Source of the DNA: an uncultured Woeseiaceae bacterium
Lineage (GTDB): Bacteria; Acidobacteriota; Vicinamibacteria; Vicinamibacterales; UBA823
Assembly (NCBI GenBank): GCA_964569695.1
Contig: CAZMUA010000005.1
Location: 18,904-82,903, forward strand
Reading direction: 5' to 3'
Length of the DNA: 64,000 bases
A program made the translations under genes and the position numbers. Below, piece by piece: positions 1 to 64,000 of the stretch (positions are counted from its first letter, which is position 1; each line of letters starts with the position of its first letter). A model generated the notes under the pieces. The model was not told the origin of the DNA. It worked only from the letters and a program-made list of their open reading frames with translations, and made no database searches.

Positions 1-2
1 GT

Positions 3-458
3 GGGCGTCCGGCGTTCGGACTGCGCCTAGCGACGCGTTTACCTAATGCTAACAACGAGAGTGGATTAGGACTGGATACGACAGATTATTTTGCGTCGTT
101 CCTGCTTGGCAAGACTGTGCAGTCGGTTCGTATTGTTGGGAACGTTGGTCTCGGGGTGGTAGGTGATCCGACCAAGGGGTATCAACATAGTCAACTCTTG
201 CTTTACGGAGTGTCAATATCTCGTGCGATTTTCAATGCGTTGGAAGTAGTTACTGAGATTAATGGTCGACACAATACGAAGCAAGGGACACCGCAACTTG
301 GTGCTGAGAATAGTTCACTGATGCGATTCGGTGCACGATACACGATTGGTGGCGCACGAATCGATAGTGCGGTGTTAGTGGGGATGAGATCCACGGATCC
401 TAGCATCGGAATCACTCTCGGATTTACCTATGTCTTTAAAGCATTTCAGGCGCCATAG
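3..458 (+). CDS. 3' fragment of a putative outer-membrane beta-barrel protein (5' end outside the window)
   Basis: Frame 3 is open from the window edge to the stop at 456-458; the listed ORF 117..458 is only the part from its first Met. It shows a strand-like alternating hydrophobic/polar pattern and an aromatic-rich C-terminus (LGFTYVFKAF). I did not recognise the family. Confidence 0.35.
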   Translation, partial: GRPAFGLRLATRLPNANNESGLGLDTTDYFASFLLGKTVQSVRIVGNVGLGVVGDPTKGYQHSQLLLYGVSISRAIFNALEVVTEINGRHNTKQGTPQLGAENSSLMRFGARYTIGGARIDSAVLVGMRSTDPSIGITLGFTYVFKAFQAP

Positions 459-474
459 CCTATAGAAGACAGAA

Positions 475-1278
475 ATGCTCGACATCGTTAAGGCACACGC
501 TTACGGGAATGACTTTTTGTTTGTTGACGCAGATCGAGTTGCTGAGGCGTCACGGGCACCCCTCGCGAAGCGGGTCTGCAGTCGACATACTGGGATTGGC
601 GCCGATGGACTTGCGTTTTATACCAGAACGTCTGACGGTGCGGCGATGAAGTTGCTTAACGCAGATGGCAGTTATTCTGAAGTGTCAGGAAACGGTGTGC
701 GCTGTTTGGCCGCCTTAATACTATCGTTTCAGAAGAGGCTTCAGGCTGGAAGTCAGGTCACGATTCATACCGACGTGGGGCCTAAGCAATTGACGGTCGT
801 CGAAGCAGCAGGCCCACGATTCACATTTAAGGCTGCAATGGGCAAGCCAGAAGAAATTCAACTGAAAAATATCGACGTGGAGGGTGAACAGTTAGATGTG
901 GTTACCTTGCGTGTTGGTAATCCGCAGTGTGTTGTGCTTGGTGCGTTACCTCCAGAAGAACGATTTAGGCGTTTAGCGAAAGCATTGGCGACTCATTCTG
1001 TTTTCCCAGCTGGTACAAACGTAGAATTTGCGGAGGTCGTCTCAGAAAAATGTATACGTATTGCGATCTGGGAACGTGGGGTAGGGCCCACAGAGGCATC
1101 GGGAACGGGTGCCTGTGCAGCGGCTGTGGCGGCTGCGTTGTATGGGAGTGCCGGTCGTGATGTCGAAGTCATTGCACCTGGTGGAACGCAACGTGTCGTC
1201 TGGGAAGGAGGAGGTCTTACTCTTACTGGATGGACTGAACTGCTTCATACTTCACAATGGCTCATTCCGATCGAGTGA
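475..1278 (+). CDS. dapF: diaminopimelate epimerase
   Basis: 267 aa. It has the N-terminal 'AHAYGNDFLF' motif and two catalytic-Cys contexts ('SGNGVRC', 'ASGTGACAAA') typical of DapF. Confidence 0.9.
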   Translation: MLDIVKAHAYGNDFLFVDADRVAEASRAPLAKRVCSRHTGIGADGLAFYTRTSDGAAMKLLNADGSYSEVSGNGVRCLAALILSFQKRLQAGSQVTIHTDVGPKQLTVVEAAGPRFTFKAAMGKPEEIQLKNIDVEGEQLDVVTLRVGNPQCVVLGALPPEERFRRLAKALATHSVFPAGTNVEFAEVVSEKCIRIAIWERGVGPTEASGTGACAAAVAAALYGSAGRDVEVIAPGGTQRVVWEGGGLTLTGWTELLHTSQWLIPIE

Positions 1279-1467
1279 TTAAGGACGGATTGGCCACACT
1301 TCAACTTTAAAGCAATATCCGTTTAATCAAGGCGCTGAGTGGTCTACACTTGATGGGTTACTTGATTGTGTCGATTAGTGTTCAATTGTGATCAGTAACG
1401 CAGTCATCACGGTTTCAGTTAAGAGAGTTTAACAAAAAAGCACTGCACTTTAGGATGAAAAGGGTCA

Positions 1468-2736
1468 ATGTCAAAAGTACTCTACTTTGATTGTTTTTCG
1501 GGCGCATCAGGCGACATGATTCTTGGATCTTTGCTTGATGCCGGTCTTCCAATCGAGGAGTTGCGCGGTGCTCTCGGAAGTTTGGCCCTCGACGGCATGT
1601 CCATTGAGGCAGAGTCCGTGGATCGTGCTGGCGTGGCAGCGATCAAGTTTCGTTTACGTGAAAATGGTCAAGTTGTGGATGGCTCGGACCCTACTCCTAA
1701 AAAACATCATCATGACCACGATCACCACTCGGACAAGTCACATCATCATCATTCTCATCGCAGTATCGATGAAATATTAGAACTTGTAGGGCGGTCAAAC
1801 CTTTCTGAAACTGCAAAGACAAGCGTAGGGCATTTATTTGGTCGTCTGGCAACGGCTGAAGCTGCAATTCATCAGATGCCAGTTAATGAAGTGCATCTCC
1901 ATGAAGTAGGGGCGCTAGATTCGATCATTGACATTGTGGGTGCAACGTTTGGGTTTGAATGGTTCGCTCCTGATGAGGTCGTTGTTTCACCGCTCAATGT
2001 TGGTTCAGGGACGGTGGAATGTGCCCACGGTATCTATCCGGTTCCAGCCCCGGCGACAGCGCGGCTTTTGGAAGGCTCACCTATATATGCGAGTGGTGAG
2101 GCCGGTGAATTGGTCACACCGACCGGAGCCCTGCTCATGACTGAATGGGCGACTTCATACGGTCCGCTTCCGCCCATGACAATCAGTCGTGTGGGATATG
2201 GCGCCGGAGAACGTAATAGGGCGGATTCACCAAATGTACTCCGCCTCCTTGTTGGCGAGTCGGCAGATATTGATGTAGGTGAACGTGTTGTCGTTTTGGA
2301 ATGTGAAATTGACGACATGAATCCTCAGATCTTTGGACTATTAATGTCACGCCTGCACGAAGCTGGGGCACTCGATGTGTTTTATGTGCCTGTGCAGATG
2401 AAAAAAGATAGACCAGGAACGTTGGTGACTGTTATTTCACCGCTAGGATTACGCGAGACGTTGAGCGAAATTCTGTTCCGGGAGAGCACCACACTAGGTA
2501 TTCGCTATCATGAGACTCGACGTGAGCGGCTCGAACGAACGTGGATGACGGTTGAGACTTCTCTTGGTGCCGTTCGTATCAAACTTGCCCGTCGCGGCAA
2601 CCAGGTTCTAAATGCCGCACCAGAATTCGATGACTGCTTGCAACTAGCAAAACAGCACGACGTACCTGTCAAGCATGTTCAGGCTCTAGCTCAGAAGGCC
2701 TATCTTGATATGAGTGACAAAGCAAGAGGAAAGTAA
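1468..2736 (+). CDS. larC: nickel insertion protein LarC (DUF111 family)
   Basis: 422 aa. The N-terminal 'LYFDCFSGASGDM' signature and an internal His-rich stretch (KKHHHDHDHHSDKSHHHHSH, 1705-1758) are typical of LarC. No larA, larB or larE is nearby. Confidence 0.85.
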   Translation: MSKVLYFDCFSGASGDMILGSLLDAGLPIEELRGALGSLALDGMSIEAESVDRAGVAAIKFRLRENGQVVDGSDPTPKKHHHDHDHHSDKSHHHHSHRSIDEILELVGRSNLSETAKTSVGHLFGRLATAEAAIHQMPVNEVHLHEVGALDSIIDIVGATFGFEWFAPDEVVVSPLNVGSGTVECAHGIYPVPAPATARLLEGSPIYASGEAGELVTPTGALLMTEWATSYGPLPPMTISRVGYGAGERNRADSPNVLRLLVGESADIDVGERVVVLECEIDDMNPQIFGLLMSRLHEAGALDVFYVPVQMKKDRPGTLVTVISPLGLRETLSEILFRESTTLGIRYHETRRERLERTWMTVETSLGAVRIKLARRGNQVLNAAPEFDDCLQLAKQHDVPVKHVQALAQKAYLDMSDKARGK

Positions 2737-2745
2737 GTTTAGGGG

Positions 2746-4272
2746 ATGTCTCGATTTTATTTAACTACCGCGATCGATTACGTGAACAGCCGGCCGCACT
2801 TGGGGACTGCCTACGAAAAGATCACAGCCGATGTGATTGCTCGTTACCAGCGGTTGCGCGGAGTCTCAACACATTTTGTGATGGGTAATGACGAGCATTC
2901 ACAGAATGTATACCGACGGGCGCAAGAATTAGGAGTTGACCCGTTGTCGTATTGCGAACGGATGGAGGTCGAATTTCGTGAAATCTGGAAAACACTCGAC
3001 GTGTCGTTTGATGACTTCATACGAACAACTGAAGATCGCCATCGAGCCTCAGTTTCATTGATGGTAAAGAAGATTGCAGACGCTGGTGATCTTTATGAAG
3101 GATTTTATGAAGGTTGGTACTGCGTGTCGTGCGAATCATTCAAGCAGGAAAAGGACCTCATTGATGGGAATTGTCCAGTTCATCGGAGCCGACCAGATTG
3201 GATCAAGGAGAAAAATCATTTCTTTCGTCTTTCAAAGTATCGCGAGGCTCTCCTTAGGCATTTCGAGTCGCACCCCGAGTTCTTGTGTCCTGAGATTAGA
3301 CGCAACGAGATTATGAAGTTACTAGAGTCTGGGTTAGAAGACATTTCTGTCAGTCGTAGCGGTCAGTCGTGGGGTATCCCACTGCCGTCTGCCCCAGAGA
3401 GTGTTGTTTATGTCTGGTTCGATGCGTTAATAAATTACATATCGGCCGTTGGCTTTGGGACTGACGAAGATCGTGTTGCTGCTTGGTGGCCCGCTGATCT
3501 GCATATCGTGGGTAAGGACATTACTCGGTTTCATAGTGTCGTATGGCCAGCGATGTTATTAAGCGCTGGCCAGGAATTACCTCGCCAGGTGTTTGGTCAT
3601 GGATGGGTGCATTTTAAGGGGCATCGCATGAGTAAGTCACTCGGAACCAGCCTTGATCCCTTAGAGGCGGTTGCTCGAGCTGGTGTCGACCCGCTTAGGC
3701 TGTATCTTGTGAGCGAGATACCGTACGGCCAGGATGGTGACTTTTCGTGGGACCGCTTTGAAGAACGTTACAATGCTGATCTCGCAAACAATTTAGGTAA
3801 TCTAGTCAGTCGGATTAGTGCAATGGTTCATAAGTACCGAGAAGGAAATCTTGCTACTCCTTCTGGAAGTTCGGGGCGGCTGGCACATCTCGCCGAGGAA
3901 GTCGTGGGACGTTACCAGGCAGCCATGGAGCGTTATGCTCTGCATGAAGCTACTGCTGCGACTTATCGGCTGGTGGATGCTACCAATGAGTATATTACCG
4001 AGACTGAGCCATGGAAACTGGCTTCTGAAGATGGAGAAGCAGGGCAATTAACGAGAGTGCTGTACGACATTTCCGAGGCTGTTCGGATTATCGGAATCCT
4101 TTTAGGTCCAGTGATGCCGAACGCCGGAAGAGAAATCGTACGGCGCATGGGTGGTGAGGCATCGGAACGTGACGAACATTGGACGCAAGCAACCACTTGG
4201 CGAACCGAAAGTGCCCGAACCATTCTCCGAGGTGAATCCATGTGGCCACGTCTGGAGACTAAGAGCTCGTGA
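2746..4272 (+). CDS. metG: methionyl-tRNA synthetase, short form lacking the C-terminal tRNA-binding domain
   Basis: 508 aa class I aaRS with a HIGH-type 'RPHLGTAYE' motif, a 'KMSKSLG' motif and a Cys/His knuckle 'CVSCES...CPVH'. Confidence 0.95.
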   Translation: MSRFYLTTAIDYVNSRPHLGTAYEKITADVIARYQRLRGVSTHFVMGNDEHSQNVYRRAQELGVDPLSYCERMEVEFREIWKTLDVSFDDFIRTTEDRHRASVSLMVKKIADAGDLYEGFYEGWYCVSCESFKQEKDLIDGNCPVHRSRPDWIKEKNHFFRLSKYREALLRHFESHPEFLCPEIRRNEIMKLLESGLEDISVSRSGQSWGIPLPSAPESVVYVWFDALINYISAVGFGTDEDRVAAWWPADLHIVGKDITRFHSVVWPAMLLSAGQELPRQVFGHGWVHFKGHRMSKSLGTSLDPLEAVARAGVDPLRLYLVSEIPYGQDGDFSWDRFEERYNADLANNLGNLVSRISAMVHKYREGNLATPSGSSGRLAHLAEEVVGRYQAAMERYALHEATAATYRLVDATNEYITETEPWKLASEDGEAGQLTRVLYDISEAVRIIGILLGPVMPNAGREIVRRMGGEASERDEHWTQATTWRTESARTILRGESMWPRLETKSS

Positions 4273-4302
4273 AGTAGTTAATGTTTAAAAGGAGACTCCA
4301 AA

Positions 4303-4728
4303 ATGACCCAAATTGATGACTCCCCTCTACCTACGTCGACTTCTGATTCTGATCAGATATCCTCTGCGGAAGCACCAAGTGCGACGCCAGAAGCGGATAC
4401 CAGGATAACCATCGACGAGTTTATGAAGGTTGAGTTGCGGGTCGCTAAAGTGGTGACGGCTGAACGAGTGCCAAAGTCAAAAAAGCTTATTAAGTTGGAG
4501 GTTGATTTGGGTTCAGAAGTTCGTGTGGTTGTGGCTGGTATAGCCAGAGCTTATGAACCTGAAGCCTTAGTGGGACGAACCGTCGTGGTTGTAGCGAACC
4601 TCAAGCCAGCCAAATTAATGGGTGTCGAATCAAATGGGATGGTTCTTGCGGCGAGCCTTGAGGGGGATGTGCCGATGTTGGTTGGATTCGGAGATCAGCC
4701 ACCAACTCTTGGTGCCCGGGTGAGATAG
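4303..4728 (+). CDS. stand-alone OB-fold tRNA-binding domain protein (MetRS C-terminal domain / Trbp111 / CsaA-like)
   Basis: 141 aa. A low-complexity N-terminal linker is followed by 'VELRVAKVVTAERVPKSKKLIKLEVDLG' and 'VVVANLKPAKLMGVESNGMVLAA'. It has its own SD (AAGGAG, 4289-4294). It lies in the same frame as metG but is separated from it by two stops. Confidence 0.85.
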   Translation: MTQIDDSPLPTSTSDSDQISSAEAPSATPEADTRITIDEFMKVELRVAKVVTAERVPKSKKLIKLEVDLGSEVRVVVAGIARAYEPEALVGRTVVVVANLKPAKLMGVESNGMVLAASLEGDVPMLVGFGDQPPTLGARVR

Positions 4729-4730
4729 TT

Positions 4731-5531
4731 TTGGAAAACCAAGCAATCGGACTACTGGATTCCCACTGTCACTTGGCCGATGAAGCATTCATTGGAGACC
4801 TCAACGAGGTCGTGGGACGGGCTCGGGATGCGGGCCTTGAGCAGATTCTTTGCATTCTAGCGGCTGGTAATCAGGCAGAATATAAACAGGCCAAGCGACT
4901 GCAAACAATTTGGCCAAACGTGTGTTTCGCGATTGGTGTGCATCCACATCAGGCCTCGGAGTATGCCGGGCGTGTTGATGAAGTGGTTCGCGATGTGCGA
5001 GAAGCGATTGAAGTCGAACCATCGGTTAGGGTGGTTGGAGAAATCGGGCTTGACTACCATTATGATTTTTCACCACGTGACGTCCAACGTGAAGTCTTTC
5101 ACCGACAAGTCACGCTGGCGAGGGAATTACGATTGCCAGTGAGCATACACACGCGAGAGGCTGAAACTGATACCGTAGCAATCCTTGAGGAAGCTGGTGG
5201 CAGGGAAGTGCGCGGCGTGTTTCACTGTTTTGCTGGCGATGCATCGTTGGCTAACCAAGCTTTAGCGTTGGGCTTCCATGTTTCGTTTTCTGGCATGCTT
5301 ACCTTTAAACGCGCTGAGGCGCTGAGGGCCATCGCGTCCGAGGTTCCAGTCGATCGCTTATTAATTGAAACAGACGCGCCCTATCTTGCACCAGTGCCAT
5401 ATCGTGGTAAAAGAAACGAACCGGCGTGGGTCAGTCGCGTGCTTGAAGTATTAGCTGAAGTTCGTGGTACAACGGTTGAGCTTCTGTCTGAGCAAGTGAT
5501 GACGAATTTTCGAGCTTTGGTAAGGCTTTGA
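4731..5531 (+). CDS. TatD/YcfH-family metal-dependent hydrolase
   Basis: 266 aa with the motifs 'DSHCHL', 'GEIGLDYHY', 'HTREA', 'HCF' and 'ETDAPYL'. TTG start. The metG-tatD synteny is common. Confidence 0.85.
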   Translation: MENQAIGLLDSHCHLADEAFIGDLNEVVGRARDAGLEQILCILAAGNQAEYKQAKRLQTIWPNVCFAIGVHPHQASEYAGRVDEVVRDVREAIEVEPSVRVVGEIGLDYHYDFSPRDVQREVFHRQVTLARELRLPVSIHTREAETDTVAILEEAGGREVRGVFHCFAGDASLANQALALGFHVSFSGMLTFKRAEALRAIASEVPVDRLLIETDAPYLAPVPYRGKRNEPAWVSRVLEVLAEVRGTTVELLSEQVMTNFRALVRL

Positions 5532-5656
5532 ATCCTAGCCGAACACGAATTCTGTTCGATAAGGACCTGTTACGTTGACACTCCGTGCGGGAGTATGGTC
5601 TGATCGCCTCTTATCAGCTAGCACTGTGTAGCACCTGTTGACCCACGAGTAAGATT

Positions 5657-8726
<3,070 letters not shown>

Positions 8727-8779
8727 TAGATTGTCAGTTACGATGAGAACCACTGATTACGTAGTTGATCTTTGAAAAT

Positions 8780-9195
8780 CCGTCGTAGGCGGCCAGACGA
8801 TCGCCGCGTTCGTCCAAGTAATTGGACGACGGGGAGGAAAGTCCGAACTCCGTAGGGTAGTGCGCCGGGTAATGCCCGGTCAGGGTGACCTGAAGGAAAG
8901 TGGCACAGAAAACATACCGCCACGATTGCGAACCCTCTGGGTACACGTTGTGGTAAGGGTGAAAAGGTGCGGTAAGAGCGCACCGCGTTTACCGTAAGGT
9001 AAATGGCAGGCTAAACCCCGCACGGAGCAAGACCAAATAGGGAAGCGTTTTAGGACGACCCGTCCAAAGCTTCCGGGTAGGTTGCTTGATCCTGTCAGCA
9101 ATGACTGGACTAGAGGAATGATCGTCACCAAAGCTTAGTTGCGTAAGCGATTAGGACTAGGTACAGAATTCGGCTTATGGCAAACCTACGACGGA
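8780..9195 (+). ncRNA. rnpB: RNase P RNA, bacterial type A
   Basis: It carries GGAGGAAAGTCCG (8833-8845), GTGGCACAGAAAACATACCGCC, GGTAAGGGTGAAAAGGTGCGGTAAGAGCGCACC, AGCAAGACCAAATAGGGAAG and ACAGAATTCGGCTTAT. The P1 helix pairs CCGTCGTAGG (8780-8789) with CCTACGACGG (9185-9194). Confidence 0.93.
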
Positions 9196-9317
9196 CCTTT
9201 TTGACTGTTTTAAGGAAGTTACTAGTTGTTGGATTTCCGAGATGAATGGTGTAAAGCTGGCTTTAAGTTATAACGGTAATAATTGTTTGATGGTGCGTTA
9301 ATTTTATAGTTCTTAAT

Positions 9318-10259
9318 ATGTCTTCATATCTCGTCACAGGTGGAGCCGGATTCATCGGGTCGCATTTGGTAATGCGATTACTTCACGACGGACATTACGT
9401 TCGTGTCGTAGATAATCTGGTTACCGGAAGCCATGCGAACCTTCCTGAACCTGAACGAGTTGATTTCATTGAGGCCGATCTTGCCAACGCGGAAATCGCA
9501 CAAAAGGTTGTTCAAGGTATGGAGTTTGTTCTTCATCAAGCCGCGATTCCTTCAGTGCCTCGCTCGGTGAGTGACCCGGTGACCTCACATCGCGCTAACG
9601 TGGATGCCACTCTTAATCTTTTGTGCGCTGCTCGTGATGCGAAGGTGGCGAGGTTGATTTTCGCGGGCTCGTCTTCGGTTTACGGTGATACGCCCACATT
9701 ACCTAAACATGAGTCGATGCCGGCAGATCCACGTTCACCGTATGCACTTCAAAAGTTTATCGGTGAACAGTATAGCCAGTTATTTACAGAGCTCTACGGT
9801 CTTGAAACAACGACAATTCGATATTTTAACGTGTTTGGTCCACGTCAAGATCCAGGGTCACCTTATTCTGGTGTTATTTCACGCTTTATTAAATTACTGC
9901 TTGCTGGTGAGCCTCCTACAATTCACGGGGATGGTGAGCAGACACGAGATTTCACATACGTGGACAATGTCGTAGACGCAGTATTGGCGGCGTGTTCGGC
10001 TCCGAATGCCGTTGGTCGGGTCATGAATGTCGCGATGGGCGAGCGCACCTCACTTAAGCAATTAGTGTCGATGTTGTCAGATATTATCGGCGTGGCAGTT
10101 GAGCCGATTTACGGAGACCCTCGCGAGGGGGACGTACGTGACTCTCAAGCTGACTGTGCTTTGGCTCAGGAAGTGCTTAATTATCAGCCCCGTATTTCAT
10201 TTCAGGAAGGTTTGCGCCGGACGGTAGACTGGTATCGCCAGTCATCCGTTCATTCATAA
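9318..10259 (+). CDS. NAD-dependent nucleotide-sugar epimerase/dehydratase (extended SDR)
   Basis: 313 aa with 'TGGAGFIGSH' (Rossmann fold) and catalytic 'SPYALQK' (YxxxK). Substrate unknown. Confidence 0.85.
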   Translation: MSSYLVTGGAGFIGSHLVMRLLHDGHYVRVVDNLVTGSHANLPEPERVDFIEADLANAEIAQKVVQGMEFVLHQAAIPSVPRSVSDPVTSHRANVDATLNLLCAARDAKVARLIFAGSSSVYGDTPTLPKHESMPADPRSPYALQKFIGEQYSQLFTELYGLETTTIRYFNVFGPRQDPGSPYSGVISRFIKLLLAGEPPTIHGDGEQTRDFTYVDNVVDAVLAACSAPNAVGRVMNVAMGERTSLKQLVSMLSDIIGVAVEPIYGDPREGDVRDSQADCALAQEVLNYQPRISFQEGLRRTVDWYRQSSVHS

Positions 10260-10268
10260 GGAGTCCAG

Positions 10269-10589
10269 ATGCCAGTTATTAACCTCAATGACAGCGCCCT
10301 TCGAGAAATGATGCCAGGCTTTAATGGTCATTTGGTTCATACCGAGGGGATGACATTTGTTGAGTGGCATGTCACAGCAGGAGCGTTGCTTCCCGAGCAT
10401 TCTCACCCACACGAGCAAGTCACTGCAGTTCAAGAAGGCGAATTTGAAATGACGATCGATGGTAGTAAAAACCAACTGACACCAGGCTCGGTCGCGGTAA
10501 TACCTTCGAATGTTCTACACTCTGGACGAGCTGTGACGGACTGCACAATCATTGACGTGTTTCAGCCAGTGCGAGAGGATTATCGCTAG
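10269..10589 (+). CDS. cupin domain protein
   Basis: 106 aa. The 'HSHPHEQVTAVQEGEFE' and 'IPSNVLHSG' motifs resemble the cupin metal-binding pattern. Confidence 0.7.
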   Translation: MPVINLNDSALREMMPGFNGHLVHTEGMTFVEWHVTAGALLPEHSHPHEQVTAVQEGEFEMTIDGSKNQLTPGSVAVIPSNVLHSGRAVTDCTIIDVFQPVREDYR

Positions 10590-10627
10590 AGGATCGCTTT
10601 AGCATCCTCCTGCCTGTTCTGAGCTCG

Positions 10628-11212
10628 ATGTTGGATTTGACAATGGCTGTAGTAGCTGGATGGCTGGCCGGGCTCCTTTCACTCTTAGCTTTTGTTCCAT
10701 ATATCCTGAGTACACTTCGGGGTTACACTAAACCCAATCGGGCTACTTGGTGGATTTGGACGGTCAATAGCTTTGTAATCGCTGCTAGTTATTACTCATC
10801 TGGTGCGACCAATACAATCTGGGTTGCACTTGGTTATTCCATCGGCTCTCTCGCAACAGCAATTCTCTCGGTTCGATTTGGCACAGGTGGGTGGACTTGG
10901 TTGGACCGTAATTGTCTAGCTATGGCGGCAATTGCGCTCTTTTGTTGGTGGTGGTTTGATTCAGCCTTGATTGCCTTGCTCATGTCTCTGAGTGTCGACT
11001 TTGCTGGGGCCTTGCCAACGATTCGGAAGGCGTACCAGGAGCCAGAGACCGAAGATAGGATCGCTTGGAGTTTATTCTTGTCTGGTAACTGTATTAATTT
11101 ATTGGCCATAGATCGGTGGATGTTTAGGATTGTTGTTTATCCGGCTTACATGGTTTTAGCAAGTGGTGCTATTGCGTTTCTTGTACTGCGGACGAAATTG
11201 AGTAACGATTGA
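10628..11212 (+). CDS. hypothetical integral membrane protein (about 6 TM)
   Basis: 194 aa with several hydrophobic Trp-rich segments. I did not recognise the family. Confidence 0.5.
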   Translation: MLDLTMAVVAGWLAGLLSLLAFVPYILSTLRGYTKPNRATWWIWTVNSFVIAASYYSSGATNTIWVALGYSIGSLATAILSVRFGTGGWTWLDRNCLAMAAIALFCWWWFDSALIALLMSLSVDFAGALPTIRKAYQEPETEDRIAWSLFLSGNCINLLAIDRWMFRIVVYPAYMVLASGAIAFLVLRTKLSND

Positions 11213-11268
11213 GAACCGTATTTTCAAGTTCAGTAGCTTGAGAAGCCGTCGTCCGATACACTGATTGC

Positions 11269-12183
11269 ATGGTGCTGGCTAATAGCGATTCGGTCCGGTT
11301 AATACGTGACATATACGCCGAACGACAATCCGGTGAGCGGCCTGTTATATCAATAGAATTTTTCACTCCGAAAACAAGTAGGGGCGATCAAGTGCTTAGG
11401 GAGAGCACTCTCCCGGCCCTAATACGACTAAGACCAGATTACTGTTCGGTAACTTACGGTGCTGGTGGAAGCACCAAATCGAAAACCCTGTCTGTGGTGG
11501 ATATGATTCAACGCCAGTTCGGATTAACAGCTATGGCTCATTTGACCTGTGTGGAGTCAAGCAGACAGGATATACGTGCCGTTTTAGATGAAGCAAGAAA
11601 ATTAAACATTCAGAATATACTTGCGCTTCGAGGAGATCCTCCAGGTGGTAGTGGAGAGTTCGTCAAAGCCGATGACGGATTCGAGTACTCTTATGAGTTG
11701 GTGCGGTTTATTAAAGCTTCGGGCGATTTCTGTGTAGGAACAGCTGGCTTTCCGGAAGGGCATATAGACTGCACTGAGGGAAAACACGTTGATTGGGGTT
11801 ACTTGAAGAATAAGGTCGACTGTGGAGCGGACTTTGTCCTGACACAGTTGTTTTTTGACAATGGTGATTTTTTTCAATTTCGTGACTATGTTGTCAGAAA
11901 ACTAGGGTTAACGGTTCCCATTTGTCCCGGGGTGCTTCCTATTTTGTCCACAAAACAAATCTCCAAGTTTACCCAATTGTGTGGAGCCCGTATTCCTAAG
12001 TTGCTAGCTGCACGCTTGGAATCATTAGGTGATGATGACGACGCAACAACTGCATTCGGCATCGAGTATGCGACCAAGCAGTGCGAAGAGCTCATCCGAG
12101 AAGGTGTAGTTGGGCTTCATATGTATTCTCTAAATAAAGCTCACTCGACTTCTGCAATCATAAAAAATTTAGGATTGTCCTAA
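11269..12183 (+). CDS. metF: 5,10-methylenetetrahydrofolate reductase
   Basis: 304 aa with 'ISIEFFTPKT', 'SVTYGAGGST', 'ILALRGDPP' and 'TQLFFDN'. Confidence 0.9.
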   Translation: MVLANSDSVRLIRDIYAERQSGERPVISIEFFTPKTSRGDQVLRESTLPALIRLRPDYCSVTYGAGGSTKSKTLSVVDMIQRQFGLTAMAHLTCVESSRQDIRAVLDEARKLNIQNILALRGDPPGGSGEFVKADDGFEYSYELVRFIKASGDFCVGTAGFPEGHIDCTEGKHVDWGYLKNKVDCGADFVLTQLFFDNGDFFQFRDYVVRKLGLTVPICPGVLPILSTKQISKFTQLCGARIPKLLAARLESLGDDDDATTAFGIEYATKQCEELIREGVVGLHMYSLNKAHSTSAIIKNLGLS

Positions 12184-12325
12184 TAGATCTATCAGACGTC
12201 GTTCTTCAAAGGTGGGTTGACCTGTTCGTCTTCGACATAGTACGTTTAGGATCGGTTTGCCTCAGATATTCGCGTTTGATTGATGCCACAATACCTAGAC
12301 ACTATCAAGCGTAAGATCTCAAAGT

Positions 12326-13459
12326 ATGTACGGGCTGTACATGACTAACACCAAAGAGACACTGCAGAGGACTCCGCTCTACGCTTCTCATGTTGAGTTG
12401 GGAGCTCGTATGGTTTCGTTTGGTGGTTGGGAAATGCCGGTTGAATACACGGGTATTAGTGAAGAGCATATCGCTGTACGAACGACTGCAGGCCTATTTG
12501 ACGTGAGTCATATGGGTGAAATTGAGATTGCTGGTGATCAAGCATTGGCTGCTGTTCAACGAATTAGTTGTAACAATGCGGATAAATTGCAGATTGGGCA
12601 GGCTCAGTATTCTGGCCTGCTAACATCCGAAGGTACCTTTGTTGATGATCTTCTTGTATATCGGTTAGCTTCCGATCATTTTATGCTAGTTGTTAATGCT
12701 GCCAATATCCAAAAAGATTATCAATGGATTAAAGAACATATTAGTGCGCTTGGTGATGCAGTGGCTGTCAATGCGAGCAGCCGGTATGGTTTGTTGGCCG
12801 TGCAAGGACCTGGCGCACTTGAAGTTGTGCAAACCTTGACAAGTATCGATCTTGCTGACATTTCGTATTACTGGTTTGTGACCGGCGAATTGGCTAATGA
12901 GAGAGTTACGATTTCACGGACTGGATATACTGGAGAAGACGGGGTAGAAATTTTTGTTGCACCCCAGTCAGCGAGAAAGATTTGGACGGCTTTACTAGAG
13001 TCTGGTCAGAAAGCTGGACTTAAACCAGCTGGGCTCGGTGCCCGTGATACGTTGCGACTTGAATCGGCGATGCGGCTTTATGGGCAAGATATTACCGATC
13101 AGACGAGTGCACTTGAAGCGGGCCTTGGATGGATTGTGGGCTGGGACAAAGAAGGATTTATTGGAGACAAATTGCTACGCCTCCAGAAAACTGACGGAGT
13201 GTCCCGCAGACTTGTGGGTTTTGAGATGGTCGACCGTGGCATTGCTCGACATGGTTACGCAGTCTACGCCGAAGGTGTGGAAATTGGGATTGTTACTAGT
13301 GGTACCCATGCCCCTTCTTTGAAAAAAGCAATCGGGATGGCCTATGTTCAAAAAGCTTATACTGCGATTGATACAGAGTTTCAAATTAATATTCGAGGGA
13401 AACGTGTGACAGCTCGTGTTGTACGAATGCCATTTTATAAACGTCGAGAGGCTGACTAG
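12326..13459 (+). CDS. gcvT: glycine cleavage system aminomethyltransferase (T protein)
   Basis: 377 aa with '[10 protein letters not shown]', 'LFDVSHMGE' and '[11 protein letters not shown]'. The start may instead be 12338 (MTNTKE...). Confidence 0.92.
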
Positions 13460-13461
13460 TT

Positions 13462-13833
13462 ATGTATCCGAATGATCGGAAGTACAGTAAGGACCATGAA
13501 TGGGTTCAGATGGCTGACTCTGGGGCGAAGATAGGCATTACGGACTATGCGCAAGAACAATTGGGTGATGTCGTCTATGTGGAATTACCTGAGGTCGGAC
13601 GCATGATTAAGCAGGGTGAAATATTCGGTGCGATAGAATCTGTGAAAGCAGTATCTGAACTGTATTCTCCGATGTCAGGTGAAGTCACTGTGGTTAACAG
13701 CGAATTAGTCGATCATCCGGAATTGGTAAATGGGAAACCACACGAAACTTGGATGATCACGGTGAAACCTAGTAACCTTGAAGAGTCGAGCGAGCTGATG
13801 GATGCAACAGCGTACAGTGAGCACTTGAAATAA
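13462..13833 (+). CDS. gcvH: glycine cleavage system H protein
   Basis: 123 aa with the lipoyl-lysine motif 'ESVKAVSELYSP'. Confidence 0.92.
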   Translation: MYPNDRKYSKDHEWVQMADSGAKIGITDYAQEQLGDVVYVELPEVGRMIKQGEIFGAIESVKAVSELYSPMSGEVTVVNSELVDHPELVNGKPHETWMITVKPSNLEESSELMDATAYSEHLK

Positions 13834-13873
13834 GCTGAGCTCTGCATCAGAAATTTTCGTTCGGTTTGCATTT

Positions 13874-16734
13874 ATGGCACGTTTTCCCATCACAGACCGA
13901 TTCCGAGATCGTCATATAGGGCCTAGTGCCACTGAGCATGAACAAATGCTGAAAGTGGTCGGGGCCCAGTCACTTGACCAGTTGATCGATGAAGTCGTTC
14001 CTGCAGACATTCGTCTCCAGAGTAAATTAGAACTCGCCGAATCAGAAGGCGAATATGGATGCTTGTCTGATTTAAAGTCTTTAGCCTCACAAAATCGGAA
14101 TGCGCGTTCTTATATTGGCATGGGGTACTATGGCTGTATTACGCCCAGCGTCATTATCCGGAACGTATTTGAAAGTCCAGGCTGGTATACGCCTTATACA
14201 CCCTATCAAGCTGAAATTGCTCAAGGTCGCCTAGAAACGCTGTTTACCTTTCAGACTCTAGTAACAGATTTGAGTGGAATGGAAGTTGCAACAGCGTCCC
14301 TTTTAGATGAACCAACAGCGGCTGCTGAAGCGATGGCGATGTTGCACCGAGTGCAAAAGGGTCATAGGAATCGATTTATTATTTCCGAGACTTGTTTTCC
14401 TCAGACGATCGCCGTTGTGCGCGGTCGGGCGGAACCGCTTGGCATTGCCGTGGATGTTGCTGATGTTGGCCAGGTGGAATTCGATGACGATGTTTTCGGT
14501 TTACTAGTGCAGTATCCAAACGATACTGGCGGGGTAGAAGATCTAGCGCCTCTGATTGCGCGAGCCCATGCGTCAGGTGTCTTGGTTGGGGCATGTTCTG
14601 ATTTATTGGCACTGACGTTGTTGACTCCGCCTGGCGAAATGGATGCCGATGTTGTTGTTGGCAACGCGCAACGGTTTGGAGTCCCATTAGGCTATGGTGG
14701 TCCGCACGCGGCATTTTTTGCAACACGCCAGGGTTACGTTCGACAGACGCCAGGTCGAATTATAGGGACTTCAGTCGATGTAGATGGTGCAGTGGTATTT
14801 CGAATGGCGCTGCAGACTCGTGAACAGCATATTCGACGTGAAAAGGCGACCTCAAGCATTTGTACGGCACAAGCGTTACTTGCTAACGTGTCAGCACTCT
14901 ACGCTGTTTATCATGGACCAGGCGGACTGACGGGCATTGCTCAGCGTGTGCATGGACTGGCAGTGGTTCTTGCTGAAGAGTTGACTAGGCTTGGGATTAC
15001 CCAAACGAATCAATATTATTTTGACACTCTACACCTTGTATTACCAGAGGATCTGGTGGCGGCTCATGTTCGAGAAATAGCAAGCACAGCACGACTCAAC
15101 TTCCGCTACTTCGAATCTGGCGCAATAGGTATTTCGCTCGATGAGACGACTACTCAGGCTGATGTGCAAGCGATCGTGGATGTGTTTAGGCAAGCAGTGG
15201 GTTTTCAAGATTTAGACATTAATTGGAAAGACGCGGAAAAAGTATCTGACACATTTCCTGAAACGCTTGAACGTCAGAAGGAGTTTCTCGGTCATCCTGT
15301 CTTCCTTGATCATCACTCTGAAGCTGAAATGATGCGTTATATTCGACGCTTGGAAGAACGTGATATAGGTCTAGATTTGTCCATGATTCCGCTGGGATCT
15401 TGCACGATGAAATTGAACGCAGCCTCGACAATGATTCCAATGGCTTGGCCAGAATTTTCTAACTTGCATCCCTTTGCACCGCGTGAAGACACACGTGGCT
15501 TTGAAGAAATGTTTCGTGAGTTGGAGAATGCGCTGGCCGTAATTACTGGATTACCAGGGGTTTCCCTGCAACCGAATTCTGGTGCACAAGAGGAGTTTGC
15601 CGGTCTATCGGTCATTCGAGCTTACCATCGAGACCGTGGAGACCAACACCGAGATGTTGTAATAATTCCCTCGTCAGCTCACGGAACGAATCCTGCCTCG
15701 GCACGCATGGCTGGGATGCAAGTGGTTGTCGTGCGTTGCGATGAACAGGGGAATGTAGACATTGAAGATCTGAAATCGAAGGTCGATGCCAATGCCGAAG
15801 CTTTGGCTGCGCTCATGTTGACGTATCCATCAACCCATGGAGTCTTTGAGGAATCAGTCCGCAATATTTGTGACATTGTTCACCAACAGGGCGGGCAGGT
15901 TTATATGGATGGGGCAAATATGAATGCGCAGGTGGGTTTGACAAGTCCTGCCATGATTGGCGCTGACGTTTGCCATCTTAATCTTCACAAAACTTTTGCG
16001 ATTCCTCACGGTGGCGGTGGACCAGGAATGGGTCCTATAGCGGTTGCATCCCACCTCACTCCGTACCTACCAGGGCATCCGGTTGTGTCGACTGGCGGTG
16101 AGCGAGCGATTGCAGCGGTGGCGGGTGCCCCATGGGGGAGTGCTGGAGTGTTGATGATTTCTTACGCTTTTATTCGAATGCTTGGCGGAAAAGGGCTTTC
16201 TGAGATGGCTCGTTACGCAATTCTGGGCGCTAACTACGTAAAAGCACGGCTGGAGTCGCACTACGACATCCTTTATACGAGTGTTAATAGGCGCGTAGCT
16301 CATGAAATGATTCTCGTCCATTTAAGGATAGTGCAGGAATTAATGAACAAGATTTAGCGAAAAGATTGATTGATTACGGTTTTCATGCGCCTACCGTATC
16401 GTTTCCCGTAGCTGGAACGATGATGGTGGAACCCACCGAAAGTGAACCGTTAGCCGAATTGGATCGATTTTGTGACGCAATGATTGCCATTCGGAATGAG
16501 ATTAGACAGATTGCTGATGGTGAGGCTGATCGTAATGACAATGTATTAAAAAACGCCCCACATACGGCATCGGCGGCTACGGTTGAGGACTGGAAACATC
16601 CCTATACGCGGGAGCAAGCAGTGTATCCATTACCGTTTGTAAGGGCGAACAAGTTCTGGCCTGTTGTTGGGCGAATTGATAATGCTTATGGCGATCGCCA
16701 CCTAGTCTGTGGCTGGAGTGGAACTTCCACCTAG
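13874..16734 (+). pseudogene. gcvP: glycine dehydrogenase (decarboxylating) P protein, single-chain type, interrupted by a frameshift near 16313-16318
   Basis: ORFs 13874..16357 and 16366..16734 are the N- and C-terminal parts of one GcvP. The sequence reads '...VAHEMIL', then changes frame to '[46 protein letters not shown]'. Confidence 0.85.
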
Positions 16735-16743
16735 CAGGTATTA

Positions 16744-16793
16744 AAGCTTCACAGCCATGCTTAAGTGGCTGTCATTGCATAAGCTTTTGTTTG
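16744..16793 (+). terminator. candidate (possibly bidirectional) hairpin terminator between convergent gcvP and the class IV aminotransferase gene
   Basis: Nested inverted repeats: AAGCTT (16744-16749) pairs with AAGCTT (16781-16786), and ACAGCCA (16751-16757) pairs with TGGCTGT (16766-16772). T-rich TTGTTTG follows. The structure overlaps the stop codon of the minus-strand gene. Confidence 0.3.
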
Positions 16794-17633
16794 TAATCCC
16801 TCAAGTAAACTTTTTGTAATCGGGCCTGGTGATCCGTTTCCTATAGTTGTCGACCCAATCCTTACTATCGGAATAATTTCACGTGTTGTGCTGGTAAGAA
16901 ATGCTTCGTCGGCTGTAGCCAAATCAGCATCGCGTAGAACTGCCTCCCTGACTGGAATACCGAGTTCTTCTCCTACTTCGAATATAAAATTTCTAGTAAT
17001 TCCCTCCAGCAATCCATCGCTGACCGCTGGGGTTACAGCGACAGCATTCTGCACAAGAAAGAAATTGGATTGTGAACACTCGACAAGGTTTCCCTTATAG
17101 TTGCGCATAAGAGCTTCGTAGGAATTCTGCTTAAGAGCTTCTTGCATCGCAAGAGCATTATTTAATAGGTTGTTGGATTTGATTTTTGGATTGACTGAAG
17201 ATGGGTGATTACGAATGATTGATGTAAGTGCTACATTCACACCGTTGGTGCGTAGTTCTTCCTGAATGTTTACATGTGGTTTAACGATGATAACAAGTGT
17301 TGGTGTTAAACACTTGGCAGGATCGTAGCTAAGTTCGCCAACTCCTCGTGTCAGTAGTATACGGATATAGGCTTCATTTAGGCCCTCGACGGCATCCATG
17401 GTTTGGTATATTCGTTCGAGGCATTCACGATTAGAAAGAGGCAAAGTAAGATCGATCATGTCTCCGGATGAGCGTAATCTGATCATGTGCCTGTCAAACA
17501 AGAAAGGTTTGTGATTATAAGTGCGGAGTGTTTCATATACACCAGCCCCATAGAGGAAGCCGTGATCAAATACGGAAATAGAGGCCTCTTTAGAATCGCA
17601 AATTGCACCGTTAACATTTACAACGATGGACAT
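16761..17633 (-). CDS. class IV (fold type IV) aminotransferase, branched-chain/D-amino-acid aminotransferase family
   Basis: 290 aa with 'FDHGFLYGAGVYE', 'IKSNNLLNNALAMQEA', 'ECSQSNFFLV' and 'EGITR'. Motifs alone cannot separate IlvE, Dat and PabC. Confidence 0.8.
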   Translation of the reverse strand: MSIVVNVNGAICDSKEASISVFDHGFLYGAGVYETLRTYNHKPFLFDRHMIRLRSSGDMIDLTLPLSNRECLERIYQTMDAVEGLNEAYIRILLTRGVGELSYDPAKCLTPTLVIIVKPHVNIQEELRTNGVNVALTSIIRNHPSSVNPKIKSNNLLNNALAMQEALKQNSYEALMRNYKGNLVECSQSNFFLVQNAVAVTPAVSDGLLEGITRNFIFEVGEELGIPVREAVLRDADLATADEAFLTSTTREIIPIVRIGSTTIGNGSPGPITKSLLEGLQTKAYAMTAT

Positions 17634-17798
17634 CTTTTCTCCAGAATGGTTTTATAGTAGTTCTTCTTCGCGATGACCAGCAAGGATGACAAGTTCAACG
17701 GACAGAAGTCAGCGTACACTGTGTGTTAGACTTCGTGCAAATGTTGTTGAGAAGGAACCGTGTACGGCAGGCAATTAGGAGCGGATGGTGAATTAGGT

Positions 17799-19388
17799 AT
17801 GCGCGTGTTGAACAAAAAACAAATGCTTGAGGCGGAACGCCGCACAATAGAGGAGATTGGGATTCCTGCAATTGTCCTTATGGAGAATGCCGGTCGACAA
17901 GTGGTTGCAGCTCTTGAGTCCCGATTCGATGATCTTCCAGAACGCAGGGTAGCTGTACTGTGTGGTTGCGGGAACAATGGTGGTGACGGTTTTGTGGTGG
18001 CACGAACCCTACAGCAGCGAGATATTTTGGCGTCAGTGTTTCTTGTGGGTGAAGTGTCAAATGTGAAAGATGAGGCGCGTCGTAATCTTGAAGTGTTAGG
18101 TCAACTTGGGATGACTGTCGTTGAAATTCGAGATGAGCAAGCATGGGAGTTGCACTATTCAGAGATTTCAGACTACGACATTATTGTCGATGCGTTGCTT
18201 GGAACTGGAGTTCGAGTTCCATTAGTCGGGTTACTGCAAACCTTGGTAGCAGACATCAATGTCTCCAATATTCCTGTTGTTTCGGTTGATCTCCCGACAG
18301 GGGTCTCTGCTGACTCCCACGATATTGTGGGTGAGGTTATGGAAGCTAGTTTAACCGTGACAATGGCAGCGCCGAAGATCCCACTAATTTTGCCCCCAGC
18401 GGAGAGTCAAGCTGGAGACCTCGTAGTCGCTGATATCGGTATACCTCAAGAGGTTATCGACAACATAGAACCTCCGAAAATCGATTTGCTGACACGGGAG
18501 ACTGTTTTAGAACTTATCAACCCTCGACATGACGATGCACATAAGGGTGATTTTGGTCATGTATTGATCGTCGCGGGCTCGAGTGGAAAGAGTGGTGCAG
18601 CTAGTTTGGCAGGAATTGGCTCGATTCGGAGTGGTGCGGGCTTAGTGACAGTTGCTTCACCAAAGTCTTGTCAGGGAATCATCGCTGGAGCGGCACCTGA
18701 TTATATGACCGAGAGTCTTGCTGAGACTCCAGAAGGCCTGGTCGATTTTGCCGCATTGGAAGCAGTTTTAAGCATGGAAAGCGATGTGGTGGCGGTGGGG
18801 CCCGGACTCGGCATCGGCCCCTCGGTGTCAGCGTTTGTTCACGGACTTCTTGAGCGTGTTGGAACGCCCATTATTCTTGATGCTGATGCTCTCAATGCGT
18901 TTGTAGGGGATGTGGATAGACTGCACGGAAGAGATGGTCTCGATGTGGTTATCACGCCTCATCCAGGTGAGATGGCTCGCTTACTTGGTACGACGGTGGA
19001 TGATGTTCAAGCTAATCGAGTTGAGATAGCTAGACAGTTCGCAGCTGCTCACCATTTGCATGTTGTGCTGAAGGGTTACCGTACAGTAATTGCTACTCCT
19101 AATGGAGACGTGTTTCTCAATTTGACAGGAAATCCTGGTATGGCTGTTGGTGGAACGGGCGATGTTTTGACTGGCGTACTTGCAGCATGGTCAGCGCAAC
19201 TCCTTGATGCAGATGCTGCCTGCAAGGTGGCAGTTTATGTGCACGGACTGGCTGGGGACATTGCTGAGATCGACAAAGGGGAAATTTCAATGTCCGCGTC
19301 TGATTTAACTGATCATTTAGGCACTGCCTTGCTTGACCTCTCCTCAAACAATCAAATAGATGATGAATCGCAAGGCAAACAAAATTGA
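17799..19388 (+). CDS. nnr: bifunctional NAD(P)H-hydrate repair enzyme (epimerase/ADP-dependent dehydratase)
   Basis: It has an N-terminal YjeF_N domain ('CGCGNNGGDGFVVAR') and a C-terminal carbohydrate-kinase-like domain ('GDFGHVLIVAGS', 'GGTGDVLTG'). The longest ORF starts at 17760; the Met at 17799 (MRVLNKKQM) is the more plausible start. Confidence 0.88.
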   Translation: MRVLNKKQMLEAERRTIEEIGIPAIVLMENAGRQVVAALESRFDDLPERRVAVLCGCGNNGGDGFVVARTLQQRDILASVFLVGEVSNVKDEARRNLEVLGQLGMTVVEIRDEQAWELHYSEISDYDIIVDALLGTGVRVPLVGLLQTLVADINVSNIPVVSVDLPTGVSADSHDIVGEVMEASLTVTMAAPKIPLILPPAESQAGDLVVADIGIPQEVIDNIEPPKIDLLTRETVLELINPRHDDAHKGDFGHVLIVAGSSGKSGAASLAGIGSIRSGAGLVTVASPKSCQGIIAGAAPDYMTESLAETPEGLVDFAALEAVLSMESDVVAVGPGLGIGPSVSAFVHGLLERVGTPIILDADALNAFVGDVDRLHGRDGLDVVITPHPGEMARLLGTTVDDVQANRVEIARQFAAAHHLHVVLKGYRTVIATPNGDVFLNLTGNPGMAVGGTGDVLTGVLAAWSAQLLDADAACKVAVYVHGLAGDIAEIDKGEISMSASDLTDHLGTALLDLSSNNQIDDESQGKQN

Positions 19389-19807
19389 AAACCCAGTTGG
19401 TTACTTGCATCAGTGAGTCAGAGCCTCAGACGATCGCCTTAGGTGAAAAATTCGCGAAGACTCTCGTTCCGGGTGCTGTGTTACTTTTGTTTGGGGAGCT
19501 TGGTGTCGGTAAAACCGCTTTTGTACGTGGATTAGCGAAAGGACTCAAGTTGGACAGTGATTCTGTGAGTAGTCCAACTTTCACTTTAATTAATGAATAT
19601 GAGGGTCGACTGACTCTTTACCATGTAGATCTGTATCGAGTAGATCCTAATGAGGTGGATGACCTTGGGTTGATCGAATTAGGCGACAATCAAGGAATCA
19701 TTGCGATTGAGTGGGCTGAACACTTAGCACGGCGCTGGATGGGCGCTATCCAGATAGAGTTTAGGGATCTCGGTGAAGACCGACGAGAGATTAAGATTAA
19801 AGATTGA
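19385..19807 (+). CDS. tsaE: tRNA t6A biosynthesis ATPase TsaE
   Basis: 140 aa with the P-loop 'GELGVGKT' and 'LYHVDLYR'. Its TTG start overlaps the nnr stop by 4 nt. The yjeF-yjeE synteny is classic. Confidence 0.88.
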   Translation: MKTQLVTCISESEPQTIALGEKFAKTLVPGAVLLLFGELGVGKTAFVRGLAKGLKLDSDSVSSPTFTLINEYEGRLTLYHVDLYRVDPNEVDDLGLIELGDNQGIIAIEWAEHLARRWMGAIQIEFRDLGEDRREIKIKD

Positions 19808-19833
19808 TTTCGACAACCTGTGGCAGTGTAAAC

Positions 19834-21375
19834 TCATTCAGCACGGTAGTTGGGAGCTTCCTTAGTGATCACTACGTCATGCACATGACTTTCACGCATT
19901 CCAGCAGGCGTGACACGGATTAGGTTGGCATTCTTTTGCAATTCTTTGATATTTTCTGACCCGCAATATCCCATGCCTGCACGCAATCCTCCGACTAGTT
20001 GATGAAGTAAGGCGGCGAGTCCTCCTTTGTGTGGAACGCGACCTTCAATCCCTTCGGGCACGAGTTTTTCGTTAGTATCAGCGCTATCTTGCAATTCAAA
20101 TTCATCCTGGAAATATCGATCGCGACTACCCATTCGCATCGCACCGATCGAACCCATCCCTCTGTACTCTTTAAAGCTTCTACCTTGGTAAAGAATAAGC
20201 TCCCCAGGACTTTCATCTGTGCCTGCGAAAAGGCTTCCAATCATGACAGAGCTCGCTCCCACTGCGATCGCCTTAGTTACATCACCAGAGTACCGGACCC
20301 CGCCGTCAGAGATGATCGGGATATCGCAACGGTTAGCCACATCCGAGCATTCTCGTATTGACGTAATCATCGGCATGCCAATACCTGCAACAACGCGCGT
20401 GGTGCAAATTGAACCTGAGCCGATTCCGATTTTCACAGCATCAACTCCGAGATCAATTAGCGCTTGGGTAGCGTCACCCGTCGCTACGTTTCCAGCGATT
20501 AAGTTTACTGAAGGATAAGCGGTTCTCAGTTTCCCGATCACCTGCATGACACCACTCGAGTGACCATGAGCGGTATCCACGACAAGCACATCTGCATTAG
20601 CCGCCATTAAAGCTTCGGCACGCCTTTCCGTGTCTTTGGCAATGCCCACCGCTGCACCAACACACAGACGTCCAATGTCATCTTTACACGCATTTGGGTA
20701 CTTAATTACCTTTTGAATATCCTTGACTGTTATTAATCCCTTCAACATATGGTTCTTGTCAACGACCAGCAGTTTCTCGACTTTATGGAGATGAAGAATT
20801 TCCTTTGCTTCGTCCAACGTGGTTCCAACGGGAACAGTAATAAGATTTTCACTTGTCATGATCTCTGAGATTTCTTGATCAACATTAACCTCAAAGCGAA
20901 GATCGCGATTAGTAAGGATGCCTACTAAACGACCTTCCTTGCTGCCGTCATCAGTTATCGGTACGCCTGAAATGTGATATTCCTTCATTAAGGCCAGGGC
21001 TTCATGGATTCGATGTTTGGGTGACAGGGTAATTGGGTTGACGATCATGCCACTTTCTGATCGCTTAACTCGATCCACTTCTGATGCTTGTTCTTCAATT
21101 GATAGATTCTTATGAATAACACCGATCCCACCATGTTGAGCCATCGCAATGGCAAGTCGTGACTCAGTTACGGTGTCCATCGCAGCACTGACAAGTGGGA
21201 TATTGAGTCGGAGCTTCTGCGTGAGACGAGAGCCTACATTCACTTGACTTGGTAAGATTGACGAATAGCGTGGAACCAGCAACACATCATCGAATGTGAG
21301 AGCGATAGGAGCGTCCGCGAGTGATTTATTAGAAGACTTTGGGTTTATTTGTTTTGGCACACGGTCACCTTCCAT
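19834..21375 (-). CDS. guaB: IMP dehydrogenase
   Basis: It has '[10 protein letters not shown]', tandem CBS domains, the catalytic loop '[11 protein letters not shown]' and 'YRGMGS'. The longest ORF reaches 21441. The ATG at 21375 (MEGDRV...) overlaps the secA stop by 11 nt (ATGGAAGGTGA) and gives a normal length. Confidence 0.93.
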
Positions 21376-24259
21376 GACATTTTTTATATTTCTTTCCACT
21401 CCCGCAAGGGCAAGGATCATTGCGTCCAACTTTTGGAGCATCTCGTCTAATAGTTCTTACCTTGGCATCGTCACCACCCGTACGTGGTGAGTTAGGGTTA
21501 GTAACGGGTGCTGCTGAGTTTGCAAACGAAGGTGCTGGTTGTCCTGGGTTGTTAAAGGTCAGGCCAGCAGTAGAGTTTTCAGGCGTTTCTTTGGCCAATC
21601 CAGATTCCACGGTTTTCATTACCGGTTTAATACGCCAGAGATACTTAATGATTTCTTCATCGATTCTTACTTTCATCGCCTGAAACAATGCGAAGCTTTC
21701 CCGCTTGTACTCCACGAGTGGGTCACGCTGACCATAACCGCGTAATCCGATACCGTCTTTTAGATGATCGAGACCGTAGAGATGGTCCTTCCATTGGGCA
21801 TCAACAATCTGTAACATCACGTCTCGTTCGAGTTGTCGCACAAGTGAAGACTCAAGGTCCTTTTCTTTTTCCTCGTATTTTGCGCAAGCCTGTTGCCATA
21901 GAGCTTCGCGAAGACCTTCAACATCCAAATCTTGTAAATCGAGCGCTTCGAGTTCATTTGATGGGAGGCCGAAGAGTTCGGATGTGAATTTCTTAAGCTC
22001 ATCGATGTCCCAATCTTCAGGTTCGATCTGCGGTCCACAGGTGGATTCGAGTGTTTCGTCAATGGCTTCTTCGCCAAGAGTCATTAAGTACTGCCGTGTA
22101 TCAACTTTCTCAGTTTCGGTAAGTCGAATTTGACCCTCGAGGAGTTCACGTCGTAGCCCGTACACGCTTTCTCGCTGCTTATTCATGACGTCATCGTATT
22201 CAAGAAGATGTTTTCGAACTGAGAAATTCTGGGCCTCTACTTGTCGCTGAGCGCGTTCAATAGCTCGCGTTACCATTTTGTGTTCGATCGGAACTCCTTC
22301 TTCCATGCCAAGGCGTTCCATTAGTCCAGAAATACGATCTGATCCAAAAATTCGCATGAGATCGTCTTCGAGCGATAGGTAAAAGCGTGAAGATCCTGGG
22401 TCGCCTTGGCGCCCTGCTCGGCCGCGGAGCTGATTGTCAATTCGACGCGCTTCATGACGTTCTGTGGCAATGATGTGAAGCCCTCCTGCAGCGACCACTT
22501 CATCATGTTCGATTTCTGTTTGTTCAGAGAACCTATTAAATTGTTCGTTCCATGCCACTTTGGCAACGCGATAAAAATTATCAAGGTGATAAAAGTGTAT
22601 AAATTCTTCGTCATCGATCAGGCCTTCTTCACCCTTTGAAAGACGTTCGGCCGTTTCATCGGCTAGGCACTGCTGCCTTGCCATGAATTCTGGATTGCCA
22701 CCGAGTAGGATGTCTGTTCCACGGCCAGCCATGTTGGTAGCAATGGTTACCGTACTTTTCCGACCGGCCTGTGCAACAATTTCTGCCTCTTTCGCATGGT
22801 ATTTTGCGTTCAAAACGACATGTTTGATACCGTTGCGCTTCAAAAGGCTCGATAGCCGTTCTGATTTCTCGATCGAAACTGTTCCTACGAGGACTGGGCG
22901 ACCGGCCTCCTTTTGTTCGGCTATATCGCCAACGATTGCGTTAAATTTTTCCAGTTCGGTGCGATAAATGGTGTCAGGTTCTTCTAGGCGGAGAAGGGTC
23001 CGATTAGTTGGAATGACGGCCACGTCAAGATTGTAAATCTTTGCAAATTCTGGCGCTTCGGTGTCAGCAGTTCCGGTCATACCCGACAGTTTTTCGTACT
23101 TACGGAAATAATTCTGAAAAGTGACGGTCGCCAGTGTTTGATTTTCACGCTCAATTTTTACTTTCTCTTTTGCTTCCACTGCTTGGTGAAGCCCGTCGCT
23201 CCAACGGCGACCAGGCATGAGTCGTCCCGTGAACTCATCGACAATGACAACCTGGCCTTCTTTGATCATGTAATCAACATCGCGTTGAAATAAAGTGTGT
23301 GCTCGCAATGCTTGATTCACGTGATGGAGTAGTGGCATATTGACTGGCTCATAAAGTCCGCCAGGGCTTAATCGATGAGCCAACATTGTTTCCGCCTTCG
23401 CCATGCCACCCTCGGTTAGCGATACGGTTTTATGCTTTTCGTCAGTAATATAGTCACCAGTAGTTTCAAGAGCGTCGCGTTCTTCACCCTTAAGGTCTCC
23501 TTGGGTCACCGCTCCGGCCTTCAGTTTTGGCACAATCCTGTTTACTTCTTCGTAGAGCTGGTTGGATTCTTCGGCTGGACCAGAAATGATCAGCGGCGTT
23601 CTGGCCTCATCAATTAGAATGCTGTCCACCTCATCGACAATAGCGAAGTGGTGCCCGCGCTGCACATGGTGGGACAGATTGAATTTCATATTGTCGCGAA
23701 GGTAGTCGAATCCAAACTCATTGTTCGTGCCATAGGTGATGTCAGCTGCGTAGGCTTCTTTGCGGTGTAGATCCTTTATGTCATGTTGGACTACGCCAAC
23801 ACTTAATCCAAGGAATCGATAGATTCGACCCATCCATTCCGAATCACGTCTGGCGAGATAGTCGTTTACAGTGACAACGTGTACACCTTTTCCGGTAAGT
23901 GCATTGAGATAGGCTGGAAGGGTGGCAACTAGGGTTTTACCTTCTCCAGTTTTCATTTCGGCGATCGTGCCACGGTGCAGCATCAAGCCACCAATGAGCT
24001 GGACGTCAAAGTGGCGCATCTGCAAGGTGCGACGTCCGGCTTCCCGGACGACAGCAAATGCATCGGGCAGCACGTCGTCAAGGGGCTCACCCTGTTCGAG
24101 GCGATTCCGCAAAGTAACGGTGTTTGAACGTAGACCTTGATCAGAAAGGGCAGTTAAGCCCGCTTCTCGTTCGTTAATCTGCGCAATTAGAGGTGTTAGG
24201 CGCTTGAGGTCGCGCTCATTTTTTGTGCCGAAGACCTTGGCCAGAAGCGAGTCGAACAT
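21365..24259 (-). CDS. secA: preprotein translocase ATPase SecA
   Basis: 964 aa with 'MKTGEGKTL' (Walker A), '[19 protein letters not shown]' and the C-terminal zinc motif '[14 protein letters not shown]'. Confidence 0.97.
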
Positions 24260-24315
24260 ATGTAGACAGGTCGACTAGATGATGAACGTTTTCATCGTTA
24301 TATCCGACTGATTGT

Positions 24316-24359
24316 ATGAAAGCTACAGTCCTACAGTCAAGAAAGACTGCAGCTTTCAT
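24316..24359 (-). other. 15-bp inverted repeat (one mismatch) in the M23-peptidase/secA intergenic region
   Basis: ATGAAAGCTACAGTC (24316-24330) pairs with GACTGCAGCTTTCAT (24345-24359). The loop side holds a tandem CTACAGTC|CTACAGTC. No U-run follows on either strand. Confidence 0.4.
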
Positions 24360-24402
24360 AAATACAAAGAGTTAACGGATGTACGGTGATACCGTTGTAT
24401 TT

Positions 24403-25341
24403 TTAGTTGGTTGACAAGGTTGCCACTGGCATCACGAATTGTGATGGATTGAGTGGACGACCGTCGGCCCAGACTTCATAGTGTAAATGAGACCCTGTCG
24501 AGCGTCCGGTGGAACCCACGTAACCGATTACATCACCTCGGTTGACCTGTGTGCCTGGTCGAACTGCGAAGCGAGTCAAGTGCCCATACCGCGTAGTAAT
24601 TCCAAAGCCGTGTCGAATAACAATCAAGTTGCCAAGCTTCCCGTTCCGTCTTGCTGATTCGACCTTTCCTGAAGCTGTAGCAAGAATTGGTCGACCATGT
24701 TGCGTGGAAATATCCATCGCCCTATGAAATGTTCTCGCTCCGGTGAACGGATCTTTCCTGTAACCGAAAACACTGCTGACCCAGCCGTCTGTTGGCCAAA
24801 TCGAAGGTGTAGCATTGGCTAACGCTGCACGTTGATCAATGCCGTGACTAATACCGTCTAGCCGTCCACGTAAGTCACCAAGAAGGTTGTCTAGTAAACT
24901 AAAGGTGCTGTGGGGAGATGTCAGGGCGGCGCTGTATAACGGATTTGCAGGTCCAGTCGCTTGGCTCGAACCGCCACCCACTACCCGAACTTTAAGTGCC
25001 GTAGGTAGGGCCTCCATAGCTCGAAGGGAACTGGCATTTAAAATGGCTCGCTCATCAATATCAGCAACAACAGTATGCAGAGACCCTATCTCTGATGCGA
25101 GTTGTCTTGTCGCCTGGCGAAATCCTGAGTTTTCTATCTCAAGTGTGACCAAGCTCGTTCGAAGATTTTCGATTTCGGTTGATGCTGTCCATCGATAGCC
25201 TACCCCCAGAAGGATAGGTGTCCCAATGATGGCGATTAAAAGCACGACCGCCGAGTGCAGCTTCACTGTGAAACGATAGAGCGCTCCTTCGGATCTTTCG
25301 GCGATGACGACGGTATATCGCTGATTGAATATTGGCATCAC
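24403..25341 (-). CDS. M23-family metallopeptidase (membrane-anchored, coiled-coil N-terminal part)
   Basis: 312 aa with an N-terminal TM segment and the LytM motifs 'HRAMDI' (HxxxD) and 'GSTGRSTGSHLHYEV' (HxH). Confidence 0.88.
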   Translation of the reverse strand: MMPIFNQRYTVVIAERSEGALYRFTVKLHSAVVLLIAIIGTPILLGVGYRWTASTEIENLRTSLVTLEIENSGFRQATRQLASEIGSLHTVVADIDERAILNASSLRAMEALPTALKVRVVGGGSSQATGPANPLYSAALTSPHSTFSLLDNLLGDLRGRLDGISHGIDQRAALANATPSIWPTDGWVSSVFGYRKDPFTGARTFHRAMDISTQHGRPILATASGKVESARRNGKLGNLIVIRHGFGITTRYGHLTRFAVRPGTQVNRGDVIGYVGSTGRSTGSHLHYEVWADGRPLNPSQFVMPVATLSTN

Positions 25342-25575
25342 AACAAATGGTATTTTTTAAATGCTATCGTCGAAAAATCTTAAAAATCACTCAAAAATTT
25401 AACATATTCAGAGGTCAAGTGGAAGCATAGCTTCTTAGAAGGCAAAAATAAAGCGAAAATAATCTTCTTTTCCAGTATTACCCACTGCTTTACATTCTTT
25501 CCCTGTTTATCGACGCTCTAACCTCTACAACTTTAGTACTTTTTAGTTCAATAGGAATTTGAGCAGAGTTACTTC

Positions 25576-27294
25576 TCAATCCTGTCGAATGAAGATTGAG
25601 TGCTCATTCGCAAGGTCATTGGCTGCTGGTGTCACTATGGTTTTTGCGTTAATGCTGATTTTCTGTCCTTCCTTGACCGCTAAGCGGACGTCTTGTTCGC
25701 AGACAAATGGTACGGGGGTCAGTTCGATTCCAGCGGGTGAGGGGTTTTGAACCGTCTGAGGATTTGTGGGTTTCAAGGATTGATGGTCTTCCCTGACAAG
25801 AGGACCGTATCCTCTCGTGGCAAGAAATTGATCGATACGGTTGCTCAGTTTCAAACTACCTCCTGCCTGTGCAACTGGGATCGGTTGAATTCGAGAATCT
25901 TCAACGATTGGCGTGGTAGTGATCTTTGCATGTGCAGAAGTGGTTTCATAAGCCAAGCGTTTAATATTCAGTAAATGAATTGGAGAAATGTTGTCAGAAG
26001 TGATATTACCACCGTAGCCACCACATCCTAAGGTCATGGCCGGATCAAGTCCCGTGCTAAGGCCGGTCGAACCGTGTGTCGTCGGTGTATTGACGACAAT
26101 TCTGAAGGCAGGTTTCTTGAGACCGAACTGCAGGATAATTTCGTCGTTTTGTGAGTGAATTGACATCGTGTGGCCCATGCCACCGTAGGCTAGAATTTGG
26201 TTGCATCGTTCACACGCCTCTCTCCAGTCTCGAACGACATAGAAGGAAAGGACTGGGCATAGTTTCTCAATTGAGAGCGGATAGTCTCGGCCGACGCCCT
26301 CAAGAGGAGCAATCAGTATTCGAGTCCCATCAGGCACGTCGATGTTGGCAGCCTTTGCTATCTGAGTCGCCGATTTTCCGACAAGGTTTGGATTTGGAAG
26401 GCGCTGGGTGGAAATCAAGGTGCTACTTAAGGCACTTATTTGGCTGGGTGTTAAAAAATAACCACCTTGTGATTTAAATTCTTCTTTCACTGTATTTGCA
26501 ATACTGTGGTCGGTCACCACTGAATTTTCTGCTGAACAGAGCACTCCATTGTCGAATGTTTTACCTAGTGTGATATCTCGGACGGCCTTCGGAATGTCCG
26601 CTGAGCTTTCAATGTAGGCGGGGGCGTTACCTGGACCAACGCCGTAAGCAGGTTTGCCCGCGCTGTAGGCAGCACGCACGAGCCCCATCCCTCCAGTCGC
26701 GAGGATGACAGCGACGTCTCGATGCTTCATTAATTCTTGTGTGCCTTCGATTGTCACAGTTCGCATGACATTAATGGCATCGTCCGGAGCACCCGCGTCA
26801 TGAGCCGCTTTTGCCATGTGTTCAGCTATGTCGGTGATGCAGTGGACCGCTGCCGGATGTGGACTTAACACGACAGCGCAACGGGCTTTCATTGCGATCA
26901 GAAGTTTATAGATTGTTGTGGACGTTGGATTCGTAGAGGGAATGACTGCTGCCACAACACCAAAGGGCTCAGCGATTTCAATGACTTTTTGCTTTTCGAG
27001 TCGCCGAATCACACCGACGGTTCGGAGTGGCCGAATAAAACTATGTATCCGGACTGCCGCGAAAAGATTTTTTTGCAGTTTGTCAGCTACCACCCCGTAA
27101 CCAGTTTCATCGACAGCAGCCTTTGCCGAATCTTCTGCGTGATGCGCAGCTGTTGAAGCCATAGCGTCAACTATGGTATCGATCCGTTCCTGAGACAGCT
27201 CAGCGAGTTTTATCTGTGCCTGCTTAGCACGATGTGCCAACACTCGAGCCTCTTGGATCGAGGTTAGATCGCGATCTTTTGTCGCCTCCGCCAT
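25576..27294 (-). CDS. CoA-acylating aldehyde dehydrogenase (EutE/PduP/AdhE-N family) with an approximately 115-aa C-terminal extension
   Basis: 572 aa with 'IPSTNPTST', 'VGPGNAPAYI' and the catalytic 'FDNGVLCSAENS'. The ALDH fold ends near residue 455 and a long tail follows. Confidence 0.85.
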   Translation of the reverse strand: MAEATKDRDLTSIQEARVLAHRAKQAQIKLAELSQERIDTIVDAMASTAAHHAEDSAKAAVDETGYGVVADKLQKNLFAAVRIHSFIRPLRTVGVIRRLEKQKVIEIAEPFGVVAAVIPSTNPTSTTIYKLLIAMKARCAVVLSPHPAAVHCITDIAEHMAKAAHDAGAPDDAINVMRTVTIEGTQELMKHRDVAVILATGGMGLVRAAYSAGKPAYGVGPGNAPAYIESSADIPKAVRDITLGKTFDNGVLCSAENSVVTDHSIANTVKEEFKSQGGYFLTPSQISALSSTLISTQRLPNPNLVGKSATQIAKAANIDVPDGTRILIAPLEGVGRDYPLSIEKLCPVLSFYVVRDWREACERCNQILAYGGMGHTMSIHSQNDEIILQFGLKKPAFRIVVNTPTTHGSTGLSTGLDPAMTLGCGGYGGNITSDNISPIHLLNIKRLAYETTSAHAKITTTPIVEDSRIQPIPVAQAGGSLKLSNRIDQFLATRGYGPLVREDHQSLKPTNPQTVQNPSPAGIELTPVPFVCEQDVRLAVKEGQKISINAKTIVTPAANDLANEHSIFIRQD

Positions 27295-27380
27295 CGATCG
27301 TCCTTAGGCTCAAACAAACGTCTGGGTTATCGTTACTCGGCGCGTTATCCCCAGTTGCTGATATTAGTTACTATCAGCGG

Positions 27381-27665
27381 CTATTTTGTCGGGGACTTAG
27401 GTAGATATTTTTCAACTTCGTTGTGTGGGCGAGGAATGACGTGCACCGAAACAAGTTCGCCAACTCGTCTTGCTGCTGCTGCTCCGGCATCCGTCGCGGC
27501 TTTAACGGCTCCGACATCGCCGCGCACCATGACGGTCACATATCCAGCACCAATGTACTCTTTGCCGATCAAGATGACATTCGCTGCCTTGACCATGGCG
27601 TCAGCGGCTTCGATCGATCCCACAAGTCCTTTGGTTTCGATTAAGCCGAGCGCTTCCATTGGCAT
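27381..27665 (-). CDS. bacterial microcompartment shell protein, BMC-H (Pfam00936, PduA/EutM-like)
   Basis: 94 aa counted from the Met at 27665, which follows SD AGGAGG. Sequence '[61 protein letters not shown]...'. The longest ORF (to 27773) adds an implausible leader. Confidence 0.92.
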
Positions 27666-27845
27666 TGCCGTCCTCCTATAGGAAATAAGTGTGTTTAGAA
27701 TGCTTCTAGCCGCAATGTGATGCGAATGTAGCACATCGCCTGCCATACGACAACTACCAAGGGTCTGAAACACAGTAGTTTTGAGGGCTTTTAACGCTTT
27801 GAATTCTGTGTAAATTTAAGGTTCTTCGGTTGTGACGTGCGTTCG

Positions 27846-29588
27846 TCAGAGGCTTCGCTTACTCCAACCTTGCTTGGATAGATTTCTGTTAATTATGACG
27901 GCTGCAATAGTCGCTACAATAGCATACGGTGTTGCCGCGATGACCGAGGTAAGGAGAATCGTGCCCACGCCGAAAAGTGTCGCGTAAACGAGTATCCATC
28001 CCGCTATCCAGTTAATTAGCATTGGTGTAATCGGCTCGGGTGCAGGAAGATGTGCCGCGTCAGTTATGTGCCGCCAGCCTGGTCCATTAGGCTGTACCCG
28101 TCTATAGAATGCTGTTAGATGGGATAAAGGTTCTGGTTGCGTCAGATACGTGACCAACAGCCAGCACGCTGTGGTCCAGGTGACCAAGTAAAACAAGCTG
28201 TTCGGAAAGACAATATTTGTAAATAGTTTTAAGTATGCGAAACCGATTGCCGGTGCTACCATCGCGGCAACTTCTGACCAGGCGTTTACCCGCCACCAAT
28301 ACCACCGGAGAATCAGCACTAAACCAATTCCGGCGCCAGACTCTAGAATAAATTCCCAGGCCTGGCGAATGCTTTCAAGATAGAAGGTCACTATGCCTCC
28401 CAGTATCATCAATAACAGGGTGGTGAGCCTCGATGCTCGAACGTAATGCGCCTCTGAAGCATTGGATTTGATGAATCGCCGATAGAAATCATTGATCACG
28501 TAGGAGCAACCCCAATTGAGTTGAGTGCCGATCGTTGACATATAGGCCGCAAAGAAACCAGCAAGTATCAAGCCGCGCCACCCAGGAGGCACGTGATCAC
28601 GAATCACCATTACGTACCCAGCTTCGCGGTCAATGATGTCCGGATACAGCACGAGTGATGCCAGTCCTACAAGAATCCACGGCCACGGACGTAGGCAGTA
28701 GTGGGCGACTGTAAACCAAAGTGTGGCGATGAGGGAGTGGCGTTCGTTTTGCGTTGACATCATGCGCTGCGCAACGTAGCCACCACCGCCAGGTTCTGAA
28801 CCTGGATACCAACTTGCCCACCATTGAACACCAAGGAAAGCAATGAAAGATGCTAGCGGTAAGGCGATAGTCTGTGCAGCGTCTACGCCATTTGTTCCGA
28901 TCGTAGGAAGGAATCTAAATGTAGATTCTGGAAGAGCTGCTTGGAGACCATCGATTCCACCCACCTCTGGCAATCGCAAGGCGAACCAGGCAAGGGCAAT
29001 TGTGCATAGCATTGCCAATGTAAATTGGATGAAGTCTGTAACAACGACTCCCCATAGTCCTGACAGAGAAGTGTAGATGCCGGTGAATGCTAAACTCACA
29101 AGCACGGCAGTCAGTCGGTCCCATCCGAGCGTGACTAGAAGGATTTTCGCCATAGCGAGATTAACCCAGCCCATGATGAGAAAGTTGACTGGTAGTCCTA
29201 GGTACAATGCTCGAAAGCCTCTAAGAAAAGCTGCTGCTCGACCCGTATAACGAAGTTCTGCGAATTCAACATCTGTAACGATGCCGGCGCGTCGCCATAG
29301 TCTTGCGAAAAAGAAAACGGCAAGGGTGCTGCCTAATGCTGCGTTCCACCATATCCAATTACCAGCAATTCCATCTCGAGCCACAATTCCTGAGACAGCC
29401 AATGGAGTATCTGCAGCAAACGTTGTAGCCACCATGGAAGTTCCTGCGAGCCACCACGGTAACGATCGACCTGAAAGAAAGAACTGCCCGACATCAGTGC
29501 TGGCACGCCGATAGTAGGCGAATCCGACGGCCAGTATCACAAAGAAATACAGAGTAATAATGAGCCAGTCGAGGTTTGTAAGTGCCAT
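27846..29588 (-). CDS. sodium:solute symporter (SSS) family transporter
   Basis: 580 aa with about 14 TM segments and an SSS-like layout. Substrate unknown. Confidence 0.8.
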   Translation of the reverse strand: MALTNLDWLIITLYFFVILAVGFAYYRRASTDVGQFFLSGRSLPWWLAGTSMVATTFAADTPLAVSGIVARDGIAGNWIWWNAALGSTLAVFFFARLWRRAGIVTDVEFAELRYTGRAAAFLRGFRALYLGLPVNFLIMGWVNLAMAKILLVTLGWDRLTAVLVSLAFTGIYTSLSGLWGVVVTDFIQFTLAMLCTIALAWFALRLPEVGGIDGLQAALPESTFRFLPTIGTNGVDAAQTIALPLASFIAFLGVQWWASWYPGSEPGGGGYVAQRMMSTQNERHSLIATLWFTVAHYCLRPWPWILVGLASLVLYPDIIDREAGYVMVIRDHVPPGWRGLILAGFFAAYMSTIGTQLNWGCSYVINDFYRRFIKSNASEAHYVRASRLTTLLLMILGGIVTFYLESIRQAWEFILESGAGIGLVLILRWYWWRVNAWSEVAAMVAPAIGFAYLKLFTNIVFPNSLFYLVTWTTACWLLVTYLTQPEPLSHLTAFYRRVQPNGPGWRHITDAAHLPAPEPITPMLINWIAGWILVYATLFGVGTILLTSVIAATPYAIVATIAAVIINRNLSKQGWSKRSL

Positions 29589-29598
29589 GGTTTCTTGA

Positions 29599-30660
29599 TC
29601 AATCCGTTAGCGAAGCCTCAATTACGGCGTCATGCAACAGGGGTCGTATCGTTTGGATGGCTGTGTGATCGTTGTTCGTGGTCGGGTAAAGGCGATTCGC
29701 GAGTAGGACGATGTAAAGATCAATTGAAGGATCGATCCAGAGCGATGTACCGGTAAATCCGGTGTGGCCAATAGAGGAGGGAGACATTCGGGTTCCGCAG
29801 GACGAGGTCGGAAGCATCCTATCCCAGCCGAGGGCGCGCGAACTGTTTGGCGCCCCACTCCGGGTAGTGAATGCCCGAACCGTTTCGGTTCGCCCAAACA
29901 CTGTTTCAGATTCATATCCTTGAAGCATGAGGCGGGCGAATTTGCCTACAGCCGTTGCAGAACCGAACAATCCAGAATGTCCTGCAGCACTGCCTAGCGC
30001 CCAAGCGTTGTCATCGTGAACTTCTGCATGTAGAAGTCGATTTCTCCACTGGCTGAATCCGCTTGGAGCGATCCGACTTCGCCAAGTGTCTGGTGGATCG
30101 TAACGTAGGTCGTTAAGGTTTGCCCGTTTGGTGAAGGCCTTAAATTGATCTGCGAGGCTTTGGCCTCCGACATCTTCAATAAGAAAGCCGAGAAGCATAA
30201 AACCCAAATCGCTGTAGATGGACTGCGACCGAGGAACGTATTCGAGTGGCAAATCGCAAATGGCTTCCTCAAATTCCTGTCGTCCTGTACAGGTGTGGTA
30301 GAGAGGTTGGTGGGCTGATAATCCACTTGAATGATCCATCAGGTCACTGATCGTAACGGTGTTTCGATCGTTGTTAGTCCACCTGGGTAGTCGTAACGAA
30401 ACTGGTTCATTTGTATGGATCTTGCTGGCTTCTTGGAGGCCCATAAGGAGGGTCGTGGTGGCTAAGACCTTTGTTAAAGAAGCCAAATCAAAAATTGTTT
30501 CTGAATCGGTTGTCGGAGTATCTGTGTCATAGGTCGAATGACCGAATGCTTCGTGCCAGAGAATCGTTTCAGCAGTTCCCACTTCAATTACTGCAGCTGG
30601 AAATGCTTTCATACGTACGCCGTCGTTCAAGATGGACCGTGCTCGGTCGAATCTATTCAT
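29599..30660 (-). CDS. serine hydrolase of the beta-lactamase/PBP (class C-like) family
   Basis: 353 aa with SxxK 'DLASLTKV', 'IYSDLGF' and '[15 protein letters not shown]'. No signal peptide is evident. Its start overlaps the upstream SSS gene by 4 nt. Confidence 0.82.
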
Positions 30661-32198
30661 ACAGAATTTTCACCTGATAGGTTTCGTCGGTCGTAATTGC
30701 CTAGCATTAGGCCTGACATCCATCCAATTATGAGCGTGGTAATCGACCCTATCAAAACGTACCACTGCCAGGAAATCGCTGTGAAGCTCCACACCGCAAT
30801 CATGATGGAAACGCCAGAGGAAATTCCTAGAGCAGCGGCTCTTTGACCAACTTGGGTGAAAGTCCCAAGAAAAAATATGCCAAGAATGATGCCATTCGTG
30901 AATGACGCGACTCCAAGTACTTCGTCAATGATGCGGCTAGACAACTGAATGGCTAGCAAAGCGACACTGACCTGAGCGGAAGCCCAGAAAACGGTGGTCC
31001 AGCGCGAGACACGGAGATAGTGGCTCGCATCACGGAGATGTTTTGTGAATGGAATGTAGAAGTCTCCTAGTGTTGCAGCAGATGAAGAGTTAAGCGACGA
31101 AGACAATGTTGACATTGCTGCTGCGAAAATTGCGGCTACGACCAGTCCGACGACTCCGTTTGGTAAATGGGTCACAATAAAGTACGGGAAGATACGGTCA
31201 GTCTGCACTTCTCCGTTGACGGTAAAAGCTGTTACATCATGCGGGGCGTAGGTTAAATAGTAATACCAGAGCATTACACCAATTAGTAAGAACAGCACAA
31301 ATTGACTCGCAATCAATAGTCCACTTCCAAGAAGAGCTGTTCTAGCCTGCTTTGAGTTTTTGCAACAAAGGTACCTTTGCACGATTAGTTGATCGGTTCC
31401 ATGTGTAGCCATGGTCAAGAAGGCACCGCCGATTAATCCGGACCAGAACGTATAATCTTGAGTTGCAGTTACAGTAAAGTCGAAAAGTTGAAATTTACCC
31501 GCGGCTGACGCAGCTGTAGATATTTCAGTCCAGCCTCCTGGAAATTGGTTTAAGAGAATTGTCGCTGCGAGCCCAGCACCCGCGAGATAGAGTCCTAGCT
31601 GAACGACGTCGGTCCATATAACAGCGGACATTCCTCCTAGAACCGTGTAGATCACCGTGATACTTCCGATTATCAGGATCGACAAAATCAAAAGACTCAC
31701 ATTTGGTTCAAGTGTTGGTAGCCAAGAATGCAGTGTCGTTACGACGCCAGGTGTTACCAAAAATAGGGTGGTCAAAACCAAGCCCGTTGCAAATAATCTA
31801 AGGCCGTCCGCAACGGTTCTGGTCAGTAGAAACAGTAAAGAGGTAAACCTTCTGACGCTGTCACCAAATCGATTTCCAAGTATCTCGTAGACGCTGACTA
31901 GATCTCCGCGGAAGTAGGCTGGTATAAATATCACCGTAACAGCAATGCGACCCACTAAGTAACCAAAGACTAGTTGAAGAAATGAAAAATTTCCTGAGTA
32001 AGCAAGGCCAGGCACACTAATAACGCTTACAGTGCTCGTCTCAGTAGCGACAATTGAACCCATGACGGCCCACCAGGGTATGTTTTTCCCAGTTGTAAAG
32101 TAGTCGCGAACGTTCCTTTGTGATCGGGAAAAATACGCACCGAACAATAAAACACAAAGTAGGTAGACGGTGAGAACTACAAAGTCTAATACGCGCAT
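30657..32198 (-). CDS. sodium:solute symporter (SSS) family transporter
   Basis: 513 aa with about 13 TM segments and an SSS-like layout. Substrate unknown. Confidence 0.8.
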
Positions 32199-32244
32199 TT
32201 AGATGAAGTGAGTATTTCGAGCACTCCGATCATTTGAGTACTCA

Positions 32245-32320
32245 TATTCTATAAAAATTAATTGCCAGACAGTTTTAGGTTGCCAAAGGTGCATGCTACG
32301 CTTTGTATTCTATAGAAATT
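32245..32320. repeat. two copies of a 15-nt motif in the divergent SSS / PQQ-dehydrogenase control region
   Basis: TATTCTATAAAAATT (32245-32259) and TATTCTATAGAAATT (32306-32320) match at 14 of 15 positions. The second copy contains the perfect 10-bp palindrome TTCTATAGAA. Confidence 0.5.
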
Positions 32321-32392
32321 GCTGACAAGGAGATCGGAAGTAACGACAGTAAGCTAAACCCTAGTATTTACGATGCTTGGGCTAACAGTAAG

Positions 32393-34534
32393 ATGAAAAA
32401 CAAAGTCGCCATTTTTGCATGGCTTGTGATTTTGGCCAGCTGCAATGGAGGGGGCCCGGAAGAGTGGCCCGTTTATCAGGGGTTTGGAAGCAATCAATAC
32501 TCTGCCCTCGATCAGATAAATCGTAAAAACGTGCACACATTGGAGGTTGCTTGGACTTATCGAACAGGGGATAGCGATCCCGACAACCGTTCTCAAATTC
32601 AAGCGAACCCGATTGTCGTGGATGGCATTTTGTATGCGACATCAGCTCAATTGAAGGTGTTTGCTCTTGATGCTGCGACCGGTTTACATCGATGGACTTT
32701 TGATCCTTTTGCCGGTTCTGCTTTCAAGACCGAAGGCAGTGAAAACGGCTACGATTTATTTGGTGCAGGTGTAAGTCGTGGTGTTACTTATTGGGAGGAT
32801 GGGGAAGACCGTAGGATCTTCTCTACGGGAGGCTCGCTTCTCTACGCAATTGAAGCATCGACCGGTCACCTCATTACAACATTTGGTGATAAGGGTGCGA
32901 TTGATTTACATGATGGCCTTGGTCGCGATGTTGAAGATCTGTTCATTGTTTCGAACACTCCGGGCGTTGTTTATAAAGATTTGTTAATTCTGCCGACGCG
33001 TGTAGCGGAAGGAACGAAGGCGGCTCCAGGACACATTCGGGCCTACGACGTACGAACGGGAGAAATTGCTTGGATCTTTCACACGATTCCCCAACCCGGT
33101 GAATTTGGCTATGAAACCTGGCCAAAGGAAGCTTGGAAATCTACTGGTGGTGCGAACAATTGGGCTGGGATGACAGTTGATTATGATCGCGGTGTGGTCT
33201 ATGTGCCCACTGGATCGGCTACCCCAGATTTTTACGGAGGTGATCGCATAGGTGCGAATCTCTTCGCCAATACGCTACTCGCTCTTGATGCGTCAACCGG
33301 ACACTTAATCTGGCATTATCAAGTTGTTCGACACGACCTCTGGGATCGCGATCTACCAGCACCTCCGAATCTTGTTAGTGTTACTCATGCAGGCCAACAG
33401 CATGACGCAGTAGCGCAGATTACAAAATCTGGCCATGTTTTCCTGTTTGATCGAGATACTGGTGAGTCCTTGTTTCCTATAGAGGAACGCGAGACGCCGC
33501 CGTCTGATCTTTCTGGTGAGGTTGCGTGGAAGACGCAACCGGTGCCACTGAAGCCTCCACCGTTTTCGCGTCAAGTGTTTTTGCAGGATGACGTAACCGA
33601 GATTTCTTCAAACGCAAGGTCTGAAGCATTGGAACAGTTGTCACGTGTTCGTACGGGTGATCCTTTTACTCCACCTAGTCGTGAAGGGACCATAATTTTT
33701 CCCGGATATGACGGTGGAGGAGAATGGGGTGGTGCGGCTGTCGATCCCAATGGCATTCTTTATGTAAATGCCAACGAGATGCCGTGGATTCTCAGGATGA
33801 TTAAAGTCGATGACGATATGCAAAATCCTGGTCAGGCGGTTTATTCTAACGAATGTCTCTATTGCCATGGTGTTGACGGCCGAGGAGATCCTTTGGGAAT
33901 CCATCCCTCACTGGCCGATGTGCCAACGAAGTTGACGAAGTCAACTGTCGCTCGAATCATTACCCGTGGTGTAGGTGTGATGCCGTCACACGAGTATCTT
34001 TCTGAGCAAGAAGTTGATGACCTAGTTGCGTACCTGTTTAGTGAGAACGCTTTAATTTCTGACGATAACCAAGAGAAAGAAACAATCCAAGATGCTGGTG
34101 ATGAAAACTACAGTTCGACCGGCTATGTTCGGTTTCTCGACTCAAATGGATATCCGGCGATTAAACCACCTTGGGGAACGCTGACTGCGATTGACCTTAA
34201 TATAGGCAAACTCCTTTGGCAGGTTACATTGGGCGAATTTGAATTGTTAACTCAAAAAGGATTTTCACCCACCGGTACTGAAAATTATGGAGGTCCTATT
34301 GTGACTGCAGGGGGACTTCTATTCATTGCTGCGACGCAGGATGAAATGTTTCGGGGATTTGATATACGGGATGGTGCACTTCTGTGGGAAACTAAATTAC
34401 CAGCGGGCGGCTATGCAACACCTGCTACGTATATGATTGATGGACGACAAATTGTGGTTGTTGCAGCGGGTGGCGGCAAGATGGGTACCAAGTCTGGCGA
34501 TGCCTACGTTGCATTCGCGTTGCCAGACGACTAG
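32393..34534 (+). CDS. PQQ-dependent dehydrogenase (glucose/quinate/shikimate-type beta-propeller) lipoprotein with an internal cytochrome c domain
   Basis: From the Met at 32393 the signal peptide is 'MKNKVAIFAWLVILASC' (lipobox LASC). Propeller repeats run throughout. A heme motif 'CLYCHG' with 'GVMPSH' is inserted ahead of the last about 150 aa of the propeller. The longest ORF starts at 32303. Confidence 0.8.
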   Translation: MKNKVAIFAWLVILASCNGGGPEEWPVYQGFGSNQYSALDQINRKNVHTLEVAWTYRTGDSDPDNRSQIQANPIVVDGILYATSAQLKVFALDAATGLHRWTFDPFAGSAFKTEGSENGYDLFGAGVSRGVTYWEDGEDRRIFSTGGSLLYAIEASTGHLITTFGDKGAIDLHDGLGRDVEDLFIVSNTPGVVYKDLLILPTRVAEGTKAAPGHIRAYDVRTGEIAWIFHTIPQPGEFGYETWPKEAWKSTGGANNWAGMTVDYDRGVVYVPTGSATPDFYGGDRIGANLFANTLLALDASTGHLIWHYQVVRHDLWDRDLPAPPNLVSVTHAGQQHDAVAQITKSGHVFLFDRDTGESLFPIEERETPPSDLSGEVAWKTQPVPLKPPPFSRQVFLQDDVTEISSNARSEALEQLSRVRTGDPFTPPSREGTIIFPGYDGGGEWGGAAVDPNGILYVNANEMPWILRMIKVDDDMQNPGQAVYSNECLYCHGVDGRGDPLGIHPSLADVPTKLTKSTVARIITRGVGVMPSHEYLSEQEVDDLVAYLFSENALISDDNQEKETIQDAGDENYSSTGYVRFLDSNGYPAIKPPWGTLTAIDLNIGKLLWQVTLGEFELLTQKGFSPTGTENYGGPIVTAGGLLFIAATQDEMFRGFDIRDGALLWETKLPAGGYATPATYMIDGRQIVVVAAGGGKMGTKSGDAYVAFALPDD

Positions 34535-34550
34535 CACAGTGTGAATTATT

Positions 34551-35933
34551 GTGAAGAAAGATCTCAGATATTTTCTTCGGTATATCGAGAAGCATGCGCC
34601 TGAGTTGTTAATGAAAGTGCCTGGCGAGGTAAATCCTCGTTGGGAACTTTCGGCAGTACAAAAACGCCTCGAAGTGGATCGGAGACTTCCGGTACTTCAA
34701 TTTCAAAAAGTGGTCGGTTCTACAATGCCGGTCATTTCGAATTTATTTGCGAGCAAGACCCACTTAGCGCTAGCGCTTGAAACGACTCCGGAAAACGTTA
34801 TTCCACGGTTTGCAGAGGCTCAAGTCAACGGTCTTGCCCCACGTAATGTCAGTAGTGGACCTATTAAGGATGTGGTTCTGACCGGCGATAATGTTGACCT
34901 GAACGTCCTGCCGATAGTGACTCATTGCGAAAAGGATGCCGGTCCTTATCTCTCGTCAGGTGTGACAATTATGCGGGACCCGGTATCAGGATCATTGAAT
35001 GCAGGTATCTACCGAAATCTAGTCACGTCACCGACGACATTAACCATGAATATGGCGCCGTTGTGTCATGGATCAGAAATAGCTGCCGACGCAGAAAAAG
35101 CCAAAGATGATGTGGAGGCAGCAATTGTCGTCGGGCATCATCCAGCCTTAGCTATTTCCTCGCAGCAGAGAGGTCAACGGAGCGAGCTCGAACTCAACAC
35201 GATGGGAGCCTTACTCGAGGAACCCTTGGATATGGTACCTGCGGAAACGATTGACCTGCCTGTTCCAGCCGATGCAGAAATTGTCATAGAGGGTCGGATC
35301 AGAACTGACGCGTGGGCTGATGATGGACCCTTTGGGGATTACTGGCTCTATTATGCTCCACCGAAACCAGCACGAGTTTTCGAGGTTACCGCAATTACGC
35401 ATCGGCGGGACGCACTTTTTCACGATATCTTTAGCGTAGGTCCGGAACATTTGACCCTATTTTCCCTTGGTATGGAGGGGGTCGTTTTCTCCCAACTTAA
35501 GCAGCTTGTACCGGACCTCATAGCGATCAATGTCCCAGTCTGTGGTTCGGGCAACTTAGTCTATGTGCAGATTAGAAAAGGTCTCGACGGACAGGGGGTC
35601 AATGCGGCAATAGCGGCACTCGGTGCTTATAGGTTTAAGTGTGCCGTAGTTGTGGATGAAGACGTGGATATTAATGATGATGGAAAGGTGCTTTGGGCGA
35701 TGATGACGCGAACACAGGCTGATCGCTCGATTTTTATGATTCCGGGCTCTTACGTATCACGTGTTGACCCTACGGGGTACCCTGCATGGCAAACAGGTAA
35801 TGAAGGGGCACCCTTGCTTAGTACCCGTCTTGGCATCGACGCAACTAAACCTCTCGATCCGGCATTTCCTGAAGTGGCCGAGCCTCCAAGTGAGTTGTGG
35901 ACCAATTTGGATTTGAAACGGTATTTAAAATGA
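34551..35933 (+). CDS. UbiD-family (prFMN-dependent) decarboxylase
   Basis: 460 aa with a UbiD-like N-terminus 'DLRYFLRYIEKHAPELL' and UbiD-like overall layout. GTG start. No ubiX in the window. Confidence 0.8.
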   Translation: MKKDLRYFLRYIEKHAPELLMKVPGEVNPRWELSAVQKRLEVDRRLPVLQFQKVVGSTMPVISNLFASKTHLALALETTPENVIPRFAEAQVNGLAPRNVSSGPIKDVVLTGDNVDLNVLPIVTHCEKDAGPYLSSGVTIMRDPVSGSLNAGIYRNLVTSPTTLTMNMAPLCHGSEIAADAEKAKDDVEAAIVVGHHPALAISSQQRGQRSELELNTMGALLEEPLDMVPAETIDLPVPADAEIVIEGRIRTDAWADDGPFGDYWLYYAPPKPARVFEVTAITHRRDALFHDIFSVGPEHLTLFSLGMEGVVFSQLKQLVPDLIAINVPVCGSGNLVYVQIRKGLDGQGVNAAIAALGAYRFKCAVVVDEDVDINDDGKVLWAMMTRTQADRSIFMIPGSYVSRVDPTGYPAWQTGNEGAPLLSTRLGIDATKPLDPAFPEVAEPPSELWTNLDLKRYLK

Positions 35934-36919
35934 GAGCGGTTCGCACCTTCGGCTGCGTCCTGGCGCTGCTCGCCTCTCTTGTCTTGTCGGTTAAATCTGC
36001 GCAAGAGAATCTTAAGTCAATCACGTTTCTAACAAATTATGTTTTTATTGGTCGCCATGCGCCGTTTTTTGTCGGCAAGGAAAAGGGTTTCTATCGAGAG
36101 GCAGGGTTTGACATCAATATCCTACCAGCGACTGGGAGTGCGTTTGTTATTACTGCGCTGGAAGGACGCCAAGCTGACTATGGCATGGTTGAAGCTGCGT
36201 CCTTGGTGCAGGCGATTGCTCAAGGCGCCTCCGTAAAGGCGTTTGGTGTATACATGGATCAGAGCACCAGCGGACTTGCTTCGCTGGAACCGTATCCAAC
36301 ATTAGGAAGTCTTAAGGGTAAGACTGTCGCTGCTTCTCTGACAGACAGTGCACGAGTGATTTTGCCAAGTGTTCTCGCTGAAGGTCAATTGGATGAATCA
36401 ACTTTTGATTGGTTGACGGCAGATCCTGGCGTCTATTTTTCATTACTTCTCTCAGGCCGCGCGGACTTGGTGACTGCAGGGAGTGACAGCGATGTACCGA
36501 CACTGCAAAGAATTGTGGAACCCAGAGGTCGCACGGTGCATTTCTCTTCCTTTGCTGATTGGGGATACGATGTTTATGGGTATTTTCTTGTGGCACACAG
36601 CGATCGACTCAGGTTACGGCAAGAGGAGGTAAGAGCATTTGCGACAGCTACTGCTACTGCGGTCGATTACGCAATCAGGCATCCCGAGGAAGCTGCGCGT
36701 ATTATGGCTCGGTATAGTCCAGCACTTGATGAGGTGACCGCTCTAGCGCATTGGAAAGGTTCGATCAGCGCGATGAATACGACTGCCGTTCAACACACAG
36801 GTTACGGTTTAGCGACACAAGAACGTTTGCAGCGGAGCATTGATTTTGTCGGACGGGCATTCGAATTCCAAACCGAAGTTACGCCGGACGATCTTTACGC
36901 TCAGGGTTTCTTGCCCTAG
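35930..36919 (+). CDS. ABC transporter substrate-binding protein, NMT1/THI5-SsuA/TauA-like (NitT/TauT family)
   Basis: The Met at 35930 overlaps the UbiD stop (ATGA) and yields the signal peptide 'MRAVRTFGCVLALLASLVLSVKSAQE'. The longest ORF starts at 35897. Confidence 0.8.
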   Translation: MRAVRTFGCVLALLASLVLSVKSAQENLKSITFLTNYVFIGRHAPFFVGKEKGFYREAGFDINILPATGSAFVITALEGRQADYGMVEAASLVQAIAQGASVKAFGVYMDQSTSGLASLEPYPTLGSLKGKTVAASLTDSARVILPSVLAEGQLDESTFDWLTADPGVYFSLLLSGRADLVTAGSDSDVPTLQRIVEPRGRTVHFSSFADWGYDVYGYFLVAHSDRLRLRQEEVRAFATATATAVDYAIRHPEEAARIMARYSPALDEVTALAHWKGSISAMNTTAVQHTGYGLATQERLQRSIDFVGRAFEFQTEVTPDDLYAQGFLP

Positions 36920-36955
36920 TTAAAGGGATCAAGACTTTGTGTTGAGAAATAGATC

Positions 36956-37732
36956 CTATTGCCGTCGAGAGGGCCGCCAGGTGAAAGCAAGTTCCTCGAT
37001 GAGCACCACGAACCCTATACCCGCACTTGTAAAAATTGTAATCGCTAGCAAGCAGGCAAACACTAAAGGTGTATCAAGATTGAATTGAGCTGAGAGTATC
37101 AAATAACCTACACCTCGATTCCCACCGATAAATTCTCCGACTACAGATCCGACGAGTGCAAGGGGAAATGCCACTTTCAGGGCATCGGTCAAGTGAGGCA
37201 GAGCATGTATCAACCGGACCTTTCTGAAAATTCTGAATTCTGAACCTCCAAATAGGCGCGCTAGGTTGAGCATATCTGGTTCGATCTCATTTAAACCAGT
37301 CACCGCATTTACAAAAATTGGGAAAAGGGCCATGAGAAAAGCCAAAAGAATTTTTGGTTCGTCTCCTAGGCCAAACCAGATTACAAAAAGTGGTGCTATG
37401 GCAACTTTTGGAATTCCGTTGAATGCTGCTAAGAAGGGCAATATTAGAAGTTTCAATGGCCGAACGTAAACCACGAGTAACGCCAGTAGGACTCCTAGAA
37501 TCAGTGCAAGTGCTAAACCGAACAGAGTAGTTGTTGCTGTAATCCCAAGGTGTTCGACTTGCAGGGGGAGTGTTTCAAAAAATCTATTGAAGAACTGTGA
37601 AGGGGCTGGAAGTATGTAATCTGGGATATTGGCCCACACCACTCCATACTCCCAGACCGTTAATCCGGCCATAAGTCCGATGATCAGCACAGACAGTCGT
37701 TTTAAATTAAGTACCTTGGTTATTCGCTCCAC
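36956..37732 (-). CDS. ABC transporter permease (NitT/TauT family, SsuC-like)
   Basis: 258 aa with about 6 TM segments and a BPD-type permease layout. It overlaps the upstream ATPase gene by 13 nt. Confidence 0.85.
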   Translation of the reverse strand: MERITKVLNLKRLSVLIIGLMAGLTVWEYGVVWANIPDYILPAPSQFFNRFFETLPLQVEHLGITATTTLFGLALALILGVLLALLVVYVRPLKLLILPFLAAFNGIPKVAIAPLFVIWFGLGDEPKILLAFLMALFPIFVNAVTGLNEIEPDMLNLARLFGGSEFRIFRKVRLIHALPHLTDALKVAFPLALVGSVVGEFIGGNRGVGYLILSAQFNLDTPLVFACLLAITIFTSAGIGFVVLIEELAFTWRPSRRQ

Positions 37733-38499
37733 TCTGTTTCCAGTTCTTTCCTAATGGCAGCAGACAATTCCAAAAAACGAGAGTCTTGCAGCGTCGTGGT
37801 CGTTCGAGGGCGTGGCAAGTCGACGTTGATTGTCGCTTGAACGCGTCCGGGTCTCGGGCTCATGATGATTACTCGGTCCGACAATAGGACGGCTTCAGTG
37901 ATGCTGTGTGTAACAAATACGACGGTGTTCATTGTCTCCATCCAGATACGCTGCAGGCGAAACCCTAGGTTTTCACGAGTAATGACATCAAGTGCACCGA
38001 ACGGTTCGTCCATAAGTAGTAGGGTTGGATCGAGAAGTAACGCACGGCAAATTGAGACACGCTGTTGCATACCTCCAGACAGTTCATGGGGGAAGCTGTT
38101 TCCGAAAGCTTCAAGTCCAGCTAGTTGCAGTAACCCCTGCGCTTGTTTCCGATAGGTATCCGGACTTAGTCCACGCATCTCTGCCGTAAACAAAATATTG
38201 TCCATGGTTCGTCGCCAAGGTAAAAGCACTGGGGACTGAAAGACCATGGCCGCCCCTGGAACTGGCCCGTGAACTTCTTGTCCGTGAACAGTGATCAGGC
38301 CACCAGTCGGTGTGTTGAGTCCTGCAATTAGGCGCAGAGTGGTGGACTTTCCGCACCCACTTGGACCGACGATGGTCAGAAATTCTCGATCTCCTGCCTC
38401 GAAAGAGAGTTCGTCGAGTGCTGTTACACTTTGAAACACTTGAGATAGGCGGTCTACGACTAATGCCGAACGTTGGGAAGTATCGTGAGACACTGTCAT
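37720..38499 (-). CDS. ABC transporter ATP-binding protein (SsuB/TauB-like)
   Basis: 259 aa with Walker A 'GPSGCGKST', signature 'LSGGMQQR' and Walker B 'LLLMDEP'. Confidence 0.9.
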   Translation of the reverse strand: MTVSHDTSQRSALVVDRLSQVFQSVTALDELSFEAGDREFLTIVGPSGCGKSTTLRLIAGLNTPTGGLITVHGQEVHGPVPGAAMVFQSPVLLPWRRTMDNILFTAEMRGLSPDTYRKQAQGLLQLAGLEAFGNSFPHELSGGMQQRVSICRALLLDPTLLLMDEPFGALDVITRENLGFRLQRIWMETMNTVVFVTHSITEAVLLSDRVIIMSPRPGRVQATINVDLPRPRTTTTLQDSRFLELSAAIRKELETEWSE

Positions 38500-38529
38500 C
38501 GGATTGGAACCGCTATAATTAGGAACATC

Positions 38530-39963
38530 TTGCGTATTTCATCAGGAAACTTGCTTGTGGCGCTTATTATCATGGGCAGCGGACTCGGTTGCGCTAGCCA
38601 GTCCTCTGTCGAAGACGTTGTCTCCAGATTACAGATACAACCTAACATTGTATATATCCTAGCCGACGATCTCGGTTATGGGGACCTTGGCGTCTATGGT
38701 CAGGAATTGATTAGCACACCGAATATTGACCGACTTGCTGCAGGAGGTATGCGGTTCACTCAACATTATGCTGGATCGACAGTCTGCGCACCTTCGAGAG
38801 CTTCACTGATGTCAGGTTTGCACACCGGTCACACCTACATACGCGGCAATAAGCCTATATTTCCAGAAGGGCAATATCCGATCCCGGCTTCTAGAATTAC
38901 GATTGCGGAAGTATTAAAGGACGTTGGATACAAGACGGCGGCAATTGGTAAATGGGGCCTTGGTGCACCGGGAACAGAAGGTTTACCAACTCGACAAGGC
39001 TTCGACTACTTTTTTGGTTACAACGATCAACGAGAAGCACATAGTTACTACCCAGATCATTTGTGGCGTAATGAAGAACGGATAGACCTGCCGGAAAACG
39101 AGAAGGGTCAGCGTGGTACGTATAGCCATGACCTTCTTACTGATGAAGTGTTGAAATTCTTGCAGGAAGGAAGAACTGAGGAGCCTTTCTTTCTATATAT
39201 CCCTTACACGATACCTCACGCTGCGCTGGATGTACCTGATGATTCGATGCTGGCGTATGAGGGAGAATTTGAGGAAACACCATGGGAAGCGGAGGGTAGC
39301 TATATTGGGCAGGAGACACCGCGGACGGCATTTGCGGCCATGGTGTCGCGGCTCGATGCTGACATTGGGCGAATTCTGCATACTCTAGAAACCCAAGGGT
39401 TACTCGACCAAACGCTGGTCATTTTCACGAGCGATAACGGGCCCCATCAAGAAGCAGGCGCTGACCCAACCTTTTTCAATAGCAGCGGTGGTTTGCGCGG
39501 TATGAAACGCGATCTATATGAGGGAGGCATTCGCGTTCCCATGATTGCGATGTGGCAAGGTGTTATTCAAGCAAATTCGACAACTGATCATGTTTCATCC
39601 TTTTGGGATGTCATGCCAACACTGTGCGCAATGGTAGGTGTTGATCCGCCTCCAAATATTGATGGGATTTCGTTTCTTCCCACCTTACTTGGTGAATCTC
39701 AAATCGCACACGATTACCTCTATTGGGAGTTTCATGAACAGGGTGGTAAGCAGGCTATCAGAATGAACAACTGGAAAGGCGTACGCCTGAATGTTCATGA
39801 TAATCGCGCGGCTCCAATAGAGTTGTATGATCTCAGTCGAGATAGTCAAGAAGCTCTGGATCTGTCCTTTGATTATCCGAACATTGTCGCTCGGATTGCT
39901 CAATTAATGAATGAGGCCCATGCACCGTCTGATCTCTTTGTCTTCCCTGGAGAGGAACCATGA
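38530..39963 (+). CDS. formylglycine-type sulfatase (arylsulfatase family), secreted
   Basis: It has the canonical FGly motif 'CAPSRASLMSG' and 'DDLGYGDLG'. The start is uncertain: the longest ORF starts at 38473 and overlaps the divergent ATPase gene. TTG at 38530 gives a signal-peptide-like N-terminus (RISSGNLLVALIIMGSGLGCAS). Confidence 0.85.
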   Translation: MRISSGNLLVALIIMGSGLGCASQSSVEDVVSRLQIQPNIVYILADDLGYGDLGVYGQELISTPNIDRLAAGGMRFTQHYAGSTVCAPSRASLMSGLHTGHTYIRGNKPIFPEGQYPIPASRITIAEVLKDVGYKTAAIGKWGLGAPGTEGLPTRQGFDYFFGYNDQREAHSYYPDHLWRNEERIDLPENEKGQRGTYSHDLLTDEVLKFLQEGRTEEPFFLYIPYTIPHAALDVPDDSMLAYEGEFEETPWEAEGSYIGQETPRTAFAAMVSRLDADIGRILHTLETQGLLDQTLVIFTSDNGPHQEAGADPTFFNSSGGLRGMKRDLYEGGIRVPMIAMWQGVIQANSTTDHVSSFWDVMPTLCAMVGVDPPPNIDGISFLPTLLGESQIAHDYLYWEFHEQGGKQAIRMNNWKGVRLNVHDNRAAPIELYDLSRDSQEALDLSFDYPNIVARIAQLMNEAHAPSDLFVFPGEEP

Positions 39964-41555
39964 CGCAATGGGTGTCGACCCTGCTGAATCCATGGATGGA
40001 TCTCTGTCGGCAAGCTTCTATGAATAAGCCCTCATGCTTTCTAAGCCTTGCGATGCTAGTAATGTCGTGTGCCGGTGAAGTGTCAATTGATGACCTAGCA
40101 CCGTCAAAAGACTTAAATAAACCTAACATTCTCTGGATTATTGCTGAAGATTTAGGTCCGGAGTTGAGCGCGTATGGTCATCCTGAAGTCCAGACTCCAA
40201 ATCTGGATCGACTTGCGGCGGATGGCGTTCGGTATACCCATGCGTTCACCACATCTCCGGTGTGTTCGTCGAGTCGATCAGCTTTCATGACAGGTATGTA
40301 TCAGACGACGCTTGGCGCACACAATCACCGTTCTCATAGAGAAGACAACTACCCGCTTCCGGACGGAGTGCGTCTCATTACCGATTGGTTACGAGATGCT
40401 GATTACTTCACAGGTAATATCGTTGATTTGGCTGACAGTGATGAAGAATTTCATTACCGGGAAGTAATGGAGGAAGGTTTTGCCAAATTTTCTGGGACTG
40501 GCAAAACTGACTGGAATTTTCATTATGAAGGTGAACCCTTCGATACCAATCGCTGGAGTGATCTAGTACGTAACGAGCCTTTTTATGCGCAAGTGAACTT
40601 TCCAGAGACGCATCGTGGTTCGGAGTGGGACAATGCTCACACGCAAATCGTGCAACCCGCGAATCCAGGTGCCGTAAAGATGCCTCCGTACTATCCAGAT
40701 CACCCGGAAGCCCGTGCAGATTGGGCTCAGTATCTGAACGCGATCATGTCTTTAGATCGAAAAGTCGGTTTTGTACTGAATAGGCTTGAAGAGGATGGGT
40801 TAGCTCATCGAACTGTTGTCATATTCATGAGTGACCATGGACGAGCGATGGTGAGGGGGAAACAGTGGCCCTATGATAGTGGACTGCATGTTCCACTCAT
40901 TTTGCGGTGGCCCAATGAAATTGCAGCGCCCGAAGGATTCGCGGCTGGAACCGTAGACGATCGTCTCATTGCTTCAATTGATGTATCAGCGACCACGCTT
41001 GCAATTGCTGGTGTCACTCTTCCTACTAAAATGCAAGGGCAAGTCTTTCTAGGCGAAGACTCGCCAGCTCGAGCGTATGTTTTTGGTGGTCGCGATCGAG
41101 GAGATGAAACAATTGATCGAATTCGTACAGTTCGTGATGATCGATATCGCTACATTCGGAACTATTATCCGGAAAGAGGACTGCTACAACTCAATCGATA
41201 TAAAGAATTTACTTATCCCATGATTCCATTATTGCGGGAATTACACGAAGCAGGTCAGTTAACGCCTACACAGGCTGCCTTGTTGGCGCCGAGTCGACCT
41301 GAGGAAGAACTGTACCGCCTTGATATCGACCCGTTCGAAATAGACAATGTGGTCGACGATCCGGATCATGCCGCGTCACTCAAACGTCTCCGCCTTGCTT
41401 TGGATGAATGGATTATTAATTCGGATGATCAGGGTCGAACGCCTGAGTCACCCGAAATCTACGAGTACTGGGAACGCGAGATGAGCGAAATCTACGATGC
41501 TCGAATCAATCAGATGTTAAAAGAACGTCAGAATCGTAAGGTCACAAGAGACTAG
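39960..41555 (+). CDS. sulfatase-family enzyme with a non-canonical CSSSR active-site motif, secreted or lipoprotein
   Basis: 531 aa with 'IIAEDLGPEL' and 'SPVCSSSRSAFMTG' (40263-40277). ATG at 39960 overlaps the previous stop (ATGA). An alternative Met at 40020 gives 'MNKPSCFLSLAMLVMSC' (lipobox-like). Confidence 0.82.
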   Translation: MTQWVSTLLNPWMDLCRQASMNKPSCFLSLAMLVMSCAGEVSIDDLAPSKDLNKPNILWIIAEDLGPELSAYGHPEVQTPNLDRLAADGVRYTHAFTTSPVCSSSRSAFMTGMYQTTLGAHNHRSHREDNYPLPDGVRLITDWLRDADYFTGNIVDLADSDEEFHYREVMEEGFAKFSGTGKTDWNFHYEGEPFDTNRWSDLVRNEPFYAQVNFPETHRGSEWDNAHTQIVQPANPGAVKMPPYYPDHPEARADWAQYLNAIMSLDRKVGFVLNRLEEDGLAHRTVVIFMSDHGRAMVRGKQWPYDSGLHVPLILRWPNEIAAPEGFAAGTVDDRLIASIDVSATTLAIAGVTLPTKMQGQVFLGEDSPARAYVFGGRDRGDETIDRIRTVRDDRYRYIRNYYPERGLLQLNRYKEFTYPMIPLLRELHEAGQLTPTQAALLAPSRPEEELYRLDIDPFEIDNVVDDPDHAASLKRLRLALDEWIINSDDQGRTPESPEIYEYWEREMSEIYDARINQMLKERQNRKVTRD

Positions 41556-41588
41556 CCAGTCAGCCGAAGAGAAATATTGGTTTTCTGT

Positions 41589-44048
41589 ATGACTAAAAAG
41601 AGTTCCAAAAAAACTACGCGGCGTAAATTTCTCCAGCATGTTACGGGAGGCGTCATTGTACCAGCCGTAGTTAAAGGAACTTCGCCCCTTGATGGGTCGA
41701 GTTCTTTTATTGACCGATCAAGCCAGAATGACCTGACAGCGATTATCAATCTGGAAACAGGTGTGACCCGTCCATGGCTTGGTTCGGCGTTGTGGGCAAA
41801 TCGTTTGCAGGACTGGAGGCTGAACGATGGTCGTATCGAATGTCTCGCTGGTGGCCAAGAAGATTTGGGTCGAACGGTTGGGATATTAACCCGTGAGATC
41901 GTGAGCGGTGAGGGGGCAGTGCATCTCCGCGTGCTGACCGGCACGCTTGAAATGTCAGGAAAAGGCGGGTTTAGTGGTTTCCTTATTGGTGTGGGTGCTG
42001 GAAATCTCGACTACCGGTCCTCTGCTTTGGCTCAAAAGGCATCTGGAATGGACGGGGGTTTCTGGTGTGGGTACGAAAGTGATGGTCAAATTCGATTTCG
42101 TGAACATACAGACGAGCGGGCGCCGCTTGCTTATAGGGAACTGTCCTCTGAGCAGACGAGTGAAGGGTTTAGTCCAAAGCGTAATTTGAATGAGGTAGTC
42201 GAATTACGCTTAGACATTAAGTTGCAATCAGACGGACGCTTCACGGTCACTCTGAATGCACTCGACGCTAAAACAGGGGAGCACTTGGCTGGAGGCATTC
42301 GTCGTGATGTTGCGGATCGGGATGTGACTGGGGCGGTAGCACTTGTATCCTCCGCGACACCGCAGGGTGTCGGTTGTGCTCGTCATTGGTTTCAAGATCT
42401 TGAGAGTGGCGGTTCCAAGATTGCCAATCATGCATCCAGGTCTTTGGGACCTATTCTGGGGACTCTGTATTCCCTTAACCAAAACGTCCTGAAGGTGTCT
42501 GTCCAGTTGATGCCTCTTAGTGATGATGCACCACGGACAGTTTTGTTTCAGTATCGAACCCCAGGAGGGCTGTGGCAAGAAGGAACTAATGCAGAGTGGG
42601 GGATGGGATACTCAGCAGTGTTTCGGATGGAAGAATGGGATTCTTCTCAATCTTGGGAATATCGCGTGCGATACAAAAACTTATCGGGAGTCCAACACGA
42701 TTATCTCGGAGTCGTTCAACAAGACCCGAAAGACTATGACGAGTTCGCTATAGCCCATCTAAGTTGTGTTATGCCAGTCGCCCGTTCGTTTGAGGGCGGG
42801 ATAGGTGAGCCTGAGCTACCGATAGCGGAATTATTAGGGCGTTACACTAATAAGAACATCCATTTTCCGCACGCTGATTTAGTTAGGCACCTCTCGGTTC
42901 ATGATCCGAAACTGCTTGTGTTTGCGGGCGACCAGTTGTACGAGCATCGTCCGACTCGGCAGGATGAGAGTAAGACACAAGGGTTGGATTATCTATATAA
43001 ATGGTTTCTTTGGTACTGGTCATTTGGCGACTTAACCCGTCGAGTGCCGACAATTATTCAGACTGACGATCATGACGTCTATCAGGGAAACCTTTGGGGC
43101 AATGGTGGTCGCGCAGCACCACCCAAGATTGTGGATCGTGACGGTGTAGCAACTAGAGTGCCTGATCAAAATCGTGGAGGGTATAGGTTCAGCCCTGGGT
43201 TCGTTAACCTTGTCCAGCAGACCCAGTGTGGACACAATCCCGACCCCTACGACCCGACACCGATTGAACAAGGCATTGGCGTGTACTATGCAACATTCAT
43301 CTATGGCGGTATCAGTTTTGCTCTTCTAGAGGACCGTAAGTTTAAGACTGCACCAATCCAAGGTGCAGACCTTGATGTCCATGAAGCAGAATTGTTGGGC
43401 GGTCGGCAGGAAGCATTTTTGCAGAGTTGGGCTCATGACAAAGGCGATGTTGATGGTCGTATCTGCTTAACTCAAACGGTATTTGCATGTGTGCAGACCA
43501 GTCCGGAAGGTCGCCCGTTAGTGGATTGGGATTCGAATGGTCACCCAAAACTTCAGCGTGATCGCGCAATCGCGTTATTGCGGGACGCGGGAGCGCTTGT
43601 ACTGGCAGGTGACCAGCATTTAGCTTCCATTGTGCGGCATGGTATTGATTCTCATACTGACGGTGTCGTGCAGTACACGGGTCCTGCGACACTATCGTTT
43701 TGGCAGCGCTGGTTTGAGCCACGCACGGGCTTACCTAATGCTCAGGGTAGGCATACAGGTGATTTTGTGGATGCTTTTGGGAATAGACTTCGAGTGCATG
43801 CTGTAGCAAATCCAAAGATTTCCTTCGACTATTATCGTCGGTTTAAGCCGGGTCGTAGCCAGGCGTTGGGAGACACTCAGCTAAAGAGTGAAGGCTACGG
43901 AATTATACGAGTCCAAAAATTACAAAAGAAATATGTCATTGAATGTTGGCCACGAGCTGTTGACCCCCGTGACCGGGATGCGGCTCAATTTGCAGGCTGG
44001 CCGTTTCATTTGCGGTTTGACGAGTGTGATGGACGGGCGCTTGATTAG
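41589..44048 (+). CDS. Tat-exported PhoD-like metallophosphatase with a large N-terminal domain of unknown function
   Basis: It has the Tat motif 'TRRKFLQH'. The C-terminal half carries 'FAGDQLYEH', 'QTDDHDVYQGNLWG' and 'LAGDQHLASIVRHG' (calcineurin/PhoD-like). The longest ORF starts at 41577. Confidence 0.75.
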   Translation: MTKKSSKKTTRRKFLQHVTGGVIVPAVVKGTSPLDGSSSFIDRSSQNDLTAIINLETGVTRPWLGSALWANRLQDWRLNDGRIECLAGGQEDLGRTVGILTREIVSGEGAVHLRVLTGTLEMSGKGGFSGFLIGVGAGNLDYRSSALAQKASGMDGGFWCGYESDGQIRFREHTDERAPLAYRELSSEQTSEGFSPKRNLNEVVELRLDIKLQSDGRFTVTLNALDAKTGEHLAGGIRRDVADRDVTGAVALVSSATPQGVGCARHWFQDLESGGSKIANHASRSLGPILGTLYSLNQNVLKVSVQLMPLSDDAPRTVLFQYRTPGGLWQEGTNAEWGMGYSAVFRMEEWDSSQSWEYRVRYKNLSGVQHDYLGVVQQDPKDYDEFAIAHLSCVMPVARSFEGGIGEPELPIAELLGRYTNKNIHFPHADLVRHLSVHDPKLLVFAGDQLYEHRPTRQDESKTQGLDYLYKWFLWYWSFGDLTRRVPTIIQTDDHDVYQGNLWGNGGRAAPPKIVDRDGVATRVPDQNRGGYRFSPGFVNLVQQTQCGHNPDPYDPTPIEQGIGVYYATFIYGGISFALLEDRKFKTAPIQGADLDVHEAELLGGRQEAFLQSWAHDKGDVDGRICLTQTVFACVQTSPEGRPLVDWDSNGHPKLQRDRAIALLRDAGALVLAGDQHLASIVRHGIDSHTDGVVQYTGPATLSFWQRWFEPRTGLPNAQGRHTGDFVDAFGNRLRVHAVANPKISFDYYRRFKPGRSQALGDTQLKSEGYGIIRVQKLQKKYVIECWPRAVDPRDRDAAQFAGWPFHLRFDECDGRALD

Positions 44049-44089
44049 CAAGGAGACCGAGTCATTCTAGTGTGATGCATGTCGAAAGT

Positions 44090-44119
44090 TTGACTTAACA
44101 TTGCTGGGCGGAGTATAAA
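44090..44119 (+). promoter_or_regulatory. candidate sigma70-type promoter of the thr-family operon leader
   Basis: TTGACT (44090-44095), an 18-nt spacer, then TATAAA (44114-44119), about 65 nt upstream of the leader ORF. Confidence 0.45.
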
Positions 44120-44183
44120 GATCTATTGGTTCTATTCGAAATAGCAGTGATTATGCTATTCACAACTTAGGAAGTTATCGCGG

Positions 44184-44315
44184 ATGATAAACGTGAGACT
44201 GTTCAGTTGGTTCAAGACCGCTGTAGATGTCAACTTCACGATATCTGTAAGCACGGCGACGATCGTCACTATTTTCGGCACGACCACGATGCCGTGGGCG
44301 TGCAAGATGATGTAG
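44184..44315 (+). CDS. Thr/Ile-rich leader peptide (thrL-like), 43 aa
   Basis: Translated by hand because it is under 60 aa and absent from the ORF track: MINVRLFSWFKTAVDVNFTISVSTATIVTIFGTTTMPWACKMM. It has an SD-like AGGAAG at 44169-44174. Its stop codon lies inside the antiterminator arm. Confidence 0.6.
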   Translation: MINVRLFSWFKTAVDVNFTISVSTATIVTIFGTTTMPWACKMM

Positions 44316-44345
44316 CCTGAACCAAGTAAGAGCAAGTAATCAAAG

Positions 44346-44377
44346 GCCATCATCCGAGCGGATGATGGCTTTTTTTT
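44346..44377 (+). terminator. Rho-independent terminator (attenuator) upstream of hom
   Basis: A perfect 10-bp stem GCCATCATCC (44346-44355) / GGATGATGGC (44360-44369) with loop GAGC, followed by eight T (44370-44377). Confidence 0.85.
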
Positions 44378-44406
44378 ATTCAGGGAAGAGGCGCGAAGAA
44401 TCTTTC

Positions 44407-45705
44407 ATGTCTAGTGATAAAGGCCAACCGAAAGTTCGAAGAGTAGGGATAGCTGGGTTTGGCACCGTGGGCCAGTCGGTAGCACGGTTGCTGTGTTCAG
44501 AGAGATATCCGGATCTGCTGTTAACGCACATCTACAATAGAAATATAGAGGCGAAGAAAGTCGATTGGGTGCCAAGACACGTCGTATGGACGGATCGGAT
44601 TGAAGATGTGCTAGATACTGATGTGGATATATTTGTTGAATTGATCGGTGGACTATCACCTGCAAAAGAGTGGATTGAAACCTCCATTAAGGGTGGACAG
44701 TCAGTCGTAACGGCGAACAAGCAAGTAATTGCTAAACACGGTGCTGAGCTTTGCACATTGGTTCGTCAAAGTGGCACGGCGCTAGGTTTCGAAGCGGCCG
44801 TTGGTGGCGGCATTCCAATGGTGCGAGGTATTCAGCAGGGGTTAGGGTCGGATCATTTAGTCGAACTTCTCGGAGTTTTAAACGGTACCTGCAACTTCAT
44901 CTTTGACCGTATGGAGTGCGAAGCGGTCACCATGGAGGAGGCAGTACAGGAGGCGCAGGCGCTCGGTTACGCGGAGGCGGATCCTTCAGATGACCTAGAC
45001 GGATTGGATGCACAGGCGAAGATCTCCATCTTGTCAGCGGTAGGACTTCGTCGTCGATTGACGCCGAGCGATATTCCAACTCGTACTATTAAGAGTGTTG
45101 GCCAAATGGAGTTTCGGCAGGCCGACAAATCGAACTATGTGATTCGACAGGTCTCACGTGTTGCTGTGGATAATTCTCAAGATGATCAAGTTCAAGCCCT
45201 AGTAACTCCTGCGTTAGTTCCAAAATCTTCACGCCTTGGCCAGGTGCATGGTGCTGAAAACATAATCGTAACGCGCGGTAAATGGGGAGGAGAATCAGCG
45301 TTTGTTGGGCTTGGGGCCGGCGGCGAACCTACGGCTATTGCTGTTGTTGGTGACCTCTTGAGTATTGCGGAAGATACCGGGATTAGCGCAGCGATGCGCT
45401 TTCCGGCATCAGAATCGACGTCTCGAATATCCAAAGAATATATTTCACGACATTATCTGCGAATGCCTGCTGTTCTTCCGGATGGGATGAATTCAGTATC
45501 TGATCGACTTAAGAGGAATGGTGTTGAAGTAGAAAAGACTTGGCAAGAATCAGAGCACTCTGGCCAATTGTTTACGCTAATGTTCACCGGCTTGGCATCG
45601 TTCTCGGTCATTCAAGAAATGTGTGGTGAAGTTGAGGGGAAACTCAAGGATGGGGAGCAATGTGTGTGGTTGCCAATCTTGGATGAAAACACGAAAGAGC
45701 ACTGA
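44407..45705 (+). CDS. hom: homoserine dehydrogenase
   Basis: It has 'VGIAGFGTVGQSV' (Rossmann fold), 'VVTANKQ', 'FEAAVGGGIP' and a C-terminal ACT-like domain. The longest-ORF start (44362) lies inside the terminator hairpin, so the Met at 44407 is preferred. Confidence 0.9.
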   Translation: MSSDKGQPKVRRVGIAGFGTVGQSVARLLCSERYPDLLLTHIYNRNIEAKKVDWVPRHVVWTDRIEDVLDTDVDIFVELIGGLSPAKEWIETSIKGGQSVVTANKQVIAKHGAELCTLVRQSGTALGFEAAVGGGIPMVRGIQQGLGSDHLVELLGVLNGTCNFIFDRMECEAVTMEEAVQEAQALGYAEADPSDDLDGLDAQAKISILSAVGLRRRLTPSDIPTRTIKSVGQMEFRQADKSNYVIRQVSRVAVDNSQDDQVQALVTPALVPKSSRLGQVHGAENIIVTRGKWGGESAFVGLGAGGEPTAIAVVGDLLSIAEDTGISAAMRFPASESTSRISKEYISRHYLRMPAVLPDGMNSVSDRLKRNGVEVEKTWQESEHSGQLFTLMFTGLASFSVIQEMCGEVEGKLKDGEQCVWLPILDENTKEH

Positions 45706-45724
45706 ACTGTTGCAAGGATAACGG

Positions 45725-46954
45725 ATGACATATTTTACTGGGTTGCAGTGTTTTCTATGCGGGACGGCCTTTCCGGCTAAGGCTTTGTTCGTCTGCGATC
45801 AATGCCTCGGGCCACTTGAACCGACATATGACTTTGACGCCGTGCGGGCTGACATGTCGCGTGCTGCCGTTGCATCGCGGCCGCAAAATTTGTGGCGTTA
45901 TCGAGAACTTCTTCCGATTGTAGGAGAACCCAGGACGGGTCTTCAGTCCGGATTTACGCCCTTGGTCCGTGCTGACCGTCTAGCTCGTGAGGTAGGTCTT
46001 CAAGAGCTTTATCTTAAGGATGATTCCGTGAATCATCCAAGCCTGTCCTACAAGGATCGAGTGGTCTCGGTGGCCGCGACTCGAGCCGTCGAACTGGGTT
46101 TTCAGAAATTCGGCTGTGCGTCCACTGGTAATCTAGCCAATAGTGTTTCTGCACACGCTGCACGTCTGGGCTTGGAGTGCTATGTGTTCATTCCAAAGAC
46201 GCTTGAACCTGGAAAGATAATAGGCACCTCGATCACAAATGCACATGTTGTAGCCATAGATGGAACCTACGATGACGTTAATCGACTGTGTACACAAGTC
46301 GCGGACCGTTTTGAAATTGGATTCGCAAATATTAACTTACGCACCTATTATGCGGAAGGTGCTAAAACGCACGCGTTCGAAATCGCGGAACAACTCGGCT
46401 GGACTTTTCCTAAACATGTAGTTGTGCCGGTTGCAGGAGGCACCTTATTACCCAGAGTGGGAAAAGGGTTTCGGGAGTTACGAGACATCGGCTTCGTTAG
46501 CGATTCGATGCCAAAAATTCATGCGGCTCAAGCTGCTGGTTCCGCACCAGTTGTTCGAGCCCTCCATGAAGGGCTCGAATATCCCGAACCAGTCAAGCCA
46601 GAAACCATCGCGAAGTCAATTGCTATTGGAAATCCGGCTGATGGATTTCAAGTCCTTCAAGTGGTGCGTGAAACTGGTGGTTGGGGCGCGATGGTGAGTG
46701 ACAGTCAAATCCTTGCGGCAATGAAATTACTCGCCGAAACTGAGGGTATTTTTACGGAGCCTGCTGGAGGTACTACGTTGGCTGTGACGTTAGCGCTTGT
46801 CGAAGAAGGAAAAATTCCACGTGATGAATCAGTCGTGGTGTCCATTACAGGTAACGGCTATAAAACGACTGATGCGATTAGCGGTCAGTTGAAACCTGTT
46901 GTGCAACTTGGACGCTCTTTGAAAGAGTTTGAGACTTTTCTAGCTGATCGGTAG
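45725..46954 (+). CDS. thrC: threonine synthase (subfamily with an N-terminal zinc ribbon)
   Basis: 409 aa with 'CFLCG...CDQC' and the PLP-Lys context 'PSLSYKDR'. The fold-type II layout and operon context agree. Confidence 0.88.
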   Translation: MTYFTGLQCFLCGTAFPAKALFVCDQCLGPLEPTYDFDAVRADMSRAAVASRPQNLWRYRELLPIVGEPRTGLQSGFTPLVRADRLAREVGLQELYLKDDSVNHPSLSYKDRVVSVAATRAVELGFQKFGCASTGNLANSVSAHAARLGLECYVFIPKTLEPGKIIGTSITNAHVVAIDGTYDDVNRLCTQVADRFEIGFANINLRTYYAEGAKTHAFEIAEQLGWTFPKHVVVPVAGGTLLPRVGKGFRELRDIGFVSDSMPKIHAAQAAGSAPVVRALHEGLEYPEPVKPETIAKSIAIGNPADGFQVLQVVRETGGWGAMVSDSQILAAMKLLAETEGIFTEPAGGTTLAVTLALVEEGKIPRDESVVVSITGNGYKTTDAISGQLKPVVQLGRSLKEFETFLADR

Positions 46955-46986
46955 GTTGACGGATAATCGTTCTTAGATGATCAGGT

Positions 46987-48234
46987 GTGAGGCCGGCAAT
47001 GGATAAGATGCACGAATGGAGTGAGGTCGTCGAAGCCGAAGGGCATTTAATTGATTCTGAGGTATTAACTACCATTTTTGACAAGGTTATCGAGCAGGGC
47101 GCCAAGTTCGAGGTTGAACATTTCGATATTGGTCGGACAAACGAGGATTCGTCCAGACTCTGTCTGAAAGTCACAGCTTCCAGTGAAGCTGCCTTGCAAC
47201 GGTTGTTAGAAGACCTAGTGCCCCTAGGCTGTCATCAAGGTCCAGAGCGTGATGCGAAATTAGAGTTAGCAGCATCGGAGGGTTGTGCACCAGAGGCGTT
47301 CTATTCAACAACGAATCATCGCACGCGAATAAGGCATGGCGGTTCTTGGATTGATGTTAAACATCAGCGCATGGATGCTGTAATTGTAGTGAAGAATGGA
47401 AAGGCAACTTGTCGGAAGCTTCGAGACCTCAAGGTTGGAGAGTTAGTGGTTTGTGGAGCTGATGGGATTCGGGTAAGCCCCGAGTACCGTGAACGCGATC
47501 GGTTAGGCTTTGCGTTCATGACAAATGATATTTCGTCTGAACGGCGTGTTGAAGTTGGCGTGGTCCGTGTTGCTGCCATGATGGATGAAGTCCGGAAAGC
47601 AGGTGGCCGCATTGTTTTCGTAGCCGGTCCATTAATCGTGCACACTGGAGGCGCTCCTTACTTCGCTGAACTTATTAGGCTAGGTTATGTTGATGCATTG
47701 TTGGCCGGTAATGCTCTAGCTGTACACGACATCGAGTTAGCCCTATTTGGAACCTCTTTGGGGGTCGACCTGGAGTCGGGGATGACTGTTGAGCACGGCC
47801 ATCAAAACCATATGCGGGCGATCAATACCATCAATACGGCAGGAGGAATTAGTCAGGCAGTTCAGGCCGATGTCTTAAATGCTGGCGTGATGTACGAGTG
47901 TGTCCAAAAAGGCGTGGAGTACGTACTCGCTGGAAGCATTCGTGACGATGGTCCTCTACGAGACACCGTTATGGATTTGGTTGAGGCGCAAGAGCAGTAT
48001 GCGAAGGTGTTGAAAGACGCGTCGATGGTCGTAATGCTTTCATCGATGCTTCACAGTATCGGTGTCGGTAATATGTTGCCATCATGGGTGAGAGTTGTTT
48101 GTGTGGACATAAATCCTGCTGTGGTGACTAAGCTGGCTGATCGAGGATCGTCGCAAACTGCTGGCATTGTTACTGATGTTGGTCTGTTTCTTGAGCGCTT
48201 GATTCGTCAGGTGCGACCTCGTTCTAAGAATTAG
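46987..48234 (+). CDS. uncharacterised LOR/SDH conserved-region (TIGR00300-like) protein
   Basis: 415 aa. The N-terminal 'VEAEGHLIDSEVLTTIFDKVIEQG' and the overall layout resemble the PF04455/TIGR00300 family as I remember it. No GHMP-kinase, HAD or PGM-like motifs are present. The start could be ATG 46999. Confidence 0.6.
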   Translation: MRPAMDKMHEWSEVVEAEGHLIDSEVLTTIFDKVIEQGAKFEVEHFDIGRTNEDSSRLCLKVTASSEAALQRLLEDLVPLGCHQGPERDAKLELAASEGCAPEAFYSTTNHRTRIRHGGSWIDVKHQRMDAVIVVKNGKATCRKLRDLKVGELVVCGADGIRVSPEYRERDRLGFAFMTNDISSERRVEVGVVRVAAMMDEVRKAGGRIVFVAGPLIVHTGGAPYFAELIRLGYVDALLAGNALAVHDIELALFGTSLGVDLESGMTVEHGHQNHMRAINTINTAGGISQAVQADVLNAGVMYECVQKGVEYVLAGSIRDDGPLRDTVMDLVEAQEQYAKVLKDASMVVMLSSMLHSIGVGNMLPSWVRVVCVDINPAVVTKLADRGSSQTAGIVTDVGLFLERLIRQVRPRSKN

Positions 48235-48250
48235 ACGAGAGGTTCAAGCT

Positions 48251-49498
48251 TTGAGTATTACGCAAACAGCAGAAATCGTGGTTAGGAAATATGGCGGTAG
48301 TTCGATCGCTACTCCTGAAAAGGTGATAGCGATTGCCGATCGAATCGCTGCGACTCGAAGTGCTCTGCCGAAGTTGGTCGTTGTGGTGTCAGCGATGGGA
48401 AAGACCACTGACGACTTAGTTGCCTTGGCGCATCAGGTGACACGCCAACCAGAAGGCCGAGAAATGGATTTATTGCTTGCTTCAGGAGAACAGATTTCAG
48501 TTTCACTGCTTGGGCTTGCGTTACAAGACCGGGACGTACCAGCCGTATCTCTTACCGCTACCCAGTGCGGTATTCGGACTGATGAAATGTTTAATGTCGC
48601 GCGAATTCGATCGATCGATACACAACGAATTCTTGATGAACTCCGTGACGATCGAGTAGTAATTATTACGGGATTTCAAGGGGTGACCGATTCGCATGAG
48701 ATTACGACACTCGGTCGAGGAGGTAGCGACGTCACGGGTGCCGCTGTGGCTGCAGCACTCGATGCACAGGTATGCGAAATTTGTACGGATGTTGACGGAG
48801 TCCTTTCTGCTGATCCGTCAGTCGCCTCGAATGCAAGATTATGGTCTGAGCTTAGTTATGAGGAGGCTATTGAAATGGCTTCGAGTGGAGCCAAAGTGCT
48901 CCATCCTCGGGCTGCGGAAATTTGTATGAATTATGGAATTCCAATTCACGTCCGATCGAGTTTTCATAATCGCGAAGGGACTTGGATTCGTTCAAGAGAG
49001 GATGTTATGGAAACGGCTGAAGTCGTTGGCGTCAGCAGTGACAAGAACGTAGCGAAAATGACACTCCTAAATGTCGAGGATCGTCCTGGCATTGCTGCGA
49101 AGGTCTTTGAGGAATTGGCTGTAGAAGGTATCAGTGTTCGACTGATCATCCAAAGTGCAAGTTCTGAGGATCGAGCACGAATTACCTTTATTGTTGACGA
49201 AGAATATGTGGACGCGGCTACTGAGGTGTTTCGCCGCTGGAAAGAAGAAGAATTGGCAACGGACGTGTTGGTTGACAGAGATGTTGCCAAGATCTCGATA
49301 GTGGGTTCGCGACTTGCGTCCACGCCCAATTTAGCGGCAAGAATGTTTGTTGCCTTAGCTCGCGAGAATATCAACATCGATTGTATAAGTTCTTCTGAGA
49401 TGAAAGTCGCATGTGTGATTGCCTCGAAGCATCTCAATAAAGCTGTGCAAGTAGTGCACGATGAATTCTTTGCACTGGAATTGAAGGCCGATGGATAA
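48251..49498 (+). CDS. lysC: aspartate kinase (monofunctional, two ACT domains)
   Basis: 415 aa with 'VVRKYGGSS', 'VVVVSAMGKTTD' and 'LGRGGSD', plus C-terminal tandem ACT domains. TTG start. Confidence 0.92.
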   Translation: MSITQTAEIVVRKYGGSSIATPEKVIAIADRIAATRSALPKLVVVVSAMGKTTDDLVALAHQVTRQPEGREMDLLLASGEQISVSLLGLALQDRDVPAVSLTATQCGIRTDEMFNVARIRSIDTQRILDELRDDRVVIITGFQGVTDSHEITTLGRGGSDVTGAAVAAALDAQVCEICTDVDGVLSADPSVASNARLWSELSYEEAIEMASSGAKVLHPRAAEICMNYGIPIHVRSSFHNREGTWIRSREDVMETAEVVGVSSDKNVAKMTLLNVEDRPGIAAKVFEELAVEGISVRLIIQSASSEDRARITFIVDEEYVDAATEVFRRWKEEELATDVLVDRDVAKISIVGSRLASTPNLAARMFVALARENINIDCISSSEMKVACVIASKHLNKAVQVVHDEFFALELKADG

Positions 49499-50546
49499 CC
49501 GAAAACGGATTCAGGTAGGGATCCTTGGAGCTACTGGGATGGTAGGCCAGCAGCTTATTCAAGAACTGACAGATCATCCGTGGTTCGAATTGACCTGGCT
49601 GGGTGCAAGTGAGCGTTCGGCCGGACGGCAATATACGGATGTGATCGATTGGCGTCTACCAACTTCACTATCTTCCACTCTTGGGAATTTAATAGTTCAG
49701 AGTTCAGAGCCGACGAATGCGCCTCATCTTATGTTTTCGGGTGTGGACGCATCGGCTGCTGGTCAGATTGAGTCCGCGTTTGCGAACGCCGGTCATATGA
49801 TTGTAAGTAATGCCCGTAATCATCGCATGGAAGAGTGCGTGCCACTGTTGATACCAGAAGTGAACCCAGACCACTTAGGGCTTTTAGGCCAGCAGAAAAA
49901 AAGGAAAGGATGGGCCGGCGGTGTTGTTACGAATCCAAACTGCTCGACTATAGTTTTGGCGATGGCCTTGGCGCCATTGCGAGGATTCGGTATTCGTTCA
50001 GTGATTGTTACTACTCTTCAGGCCATATCTGGAGCAGGATATCCTGGACTGGCCTCGTACGACATTGTTGGCAATGTAATACCGATCGTGCCTGGTGAAG
50101 AAGCCAAAATGGAACATGAAACACAGAAAATCCTTGGCACATTTATTAAAGACCGTATTGAATTACATCCGATGACTGTTAGTGCCCACACGACTCGCGT
50201 GCCGGTGATCGATGGTCATACTGTAACGGTGTCAGTTAAATTTGAGAAAGCTCCGACATTGGATGAGCTGCGTGTGGCATTCGAGGGATTTACAGGTAGT
50301 CCGCAAGAGCAAGAATTGCCAAGCGCGCCAAAAAGTCCAATCGTGTATTTAAACGCTGAAGACCGACCCCAGCCTCGACTTGATGCTCAACGTGGAGAAG
50401 GTATGACGGTATCCATAGGTCGCCTAAGAGAATGCAATGTGCTTGATATTAGATTCGTAGCGCTTGGCCACAACACTGTGCGTGGTGCTGCGGGTGCCGC
50501 GGTACTCAATGCCGAATTATTGTACTCGCAAGGCTTGCTAAACTAG
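49491..50546 (+). CDS. asd: aspartate-semialdehyde dehydrogenase
   Basis: 351 aa with 'VGILGATGMVGQ' and the catalytic Cys in 'NPNCSTIVLAMAL'. It overlaps the lysC stop by 8 nt. Confidence 0.92.
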   Translation: MDNRKRIQVGILGATGMVGQQLIQELTDHPWFELTWLGASERSAGRQYTDVIDWRLPTSLSSTLGNLIVQSSEPTNAPHLMFSGVDASAAGQIESAFANAGHMIVSNARNHRMEECVPLLIPEVNPDHLGLLGQQKKRKGWAGGVVTNPNCSTIVLAMALAPLRGFGIRSVIVTTLQAISGAGYPGLASYDIVGNVIPIVPGEEAKMEHETQKILGTFIKDRIELHPMTVSAHTTRVPVIDGHTVTVSVKFEKAPTLDELRVAFEGFTGSPQEQELPSAPKSPIVYLNAEDRPQPRLDAQRGEGMTVSIGRLRECNVLDIRFVALGHNTVRGAAGAAVLNAELLYSQGLLN

Positions 50547-50592
50547 GTCCATTCACAGTCGGCTCCTAGTTACGTTGCGAGGGAAAACAACC

Positions 50593-51477
50593 TTAGGATT
50601 CTTTCGCCATCAAATAAATCGCAACAGCTGTCATGCACATGGCGATTATCTGGTAGTCGTAAGGTACACGTTGGTAAATCCACAGTGAAAGAATGATCGT
50701 GATGACCGGTGCCAATGCGGTCATTGGGACTACGATTATGGCTTTCCCGTATCGAAGTGCGTAGACGTAACAAAGGGCGCCGACAGAATTTAACACGTGA
50801 ATCATGGCTGCCAGATAAGGTCCGTTTAACCCCCAGTTAATCGTCTGGTTGAAATCGGTCATGCCTAAGGCCACCGGAATCAACAGAACACCGGTGAGCA
50901 TCATATAGAAGAAGATGCTTTCCGCCGCGATTGTGTCGGTTGCGAATTTCATGATGTAGGCTTGGACCCCCCACATGATGAGCACGCTAATCGCAAGAAG
51001 AAACCATTGAAACCCTTGCACGAGGGTGTCGTCAGGCTCTACATACGAAAGAAGCACGATAGCAGGCAGGGCGAAGGTGATGCCTATCCAGTTCTTGAGA
51101 CTTGCGCGTTCGCGAAGGAGCCACACCGAGAAGACGATGGTGACCGCGGGATACAACGAAACGATCGGAAATACGATAAAGGCCGGTCCTGATCGGAGCG
51201 CCTCAAAAAGCATCAATTGACCACCGGCTCCCGTGAATCCAATAAGACTTCCAAGTAACACTGCCCGTGGGCTGGTTGCAAGGGGAAGTGGGTCTAGCCG
51301 TCGCGCAGCTATCGCGCAGGGAATCATGGTTAAAGCCCAAACTGAATAGCCAAGAGTCGCGGGGAATCCTTGTTGCTCAGGAATTTCAATTAAGGCACCC
51401 CAAATACCCCAAGTGCCAGTTGTGAGGATTGCGTATGTTAACCAGTGACGGGACCAAGAAGATGACGTGTGGCGCAT
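50593..51477 (-). CDS. DMT-superfamily (EamA-like) transporter
   Basis: 294 aa with about 10 TM segments in two repeated halves. Substrate unknown. Confidence 0.7.
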   Translation of the reverse strand: MRHTSSSWSRHWLTYAILTTGTWGIWGALIEIPEQQGFPATLGYSVWALTMIPCAIAARRLDPLPLATSPRAVLLGSLIGFTGAGGQLMLFEALRSGPAFIVFPIVSLYPAVTIVFSVWLLRERASLKNWIGITFALPAIVLLSYVEPDDTLVQGFQWFLLAISVLIMWGVQAYIMKFATDTIAAESIFFYMMLTGVLLIPVALGMTDFNQTINWGLNGPYLAAMIHVLNSVGALCYVYALRYGKAIIVVPMTALAPVITIILSLWIYQRVPYDYQIIAMCMTAVAIYLMAKES

Positions 51478-51574
51478 TGATTATTGGGAAAGCCTTGAAT
51501 AGTCTGCGTGCTCATGCGTTTATAATCAAACGTGAAGCATGAAGTAAATAGACATCCGTGAGTTTATATCGAGA

Positions 51575-52771
51575 ATGACCGATCTACCGAGAGAACTATC
51601 GACACAAGCTTCGTTATTTTCAGATCTCCTGAGGGTATCTGAGGGTGAACAGCGTAATCGCGGATATTTTTATACGCTGCGCGAGATTTGCCAACAGCCA
51701 GAGTGCTGGCTTCACACAGCGCATGCGATGGCGACTCATACGGCTCAACTGTCAGAGTGGCTGGATGCGTGTGACAAGAGTAGTGGTTTACTGTTAACCG
51801 GTTCTGGCAGTTCTTACTACATCGGGGCGAGTCTGGCGCCGACCTTGCAAGCAAGTCTGGATATTCCTGTGAGGGCCGCCCCGAGTGGTTGGCTCTTACT
51901 CAACCTTAGTGAAGTTATCACACGGCATGCTGTTCCTGGCGTCGTATCGTTCGGTCGATCGGGGAATAGCCCAGAAAGCACAGCAGTTCTTGATCTCGTG
52001 CTGCAAGAACGTCCGGAGTGTCGACATTTAATAGTGACATGTAATTCTGAGGGAAAGCTGGCCACTCAATATCCTAATCAGAAACAAATTGTGCTCGATG
52101 AAAGAGTCCACGACAAAAGTTTGGTCATGACGAATAGCTTTACAAATATGTGGCTAGCGGGCCGTTTTCTTGGGTACCTTCGAAACGCAGATCTCTATCA
52201 CACCCTAATGACTCACATCGCAACTGCTGGACGTCGACTCCTAACCGCCGGTTCAGATCGACTTTTTACAATTGCAACGGGAGCGTATAAATCGGTGTTG
52301 TTTTTGGGGAGCGGCGCTCGATTTGGGGCGGCGCAAGAGGCGAGTCTAAAGATGCTTGAAATGTCATCTGGTCGTATTGTGACCAGAGCCGACACCTACC
52401 TAGGTGTTCGACACGGACCGTTGTCCTTTGTGCAATCAGACACGTTAATCGTGTGTTTTATTTCTTCGGATGAAAGGTTACGTGCTTACGAACTCGACCT
52501 CGTCGGAGAATTAGTTGCGAAGGGTCTGGGAAGTTCTCTGGTGTTAGTTGGAGTAAAAATACCAAAGGAAATATCAAAAGGGGACACAGTCACCGTTTGT
52601 TATGAACGTGCAGAGACCTTGACGGATAATGAGCTAAGTATTCTCGACGTTGTTGTCGGTCAACTGCTCAGCTTCTTTCGATGTCTACATGAAGGGCTCA
52701 AGCCTGACAGGCCTTCACCTGATAATGTGATTACTCGAGTTGTGCGTCCTTTTATAATTCATTCAAAGTAA
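51575..52771 (+). CDS. agaS: SIS-domain sugar-phosphate isomerase/deaminase, AgaS-like
   Basis: 398 aa with 'LLLTGSGSSYYIG', 'VSFGRSGNSPES', 'VTCN', 'RHGPLS' and C-terminal 'KPDRPSPDNVITRVVRPFIIH'. These parallel E. coli AgaS as I remember it. Confidence 0.75.
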   Translation: MTDLPRELSTQASLFSDLLRVSEGEQRNRGYFYTLREICQQPECWLHTAHAMATHTAQLSEWLDACDKSSGLLLTGSGSSYYIGASLAPTLQASLDIPVRAAPSGWLLLNLSEVITRHAVPGVVSFGRSGNSPESTAVLDLVLQERPECRHLIVTCNSEGKLATQYPNQKQIVLDERVHDKSLVMTNSFTNMWLAGRFLGYLRNADLYHTLMTHIATAGRRLLTAGSDRLFTIATGAYKSVLFLGSGARFGAAQEASLKMLEMSSGRIVTRADTYLGVRHGPLSFVQSDTLIVCFISSDERLRAYELDLVGELVAKGLGSSLVLVGVKIPKEISKGDTVTVCYERAETLTDNELSILDVVVGQLLSFFRCLHEGLKPDRPSPDNVITRVVRPFIIHSK

Positions 52772-52778
52772 TGCAGCT

Positions 52779-53702
52779 ATGAGTCGAGTATTGGTTATTG
52801 GCGAGATCAATGTTGATTTGATTTTGAGAGGTTGTGAGAAGTTTCCATCGTATGGAACCGAGGTGTTAGCTAAGGATGGTTTCCTGACGTTGGGAGGCGC
52901 CTCTGCTATTACTGCGGTAGGGCTTGCGCGCCTCGGCACTCCAGTTTCTTTCCTAGGCAAGGTTGGTACTGATTCGAACGGTACTGTTTGCCTTGATACG
53001 ATGGAGTCCGCCGGTGTTGACGTCACACGTGTTGAGCGTAGCAAACACGTGCAGACTGGTATCACCGTATCGATTGTAGGCTCTGATGATAGGGCTCTTG
53101 TTACGTTTCCAGGTTCGATTACTGCATTAAAAGGTGCTGATGTTTCTGATCAATTGTTAGAGCAATTTGGTCATCTACACGTATCGTCGTACTTCCTACA
53201 AGCCAATTTAACTCCTGCGCTTCCAAACATTTTTCAACGAGCTCAGGCCTTGGGTCTCACTGTGTCAGTCGATCCAGGATTCGATCCTTCTGAGGAATGG
53301 GATGCTGGATTGCCTGAAGCGTTAGTTCATGTCGATCTGTTTTTTCCAAATGAGGTGGAACTGTCTGGACTAACCAGCATGCTTACTCCTGGGGAGGCCG
53401 TCAGGGCTCTTGATAATGGTCGGACGATTATCGTCGCCAAGCTCGGTCGTTCTGGTTGTCTGGTGCGAAATGATGGCATGTCAATTGCTGAACCAGCGAT
53501 TGAAGTGTCACCTGTAGATTCGACTGGTGCAGGGGATTCTTTTAATGCGGGATTTCTGAACCCATGGTTGGAGGGTGAGTCCATTAGGGACTGTATGCGG
53601 TCCGGTAATATATGTGGTGGATTGGCGACTAGGCGTTCCGGAGGCACCCCAGGACAACCAAACCGAAGTGAATTGAACGCTGCGTTGGAAGTGAAAAAAT
53701 AG
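52779..53702 (+). CDS. PfkB-family carbohydrate kinase (ribokinase-like)
   Basis: 307 aa with 'VIGEINVDL', 'GGASAITA' and 'DSTGAGDSFNAGF'. Confidence 0.85.
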   Translation: MSRVLVIGEINVDLILRGCEKFPSYGTEVLAKDGFLTLGGASAITAVGLARLGTPVSFLGKVGTDSNGTVCLDTMESAGVDVTRVERSKHVQTGITVSIVGSDDRALVTFPGSITALKGADVSDQLLEQFGHLHVSSYFLQANLTPALPNIFQRAQALGLTVSVDPGFDPSEEWDAGLPEALVHVDLFFPNEVELSGLTSMLTPGEAVRALDNGRTIIVAKLGRSGCLVRNDGMSIAEPAIEVSPVDSTGAGDSFNAGFLNPWLEGESIRDCMRSGNICGGLATRRSGGTPGQPNRSELNAALEVKK

Positions 53703-53737
53703 CGGTTGGAAGTGGCAAATATCAAGATTGTTTCAAA

Positions 53738-54667
53738 ATGATCAGAGTTGCCGGGTTTAACACCTCACTTGATCGGTATCTTGAACTGGATAAGCTACAG
53801 GTCGGCGAAGTGCAGCGGATCAAGCGGGTCGAAGTAAATCCTGGAGGTAAAGGCCTGCATGTAGCAGTCTTGTGCAGTGCTTTTAGCGAGCCGGTCAAGC
53901 TTGTTGGCATTACAGACGCACGCCATCGTGAACTGATTGCTAAATTTCTTCGATCACGAGACGTGACGTTTGAGGCTGTAGAGGTATCCGGTGATGTCAG
54001 AACCTGCTTGGCTATTCGTGAGACAGATGGAGTTATCACAGAACTACTAGAGCCTGGACCGGAGTTGAAAGCCTCAGAATGCGATCAATTAGTATCGGCA
54101 ATGACTTCTGAGATTGATTCTAACGACATTGCAGTGCTGTCTGGTAGTCTTCCGGGAGGATTTGAGCCGGCCGCCTATGTTGAGATTCTAACTAGGTTAA
54201 AAAAAATAGGCATTCGCACCTGTGTTGATGCGAGCGGGGATTTACTGAAAGACCTCTTAAAACATCGCCCCTATCTGGTGAAGTTAAATCGTGATGAGGC
54301 GAGTGCAACACTAGGTCGTAAAATTTGCACGGTTACCGATGCTGTAGAGGCGGCACGGTCTGTGATGCAGCCGGACATTGCATGTGTAGTGATATCACTG
54401 GGAAGTGAAGGCTTGGTCGCTTTACACGAAGAACACATCTGGCATTTTAGTACGCCAAATGAAGAAAGTCGCAACGCCGTGGGAGCAGGAGACTGCTTGC
54501 TTGGTGGAATTGTTGTAGCCTTGGCACGTGATGCCACGATGGAAAATGCGTTAAAACTTGGGACTGCTTGTGGTGCGACAAAAGTTCGATCGTCTGAGAC
54601 AGGGTTCTTACGGATCGAAGAAGTTGAATCTATTCTACCGACGGTCAGCATGCAGACACTTGATTAG
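53738..54667 (+). CDS. hexose-phosphate kinase of the 1-phosphofructokinase/tagatose-6-phosphate kinase subfamily (FruK/LacC/PfkB)
   Basis: 309 aa with 'NPGGKGLHVA', 'KLNRDE' and 'NAVGAGDCLLGG'. Confidence 0.8.
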   Translation: MIRVAGFNTSLDRYLELDKLQVGEVQRIKRVEVNPGGKGLHVAVLCSAFSEPVKLVGITDARHRELIAKFLRSRDVTFEAVEVSGDVRTCLAIRETDGVITELLEPGPELKASECDQLVSAMTSEIDSNDIAVLSGSLPGGFEPAAYVEILTRLKKIGIRTCVDASGDLLKDLLKHRPYLVKLNRDEASATLGRKICTVTDAVEAARSVMQPDIACVVISLGSEGLVALHEEHIWHFSTPNEESRNAVGAGDCLLGGIVVALARDATMENALKLGTACGATKVRSSETGFLRIEEVESILPTVSMQTLD

Positions 54668-54709
54668 ATCTTTATCATAATTGTCGAATAGATATGTTGG
54701 AGGTTTGAA

Positions 54710-55834
54710 ATGACGAAGGATCTAGATCGACGGCAATTTGTTTTTGGGAGTGTGGCGGCGGGGATGGCGATGTCGTCGAAGACGGCATTTGGTAGAGCCC
54801 CTGCGGTTATTCAACCCGGTCGCGTGAAACCCGTCGTGATTTCTGACAAAAGCGGTTTCGTTAATCGCAATGGTGGATCACAGAATTGCCTTGAGAAAGC
54901 TTTTGAATTGATAACGCGTGGTGAAGATGTGCTCGACGCGATTTTGGAAGGTATCAATATCGTTGAATTGGATCCGAATGAATCTGGGGTCGGCTACGGT
55001 GGGACACCGAATGCGGATGGAATTGTTCAACTTGACTCTTGTTGCATGCATGGTCCAAAAAAACGAGCTGGTGGAGTGGCAGCGCTCGAGGGTGTCCGAA
55101 CGCCCTCCTTGGTAGCAAAGGCTGTGATGAATCATACCGACCACCACCTTCTCGTTGGTCAAGGCGCCCAGGATTTCGCTAGAAATCTTGGCTTTACGAT
55201 TGAAAATGACCTGAATACCGAACGAACGCGCGAGAGATGGTTGGAATGGAAGCGCCGAACTGATCCGGGGCATTACCTGGATCCTGAAAGACGCCTAGAG
55301 TTTGAACGAGAGATTGCACAACAAATGTTGGAGGAAGGACTGGTTGAAGAGAGTCATTTTTGGGGCACAGTCAATTGTGATGCGATTAGTCCAGAAGGTG
55401 AAATTTGCGGCGTCACCTCAACCAGTGGTTTGTCTTGGAAGATTCCAGGTCGAACAGGAGACTCTCCAATTCTGGGTGCCGGACTCTACGTCGATGGAGA
55501 CGTAGGAGCTGCTGGTTCAACCGGACGAGGCGAGGCAAACCTATACAATCTGACATCGTTCTTGATCGTTGAACACATGCGTCAAGGCATGCACCCAAAG
55601 GATGCTGGGCTTGCCGGTCTTGCACGCATTAAGGCGAATACGGTCGAGCAACGGCTGCTACGGGACGACGGTAATCCTTCATTTAACATAAGATTCTTTG
55701 CGCTAAATGCAAAAGGTGAATATGCGGGTGTGTCCATGTACCCGGCGGGAGAACTTACTTACGGTGTGTGCACGGAAAATGGAGCCGAGGAAGCACCACT
55801 TGAGGCATTGTTGTCGGGATCGCCAAACGACTAA
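54710..55834 (+). CDS. Tat-exported Ntn-hydrolase of the glycosylasparaginase / isoaspartyl peptidase family (PF01112)
   Basis: 374 aa with the Tat motif 'DRRQFVFGSVAAG', an autoprocessing-site-like 'WGTVNCDAIS' (Gly-Thr) and 'PGRTGDSPILGAGLYVD'. A good SD (GGAGG) precedes it. Confidence 0.8.
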   Translation: MTKDLDRRQFVFGSVAAGMAMSSKTAFGRAPAVIQPGRVKPVVISDKSGFVNRNGGSQNCLEKAFELITRGEDVLDAILEGINIVELDPNESGVGYGGTPNADGIVQLDSCCMHGPKKRAGGVAALEGVRTPSLVAKAVMNHTDHHLLVGQGAQDFARNLGFTIENDLNTERTRERWLEWKRRTDPGHYLDPERRLEFEREIAQQMLEEGLVEESHFWGTVNCDAISPEGEICGVTSTSGLSWKIPGRTGDSPILGAGLYVDGDVGAAGSTGRGEANLYNLTSFLIVEHMRQGMHPKDAGLAGLARIKANTVEQRLLRDDGNPSFNIRFFALNAKGEYAGVSMYPAGELTYGVCTENGAEEAPLEALLSGSPND

Positions 55835-55892
55835 TGCTTCTAACGGTTGAAGCGACTAGAAGTTGAATGCAGTCTGTATGTAGAGGTGAAAC

Positions 55893-57056
55893 ATGAAGCG
55901 AATAGGGATGGGCCTTGTCGGAGCGGGATTAATAGGCCCACAGCACATTGACGCTGTGAGGCGACTAGGCTTTGTCGATGTTGTAGCGGTCGCTGGTAGT
56001 AATGAGAAGTCGGCCAAAGAGAAAGCAGAGATGCTGGGAATTCCGAAAGCGTATGGAGGATTTCAGGCGCTTATTGATGACTCGGATGTTGAGGTGGTGC
56101 ACAACTGCACCCCAAACTTCTTGCACTTACCGGTGAACAGTGCGGTGATTGCTAAGAAGAAGCACGTTGTATCCGATAAACCACTCGCTATGAATGCGAC
56201 TGAGGCGAAGCAGCTTCTAACTGCCGTTCAGCAAGCGGGTGTTGTTCATGCAGTCACCTTTAATTATCGTGGTAACCCACTTGTGCAGCAGGCGAGGGCA
56301 ATGATTGCAAATGGGGAAATCGGTCAGCCACATTTTATCCACGGACATTATTTGCAGGATTGGCTGATTAAGGAGACGGATTTTTCGTGGAGAATTGAAC
56401 CAGAGAAGGGTGGACCATCGTCAGCTATGGGAGATATTGGATCGCACTGGTGCGATTTGGTGCAACATGTTAGCGGGTTACGAATTGAGTCAGTGCTTGC
56501 TGATCTCACTACCGTCATTCCAACCCGAACAAAACCTAAAGTCGCTCGAGAGTCTTTTGCAGAAGCAGGCGCCGCTGACACAGGAGAAACGTTTACGGTA
56601 GAGGTAGAAGATTTAGGGTCGGTGCTTGTTCGATTCGAGAATGGCTGTAAGGGTGTGTTTTCGGTGGGACAAGTATGCGCAGGTCATAAGAACAACCTTG
56701 TGTTCGAAATCGATGGAATGGGCGGTTCCCTACGGTGGCATCAAGAAAGGCAAAATGAGTTGTGGGTAGGACGTCGAGACGGTGGAAATGTTGACATGAC
56801 AAAAGATCCAGGAATCTTGGATGAGTCCATACAGCATTACACCCATTTACCTGGTGGGCACCAAGAAGGTTTTGCAACAGCCTTTCACAATGTCATCAGA
56901 GATATCTATAGTGTCATCTTGGAAGAAGGGGCCCGAAATGATATTCGACCTCCAGCTTTTGCAACTTTTGAGGATGGGTATCGTGCGAATTGTATTGTGG
57001 ATGCCGTTCTTGCAAGTTCTGCTGCTGGTGGGGTCTGGACTCAGGTGCAGTACTAA
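55893..57056 (+). CDS. Gfo/Idh/MocA-family NAD(P)-dependent oxidoreductase
   Basis: 387 aa with the N-terminal Rossmann motif 'IGMGLVGAGLIGPQH' and 'SDKPLA'. No signal peptide. Confidence 0.85.
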   Translation: MKRIGMGLVGAGLIGPQHIDAVRRLGFVDVVAVAGSNEKSAKEKAEMLGIPKAYGGFQALIDDSDVEVVHNCTPNFLHLPVNSAVIAKKKHVVSDKPLAMNATEAKQLLTAVQQAGVVHAVTFNYRGNPLVQQARAMIANGEIGQPHFIHGHYLQDWLIKETDFSWRIEPEKGGPSSAMGDIGSHWCDLVQHVSGLRIESVLADLTTVIPTRTKPKVARESFAEAGAADTGETFTVEVEDLGSVLVRFENGCKGVFSVGQVCAGHKNNLVFEIDGMGGSLRWHQERQNELWVGRRDGGNVDMTKDPGILDESIQHYTHLPGGHQEGFATAFHNVIRDIYSVILEEGARNDIRPPAFATFEDGYRANCIVDAVLASSAAGGVWTQVQY

Positions 57057-57131
57057 ACACTAGGCCTTGGGCATTACGAATTAAAAAAGGGTCGCTTACG
57101 CGGTTTTAGTCGTAGGTAAGAGGAGGCTTAA

Positions 57132-58292
57132 ATGGCTATTTCACGTCGTGAATTTGTTCGAGCGTTAGGTTTGAGTGGTGTGGCCCTACACTTGAGCTCC
57201 AAGACTGGGGATTCGATGGAGTTGATGACTCCACGGATGTCTAGCAGTAATCAGCCGTTTAATCGGTTATACGATGCCGGATTCATTAATCTTAGTTCGA
57301 ACACAAGCCCTCGAGGTCCCAGCGATGCGGTGCTTGACGTTTTGAGAGGTCGCATCTCATCTAGCCTCGGACGATATCCAGAAAATACCGGTTTATTAAT
57401 TGAGGCGATTGCTGAAAAGGAGAAGTCCGACCCTGATCAGGTTCTGCTTAGTACGGGGTCGGGTGAGGTGTTGGTTGGTGCTGTTCACGCTTTTGTAACA
57501 GCAACCCGACCACTTGTTATTGGTATTCCATCATACGAGACACCAGTGGCTACTGCTGAATTGCTGGACCTACCAGTTAAATCGGTGCCCGTCGATGAAC
57601 GATTACAACTTGACCTCGACGCGATGGCTGAGGCTGCAGTGGGAGCGGGACTTGTTTATCTTTGTAACCCCAACAACCCAACAGGGTTAGCGCATTCGGC
57701 TTCTTCGATCAAGAAGTTCGTGGAACAAGTACAGAATACATCTCCAGAAACAGCGATTTTGATCGATGAAGCCTATATTGAATTTGCGAACGATCCGGAA
57801 GTGAGCTCTGCGTTACCACTGGCATTGGCTTCCCCAAACATCATAATTACCAGAACCTTTTCGAAGATTTATGCGATGGCTGGTTTACGCATCGGATATG
57901 CACTTGGGCAACCTGAAACACTTGAACGCATGAAAAGGACGGCTCGATTTGGCAGCGTGACTGTACTTAGTGCGGCTGCAGGGCTGGCAGCATTACAAGA
58001 CTCTTCCCGTAGTAGCTGGGAAATTGAGGAGAATCGAAAAGTGCGAGAGTTTACCTTGAATGCATTTCGTGAAATCGGTCGTGAGGTAACGAATTCACAA
58101 ACTAATTTTGTGTGGGCGAACGTTGGACAAACTTCCAAGTCGTTCCGCGACACCTGTTTCGAGTTAGATGTCTTGGTGGGCAGAGATTTCAGACCCATAG
58201 GTAATTACTACTCCAGGATTTCACTGGGGACCATGGATGAAATGCGCCAAGCGGTTCAAGTGTTTGAAACTGTACTGACCGAAAACGAGTAA
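57132..58292 (+). CDS. class I/II PLP-dependent aminotransferase (HisC-like) carrying a twin-arginine signal peptide
   Basis: 386 aa with 'SRREFVRALGLSGVALHLSS' (Tat consensus SRRxFLK-like), 'NPNNPTG' and the PLP-Lys context 'RTFSKIYAMAGLRIGY'. A strong SD (AGGAGG, 57121-57126) supports this start. Confidence 0.8.
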   Translation: MAISRREFVRALGLSGVALHLSSKTGDSMELMTPRMSSSNQPFNRLYDAGFINLSSNTSPRGPSDAVLDVLRGRISSSLGRYPENTGLLIEAIAEKEKSDPDQVLLSTGSGEVLVGAVHAFVTATRPLVIGIPSYETPVATAELLDLPVKSVPVDERLQLDLDAMAEAAVGAGLVYLCNPNNPTGLAHSASSIKKFVEQVQNTSPETAILIDEAYIEFANDPEVSSALPLALASPNIIITRTFSKIYAMAGLRIGYALGQPETLERMKRTARFGSVTVLSAAAGLAALQDSSRSSWEIEENRKVREFTLNAFREIGREVTNSQTNFVWANVGQTSKSFRDTCFELDVLVGRDFRPIGNYYSRISLGTMDEMRQAVQVFETVLTENE

Positions 58293-58371
58293 TGGCTGAA
58301 TGTTTGCACCTGATGGAAAAGCGCAACCAGTTGCTAGAGGGCACTGGTGTTGTTAGCGCATTGGAGATGTT

Positions 58372-59754
58372 GTGACCCTACCACAAGACGGCTTTTTAAC
58401 TCTCAAGCAGCTCACTGCGTTGGTGAAAAGTGACGAGATCGATACAGTTCTTGTTGGTTTTCCAGATCTGTACGGTCGGTTGATGGGGAAGCGGTTTGAT
58501 GCAACATTTTTCTTGGACACCGCTAAGGGCAAGGGCACGCACTGTTGTGATTATCTGCTGACTGTGGATATGGAGATGACTCCCATTGCTGGATATGATC
58601 TCGCGAACTGGGAGAGCGGGTACGGCGATTTTCACATGGTTCCTGATCTCTCGAGCTTACGGGTGGCGAGTTGGCTTGAAAAGACGGCGCTGGTGATTTG
58701 CGATCTTCATAATGAGGCAACCGCAGCACCGATTGATGAGTCACCGAGGGCTATCTTGAATAGGCAGGTGGCTGCTGCGTCGAAAGCGGGATTTGATGCC
58801 TTGGGGGCATCCGAACTTGAGTATTACATGTTTGAGGACAGTTATCGGGAGGCGCACACCCAGCACTATGACGGCCTACAACCAACTGGGTGGTACCTCG
58901 AAGATTACGACGCGTTGCAGGGCACCAGGGTCGAACGTTTTAATCAGCCAGCACGACGGCATCTTGCGAGGTCTGGGGTGCCGGTAGAGACTTCAAAGGG
59001 AGAGTGGGGTCTAGGGCAACATGAATTGAATATTCGTTACGCGAATGTGCTGGAGATGGCGGATCGCCACCTCATTTTCAAACAGTGTTTGAAAGAAATA
59101 GCTGATTCATTAGGTATGAGTGTCAGCTTTATGGCGAAGTACGACAAAGATCAGGCAGGATCGAGTTGTCACGTGCACTTGAGTTTGCGGGCAGATGGGC
59201 GAACAGCGTTCACTGGTGACCACACCCTTGGTCCAATTCGTTGCTCGAACATATTCAAGTGGTTTTTGGGTGGATGGATCGCTCATGTGCCGGACGTCAT
59301 GGTGTTTTACGCGCCAAACGTAAATTCCTATAGGCGTTATCAAGAGAAGTCGTGGGCTCCAACACGGTTGGCTTGGAGTCACGATAATCGGACTGCTGGT
59401 TTTCGAGTGGTCGGCAGTGGTGAGAGTTTACGAATCGAATGTCGGCTGCCAGGTGCTGATTGTAATCCCTACCTTGTCTTTGCCGGCGCCTTAGCGTCTG
59501 GGTTGGACGGTGTGGCAAATAAAATTGAACCGCCACCACATTTTTCTGGTGATTTGTATGCTGCGATTGAGCAACCCAATGTTCCTAACTCTCTTGAGGA
59601 GGCCACTAACCTTTTTGAGACAAGCCCTTTCGCACGTTCTGTGTTTGGAGACACAGTCGTTCAGCATTATGCTCATTTTTTTAAGACGGAAGCTTCATCC
59701 TACGATGTATCCGTTGGAAATTGGGAACGAAAGCGCTATTTCGAGCGCATCTAG
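58372..59754 (+). CDS. glutamine synthetase-family gamma-glutamyl-amine ligase (PuuA/GlnA-like)
   Basis: 460 aa with 'GASELEYYMF', 'KGEWGLGQHELN', 'GSSCHVHLSL', 'NSYRR' and 'DNRTAGFRV'. GTG start. Confidence 0.85.
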   Translation: MTLPQDGFLTLKQLTALVKSDEIDTVLVGFPDLYGRLMGKRFDATFFLDTAKGKGTHCCDYLLTVDMEMTPIAGYDLANWESGYGDFHMVPDLSSLRVASWLEKTALVICDLHNEATAAPIDESPRAILNRQVAAASKAGFDALGASELEYYMFEDSYREAHTQHYDGLQPTGWYLEDYDALQGTRVERFNQPARRHLARSGVPVETSKGEWGLGQHELNIRYANVLEMADRHLIFKQCLKEIADSLGMSVSFMAKYDKDQAGSSCHVHLSLRADGRTAFTGDHTLGPIRCSNIFKWFLGGWIAHVPDVMVFYAPNVNSYRRYQEKSWAPTRLAWSHDNRTAGFRVVGSGESLRIECRLPGADCNPYLVFAGALASGLDGVANKIEPPPHFSGDLYAAIEQPNVPNSLEEATNLFETSPFARSVFGDTVVQHYAHFFKTEASSYDVSVGNWERKRYFERI

Positions 59755-59763
59755 CCAGCGGTA

Positions 59764-60486
59764 ATGACACGTCCCACAATTGGCCTGTCTATGTATGGTA
59801 GAGATGACAGAGGGCACTTCTATTTACCCTCCGAGTATGTCGATGCGGTGCGCAGAGCCGGTGCCACCGCAGTTCTCTTACCACCTGGGGAGCAAGATCT
59901 TGATGCCTGGCTCGAACGTGTTGATGGTTTAATCTTTTGCGGTGGAGGTGATATCAATCATGGGGCTTACGGTGGACGACCTCACTCAAGCTTTTATATG
60001 GTTGACGCCGAGCGGGACAAAACAGAATTTGCGCTTGCGCATCGTGTGTTAGAGCGAAGTATTCCCACGTTAGCGATCTGTCGAGGTGTTCAGGTATTTA
60101 ACGTGGTGATGGGTGGCACGCTTCACGAACATCTGCCAGATGTTGTTGGAAACACGGTGGCCCATCGAGCACCGCCGAAGGAACCCACGCTACACACGGT
60201 CATTTTGAAAGCAGATTCCAAGGTCGCGAAAATTCTTGGAACGTGCGAATGCGATACGATGTCTTGGCATCATCAGGCAATAAATAAAGTTGCTTCGCCG
60301 TTAACGGTGGTGGGGCATGCACCTGACGGCACAATCGAGGCTGTGGAAAAGGATGACCATCCTTGGTTGGTGGCTGTGCAATGGCACCCAGAGTTGACGG
60401 CTGATGAAGATGCTAGGCAACAGCGGTTATTTGACTCGCTTGTAACCGTGGCGAGTGACATGTCCGTTGTCAATAAACGTTCTTAA
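59764..60486 (+). CDS. gamma-glutamyl-amide hydrolase, peptidase C26 / class I glutamine amidotransferase-like (PuuD-like)
   Basis: 240 aa with 'LIFCGGGDI', the nucleophile context 'LAICRGVQVFNV' and 'QWHPE'. Confidence 0.85.
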   Translation: MTRPTIGLSMYGRDDRGHFYLPSEYVDAVRRAGATAVLLPPGEQDLDAWLERVDGLIFCGGGDINHGAYGGRPHSSFYMVDAERDKTEFALAHRVLERSIPTLAICRGVQVFNVVMGGTLHEHLPDVVGNTVAHRAPPKEPTLHTVILKADSKVAKILGTCECDTMSWHHQAINKVASPLTVVGHAPDGTIEAVEKDDHPWLVAVQWHPELTADEDARQQRLFDSLVTVASDMSVVNKRS

Positions 60487-60526
60487 TGCATTTGTGGTTC
60501 TGTGTGACGTGTTCGAGGAAGAGTGA

Positions 60527-61300
60527 ATGAGACTTAACGACAAGGTAGCAGTGGTCACTGGTGGCGCCAGTGGAATTGGGCGAGCAACCACTCTTTTGTT
60601 TGCTGCGGAAGGAGCAAAAGTAGTCGTGGTTGACCTCAACGAGAAGGCTGGTCTAGAGACGGTCAGATTGACTGAGGAGAAGTATGGAGTTGCAACGTTT
60701 TGTCATGCTGATGTGTCTAGCGCATCAGGATGCGAATCGATGGTAAAAAATGCAGAGCAATCCTATGGACGGCTCGACGTGCTTTTTAACAATGCTGGCA
60801 TTATGCATAAAGACGATCATGATGCGATTCAAACAGACGAAGCTGTTTGGGACTTCACCATGAATGTGAATTTAAAGAGTGTATTCTTGGGATGCAAGTT
60901 TGGCATTCCCGCACTACGGCGATCTGGAGGCGGTTCTATTATTAATACCGCTTCTTTTGTCGCATTGATGGGCGCAGCAACGCCACAGTTGGCCTATACG
61001 GCTAGTAAGGGTGGAGTGCTTGCTCTTAGTCGAGAATTGGCTATCGTTCATGCCCGTGAGCATATACGGGTTAACGCCTTATGTCCTGGGCCATTGCGCA
61101 CCGAATTATTGATGAAAGCGCTTGATACAGAAGAAAAAAAACAACGCCGACTGGTCCATATTCCTATGGGCCGATTTGGGGAAGCTGACGAAATTGCGCA
61201 GGCGGTCCTCTATCTTGCATCGGATGAATCATCATTTGTGACCGGATCTAGTTTTGTGGTCGATGGCGGCATTACCAGTGCGTATGTAACACCCGAGTGA
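60527..61300 (+). CDS. short-chain dehydrogenase/reductase (classical SDR)
   Basis: 257 aa with 'VTGGASGIGRA', 'NNAG' and 'YTASKGG'. Confidence 0.88.
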   Translation: MRLNDKVAVVTGGASGIGRATTLLFAAEGAKVVVVDLNEKAGLETVRLTEEKYGVATFCHADVSSASGCESMVKNAEQSYGRLDVLFNNAGIMHKDDHDAIQTDEAVWDFTMNVNLKSVFLGCKFGIPALRRSGGGSIINTASFVALMGAATPQLAYTASKGGVLALSRELAIVHAREHIRVNALCPGPLRTELLMKALDTEEKKQRRLVHIPMGRFGEADEIAQAVLYLASDESSFVTGSSFVVDGGITSAYVTPE

Positions 61301-62682
61301 TGGGAATGCCGCTCGAGATCTTAAATCCCTACGACCAATCACTTGTCTGCCGCGTTCAAAATGACGACGGCGAGAGACTTGAGAAGAAGATTGCGGGTGC
61401 CCACGCAGCGTTCCAACATTGGCGCCAGGTGCCGATTGGTGAGCGAATTGTCCAAGTCCAAGCCGGACTTAAACGCTTTCAGCAAAACTCTGCAGTAATT
61501 GCTCGAGATGTAACACGACAAATGGGCAAGCCGATTGTGCAAGCTCAGCGTGAAGTTGACACGGCGGTTGAGCGTGCTGAACACATGATATCGATCGCTG
61601 AAGAGAGCCTCACGCCAGATATTTTGCCGGAGTTAGATGGCTTTGAACGCCGCATCGAACACGTTCCACATGGCGTGATTTTAAATGTTGCGGCTTGGAA
61701 TTACCCACTGCTTATTCCGATTAATGTAGTGGTTCCAGCTCTACTTGCAGGCAATACGGTGTTATTGAAACATTCAGCCAAAACGCCACTTTCAGGTCAA
61801 GCCTTTGCTGAAGCATTTGGAGACTTGGAAGTGGCAGGTCTCGTCACAAATCTTGTTTTGAGTCACGAAACAACAGCCGCTGTTATCTTAGATCCCCGTG
61901 TGGCTCATGTCTCATTCACTGGGTCCGTGACAGGAGGGTCCGCAGTCTATCAGCAGGCTGCAAAGCGGTTTATTGATGTAGGACTTGAGCTTGGAGGCAA
62001 GGACCCTGCCTACGTTGCCGAAGATGCCGACGTGAAGTTTGCTGTGGCTAATACTGTCGACGGTGCATGTTACAACGCTGGCCAATCCTGTTGCGCCGTA
62101 GAACGGGTATATGTCCATCGGAACCACCTTGATGAGTACCTTGACCGTGCCCAACAGGTCATTGAGGCGTATAGGACGGGTGACCCGTTAGATGAAGCCA
62201 CAACCTTGGGTCCCTTGGTGAACCGGATGGCTTTGGAAGAAGTTGAAAGGCAAGTGGGTGACGCAATTGACCGTGGCGCACGCCTGTTGACAGGAGGCCG
62301 TCGAGTGCCAGGACATCGTGGAAATGTGTTTCCAGGCACTCTCATCTCTAATGTGCCGAATGAAGCTTCAGTGATGCAAGACGAGAGTTTTGGACCGATT
62401 GTGCCGGTACGGGGAGTTGAGAATGACGAAGAAGCACTCCGATGTATGAGTGAGACTCGCTTTGGATTGACGGCTTCGGTTTGGACGACCGATCGCAATC
62501 GTGCTGAGCGATTCGCCAGGTTGCTAGATAGCGGTACTATTTTTCAGAACCGATGCGACTATTTGGATCCAGCGCTGGCTTGGACCGGATATGGGGATTC
62601 CGGAAAGGGATCAACGATGTCTCGGTACGGGTTCTATCAGCTTACTCGTCGTAAGAGTATTCACTTTAAAACTAAGACATAG
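61297..62682 (+). CDS. NAD(P)-dependent aldehyde dehydrogenase (non-acylating ALDH superfamily)
   Basis: 461 aa with 'FTGSVTGG', 'LELGGKDP', the catalytic 'GQSCCAVERV' and 'DESFGPIVPV'. Its start overlaps the SDR stop by 4 nt. Confidence 0.88.
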   Translation: MMGMPLEILNPYDQSLVCRVQNDDGERLEKKIAGAHAAFQHWRQVPIGERIVQVQAGLKRFQQNSAVIARDVTRQMGKPIVQAQREVDTAVERAEHMISIAEESLTPDILPELDGFERRIEHVPHGVILNVAAWNYPLLIPINVVVPALLAGNTVLLKHSAKTPLSGQAFAEAFGDLEVAGLVTNLVLSHETTAAVILDPRVAHVSFTGSVTGGSAVYQQAAKRFIDVGLELGGKDPAYVAEDADVKFAVANTVDGACYNAGQSCCAVERVYVHRNHLDEYLDRAQQVIEAYRTGDPLDEATTLGPLVNRMALEEVERQVGDAIDRGARLLTGGRRVPGHRGNVFPGTLISNVPNEASVMQDESFGPIVPVRGVENDEEALRCMSETRFGLTASVWTTDRNRAERFARLLDSGTIFQNRCDYLDPALAWTGYGDSGKGSTMSRYGFYQLTRRKSIHFKTKT

Positions 62683-62858
62683 AAATCTTTTTGTTTATTT
62701 TTAACGCACCTACGTGTCACAACTCGTTTTTCTCTTGGCGATCGCTTAAAATATTTTGTCGGTCGGGTTGAATTCCTTGAACCTCGCTGTGTGTTCGTAC
62801 GGAAGAAGGCTGGTAGACTTTTCGTCGCGGCCACATCCGGATTTGTGACCAATGAACC

Positions 62859-64000
62859 ATGACTAGTCTTACTCTTCTGGCCATCCGTGTGTCGCCTTCT
62901 ATGCTCGTCTTTTGGCTGCTTGGATTATTCGTCGTGCCGTCAGCGGCTGCGCACCAACAGGGTGATCTAAATACAAAGCGTTCCTTTCAAGCGTTACGAC
63001 TCGAACCACACGAAAATATAACAGTTGATGGAGTTTTGGCAGAAGCTGCGTGGGATCGCGCAGAATCAGCAGGCGAGTTCGTACAACAGGAACCCTCTGA
63101 AGGTGGCGCACCGACAGAACGAACCGATGTATTTGTGGTCTATAGCCAAGATTATCTTTATATCGGCGCCATGTTATACGACAGTGAACCAGAGGGTATT
63201 CTTGGTCATCAGAAACAACGAGACCGGGGTCTTGGTGGTGATGATCGTTTTATGTGGATGTTCGACACCTTTCTGGATGGTCGCACCGGCTATTTTTTTG
63301 AAACGAACCCGGCTGGATTATTGGGTGATGGATTAATGCGTGCAAACAGTGGAAGGAGAGGCTTATCGAAGGAATGGGACGGCATCTGGAATGTGAAAAC
63401 AATCCAAAGTGAGATGGGCTGGTCGGTTGAAATTGAGATTCCGTTTCGAACATTGAACTTCGATGAATCGCTCGACACTTGGGGTATTAATTTTCAGCGT
63501 ACCATTCGTCGGAAGCAAGAAGAACTGCTATGGTCTGGTCACCGTCGAAATCAAGGCCTGTTTCAAGCAGTTCACGGGGGCCTTCTTACCGGACTGTATG
63601 ATATTTCGCAGGGACTTGGTCTTGAGGTGAAGCCTTACGGCACCGCAGCTTGGCGCGATGTGAGCGGTAAAGCCACCACTCCATCTGATTTGGGATTCGA
63701 TCTGAATTACAATCTCACCCCTAGCCTAAAAGCAGCGATTAGCATTAATACTGACTTTGCTGAAACAGAAGTGGACCGCCGAAGAGTCAACCTAACGAGA
63801 TTTCCACTGTACTATCCAGAGCAACGAGATTTCTTTCTTGAAAACGCGAGTGTCTTTGATATTTCGTCGTCAAGTTTAGGGAGTTCCGTTTTCTTTAGTC
63901 GAAATATTGGTTTGGCTGGTGGAAAAGAAGTACCTATTGTATTCGGTAGTCGACTAACCGGACAGGCGGGCTCATACGACCTTGGATTTCTTCAGGTTAG
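62859..64000 (+). CDS. 5' part of a DUF5916 / carbohydrate-binding-family-9-like outer-membrane protein (3' end outside the window)
   Basis: Translated by hand; it is not in the ORF track because no stop is reached. It has the signal peptide 'MTSLTLLAIRVSPSMLVFWLLGLFVVPSAAA', then 'ITVDGVLAEAAWDRAESAGEFVQQEP', 'LYIGAMLYDSEP', 'GRTGYFFETNPAG', 'GWSVEIEIPFRTLNF' and 'NTDFAETEVDRRRVNLTRFPLYYPEQRDFFLE'. Confidence 0.75.
   Translation, partial: MTSLTLLAIRVSPSMLVFWLLGLFVVPSAAAHQQGDLNTKRSFQALRLEPHENITVDGVLAEAAWDRAESAGEFVQQEPSEGGAPTERTDVFVVYSQDYLYIGAMLYDSEPEGILGHQKQRDRGLGGDDRFMWMFDTFLDGRTGYFFETNPAGLLGDGLMRANSGRRGLSKEWDGIWNVKTIQSEMGWSVEIEIPFRTLNFDESLDTWGINFQRTIRRKQEELLWSGHRRNQGLFQAVHGGLLTGLYDISQGLGLEVKPYGTAAWRDVSGKATTPSDLGFDLNYNLTPSLKAAISINTDFAETEVDRRRVNLTRFPLYYPEQRDFFLENASVFDISSSSLGSSVFFSRNIGLAGGKEVPIVFGSRLTGQAGSYDLGFLQV

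Follow-up and report, generated by a model that had tools for sequence, protein, structure and literature searches.

In the Eut microcompartment EutM is a shell partner of EutQ, and a EutQ that lacks residues 9-41 loses its association with the shell while keeping that with the cargo, as found by deletion and colocalisation (Sci Adv 2025, PMC12487888). A EutQ that lacks residues 62-99 still goes with the shell; the site that binds encapsulation peptides (EPs) is H3/H4, residues 63-99, and addition of an EP shifts nothing in residues 2-62 by NMR (PMC12487888). In the Pdu microcompartment, PduM mediates the binding of shell and cargo, and without the N-terminus of PduB it colocalises with the cargo rather than with the shell (PMC9132943). 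TIGR02536 has been predicted in complex with the shell protein EutL (PMC13181095).

The ACI microcompartment has a main locus with a class II aldolase that carries a C-terminal EP, a hydroxyacid dehydrogenase and a BMC-P triplet (Sutter et al. 2021), and a satellite aldehyde dehydrogenase listed in Supplementary Data 2 of the same study (Sutter et al. 2021, Nat Commun 12:3809). The satellite enzyme was described as type I, as encoded off the main locus, sometimes together with a BMC-H, and as having an EP near its C-terminus followed by a small domain of ~50 aa (Sutter et al. 2021). That small terminal domain was left unassigned in the 2021 catalogue. Here we analyse one such enzyme, encoded in a window of 64 kb (the whole stretch of DNA that was analysed). 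What is new is the apparent remote homology of its terminal module to segments of TIGR02536, EutQ, EutT and PduM.

A probable ACI satellite locus

A BMC-H followed by an aldehyde dehydrogenase, at 25576-27665 of the minus strand (Table 1), forms what is probably a satellite locus of the ACI microcompartment. The window's dehydrogenase belongs to the same family as the ACI satellite enzyme of Sutter et al. (2021), from which it shows no structural difference: it has a type I core, a helix at residues 480-496 and then a module at 527-572, and it is encoded at a satellite locus with a BMC-H. The BMC-H gene precedes the dehydrogenase gene by 86 nt, in the same orientation, and its product matches both Pfam PF00936 (E 2.6e-28) and the EutM profile PRK15474 (E 2.1e-38); E. 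coli EutM is 71% identical to it. Its start at 27665 was taken from public gene calls, the mechanical open reading frame (ORF) extending to a GTG at 27773.

One BMC-H and the dehydrogenase are the only microcompartment genes in the 64-kb window, and no EutN-like gene was found there. The first-pass annotation had remarked on a lone BMC-H next door; the BMC-H does adjoin the dehydrogenase, but this is the known arrangement of ACI satellite loci. Of the 80 related loci that were fetched, nearly all from Acidobacteriota and mostly from Vicinamibacterales, 71 have a BMC-H immediately upstream of the dehydrogenase, and none of the 80 has a BMC-P near it.

Orthologues at 65-74% identity are found in Vicinamibacterales and other Acidobacteriota, and the ACI microcompartment occurs widely among soil Acidobacteria. 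By a profile scan built from 10 closer sequences, the module is encoded on at least 544 stretches of acidobacterial genome contigs. An identical 572-aa dehydrogenase is present on 15 public contigs (public gene calls), which come from marine or host-associated metagenomes, and the closest homologue cluster includes Tara sequences.

The neighbouring genes offered no clue to the substrate. Upstream of the pair are two sodium:solute symporters and a beta-lactamase-like gene, which are not conserved at the other loci; downstream are an M23 peptidase and SecA, which represent housekeeping synteny. Scanning the locus for promoters and terminators was uninformative. Two plus-strand ORFs that overlap the tail of the dehydrogenase (25559-25750 and 25747-25974) were rejected as genuine genes because the minus-strand frame is strongly conserved.

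Table 1. Features of the satellite gene pair, in positions of the 64-kb window.
Feature	Position	Strand	Basis and remarks
BMC-H shell protein gene, 94 aa	27381..27665	-	Basal type, KAAN and PRPH motifs; Pfam PF00936, EutM profile
Acylating aldehyde dehydrogenase, whole gene with C-terminal tail	25576..27294	-	572 aa plus stop; ORF list
Catalytic core, residues 1-455, type I EutH_ACDH/AdhE-like, CoA-acylating	25930..27294	-	TIGR02518, PF00171, PDB relatives
Linker 1, residues 456-479, Thr/Pro/Ala-rich, hypervariable	25858..25929	-	Identity 0.18, length varies; pLDDT 54-58
Encapsulation-peptide-like helix SLKLSNRIDQFLATRGY, residues 480-496	25807..25857	-	Conservation, AlphaFold2, Sutter et al. 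2021
Linker 2, residues 497-526, Pro/Gln/Thr-rich, hypervariable	25717..25806	-	Identity 0.12, large length variation; pLDDT 52-62
Terminal module PVPFVCEQDVRLAVKEGQKISINAKTIVTPAANDLANEHSIFIRQD, residues 527-572	25579..25716	-	Conservation, pLDDT, profile matches; given as 25579-25707 in the first-pass annotation

A type I acylating core with a conserved composite tail

With a core of the IPR013357/TIGR02518 kind, the dehydrogenase counts among the type I CoA-acylating enzymes. Its core matches Pfam PF00171 and, over residues 7-451, TIGR02518 (E 2.4e-176); the score on the latter, 587 bits, falls under the 620-bit EutH equivalog cut-off, as expected because the dehydrogenase belongs to a sister clade of the EutH family. 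The AdhE profile spans residues 4-450 and the SauS profile residues 18-452, while the solved structures PDB 5j78 (residues 1-453) and 3k9d (5-449) match the core with E about 1e-134. Homology with solved and curated relatives ends at residue ~453. The earlier placement of the end of the aldehyde dehydrogenase fold near residue 455 agrees with this, since the curated profiles stop at residues 450-452 and the solved relatives at 449-454, with the exception of the AdhE chain 7dag, whose alignment runs to residue 497.

The remaining 117 residues, up to the stop codon at 25576-25578, hold two conserved elements, a helix and a terminal module of 43-46 aa, each preceded by a variable linker. All 120 homologues among the matches listed have this layout, with lengths of 558-596 aa and query coverage of 98-100%. 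Mean pairwise identity in 56 full-length homologues is 0.79 for the core, 0.18 for linker 1, 0.58 for the helix, 0.12 for linker 2 and 0.62 for the module, and AlphaFold2 predicts both linkers to be disordered (the pLDDT values of the linkers in Table 1 are those of the tail-only model). The first-pass annotation had proposed a composite tail of four parts, and these identities and the AlphaFold2 models bear it out; the tail is kept across orthologues, and the coordinates assigned to it proved accurate, codon 455 starting at 25932, that of F530 starting at 25707 and that of D572 ending at 25579. The layout itself is not new: Sutter et al. (2021) had already recorded it for the same enzyme family.

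Among distant orthologues the module outdoes the catalytic core in conservation, with 64% against 47% identity at one locus (L074) and 72% against 52% at another (L009). In the full-length AlphaFold2 model there is no confident contact between the tail and anything else and no docking onto the core, and residues 396-481 are modelled with poor confidence.

The helix, which was named an EP by Sutter et al. (2021, Nat Commun 12:3809), follows the family motif L-x2-R-[IV]-D-x-F-L-x2-R-G-[YF]. In the 56 homologues D488 and L491 are invariant, and L483, R486, F490, R494 and G495 occur in at least 90% of the sequences. AlphaFold2 predicts a helix over residues 480-493, the pLDDT being about 79 when the tail is modelled by itself and about 56 when the full-length protein is. 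A helical segment had been proposed at 25807-25863; its start and its helical character hold, but its end was set two codons too far and belongs at 25857. For the amphipathic spacing ascribed to it the results were mixed. The hydrophobic stripe L483/I487/F490/L491 (i, i+4, i+7, i+8) is conserved in a predicted helix, but the hydrophobic moment (0.45, against a shuffle mean of 0.29) is significant in just 8 of 56 sequences, so that the term amphipathic rests on the stripe and not on the moment statistic. The helix does not lie at the extreme terminus, as 76 residues are C-terminal of it, and some family members (P0202, P0215, P0152 and P0160) have two EP-like helices ahead of the module.

The terminal module and its apparent relatives

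Twelve positions of the module are invariant in the 56 full-length homologues (F530, V531, E533, D535, V536, R537, A539, I553, T555, P556, A558 and F568). Two AlphaFold2 predictions, of the tail and of the full-length protein, give the module pLDDT of 91-96 and a strand-helix-strand-strand-helix-strand fold, and on these models it is a real folded alpha/beta domain. A Pfam search with the window's tail returned no family at E up to 1. A profile of the module matched nothing significantly among PDB sequences, designed TIM barrels and a subunit-binding domain appearing at E 0.5-1. Foldseek comparison of the tail model with the PDB gave a best E of 0.34, to generic strand-helix-strand units such as those of Rpb5 and IF2, and there is therefore no solved module structure for comparison; for the EutQ, EutT, PduM and TIGR02536 segments, too, the PDB profile search and Foldseek found none.

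When the last 66 residues were searched with phmmer against 1.84 billion representatives, 463 matches were obtained. The best 150 of these 463 consisted of tails of dehydrogenases, whole or in fragments, and of short pieces with the module at their end, with one exception, a low-complexity protein of 3237 aa, and no clear stand-alone or differently fused carrier was seen among them. Nor did a module HMM detect a second carrier in the six-frame ORFs within 10 kb either side of 81 loci, apart from a broken copy at one of them (L026).

Profile searches with 58 module sequences gave a different outcome for known microcompartment proteins. The strongest match was to the C-terminus of TIGR02536 (positions 164-205 of 207), reached by 50 of the 58 sequences with a best E of 4.7e-7. 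EutQ was matched by 13 of the 58 at positions 5-43 of 233, EutT by 7 at positions 3-45 of 267, two PduM models by 5 and 4 (for TIGR04493, positions 117-151 of 153), and Pfam PDU_like by 8. The PduM and EutT matches were weaker than that to TIGR02536 (E 0.003-0.1). All matches to TIGR02536, EutQ, EutT and PduM were full-length, in register and at a protein terminus, covering profile positions 3-45 or the last 45 positions. Among 15 E. coli Eut proteins, scores on the module were confined to the N-termini of EutQ and EutT. Profile comparison by hhalign gave probabilities of 90.7% for EutQ and 93.6% for EutT, with real scores of 30.5 and 33.7 against 9-11 for reversed controls and at most 20.6 in 200 shuffles.

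The segments have in common a pattern of ~40 residues, [DE]-[VIL]-R-x-A ... hydrophobic-hydrophobic-T-P-x-A-R-[DE]. Scores of individual sequences are low, at 12-22 bits over about 40 residues with a simple pattern, and a homologue search with residues 1-60 of E. coli EutQ returned near-identical enterobacterial fragments only, so that no deeper profile could be made. Judged from these profile matches, the module is probably a remote homologue of a terminal segment in EutQ, EutT, PduM and TIGR02536. The first-pass annotation could not assign it to a named domain; the matches now tie it to microcompartment proteins, the only proteins that it matched consistently, though no Pfam family covers it. 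For the N-terminal segment of EutT, our literature search found no study of its role.

Proposed role of the tail and alternatives

Because the stretch of EutQ that matches the module is the mapped shell-binding region, shell docking may reasonably be inferred for the module by analogy. We lean slightly towards the view that the gene pair is an ACI satellite whose dehydrogenase is a cargo enzyme with an EP-like helix and a EutQ-like module that docks on the shell. In the organelle the dehydrogenase would turn the aldehyde intermediate into an acyl-CoA, and its tail would present two conserved putative binding elements, the helix and the module, on disordered linkers. The module would dock on the inner face of the shell, as in EutQ, and most plausibly on the neighbouring EutM-like BMC-H, while the helix would contact other cargo or the shell in the manner usual for encapsulation peptides. 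Since the enzyme is oligomeric, it would be cargo and, at the same time, a multivalent linker between shell and cargo, a job that the Eut and Pdu organelles appear to give to separate proteins (EutQ and PduM).

The same layout can be read as a sticker-linker-sticker arrangement with hypervariable disordered linkers, in which the module is not a shell anchor but a receptor for helical peptides or a device for self-association. Its partner would be the EP-like helix on a second dehydrogenase, or else the EP that the ACI aldolase has at its C-terminus, and two stickers with flexible linkers on an oligomeric enzyme would condense a cargo core; recruitment of the shell would then fall to the helix or to other proteins. 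The two EP-like helices before the module in the four proteins named above fit such a scheme, as does the near invariance of the polar helix residues R486, D488, R494 and G495, which suggests a specific partner of the helix. PduM, with its related module, goes with cargo and the helical N-terminus of PduB and not with shell assemblies (PMC9132943), and from this colocalisation with cargo the module may, in some systems, bind a helical peptide and not a hexamer surface. We nevertheless consider this reading unlikely: the EP site of EutQ is H3/H4 and not the module-matching H1/H2, which showed no NMR shift (PMC12487888), and neither AlphaFold2 model predicts contact between helix and module.

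An adaptor akin to the peripheral subunit-binding domain in the E2 cores of 2-oxoacid dehydrogenases, recruiting the ACI hydroxyacid dehydrogenase, aldolase or phosphotransacylase for channelling of substrate or cofactor, seems improbable. It is suggested by weak matches of 7 of 58 module sequences to Pfam E3_binding PF02817 (best E 0.015) and by the subunit-binding domain 3rnm_E, which came up in the PDB profile search over 'TIvTPaArDLgeehev' (E about 1). These matches are not significant and are confined to one helix of about 19 residues, and the window's own module gives no PF02817 match; the peripheral subunit-binding domain is all-helical, whereas the predicted module has strands, and the full-length, in-register matches go to microcompartment proteins, not to E2 proteins. 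Very improbable, in our estimate, is an action of the module on the dehydrogenase itself, on its activity, oligomeric state or cofactor binding, with no role in organelle assembly. In AdhE-like enzymes the C-terminal part of the core contributes to oligomer contacts, and the same region here (residues 396-455), which is modelled with poor confidence, might conceivably contact the tail. Against this, the linker sequence that carries the module, about 70 residues, is disordered and hypervariable, the full-length AlphaFold2 model predicts no docking onto the core, the shell gene is almost always linked to the dehydrogenase gene, and the apparent relatives of the module are accessory parts of microcompartment proteins of unrelated folds (cupin, adenosyltransferase, PduM).

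A broader extension of the shell-docking reading, which we hold tentatively and at somewhat less than even chances, is that the module belongs to an unrecognised family of portable 'shell-anchor' domains which, in three or more kinds of microcompartment, have been fused to proteins that are unrelated to each other. Its carriers would be the cupin kinase EutQ, the adenosyltransferase EutT, the linker PduM, TIGR02536 and the cargo aldehyde dehydrogenase; Pfam has no separate entry for such a family. If this is true, the ACI system, by fusing the module and an encapsulation peptide to the dehydrogenase, would make a separate linker protein unnecessary, and a folded tag of ~45 residues could be engineered as a general signal for shell targeting that differs from encapsulation peptides. 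Confirmation of shell docking would provide engineered compartments with a second type of targeting tag, and it would account for the attachment of cargo in an organelle for which no linker of the EutQ/PduM type was found near the dehydrogenase; failing that, the protein is an ordinary member of a catalogued enzyme family. The link to EutQ, PduM, EutT and TIGR02536 turns a domain with no assigned function into a specific question, namely binding to the co-encoded BMC-H, and hints at one common small domain for shell-cargo linking across very different microcompartments.

Comparison with known microcompartment proteins

Canonical EPs, at the N-termini of PduP, PduD, EutC and EutE and at the C-terminus of type I aldehyde dehydrogenases, resemble the helix here in being short helices whose hydrophobic stripe is conserved and whose linker to the enzyme is poorly conserved (here 0.18, against 0.79 for the core). 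The position of the helix on the C-terminal side is also that of the EP in type I aldehyde dehydrogenases. Unlike canonical EPs, the helix here is internal, with another linker and then a folded domain C-terminal of it, and several of its polar positions are nearly invariant.

For the module, TIGR02536, an ethanolamine utilization protein of Firmicutes EUT2 loci, offers a terminal match only, the rest of its ~207 aa being unrelated to the tail. The C-terminus of PduM and the N-terminus of EutT also match; PduM is needed for the association of shell and cargo, and appears to bind the N-terminal helix of PduB and cargo, not shell assemblies (PMC9132943). The H1/H2 segment of EutQ (residues 9-41) shares with the module D-[IV]-R-x-A ... 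[IV]-[IV]-T-P-x-A-R-[DE] over 37 columns at about 24% identity, and both are terminal and lie beside a flexible linker in a microcompartment protein. The EutQ study describes helices only (PMC12487888), whereas the prediction for the module adds short strands. In EutQ of Salmonella and E. coli the segment is N-terminal and precedes the pair of helices that binds EPs and a cupin acetate kinase; in the dehydrogenase the module is C-terminal on a cargo enzyme, and it comes after an EP-like helix instead of an EP receptor.

Conserved composite tail of the dehydrogenase

Residues 1 to ~453 of the protein are a CoA-acylating aldehyde dehydrogenase matching Pfam PF00171. NCBIfam TIGR02518 (EutH_ACDH) covers residues 7-451 (E 2.4e-176), AdhE and SauS profile matches stop at 450-452, and alignments with the closest solved structures (5j78, 3k9d, AdhE) are limited to residues 1-453, except for one AdhE chain, 7dag, which extends to residue 497. 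The tail module is absent from all of these structures, 7dag included. The composite tail beyond this fold, proposed in the first-pass annotation, was confirmed: its four parts recur in the homologue alignment and are common to all 120 listed homologues (558-596 aa, 98-100% query coverage). The positions originally proposed for the tail start and the module proved exact, while the helix, placed at 25807-25863, kept its start and required a new end.

Features of the window and of the dehydrogenase tail (identity is mean pairwise over 56 full-length sequences; motifs and linker descriptions are from the homologue alignment)
Feature	Position	Strand	Description	Identity
BMC-H gene	27381..27665	-	86 nt upstream of dehydrogenase; PF00936, E 2.6e-28
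Possible BMC-H extension	27666-27773	-	36 further upstream codons to GTG in the mechanical ORF
Symporter/beta-lactamase-family genes	27846-32198	-	directly upstream of BMC-H
Second aldehyde dehydrogenase-like gene	61603-62604	+	E. coli EutE, 25% identity over 345 residues
Dehydrogenase gene	25576..27294	-	ORF, 572-aa product
Core				0.79
Tail start	25932		codon 455
Linker 1			Pro/Ala/Thr, hypervariable	0.18
Helix	25807-25857		L-x2-R-[IV]-D-x-F-L-x2-R-G-[YF]	0.58
Linker 2			hypervariable, large length differences	0.12
Terminal module	25579-25707		F530 (25707) to final base of D572 (25579); gap-free, FVCE-x-DVR-x-A-x3-G-x-K-I ... T-I-[VI]-T-P-[AS]-A-R-D-L ... F	0.62

Among distant orthologues, conservation is higher in the module than in the enzyme (locus L074, 64% identity versus 47% for the core; L009, 72% versus 52%). 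An AlphaFold2 model of the tail, built with a 31-sequence alignment, predicts the module as strand-helix-strand-strand-helix-strand (pLDDT 91-96), residues 480-493 as a helix (pLDDT ~79) and both linkers as disordered. Full-length prediction gave the module again (pLDDT 93-96) and no confident tail-core contact, with residues 396-481 poorly modelled. The tail is no product of drift, being both conserved and structured.

The proposed amphipathic character of the helix draws its support from the conserved L483/I487/F490/L491 stripe; the hydrophobic moment shows a modest excess (0.45 versus 0.29 for shuffles), significant in only 8 of 56 sequences. Near-invariance of the polar positions R486, D488, R494 and G495 suggests that the helix has a specific partner. 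In one subfamily (homologues P0202, P0215, P0152, P0160, P0171, P0192) two helices resembling encapsulation peptides (EPs) precede the module, for example '...VERYLAQRGI...' and '...VVDRFLSSKR...'; across tails the module is constant and helix number variable.

Relatives of the terminal module

The first-pass annotation could assign the module to no named domain. Pfam gave no match to the window's tail, and NCBIfam TIGR02536 ('ethanolamine utilization protein') matched it weakly, over positions 164-204 of the 207-position profile (E 0.0017). In single scans of 58 diverse module sequences against NCBIfam, five of the seven families matched were microcompartment proteins.

NCBIfam matches of 58 module sequences
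Family	Modules matching	Best E
TIGR02536	50	4.7e-7
EutQ (PRK15457)	13	0.012
EutT (PRK15020)	7	0.0017
PduM (TIGR04493)	5	0.0032
PduM (PRK15428)	4	0.0074

The microcompartment-family matches were full-length, in register and every one terminal (TIGR02536 164-205 of 207; EutQ 5-43 of 233; EutT 3-45 of 267; PduM 117-151 of 153). Pfam PDU_like (PduM family) was matched by 8 module sequences, and E3_binding weakly by 7. When the module HMM was run on all 15 E. coli K-12 eut operon proteins, it found the N-termini of EutQ (residues 8-39, 14.6 bits) and EutT (3-41, 12.2 bits), each of the other 13 scoring <1 bit. Profile alignment with hhalign scored 30.5 for EutQ 5-43 (probability 90.7%) and 33.7 for EutT 3-43 (93.6%), against 9-11 for reversed sequences and maxima of 18.8 (EutQ) and 20.6 (EutT) over 100 shuffles each. 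The common pattern is [DE]-[VIL]-R-x-A ... hydrophobic-hydrophobic-T-P-x-A-R-[DE]. By these profile comparisons the module's homology to terminal segments of EutQ, EutT, PduM and TIGR02536 is real but remote.

The module occurs both in TIGR02536 and at the enterobacterial EutQ N-terminus. TIGR02536 is a family of Firmicutes eut loci and is not known from Proteobacteria; if this distribution is right, TIGR02536 may take the place in Firmicutes of the linker region of EutQ.

Genomic setting

The window's BMC-H, its only shell gene across 64 kb, shares 71% identity with E. coli EutM. Its product is 92, 94 or 121 aa long in different public gene calls, and the Met at 27665 marks the start of the conserved BMC domain. 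Fifteen public metagenome contigs, up to 382 kb long, carry an identical dehydrogenase. A module-pattern scan of one genome per species returned at least 600 matching stretches, at least 544 of them confirmed. The 80 related loci fetched were almost all from Acidobacteriota (Vicinamibacterales, Blastocatellia, Terriglobia, Bryobacteraceae); BMC-H lay immediately upstream of the module-ending dehydrogenase in 71, and a EutN-like pentamer gene within 10 kb in none. Flanking genes were housekeeping, with an M23 peptidase and SecA downstream in ~35 loci.

Upstream of BMC-H, on the same strand, a beta-lactamase-family gene sits between two sodium:solute symporter genes. Since none of the 80 loci has this arrangement, these genes probably lie outside the organelle system. 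The window also has a second aldehyde dehydrogenase-like gene, unrelated to the first, with no shell gene beside it. One locus (L026:7525-7721, MAG Acidobacteriota SOY_29_metabat_494) holds a second, broken module copy ~2 kb downstream of the dehydrogenase, in two reading frames (first half, HMM E 2e-6), which looks like a decayed duplicate or another tail's remnant. Two BMC-H plus module-dehydrogenase cassettes (L065 and L072) share one genome (Vicinamibacterales isolate 129384ec..., contigs 8 and 12). A few module-bearing dehydrogenases also appear in bins with non-acidobacterial labels, namely P0123 (NCBI MGH6878896.1, 'Rhizomicrobium sp.' MAG) and L024, L034, L037 and L054 (MAGs labelled Heliobacteriaceae/Heliomicrobium); mis-binning or mislabelling could explain these, as could horizontal transfer of the cassette.

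Discussion

The Acidobacteria-type microcompartment (ACI BMC) is exclusive to Acidobacteria, with 125 loci, and its BMC-H proteins sometimes occur 'with an AldDh' (Sutter et al. 2021). Type I aldehyde dehydrogenases carry an EP at the C-terminus. The tail is already known, since this enzyme belongs to the ACI aldehyde dehydrogenases catalogued by Sutter et al. (2021), and the first-pass observation was a rediscovery; no subsequent publication on ACI was found in the literature that could be searched. The interpretation offered at that stage receives partial support: microcompartment-related docking, as then suggested, is still the best reading, for a feature that is neither new nor unassignable. 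Papers that could be searched contained no statement linking the module to EutQ, EutT, PduM or TIGR02536. The present analysis ties a 'domain of unknown function' to their shared segment, which makes a direct binding test worthwhile.

In Salmonella EutQ the N-terminal 99 residues are necessary and sufficient for targeting: shell association, at the EutM/EutL interface, runs through helices H1/H2 (residues 9-41), and the EutC and EutE EPs have their binding site in H3/H4 (62-99) (PMC12487888). EutQ lacking 9-41 remains with cargo, EutQ lacking 62-99 remains with shells, and by NMR peptide had no effect on residues 2-62 (PMC12487888). It is with H1/H2 that the dehydrogenase module aligns. Association of shell and cargo in the Pdu organelle requires PduM, which is positioned between the PduB N-terminal helix and cargo (PMC9132943). 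For the TIGR02536 protein of Listeria, a large-scale complex-prediction study gave EutL, a shell trimer, as partner (PMC13181095).

Tail architecture, conservation and module homology come directly from our analysis; shell binding has been demonstrated by others for EutQ only, and we infer it for the module. We lean, cautiously, towards a dehydrogenase with two binding elements, each on a flexible tether. The EP-like helix would make the usual cargo or shell contacts, and shell anchoring of the enzyme would fall to the EutQ-H1/H2-like module, most plausibly through the EutM-like BMC-H encoded alongside. The main rival makes the module a binder of helical peptides or a driver of cargo condensation; the Pdu data might point to it, and we consider it rather doubtful. 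Less likely again are a subunit-binding-domain-like recruiter of a partner, which seems improbable, and a purely enzymatic regulatory role, which seems slightly more so. If the module is indeed a shell anchor, an oligomeric dehydrogenase with such tails would act as a multivalent shell-cargo linker. In the Eut and Pdu systems shell and cargo are linked by separate proteins, whereas here we propose that the dehydrogenase itself would do so.

Follow-up and report, generated by a model that had tools for sequence, protein, structure and literature searches.

The described systems closest to the element reported here are the enterobacterial threonine leader thrL (Rfam RF00506) and the E. coli tryptophan leader trpL. 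In thrL, a Thr-rich leader peptide is encoded ahead of threonine-pathway genes, and an intrinsic terminator can be pre-empted by a complementary arm that lies upstream of it. The switch is captured by the four-segment model of trpL: a stalled ribosome frees segment 2, whereas a ribosome at the leader stop codon masks segment 2, which can also be held in a 1:2 structure. In Actinobacteria and Firmicutes, comparative genomics has predicted classical attenuators 5' of ilv, leu, trp and his genes (PMC1262725; PMC2965389). For Acidobacteriota, almost none of the attenuators predicted in a 2010 survey had a function (PMC2965389). T-box leaders offer a further parallel, as an analogy only. There, one conserved terminator/antiterminator platform serves many amino-acid genes, the amino-acid specificity is set by a variable part upstream of it, and uncharged tRNA is read through a specifier codon and the T-box bulge.

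The element described here precedes a predicted hom-thrC-ocd-lysC-asd operon in a stretch of 64,000 nucleotides of DNA from an uncultured bacterium (the whole stretch is referred to as the window). Judging from the arrangement of its parts and from their conservation in relatives, it is very likely to be a ribosome-mediated leader-peptide transcription attenuator of that operon. Its features and the genes that follow it are these:

44090-44119, + strand: candidate promoter, with -35 hexamer TTGACT (44090-44095), an 18-nt spacer and -10 hexamer TATAAA (44114-44119)
44169-44174, + strand: Shine-Dalgarno-like AGGAAG, 9 nt 5' of the leader ATG, read from the sequence and kept in the relative L001
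44184-44315, + strand: leader ORF with an ATG start, 43 codons plus TAG (44313-44315), encoding MINVRLFSWFKTAVDVNFTISVSTATIVTIFGTTTMPWACKMM
44253-44288, + strand: candidate regulatory codons, with Thr at 44253, 44259 and 44268 and the Thr run ACG ACC ACG at 44280-44288
44262, 44271 and 44289, + strand: further candidate regulatory codons of the leader ORF, Ile (the first two) and Met (the third)
44255-44267, + strand: segment 1, a possible anti-antiterminator arm, GGCGACGAUCGUC, pairing with segment 2 in the minimum-energy fold of the window
44278-44303, + strand: hairpin P, inside the leader ORF, GCACG-A-CCACG / CGUGG-G-CGUGC, whose 5' arm is the run of three Thr codons
44305-44318, + strand: segment 2, the antiterminator 5' arm, A-GAUGAUG-UA-GCCU, which includes the leader stop TAG
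44344-44355, + strand: segment 3, at once the antiterminator 3' arm and the terminator 5' arm, A-GGCCAUCAUCC
44360-44377, + strand: segment 4, the terminator 3' arm, GGAUGAUGGC, with the T8 tract (44370-44377)
44301-44384, + strand: the whole cassette as delimited by the covariance model R1 (64.2 bits, E = 5.7e-16, as a training sequence)
44407-50546, + strand: predicted regulated operon hom-thrC-ocd-lysC-asd, assigned with Pfam and NCBIfam
44407-45705, + strand: hom, monofunctional homoserine dehydrogenase, with its true start at 44407
45725-46954, + strand: thrC (Pfam/NCBIfam)
46987-48234, + strand: ocd, nickel-pincer-nucleotide-dependent ornithine cyclodeaminase (Pfam/NCBIfam)
48251-49498, + strand: lysC (Pfam/NCBIfam)
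49491-50546, + strand: asd (Pfam/NCBIfam)

How does this locus compare with the known leaders? Its logic is identical to that of thrL, with a Thr-rich leader ahead of threonine-pathway genes and a terminator that an upstream arm can pre-empt. The window departs from thrL in having its leader stop codon within the antiterminator arm, a monofunctional hom as the first gene, and lysC, asd and an ornithine cyclodeaminase gene as further members of the operon. There is also no detectable RNA homology to thrL, and the hom leaders are enriched in Met rather than in Ile. The geometry is the same as that of trpL. As in trpL, a 1:2 structure is predicted in the window; unlike in trpL, this structure is not demonstrably conserved in the family, and a separate hairpin, P, stands between the regulatory codons and segment 2. 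The proposed mechanism follows the classical scheme, and curated records have so far lacked the family.

The individual parts stand up well to computation. A preliminary description of this DNA had placed here a TTGACT-18-TATAAA promoter, a 43-codon ORF preceded by AGGAAG, a leader stop codon inside an antiterminator arm, and a 10-bp terminator with a 4-nt loop and a T8 tract that is mutually exclusive with the antiterminator. Each of these parts is in the sequence at the positions listed above, and folding gives both of the exclusive structures; hairpin P (44278-44303) and the possible segment 1 (44255-44267) had been missed. The terminator stem joins GCCATCATCC (44346-44355) to GGATGATGGC (44360-44369) across the loop GAGC, with T8 immediately after; a scan lengthens its 10 bp to 14 pairs by way of A/U pairs, and its folding energy is -21.7 kcal/mol. 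The antiterminator joins GAUGAUG (44306-44312) and GCCU (44315-44318) to AGGC-CAUCAUC (44344-44354) at -12.2 kcal/mol, and this 2:3 helix is the minimum-energy fold of RNA running from 44296 or 44302 to 44357. For the 1:2 structure of the window, including the inner hairpin P, the predicted energy is -26.7 kcal/mol, and the region 44120-44400 has a folding z of -4.6 relative to dinucleotide shuffles. Folds of the whole leader with masked ribosomes were set aside, because long-range pairing of segment 3 with the start-codon region swamped them. The effect of the ribosome was modelled instead by folding only the RNA 3' of it. When the ribosome is set on any of T26-T35 in the window, this downstream RNA folds into the 2:3 helix. 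The TTGACT/TATAAA pair is passed over by a consensus scan only because that scan accepts no -10 hexamer whose sixth position is other than T.

What would these parts do in the cell? Transcription would start right after TATAAA (44114-44119), and a ribosome would translate the 43-codon leader. With ample Thr-tRNA, the ribosome would reach the TAG within segment 2 (44305-44318) and cover that segment, in which case segment 3 (44344-44355) would pair with segment 4 (44360-44369) and RNA polymerase would terminate in vivo at T8. With Thr-tRNA scarce, the ribosome would stall on the Thr codons at 44253-44288, above all on ACG ACC ACG (44280-44288). The stall point would then be 19-50 nt 5' of segment 2, with hairpin P melted and segment 2 exposed. 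In the ensuing kinetic competition, segment 2 would pair with segment 3 before segment 4 is made, no terminator would form, and the operon would be transcribed. Scarcity of Met-tRNA may act likewise, which would make Met a second signal; the Met codons of hom leaders are perhaps such a signal, or perhaps a by-product of local sequence constraints.

The element is conserved ahead of hom. Three relatives were found by way of the Hom protein, one with a Hom that is 90% identical and two with 51-52% identity, and a homologous leader is clear in all three (L001, L003 and L004). The leader ORF remains open in relatives with 90% Hom identity, with one in-frame 3-nt indel, and the peptide motif IFGTTT(M/V)P is kept in L003 and L004, where Hom identity is no more than 51-52%. 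A profile made from the leaders of the window and these three relatives has a significant match (E < 0.01) in 71 of 84 related loci. Nearly all of the matches lie directly 5' of hom, regardless of the upstream gene, and the leader-carrying hom loci belong to about 70 Vicinamibacteria genomes. Aligned hom upstream regions retain both the small ORF and its Thr codons, a conservation on which the preliminary description had made its claim depend. The leader peptide itself is not found in a collection of 15 billion called proteins. The promoter is conserved as well, with the pattern TTGAC[TG]-N16-19-TAnnn[AT] kept in 55 of 68 related loci, about 100-120 nt 5' of the antiterminator arm; it is visible already in L001, L003 and L004. 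Hairpin P is conserved in position, within the 39 nt before the antiterminator arm in 67 loci, and clade-specific in sequence; its family means over these 67 loci are -16.3 kcal/mol and a z of -1.41.

The pairing segments are conserved in sequence. The segment 2 block GGRTGATGTAGC is kept in nearly all relatives whatever the reading frame, the segment 3 core CCATCATCC is exact in almost all of 69 genome loci, and segment 4 reads GGRTGATGG, followed by a T-run. Segment 3 comes 36-44 nt after segment 2 and is followed by a loop of 4-9 nt. The RNAalifold consensus structure is the terminator, with 12 pairs, and the outer 4 of these show compensatory changes. The exclusive pairing claimed for the window also extends to the family: the 2:3 antiterminator is paired in 95.1% of cells, a value that drops to 20-53% if the partner is shifted by 1-3 columns. 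Two changes affect the pairing partners together. L064 and L080 share a triple compensatory change (segment 3 C>U, segment 4 G>A and segment 2 G>A), and in L048 a UA pair of the 2:3 helix has become CG, the A>G change in segment 3 being matched by U>C in segment 2. Because the core hardly varies, covariation in the antiterminator is sparse, though in the expected direction, and the control by shuffling falls short of significance, the observed pairing being attained by 143 of 500 shuffles.

The 1:2 structure fares differently from the 2:3 helix across the family. Segment 2 can pair on average 4.6 of 8 nt with the 75 nt upstream of it, compared with 5.0 of 8 nt for dinucleotide-shuffled upstream sequence. 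A conserved 1:2 anti-antiterminator, being no better than shuffles, was therefore dropped as a family feature and remains a prediction for the window. Some lineages have the cassette before hom swapped for another stem, with a leader that still contains Thr, Met and Cys. The cassette has been lost before hom in these lineages, and its sequence is therefore not indispensable.

Where does translation of the leader end? In most clades, the leader ORF's stop codon is the TGA within GGR-TGA. In the window's clade, it is the TAG of ATG-ATG-TAG, and in L003 and L004 it is a TGA 5 nt beyond segment 2. Each clade retains an open frame from an ATG to a stop in or at segment 2, and in all three frame classes the stop lies within segment 2 or 5 nt past it. 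The stop position noted earlier for the window is thus a property of the family. Three reading frames run through the same segment 2 nucleotides, so segment 2 must be held at the RNA level.

The leaders are rich in Thr, and only in the leader frame. Counted over the last 22 residues of 61 distinct leaders, with statistics that carry no phylogenetic correction, Thr makes up 19.4% of residues in the leader frame, versus 3.4% and 1.6% in the other two frames and 4.4% in the Hom protein. Counted in the same way, Met makes up 8.7% in the leader frame, versus 0.6% and 2.0% in the other two frames and 1.1% in Hom. Ile makes up 2.5%, versus 5.4% in Hom, and was rejected as a family-wide co-signal. The leader had originally been described as rich in both Thr and Ile; the Thr half of that claim holds, the Ile half does not extend to the family, and it is Met that is enriched instead. 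In 82% of leaders, Thr occupies position -11 relative to the stop, and the Thr codons lie a median of 36 nt 5' of segment 2. At such a distance, segment 2 would stay exposed while the A site of the ribosome holds a Thr codon, and would be covered once the ribosome is at the stop codon. The codons for Thr are dispersed, in most cases with 2-4 per 6 residues, and are sparser than in E. coli thrL. Leader length varies from about 16 to 45 aa across the family, with composition and Thr positions being conserved rather than peptide sequence. Shine-Dalgarno signals are weak in many of the GC-rich relatives.

The same cassette occurs before other operons. It is defined here as the block GGRUGAUGUAGC, a spacer of 22-30 nt, CCAUCAUCC, a loop, GGRUGAUGG and a T-run, with a small ORF that ends in the first block. 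The window fits this definition at 44305-44377, the only deviation being an A in place of the first G of block 1. Metagenome contigs were scanned for the exact pattern of segments 2, 3 and 4, which occurs in at least 120 loci, and hom is downstream in 26 among the 120 matches listed. Other genes found downstream among the matches listed, as assigned by Pfam, encode a 2-isopropylmalate-synthase-like protein, IlvD, IlvE (class IV aminotransferase), prephenate dehydratase (pheA) and a bifunctional aspartokinase/homoserine dehydrogenase. The ilvE gene downstream of a cassette sometimes precedes hom. The cassette is thus common to at least five operon types. Examples of the leaders are as follows:

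leuA-like leader, C-terminal part: ...RLRLLALSVAILGLVLAPLGFSG (35% Leu, 3% Thr, 0% Met)
ilvD leader, C-terminal part: ...VGVVVITITGTVVPDAANGMM (Val/Ile-rich, with VVVIITGTVV)
ilvE leader: METLLLLSLLVIPITGMICIRTSG (Leu/Ile/Thr)
ilvE-hom leader, C-terminal part: ...SILTLPTILLLTTTGMVMPAGRGG (Leu/Ile/Thr)
thrA-like leader (L159): MRTAITTTTATTTTITGMHTG (Thr-rich)

Thr exceeds Leu in 75 of the 82 distinct hom/thrA leaders, and Leu exceeds Thr in all four leuA leaders (4/4), both counts being made without phylogenetic correction. Met is raised in hom leaders only, at 8.0% and 4.4%, compared with 0-2.5% in Leu-type leaders. The L159 leader, which stands before a thrA-like gene, resembles the E. coli thrL leader peptide. 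Leader composition tracks the downstream pathway, which is what ribosome-mediated attenuation predicts and is hard to explain otherwise. Together with the conserved leader, its in-frame Thr and the retained antiterminator pairing, the matching leaders before leuA, ilvD and ilvE strongly favor the preliminary reading of the window's element as a ribosome-mediated Thr attenuator. Some cassette copies precede genes for an ABC ATPase, a HAD hydrolase or LysR, which have no evident amino-acid link, and the pheA leaders are not clearly Phe-rich. Two groups of Leu-rich leaders, L089 and L134, have downstream genes without an interpretable link.

How widespread is the family? One relative of the leuA-type protein is labelled Terriglobales, and its contig has the cassette with a Leu-rich leader. 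A second Terriglobales-like contig carries leuA-ilvB-ilvN, again with the cassette and a Leu-rich leader. The cassette family is therefore present in at least two Acidobacteriota classes. The element had been put forward as an independent instance of thrL-like logic; it is indeed not enterobacterial, but it is not an isolated case, being one of a phylum-wide family. Whereas the predicted attenuators of Actinobacteria and Firmicutes differ from operon to operon, Acidobacteriota share one cassette among at least five operon types and two classes. The platform is reused much as it is in T-boxes, with the difference that the cassette takes its specificity from the codons translated within a small ORF rather than from a specifier codon that reads uncharged tRNA. 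This modular reuse of one near-invariant cassette is the most interesting, and the least understood, property of the family.

Could the element be something other than an attenuator? The terminator lies about 300 nt past the stop codon of the upstream PhoD-like gene (41577-44048), on the same strand, as would be expected if it simply ended that transcript. If it were such an ordinary terminator, or belonged to a small RNA independent of hom, the alternative pairing and the Thr-rich ORF would both be coincidences. This is barely credible: the element has its own conserved promoter and travels with hom, the upstream genes being different in L003, L004 and the Vicinamibacterales loci, and every such core is accompanied by segment 2 in the 1.28 Mb examined. 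Moreover, among 343 small ORFs in the window (ATG-ORFs of 25-70 aa, six frames), the leader ORF is the richest in Thr and the sole one with at least 7 Thr per 17 aa. Apparent lone terminator cores were looked into, and the 25 of 65 that were listed proved to be the palindromic hairpin read in reverse, apart from one that has a diverged segment 2. The product of the leader could also have a function of its own, with attenuation secondary, either as a hydrophobic micro-protein or as a terminated RNA of ~250 nt that acts in trans. The window's peptide is hydrophobic and, at 43 aa, exceeds the 20-35 aa typical of other clades; in addition, both the RNA and the peptide of the Sinorhizobium (S. meliloti) trp attenuator are described as acting in trans (PMC6614838, PMC7298713). 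That reading is very improbable for the leader described here, in which composition and Thr codon position are conserved and the peptide sequence is not, over a length range of about 16-45 aa. Even if correct, it would add to attenuation in cis rather than replace it.

The near-invariance of the core raises a different alternative, in which recognition of CCAUCAUCC/GGRUGAUG by a protein, small RNA or metabolite acting in trans drives the switch between 2:3 and 3:4 pairing, and the ORFs are incidental or secondary. Almost no variation is seen in the terminator's inner 8-9 bp or in the antiterminator arm, whether across species with Hom proteins that are only 41-54% identical, across paralogous attenuators or across two classes. 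This goes beyond the needs of pairing, and the outer stem pairs covary freely. However, a single shared factor cannot explain why leaders are rich in Thr before hom and thrA, in Leu before leuA and in Val/Ile before ilvD. Nor does it account for an enrichment that is specific to one frame, or for stops retained in or at segment 2 across three frames, and no riboswitch, T-box or other Rfam family matches the element. Control by such a factor in place of the ribosome is very improbable; a trans factor could act in addition to the ribosome.

Under ribosome-mediated attenuation, too, the core is more constant than might be expected. Three-way pairing and the required stop codon explain part of the near-invariance, and probably not all of it. 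The block GGRUGAUGUAGC has stops in two frames, a UGAUG stop-start overlap and then AUG-UAG. A more ambitious proposal is that the invariant core reflects an extra sequence-specific step, which would make this a mechanistically distinct class of modular attenuator, and that the hom leader integrates Thr and Met. We regard this proposal as doubtful. The extra step could involve a trans factor that is conserved, programmed pausing of RNA polymerase, or some device by which the terminating ribosome is kept in place on the antiterminator arm. The classical attenuation paradigm would be extended if the core reflects such a factor or if Met acts as a second signal.

The preliminary description had also suggested that the element was undescribed, and searches of databases and literature agree. 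Rfam 15 at gathering scores gives no match at the element, the sole match in the window being RNase P elsewhere, and no riboswitch, T-box or other cis-regulatory RNA of Rfam 15 was found in the loci of 28 relatives. Thr_leader (RF00506) scores 14.9 bits (E = 4) on the window and 15.4 bits on L159, compared with a gathering score of 55; it alone surfaced at the element when Rfam was run in E-value mode. A full-text literature search returned no description of such attenuators in Acidobacteria, where Lopatovskaya et al. 2010 (PMID 20198868) may list candidates. The covariance model R1 was built from 63 sequences, the window copy included, and scores 48-84 bits on relatives outside the training set. 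Neither a pattern search nor R1 with filters off found a second copy of the cassette in the 64-kb window.

What are the wider implications? In soils and in the sea, Acidobacteriota rank with the most abundant bacteria, and to our knowledge almost nothing is known about their gene regulation. One short motif now locates attenuators before hom/thrA, leuA, ilvD, ilvE and pheA, at least in Vicinamibacteria and Terriglobales. The composition of the leader predicts the amino acid that is sensed, making the cassette a sequence-defined regulon marker. The family is absent from Rfam and would be an addition to it. With a single expression platform and swapped sensing peptides, the family is also a natural experiment in attenuator evolution. 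At a more practical level, the element corrects gene-start calls that over-extended hom into the terminator.

The reach of the attenuator within the operon may be broad. No internal terminator above chance is found within hom-asd and the genes are tightly spaced, which suggests that the leader would control lysC and asd as well as hom and thrC and that all five genes, hom-thrC-ocd-lysC-asd, would be co-transcribed. The gene order of the window's operon is also found in L001, L003 and L004. A sulfatase gene and the PhoD-like gene lie 5' of the leader. The closest genome record is a Tara Oceans MAG labelled "uncultured Acidobacteria," with a Hom that is 91% identical, and the remaining relatives are Vicinamibacteria or other Acidobacteriota; the genome from which the window comes is that of a marine, Vicinamibacteria-related member of the Acidobacteriota.

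The start of hom needs correction. Gene callers chose an ATG that falls within the 3′ arm of the terminator, and the Hom proteins P0001 and P0002 are 446-aa products from this called start. In the related locus L005, the stem has one additional base, which puts the equivalent ATG out of frame. The true hom start is therefore the downstream position, and by this frame comparison the predicted protein N-terminus is MSSDKGQPKV....

44362-44409, +: region of the hom start, compared in frame with L005; called start ATG 44365, real start 44407
44182-44188: third GGAUGAU copy, overlapping the leader start codon
44156-44353, -: ATG ORF of 65 aa (reading frame only), antisense, spanning the whole leader

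In long-range minimum-energy folds, the GGAUGAU copy at 44182-44188 pairs with segment 3 (CCAUCAUCC), the segment common to antiterminator and terminator.

Hom itself differs among relatives. There is no Pfam ACT-domain match in Hom of the window's clade, L003 or L004 (window 44407-45705; P0001-P0004), and such a match is present in Hom of every other listed relative. Allosteric feedback on Hom by threonine may be altered in the lineage of the window, L003 and L004. Another relative, L006 (NZSH01000054.1), has the same leader and a Hom 91% identical to that of the window; its contig carries the label Woeseiaceae (Gammaproteobacteria) and is probably mis-binned.

The hom-thrC-lysC-asd operon of the window lacks thrB, and a further gene sits between thrC and lysC, in a position identical in L001, L003 and L004:

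46987-48234, +: nickel-pincer-nucleotide-dependent ornithine cyclodeaminase (match to TIGR00300 at 523 bits; cutoff 410.8)

A threonine/aspartate-pathway operon here houses a proline-forming enzyme.

In the metagenome contigs L094 and L108 a single cassette lies ahead of an ilvE-hom pair, and the leader, SILTLPTILLLTTTGMVMPAGRGG, mixes Leu, Ile, Thr and Met, as if fitted to the composite operon. In four others (L092, L097, L102 and L169), the leaders of the cassette group end in ...MWLDPPGSFG, with the Trp conserved, and the downstream gene encodes a HAD-family hydrolase. In the Acidobacteriota loci L066, L075 and L081 (about 2800-2960 and 2320-2525), hom is preceded by a different, putative attenuator, with leader peptide MFAATTITCSMCMRIRMTRMLHAGG and a stem CCCGCCGGC/GCCGGCGGG followed by T9; a canonical cassette lies on the other strand, ~500 nt upstream (20-35 bits with R1, the cassette's covariance model).

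Across the whole window, the sole Rfam match at gathering score is an RNase P RNA:

8785-9193, +: class A bacterial RNase P RNA (Rfam, 305 bits)

Follow-up and report, generated by a model that had tools for sequence, protein, structure and literature searches.

Among the closest described relatives of the gene considered here are the cyanobacterial enzymes AgrE (Alr4995) and ArgZ (Sll1336), in which a C-terminal ornithine cyclodeaminase module converts ornithine to proline and ammonium (for the AgrE module, see PMC8262935). Both are catabolic enzymes that also carry an N-terminal arginine dihydrolase domain, and the structure PDB 6LRG is a ternary complex of AgrE with ornithine and NAD+. Archaeal members of the same family, TIGR00300, include the M. 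maripaludis protein of PDB 3C2Q and MJ1480. The function of the family and its nickel cofactor were established between 2019 and 2025; according to the study of Desguin et al. (2025), as cited in PMC13524815, the cofactor of such ornithine cyclodeaminases is a nickel-pincer adenine dinucleotide, and NCBIfam now treats TIGR00300 as an equivalog named nickel-pincer-nucleotide-dependent ornithine cyclodeaminase, so that the description of the family as poorly characterised in the first-pass annotation of our locus is outdated. The classical NAD+-dependent ornithine cyclodeaminase of Pseudomonas putida and Agrobacterium (mu-crystallin family, PF02423) shares the overall reaction with the TIGR00300 type, and it too works by having a bound cofactor oxidise the alpha-amine transiently, but its fold and family are unrelated to those of the gene studied here. 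Deoxyhypusine synthase catalyses a different reaction on a different substrate, although it binds a dinucleotide and shuttles a hydride transiently on an amine substrate, which resembles the logic of the TIGR00300 enzymes.

Among described systems, the leader of the surrounding operon is closest to that of the thr operon of E. coli, where thrL encodes a Thr/Ile-rich peptide upstream of Asp-family genes and forms mutually exclusive antiterminator and terminator hairpins. The same three features are found in the window, by which we mean the whole 64-kb stretch of DNA that was analysed and to which all positions refer. On its plus strand, which carries every feature described below, a leader-peptide attenuator is followed by hom, thrC, a gene that we call X, lysC and asd. 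The leader peptide ORF (44184..44315, read from the sequence) encodes 43 aa, MINVRLFSWFKTAVDVNFTISVSTATIVTIFGTTTMPWACKMM, and its codons are enriched in those for Thr (8), Ile (4) and Met (4). Its last two codons and its stop codon lie within an antiterminator arm, GATGATGTAGCC (44306..44317), that is complementary to the 5' arm of an intrinsic terminator, with a duplex energy of -14.7 kcal/mol. The terminator itself (44342..44377), found by a terminator scan, has a 14-bp stem with the core GGCCATCATCC / GGATGATGGC followed by T8; the hairpin has a fold energy of -21.7 kcal/mol, and the arm-to-arm duplex one of -23.8. The leader peptide is conserved in the marine relatives L001, L047, L048 and L052, and most other loci examined (L004, L005, L034, L044, L045, L049, L050 and L078-L080) have Thr/Met-rich leaders that end in the same RNA element. 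The antiterminator element is kept in marine loci, in soil-type loci and in L046, a locus without X, and the terminator core sequence is conserved over the whole clade. Leader, terminator and antiterminator together are, by their make-up and complementarity, a leader-peptide transcription attenuator. It has no sequence or Rfam relationship to thrL: neither the gathering threshold nor a cut-off of E <= 1 brought up any Rfam family, Thr_leader (RF00506) included. It further differs from thrL in its enrichment in Met codons and in the position of the leader stop codon inside the antiterminator arm, and the operon differs from that of E. coli in having no thrB and in including lysC, asd and X. At least one Pro is present near the Thr/Met run in every X-carrying leader and none in the single X-less leader. 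We do not rely on these codons as a sign of proline sensing, given that there is one X-less example, that the marine leaders have a single Pro and that codon usage is biased in GC-rich genomes.

The composition of the operon is as the first-pass annotation had proposed, with each of the four pathway genes scoring above its curated cut-off and the attenuator conserved. Homoserine dehydrogenase, hom (44407..45705; PF03447 and PF00742), reaches 337 bits against a cut-off of 205 for NF004976; its ORF could begin at 44362, but this position lies inside the 3' arm of the terminator, which makes 44407 the more likely start. Threonine synthase, thrC (45725..46954; PF00291), scores 272 bits against 167 for TIGR00260. 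Downstream of X, lysC (48251..49498; PF00696 and ACT) encodes a monofunctional aspartate kinase with ACT domains (NF005155, 477 bits against 346), and asd (49491..50546) encodes an aspartate-semialdehyde dehydrogenase of the archaeal/EA type (TIGR00978, 435 bits against 301). The operon thus covers four of the five steps from Asp to Thr, and contains no dap or ect genes.

The ORF of X is confirmed at 46987-48234, between thrC and lysC. It reaches back to a GTG at 46987, a start that would give a product of 415 aa and that was previously reported with gaps of 32 nt to thrC and 16 nt to lysC. We reject this start, as an exact look-up of the 415-aa product in public gene calls found no record, whereas the 411-aa product that begins at the ATG at 46999 is recorded in at least 24 metagenome contigs and is the sole version on record. 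This ATG, which has GAGG 6 nt upstream, is the start used in the public gene calls. Most likely, then, X spans 46999..48234 and encodes 411 aa, which leaves the gap to lysC at 16 nt and widens that between thrC and X to 44 nt.

Judged by its sequence, X is a clear member of the recently characterised family of ornithine-to-proline enzymes with a nickel-pincer cofactor, and a nickel-pincer nucleotide or dinucleotide is its predicted cofactor. The earlier assignment to PF04455 and TIGR00300 was borne out by the HMM searches: X scores 523 bits against TIGR00300 (curated cut-off 410.8), covering model positions 4-405 of 407, and contains in order the domains PF04455 Saccharop_dh_N (E = 3.5e-27), PF21571 ArgZ-like_C_1st (2.9e-26) and PF21570 ArgZ-like_C_2nd Rossmann (1.9e-97). 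No Pfam or NCBIfam family beyond the ArgZ/TIGR00300-related set matches X, and PF02423 is likewise absent among its Pfam matches. The suggested link to the C-terminal module of AgrE and ArgZ is also upheld, since X is 50% identical over 407 aa to residues 283-691 of AgrE, the ornithine cyclodeaminase domain; it has no counterpart of the N-terminal arginine dihydrolase domain and stands alone, and its genomic context, unlike the role of AgrE and ArgZ, is biosynthetic. By sequence its PDB matches are the AgrE structures 6LRF/6LRG/6LRH (E = 4e-124) as well as 6JUY and 3C2Q, and an AF2 model of X (pLDDT 78.7) finds the same entries with Foldseek (E = 1e-49 to 1e-38). After AgrE, ArgZ and 3C2Q, the next nearest fold is that of deoxyhypusine synthase (E ~1e-6, TM ~0.5), with only 11-17% sequence identity to X. 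The relatives of TIGR00300 type number more than 8000, many of them in Acidobacteriota, Spirochaetota, Sumerlaeota and Actinomycetota, which corrects the earlier view of the family as mostly archaeal and cyanobacterial.

A set of 30 diverse standalone TIGR00300 members shares 92 near-invariant columns, presumed to be catalytic or cofactor-binding, and we used these to describe conservation within the family. X of the window is identical at 90 of these 92, the exceptions being G291D and P321R. It resembles the characterised members, the archaeal ones included, in domains, fold and invariant residues; it is set apart from them by these two replacements, by its acidobacterial origin and by its place in an attenuator-controlled hom-thrC-lysC-asd operon. 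Across the clade of X copies that lie in the operon, 84 of the 92 columns are unchanged. In 14 of 17 in-operon copies another residue (R in the window) takes the place of the invariant Pro of the DDGPL-P-DT motif, which makes a shift in substrate preference conceivable. The residue at 325 in the in-operon copies is variable (R/V/L/H/P), and at none of the otherwise invariant positions do these copies have a residue fixed for the clade.

Conservation of the neighbourhood, which had been named as a check, was found: the order hom-thrC-X-lysC-asd is kept in 18 distinct loci, both in marine genomes and in GC-rich relatives of 4.6-7.2 Mb, and in the GC-rich genomes the ends of X overlap or abut the neighbouring operon genes. 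The span is that of an order, with hom only 43-48% identical between the subclades of the operon. An initial impression of a narrow spread (6 of 39 loci in a sample of genome contigs) was dropped when look-ups anchored on ThrC found the association to be widespread; relatives of ThrC at ~60% identity belong to another system, with clusters of the ThiF-ThrC-ThiS-CysM type, and were set aside. The soil-type operons are adjoined by two conserved, unannotated genes of ~410 aa that have no NCBIfam family and no recorded Pfam match in public gene calls.

In the tree of X, the in-operon copies group together as a single clade surrounded by standalone acidobacterial copies, and the operon proteins give a matching tree. 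Since the in-operon copies form one clade, X entered the operon once, and the phylogeny thus indicates a single ancestral insertion of X into the threonine operon in a group of Acidobacteriota. The standalone copies in other Acidobacteriota are 60-69% identical, occupy neighbouring branches of the same tree and are found in unrelated contexts; their neighbours, which look like a rhodanese, HtpX, an ATP-grasp protein and PheS/PheT, have no common theme. One operon, L046, has the order hom-thrC-lysC-asd with a 71-nt spacer in the thrC-lysC slot and the same attenuator, and carries neither X nor thrB. We reject it as the ancestral state because it is nested within the X-carrying clade and is basal in only 1 of 60 bootstraps. 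In the literature searched we found no description of an ornithine cyclodeaminase in a hom-thrC-X-lysC-asd context; the family of X is known, and its genomic setting here is new and conserved.

A gene for the synthesis of the predicted cofactor lies on the same contig, 44 kb upstream of X. It is larC (1468..2736; PF01969, E = 4e-138), the nickel-inserting cyclometallase of nickel-pincer cofactor biosynthesis, with 201 bits against a cut-off of 90 for TIGR00299 LarC1 and 145 against 50 for LarC2. In relatives, larC is found on contigs that also carry X or the ThrC of the operon (contigs matched by a length fingerprint), and it is part of a conserved block of housekeeping genes, an arrangement that points to a core function. 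Its product is likely the cofactor supplier for X. No larB or larE was seen in the window or in the loci of relatives examined. We also asked whether the adjacency of dapF and larC ties the cofactor to lysine synthesis and rejected this, because the adjacency is housekeeping synteny and relatives have radC between the pair.

The explanation that we consider likely is that X is an ornithine cyclodeaminase that was inserted once, is now a co-regulated gene of proline biosynthesis outside the Asp-to-Thr route, and leaves the homoserine kinase step to a thrB encoded elsewhere. The enzyme would most likely convert L-ornithine to L-proline and ammonium. If it works as AgrE does and as the 2025 study describes, a hydride would pass transiently to a nickel-pincer adenine dinucleotide, or an NAD-like cofactor, held tightly by the protein, and LarC would take part in making this cofactor. 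X would be an ordinary orthologue of the standalone copies in other Acidobacteriota. Its insertion between thrC and lysC, into an Asp-family operon under a Thr/Met leader-peptide attenuator, would date to the ancestor shared by a Vicinamibacterales-like clade, and X has presumably been co-transcribed with the operon genes ever since. It is probably a co-regulated biosynthetic gene and not a step from Asp to Thr, which is close to the passenger gene that the first-pass annotation had listed as an option. Several points speak against this explanation. No metabolic connection is known between the conversion of ornithine to proline and the Asp-to-Thr route. Yet the operon has retained X across the breadth of an order, its ends overlapping or abutting those of adjacent genes, and retention of this kind usually points to a functional link. 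In addition, the branch on which X joined the operon is also the one on which thrB departed from it. The replacement of the motif Pro in most in-operon copies counts against it as well, and so does the failure to see larB and larE in the window and in the loci of relatives examined.

A first rival reading is that X kept the hydride-shuttle chemistry of the cyclodeaminases and was recruited to an Asp-family substrate, such as L-lysine (giving L-pipecolate), 2,4-diaminobutyrate or diaminopimelate, in a branch or salvage role. The long retention of X under a Thr/Met attenuator, the loss of the Pro by the DDG motif in most in-operon copies, and the production by the operon of Asp-semialdehyde, the precursor of lysine, DAP and DAB, all fit such a recruitment. 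Nevertheless we hold it to be unlikely: the great majority of the invariant columns are unchanged both in the clade and in the window, the replacement at 325 varies from copy to copy, X scores well over the equivalog cut-off, L046 does without X, and the operon has neither dap nor ect genes. We give equally little credence, if not slightly less, to co-option in the wider sense, in which X acts on any Asp-derived amino acid (lysine, DAB, DAP or a homoserine-related compound) or offsets the thrB that was lost from the operon.

Rather improbable, too, is a purely catabolic X that turns arginine or ornithine into proline and ammonium as in cyanobacteria and owes its site in the operon to a neutral accident, co-regulation bringing it no advantage. 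It is true that AgrE and ArgZ, the bacterial homologues that have been characterised, serve catabolism, that the standalone copies have no consistent neighbours, and that X was lost from the L046 operon. However, the dihydrolase domain of AgrE and ArgZ is missing from X, chance alone would hardly preserve overlapping or abutting ends over 18 loci and two deep subclades, and the position of larC in a core housekeeping block suggests a core function.

The remaining question is that of the homoserine kinase. Probes with E. coli ThrB, an APH-type kinase and the ThrB of L084 found no kinase of GHMP or APH type in the window, so that this part of the earlier claim of an absent kinase stands; the list of kinase types behind that claim lacked the APH-like thrB_alt (TIGR00938), a known fourth type. 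The window is only ~1-2% of a genome, and the absence of a kinase from it therefore says little; the same probes found nothing in the loci of the clade, which likewise cover a small fraction of each genome. Many bacteria carry thrB apart from hom and thrC. In L084, the nearest outgroup, a canonical thrB (TIGR00191, 213 bits against 168) stands between hom and thrC, a different slot from the one between thrC and lysC that X occupies and that is empty in L046. By gene order, the X slot is not a thrB slot. X itself has no match to PF00288 or TIGR00191, no PxGSGLGSSAA motif and no APH motif, and there is no kinase, HAD or PGM structure among the listed Foldseek matches, so that the structure prediction once proposed as a check gave no hint of a kinase. 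Probably thrB is encoded elsewhere in the genome, and the apparent pathway hole would be an unlinked thrB. The lead hypothesis of the first-pass annotation, that X sits at the expected site of the homoserine kinase and replaces it non-orthologously to supply O-phosphohomoserine to ThrC, can draw on the four of five steps in the operon, on the failure to find a kinase in the window and on the loss of an outgroup-type thrB on the branch of X arrival, but it is very improbable for an enzyme of the AgrE/deoxyhypusine-synthase dinucleotide-binding fold that has no kinase family or motif, conserves its catalytic-family residues as the ornithine cyclodeaminases do and has close standalone copies in unrelated contexts, when thrB is so often unlinked, occupied another slot in the outgroup and is missing along with X from L046.

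If X is a co-regulated ornithine cyclodeaminase, the result is mainly a correction, in that a seeming orphan in a pathway hole belongs to a known family. It would extend nickel-pincer-dependent ornithine cyclodeaminases, and a larC of the core genome, to an abundant order of soil and marine bacteria, and it documents in Acidobacteriota an attenuator of the Thr/Met leader-peptide type that is conserved and has no Rfam entry. It also raises the question of why, ever since the operon was rebuilt and shed thrB, an enzyme that forms proline should have stayed beside hom, thrC, lysC and asd. If instead X was co-opted, this would mean a new reaction for a nickel-pincer enzyme, tied to the synthesis of threonine and lysine.

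Five closely spaced plus-strand genes were read between 44.1 and 50.6 kb of the window, and Pfam and NCBIfam profile searches placed all five above the curated cut-offs of their families: hom, homoserine dehydrogenase (ORF 44362-45705, with translation probably starting at 44407); thrC, threonine synthase (45725-46954); gene X, the TIGR00300-family gene (ORF 46987-48234); lysC, aspartate kinase (48251-49498); and asd, Asp-semialdehyde dehydrogenase (49491-50546). These assignments bear out the Asp-to-Thr composition that the first-pass annotation gave to the genes around X; its statement that no homoserine kinase lies within the 64-kb window agrees with homology probes of the GHMP and APH types, which found none there. 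The position given for X is also right, save for a probable 12-nt shift of its start, because the public record has the 411-aa product, from the ATG at 46999 with its GAGG 6 nt before it, in at least 24 marine metagenome contigs (up to 382 kb and identical to the window), and the 415-aa product from the GTG at 46987 was absent from it in an exact-product look-up.

X is probably an enzyme of ornithine-to-proline conversion that is co-regulated with the Asp-family genes. The family proposed earlier for X was recovered in the profile searches, with matches to PF04455, PF21571 and PF21570 and a score of 523 bits against TIGR00300 (cut-off 410.8), an equivalog that NCBIfam names nickel-pincer-nucleotide-dependent ornithine cyclodeaminase. 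A PDB sequence search matched X to the C-terminal module of cyanobacterial AgrE (6LRF, 6LRG and 6LRH, E = 4e-124), and also to ArgZ (6JUY) and the archaeal family structure 3C2Q; AgrE residues 283-691 are 50% identical to X over 407 residues, this module converts ornithine to proline (PMC8262935), and 6LRG is the AgrE ternary complex with ornithine and NAD+. The AlphaFold model of X (pLDDT 78.7) matched AgrE, ArgZ and 3C2Q first and deoxyhypusine synthases next, an AgrE/ArgZ-type fold with no kinase among the structure matches listed, and a motif scan of X found no Walker A, GHMP, APH or PfkB motif.

According to a 2026 paper (PMC13524815), which credits the discovery to Desguin 2025, ornithine cyclodeaminases of this kind bind the nickel-pincer adenine dinucleotide non-covalently. 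Full-length LarC, the nickel-insertion enzyme of the nickel-pincer cofactor, is encoded at 1468-2736 (+) of the window (PF01969 E = 4e-138; TIGR00299 201 bits against 90; LarC2 145 against 50). LarC relatives share contigs with X (382,641, 738,483, 984,852 and 2,700,476 bp) and with the operon ThrC (7,344,591 and 2,911,513 bp), the contigs being equated by identical bp sizes. The gene lies within a conserved housekeeping block of dapF (475-1278), (radC), larC, metG (2746-4272), tatD (4731-5531), ispB (ispB-like, 5657-6652) and ligA (6666-8726); larB and larE are not adjacent to it, and neither was found in the 64-kb window or the fetched loci. Bacterial class A RNase P RNA, at 8785-9193 (+) with 305 bits, is the sole Rfam gathering-level match in the window.

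Upstream of hom, the attenuator that had been assigned to the operon was identified element by element. A leader peptide ORF of 43 codons (44184-44315, +), 8 of them for Thr, 4 for Ile and 4 for Met, precedes a 14-bp terminator hairpin with a T8 tail (44342-44377, +). The leader's final two codons and its stop lie inside the antiterminator element GATGATGTAGCC (44306-44317, +), a sequence complementary to the terminator's 5' arm (duplex -14.7 kcal/mol vs -21.7 for the folded terminator hairpin). Judged from sequence, this is the classic layout of leader-peptide attenuators: a ribosome at the leader stop codon would mask the antiterminator, and one stalled at the Thr/Met codons would leave it free for pairing. 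Antiterminator and terminator are both kept from a 49%-GC marine lineage to large-genome relatives of 63-72% GC, and the leader is Thr- and Met-rich in every relative compared. Among the related loci fetched for comparison (L-numbers), the attenuator is kept, as in the window, in L001, L004, L005, L034, L044-L050, L052 and L078-L080, a Vicinamibacterales-like clade across which its core, GGATGATGTAGCC and GGCCATCATCC...GGATGATGGCC plus the T-run, is nearly invariant. Rfam gave no match for it, and this Thr/Met-codon attenuator may be an undescribed acidobacterial leader.

Among 39 genomic loci encoding X relatives, the order hom-thrC-X-lysC-asd occurs in six, and at the remaining loci the identity of X is at most 69% and its neighbours are unrelated. 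The narrow distribution suggested by these counts was overturned by a second sample anchored on ThrC instead of X, in which the order occurs in L044, L045, L078, L079, L080 and L083 on contigs of 0.28-7.15 Mb, which derive from 4.6-7.2 Mb genomes as judged from equal contig sizes and matching gene products. In these six, the ends of X adjoin or overlap thrC and lysC. The order recurs in marine loci L047-L051, and the total is 18 distinct loci, window included; the neighbourhood of X with hom, thrC and lysC is conserved. In all soil-type loci, a conserved gene pair, each coding for about 410 aa and matching no Pfam or NCBIfam family, directly follows asd on the other strand (about 14.9-17.5 kb, minus strand, in the six ThrC-anchored loci), with a xerC-like integrase gene and metK next. 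The acidobacterial MAG MFD02416.bin.2.80 has two standalone X loci, L023 and L030, and the one in L030 is interrupted by an apparent frameshift, which may reflect either an error of long-read assembly or a pseudogene. ThrC homologues of about 60% identity from soil and sediment metagenomes (L055, L057, L062, L063, L065, L069, L070, L074) lie in the order ThiF/MoeB - ThrC-like - (ThiS-like) - CysM-like, which may represent a sulfur-carrier-dependent amino-acid pathway; an APH-type kinase that lies nearby in L057, L059, L067, L069 and L072 best matches homoserine kinase models without reaching their cut-offs (thrB_alt 204 bits vs 256).

An EamA/DMT-family transporter gene (50593-51477, -), convergent with asd and kept in position in marine relatives, had no NCBIfam match; RhtA, which exports threonine and homoserine in E. 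coli, belongs to this family, and the window's member could be a product exporter. A cluster at 51575-58292 (+), kept in L001 and L002 and not in soil relatives, looks like amino-sugar or glycated-amine catabolism (AgaS-like SIS sugar isomerase/deaminase, two PfkB-family sugar kinases, one of them hexose kinase / 1-PFK-like, asparaginase_2, GFO/IDH/MocA oxidoreductase, aminotransferase), and the genes at 58372-62682 (+), for a glutamine-synthetase-like protein, a peptidase C26 of gamma-glutamyl hydrolase type, an SDR and an aldehyde dehydrogenase, resemble a puu-type gamma-glutamyl polyamine utilisation cluster. In soil relatives an SSF - beta-lactamase-fold - SSF block is divergent from hom, abutting it or with a SIS-family gene between; in the window the block lies at 27846-32198 (-), and about 12 kb separates it from hom (region 27846-44048). 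That segment, apparently inserted in the marine lineage, encodes a PQQ dehydrogenase with a cytochrome c domain, two sulfatases, a PhoD phosphatase, a UbiD-family decarboxylase and, together with ABC transporter genes, an NMT1-like binding protein.

In the X tree, all in-operon copies group in a single clade that lies among the standalone copies of Acidobacteriota, and the split of this clade into marine-type and soil-type subclades is mirrored in the ThrC, LysC and Asd tree; there was thus a single entry of X into the operon, followed by co-divergence with it. The nested relative L046 has hom-thrC-(71 nt)-lysC-asd with the same attenuator and no X; X was most likely lost or relocated there, because the outgroup-rooted ThrC tree places L046 at the base in just 1 of 60 bootstraps. 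The immediate outgroup of the window clade (49 of 50 bootstraps) is L084, acidobacterial as judged from a neighbouring acidobact_VWFA gene, with the operon LysR - small ORF - hom - thrB - thrC - lysC at 7764-12564, in which thrB encodes a canonical GHMP-type ThrB (TIGR00191 213 bits vs 168). This operon lacks X, an adjacent asd and a leader attenuator of this kind, and its layout shows a rebuilding of the operon along the stem leading to the window clade, with the departure of thrB falling on the branch that also gained X, asd and the attenuator.

Of 92 columns near-invariant in 30 diverse standalone members, the in-operon clade keeps 84 and the X of the window 90. The one striking change in in-operon X is the loss of the Pro of the DDGPL-P-DT motif, present in 30/30 standalone members, AgrE included, whose place is taken by R, V, L or H in 14 of the 17 copies within the operon; it is replaced at codon 321 of the 411-aa X in the window (47959-47961, +) and also in L003-L005, L034, L044-L050 and L078-L080, and the second changed position in the window is G291D. 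Persistent operon membership and the lost Pro leave a small probability that X was recruited to an Asp-family role with its cyclodeaminase-type chemistry kept. That X substitutes for homoserine kinase in its expected place, the lead idea of the first-pass annotation, is very improbable even though thrB left the operon on the branch where X arrived and the window holds no kinase for this step, since X is a conserved orthologue, devoid of kinase features, in an enzyme family whose demonstrated chemistry is of another kind, the ancestral thrB slot in L084 is the hom/thrC gap whereas X occupies the thrC/lysC gap, the L046 operon has neither gene, many other genomes have standalone X orthologues, and thrB is commonly not linked to hom and thrC in bacteria. 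The best-supported reading is of X as an ornithine-to-proline enzyme whose expression would be regulated together with that of the Asp-family genes.
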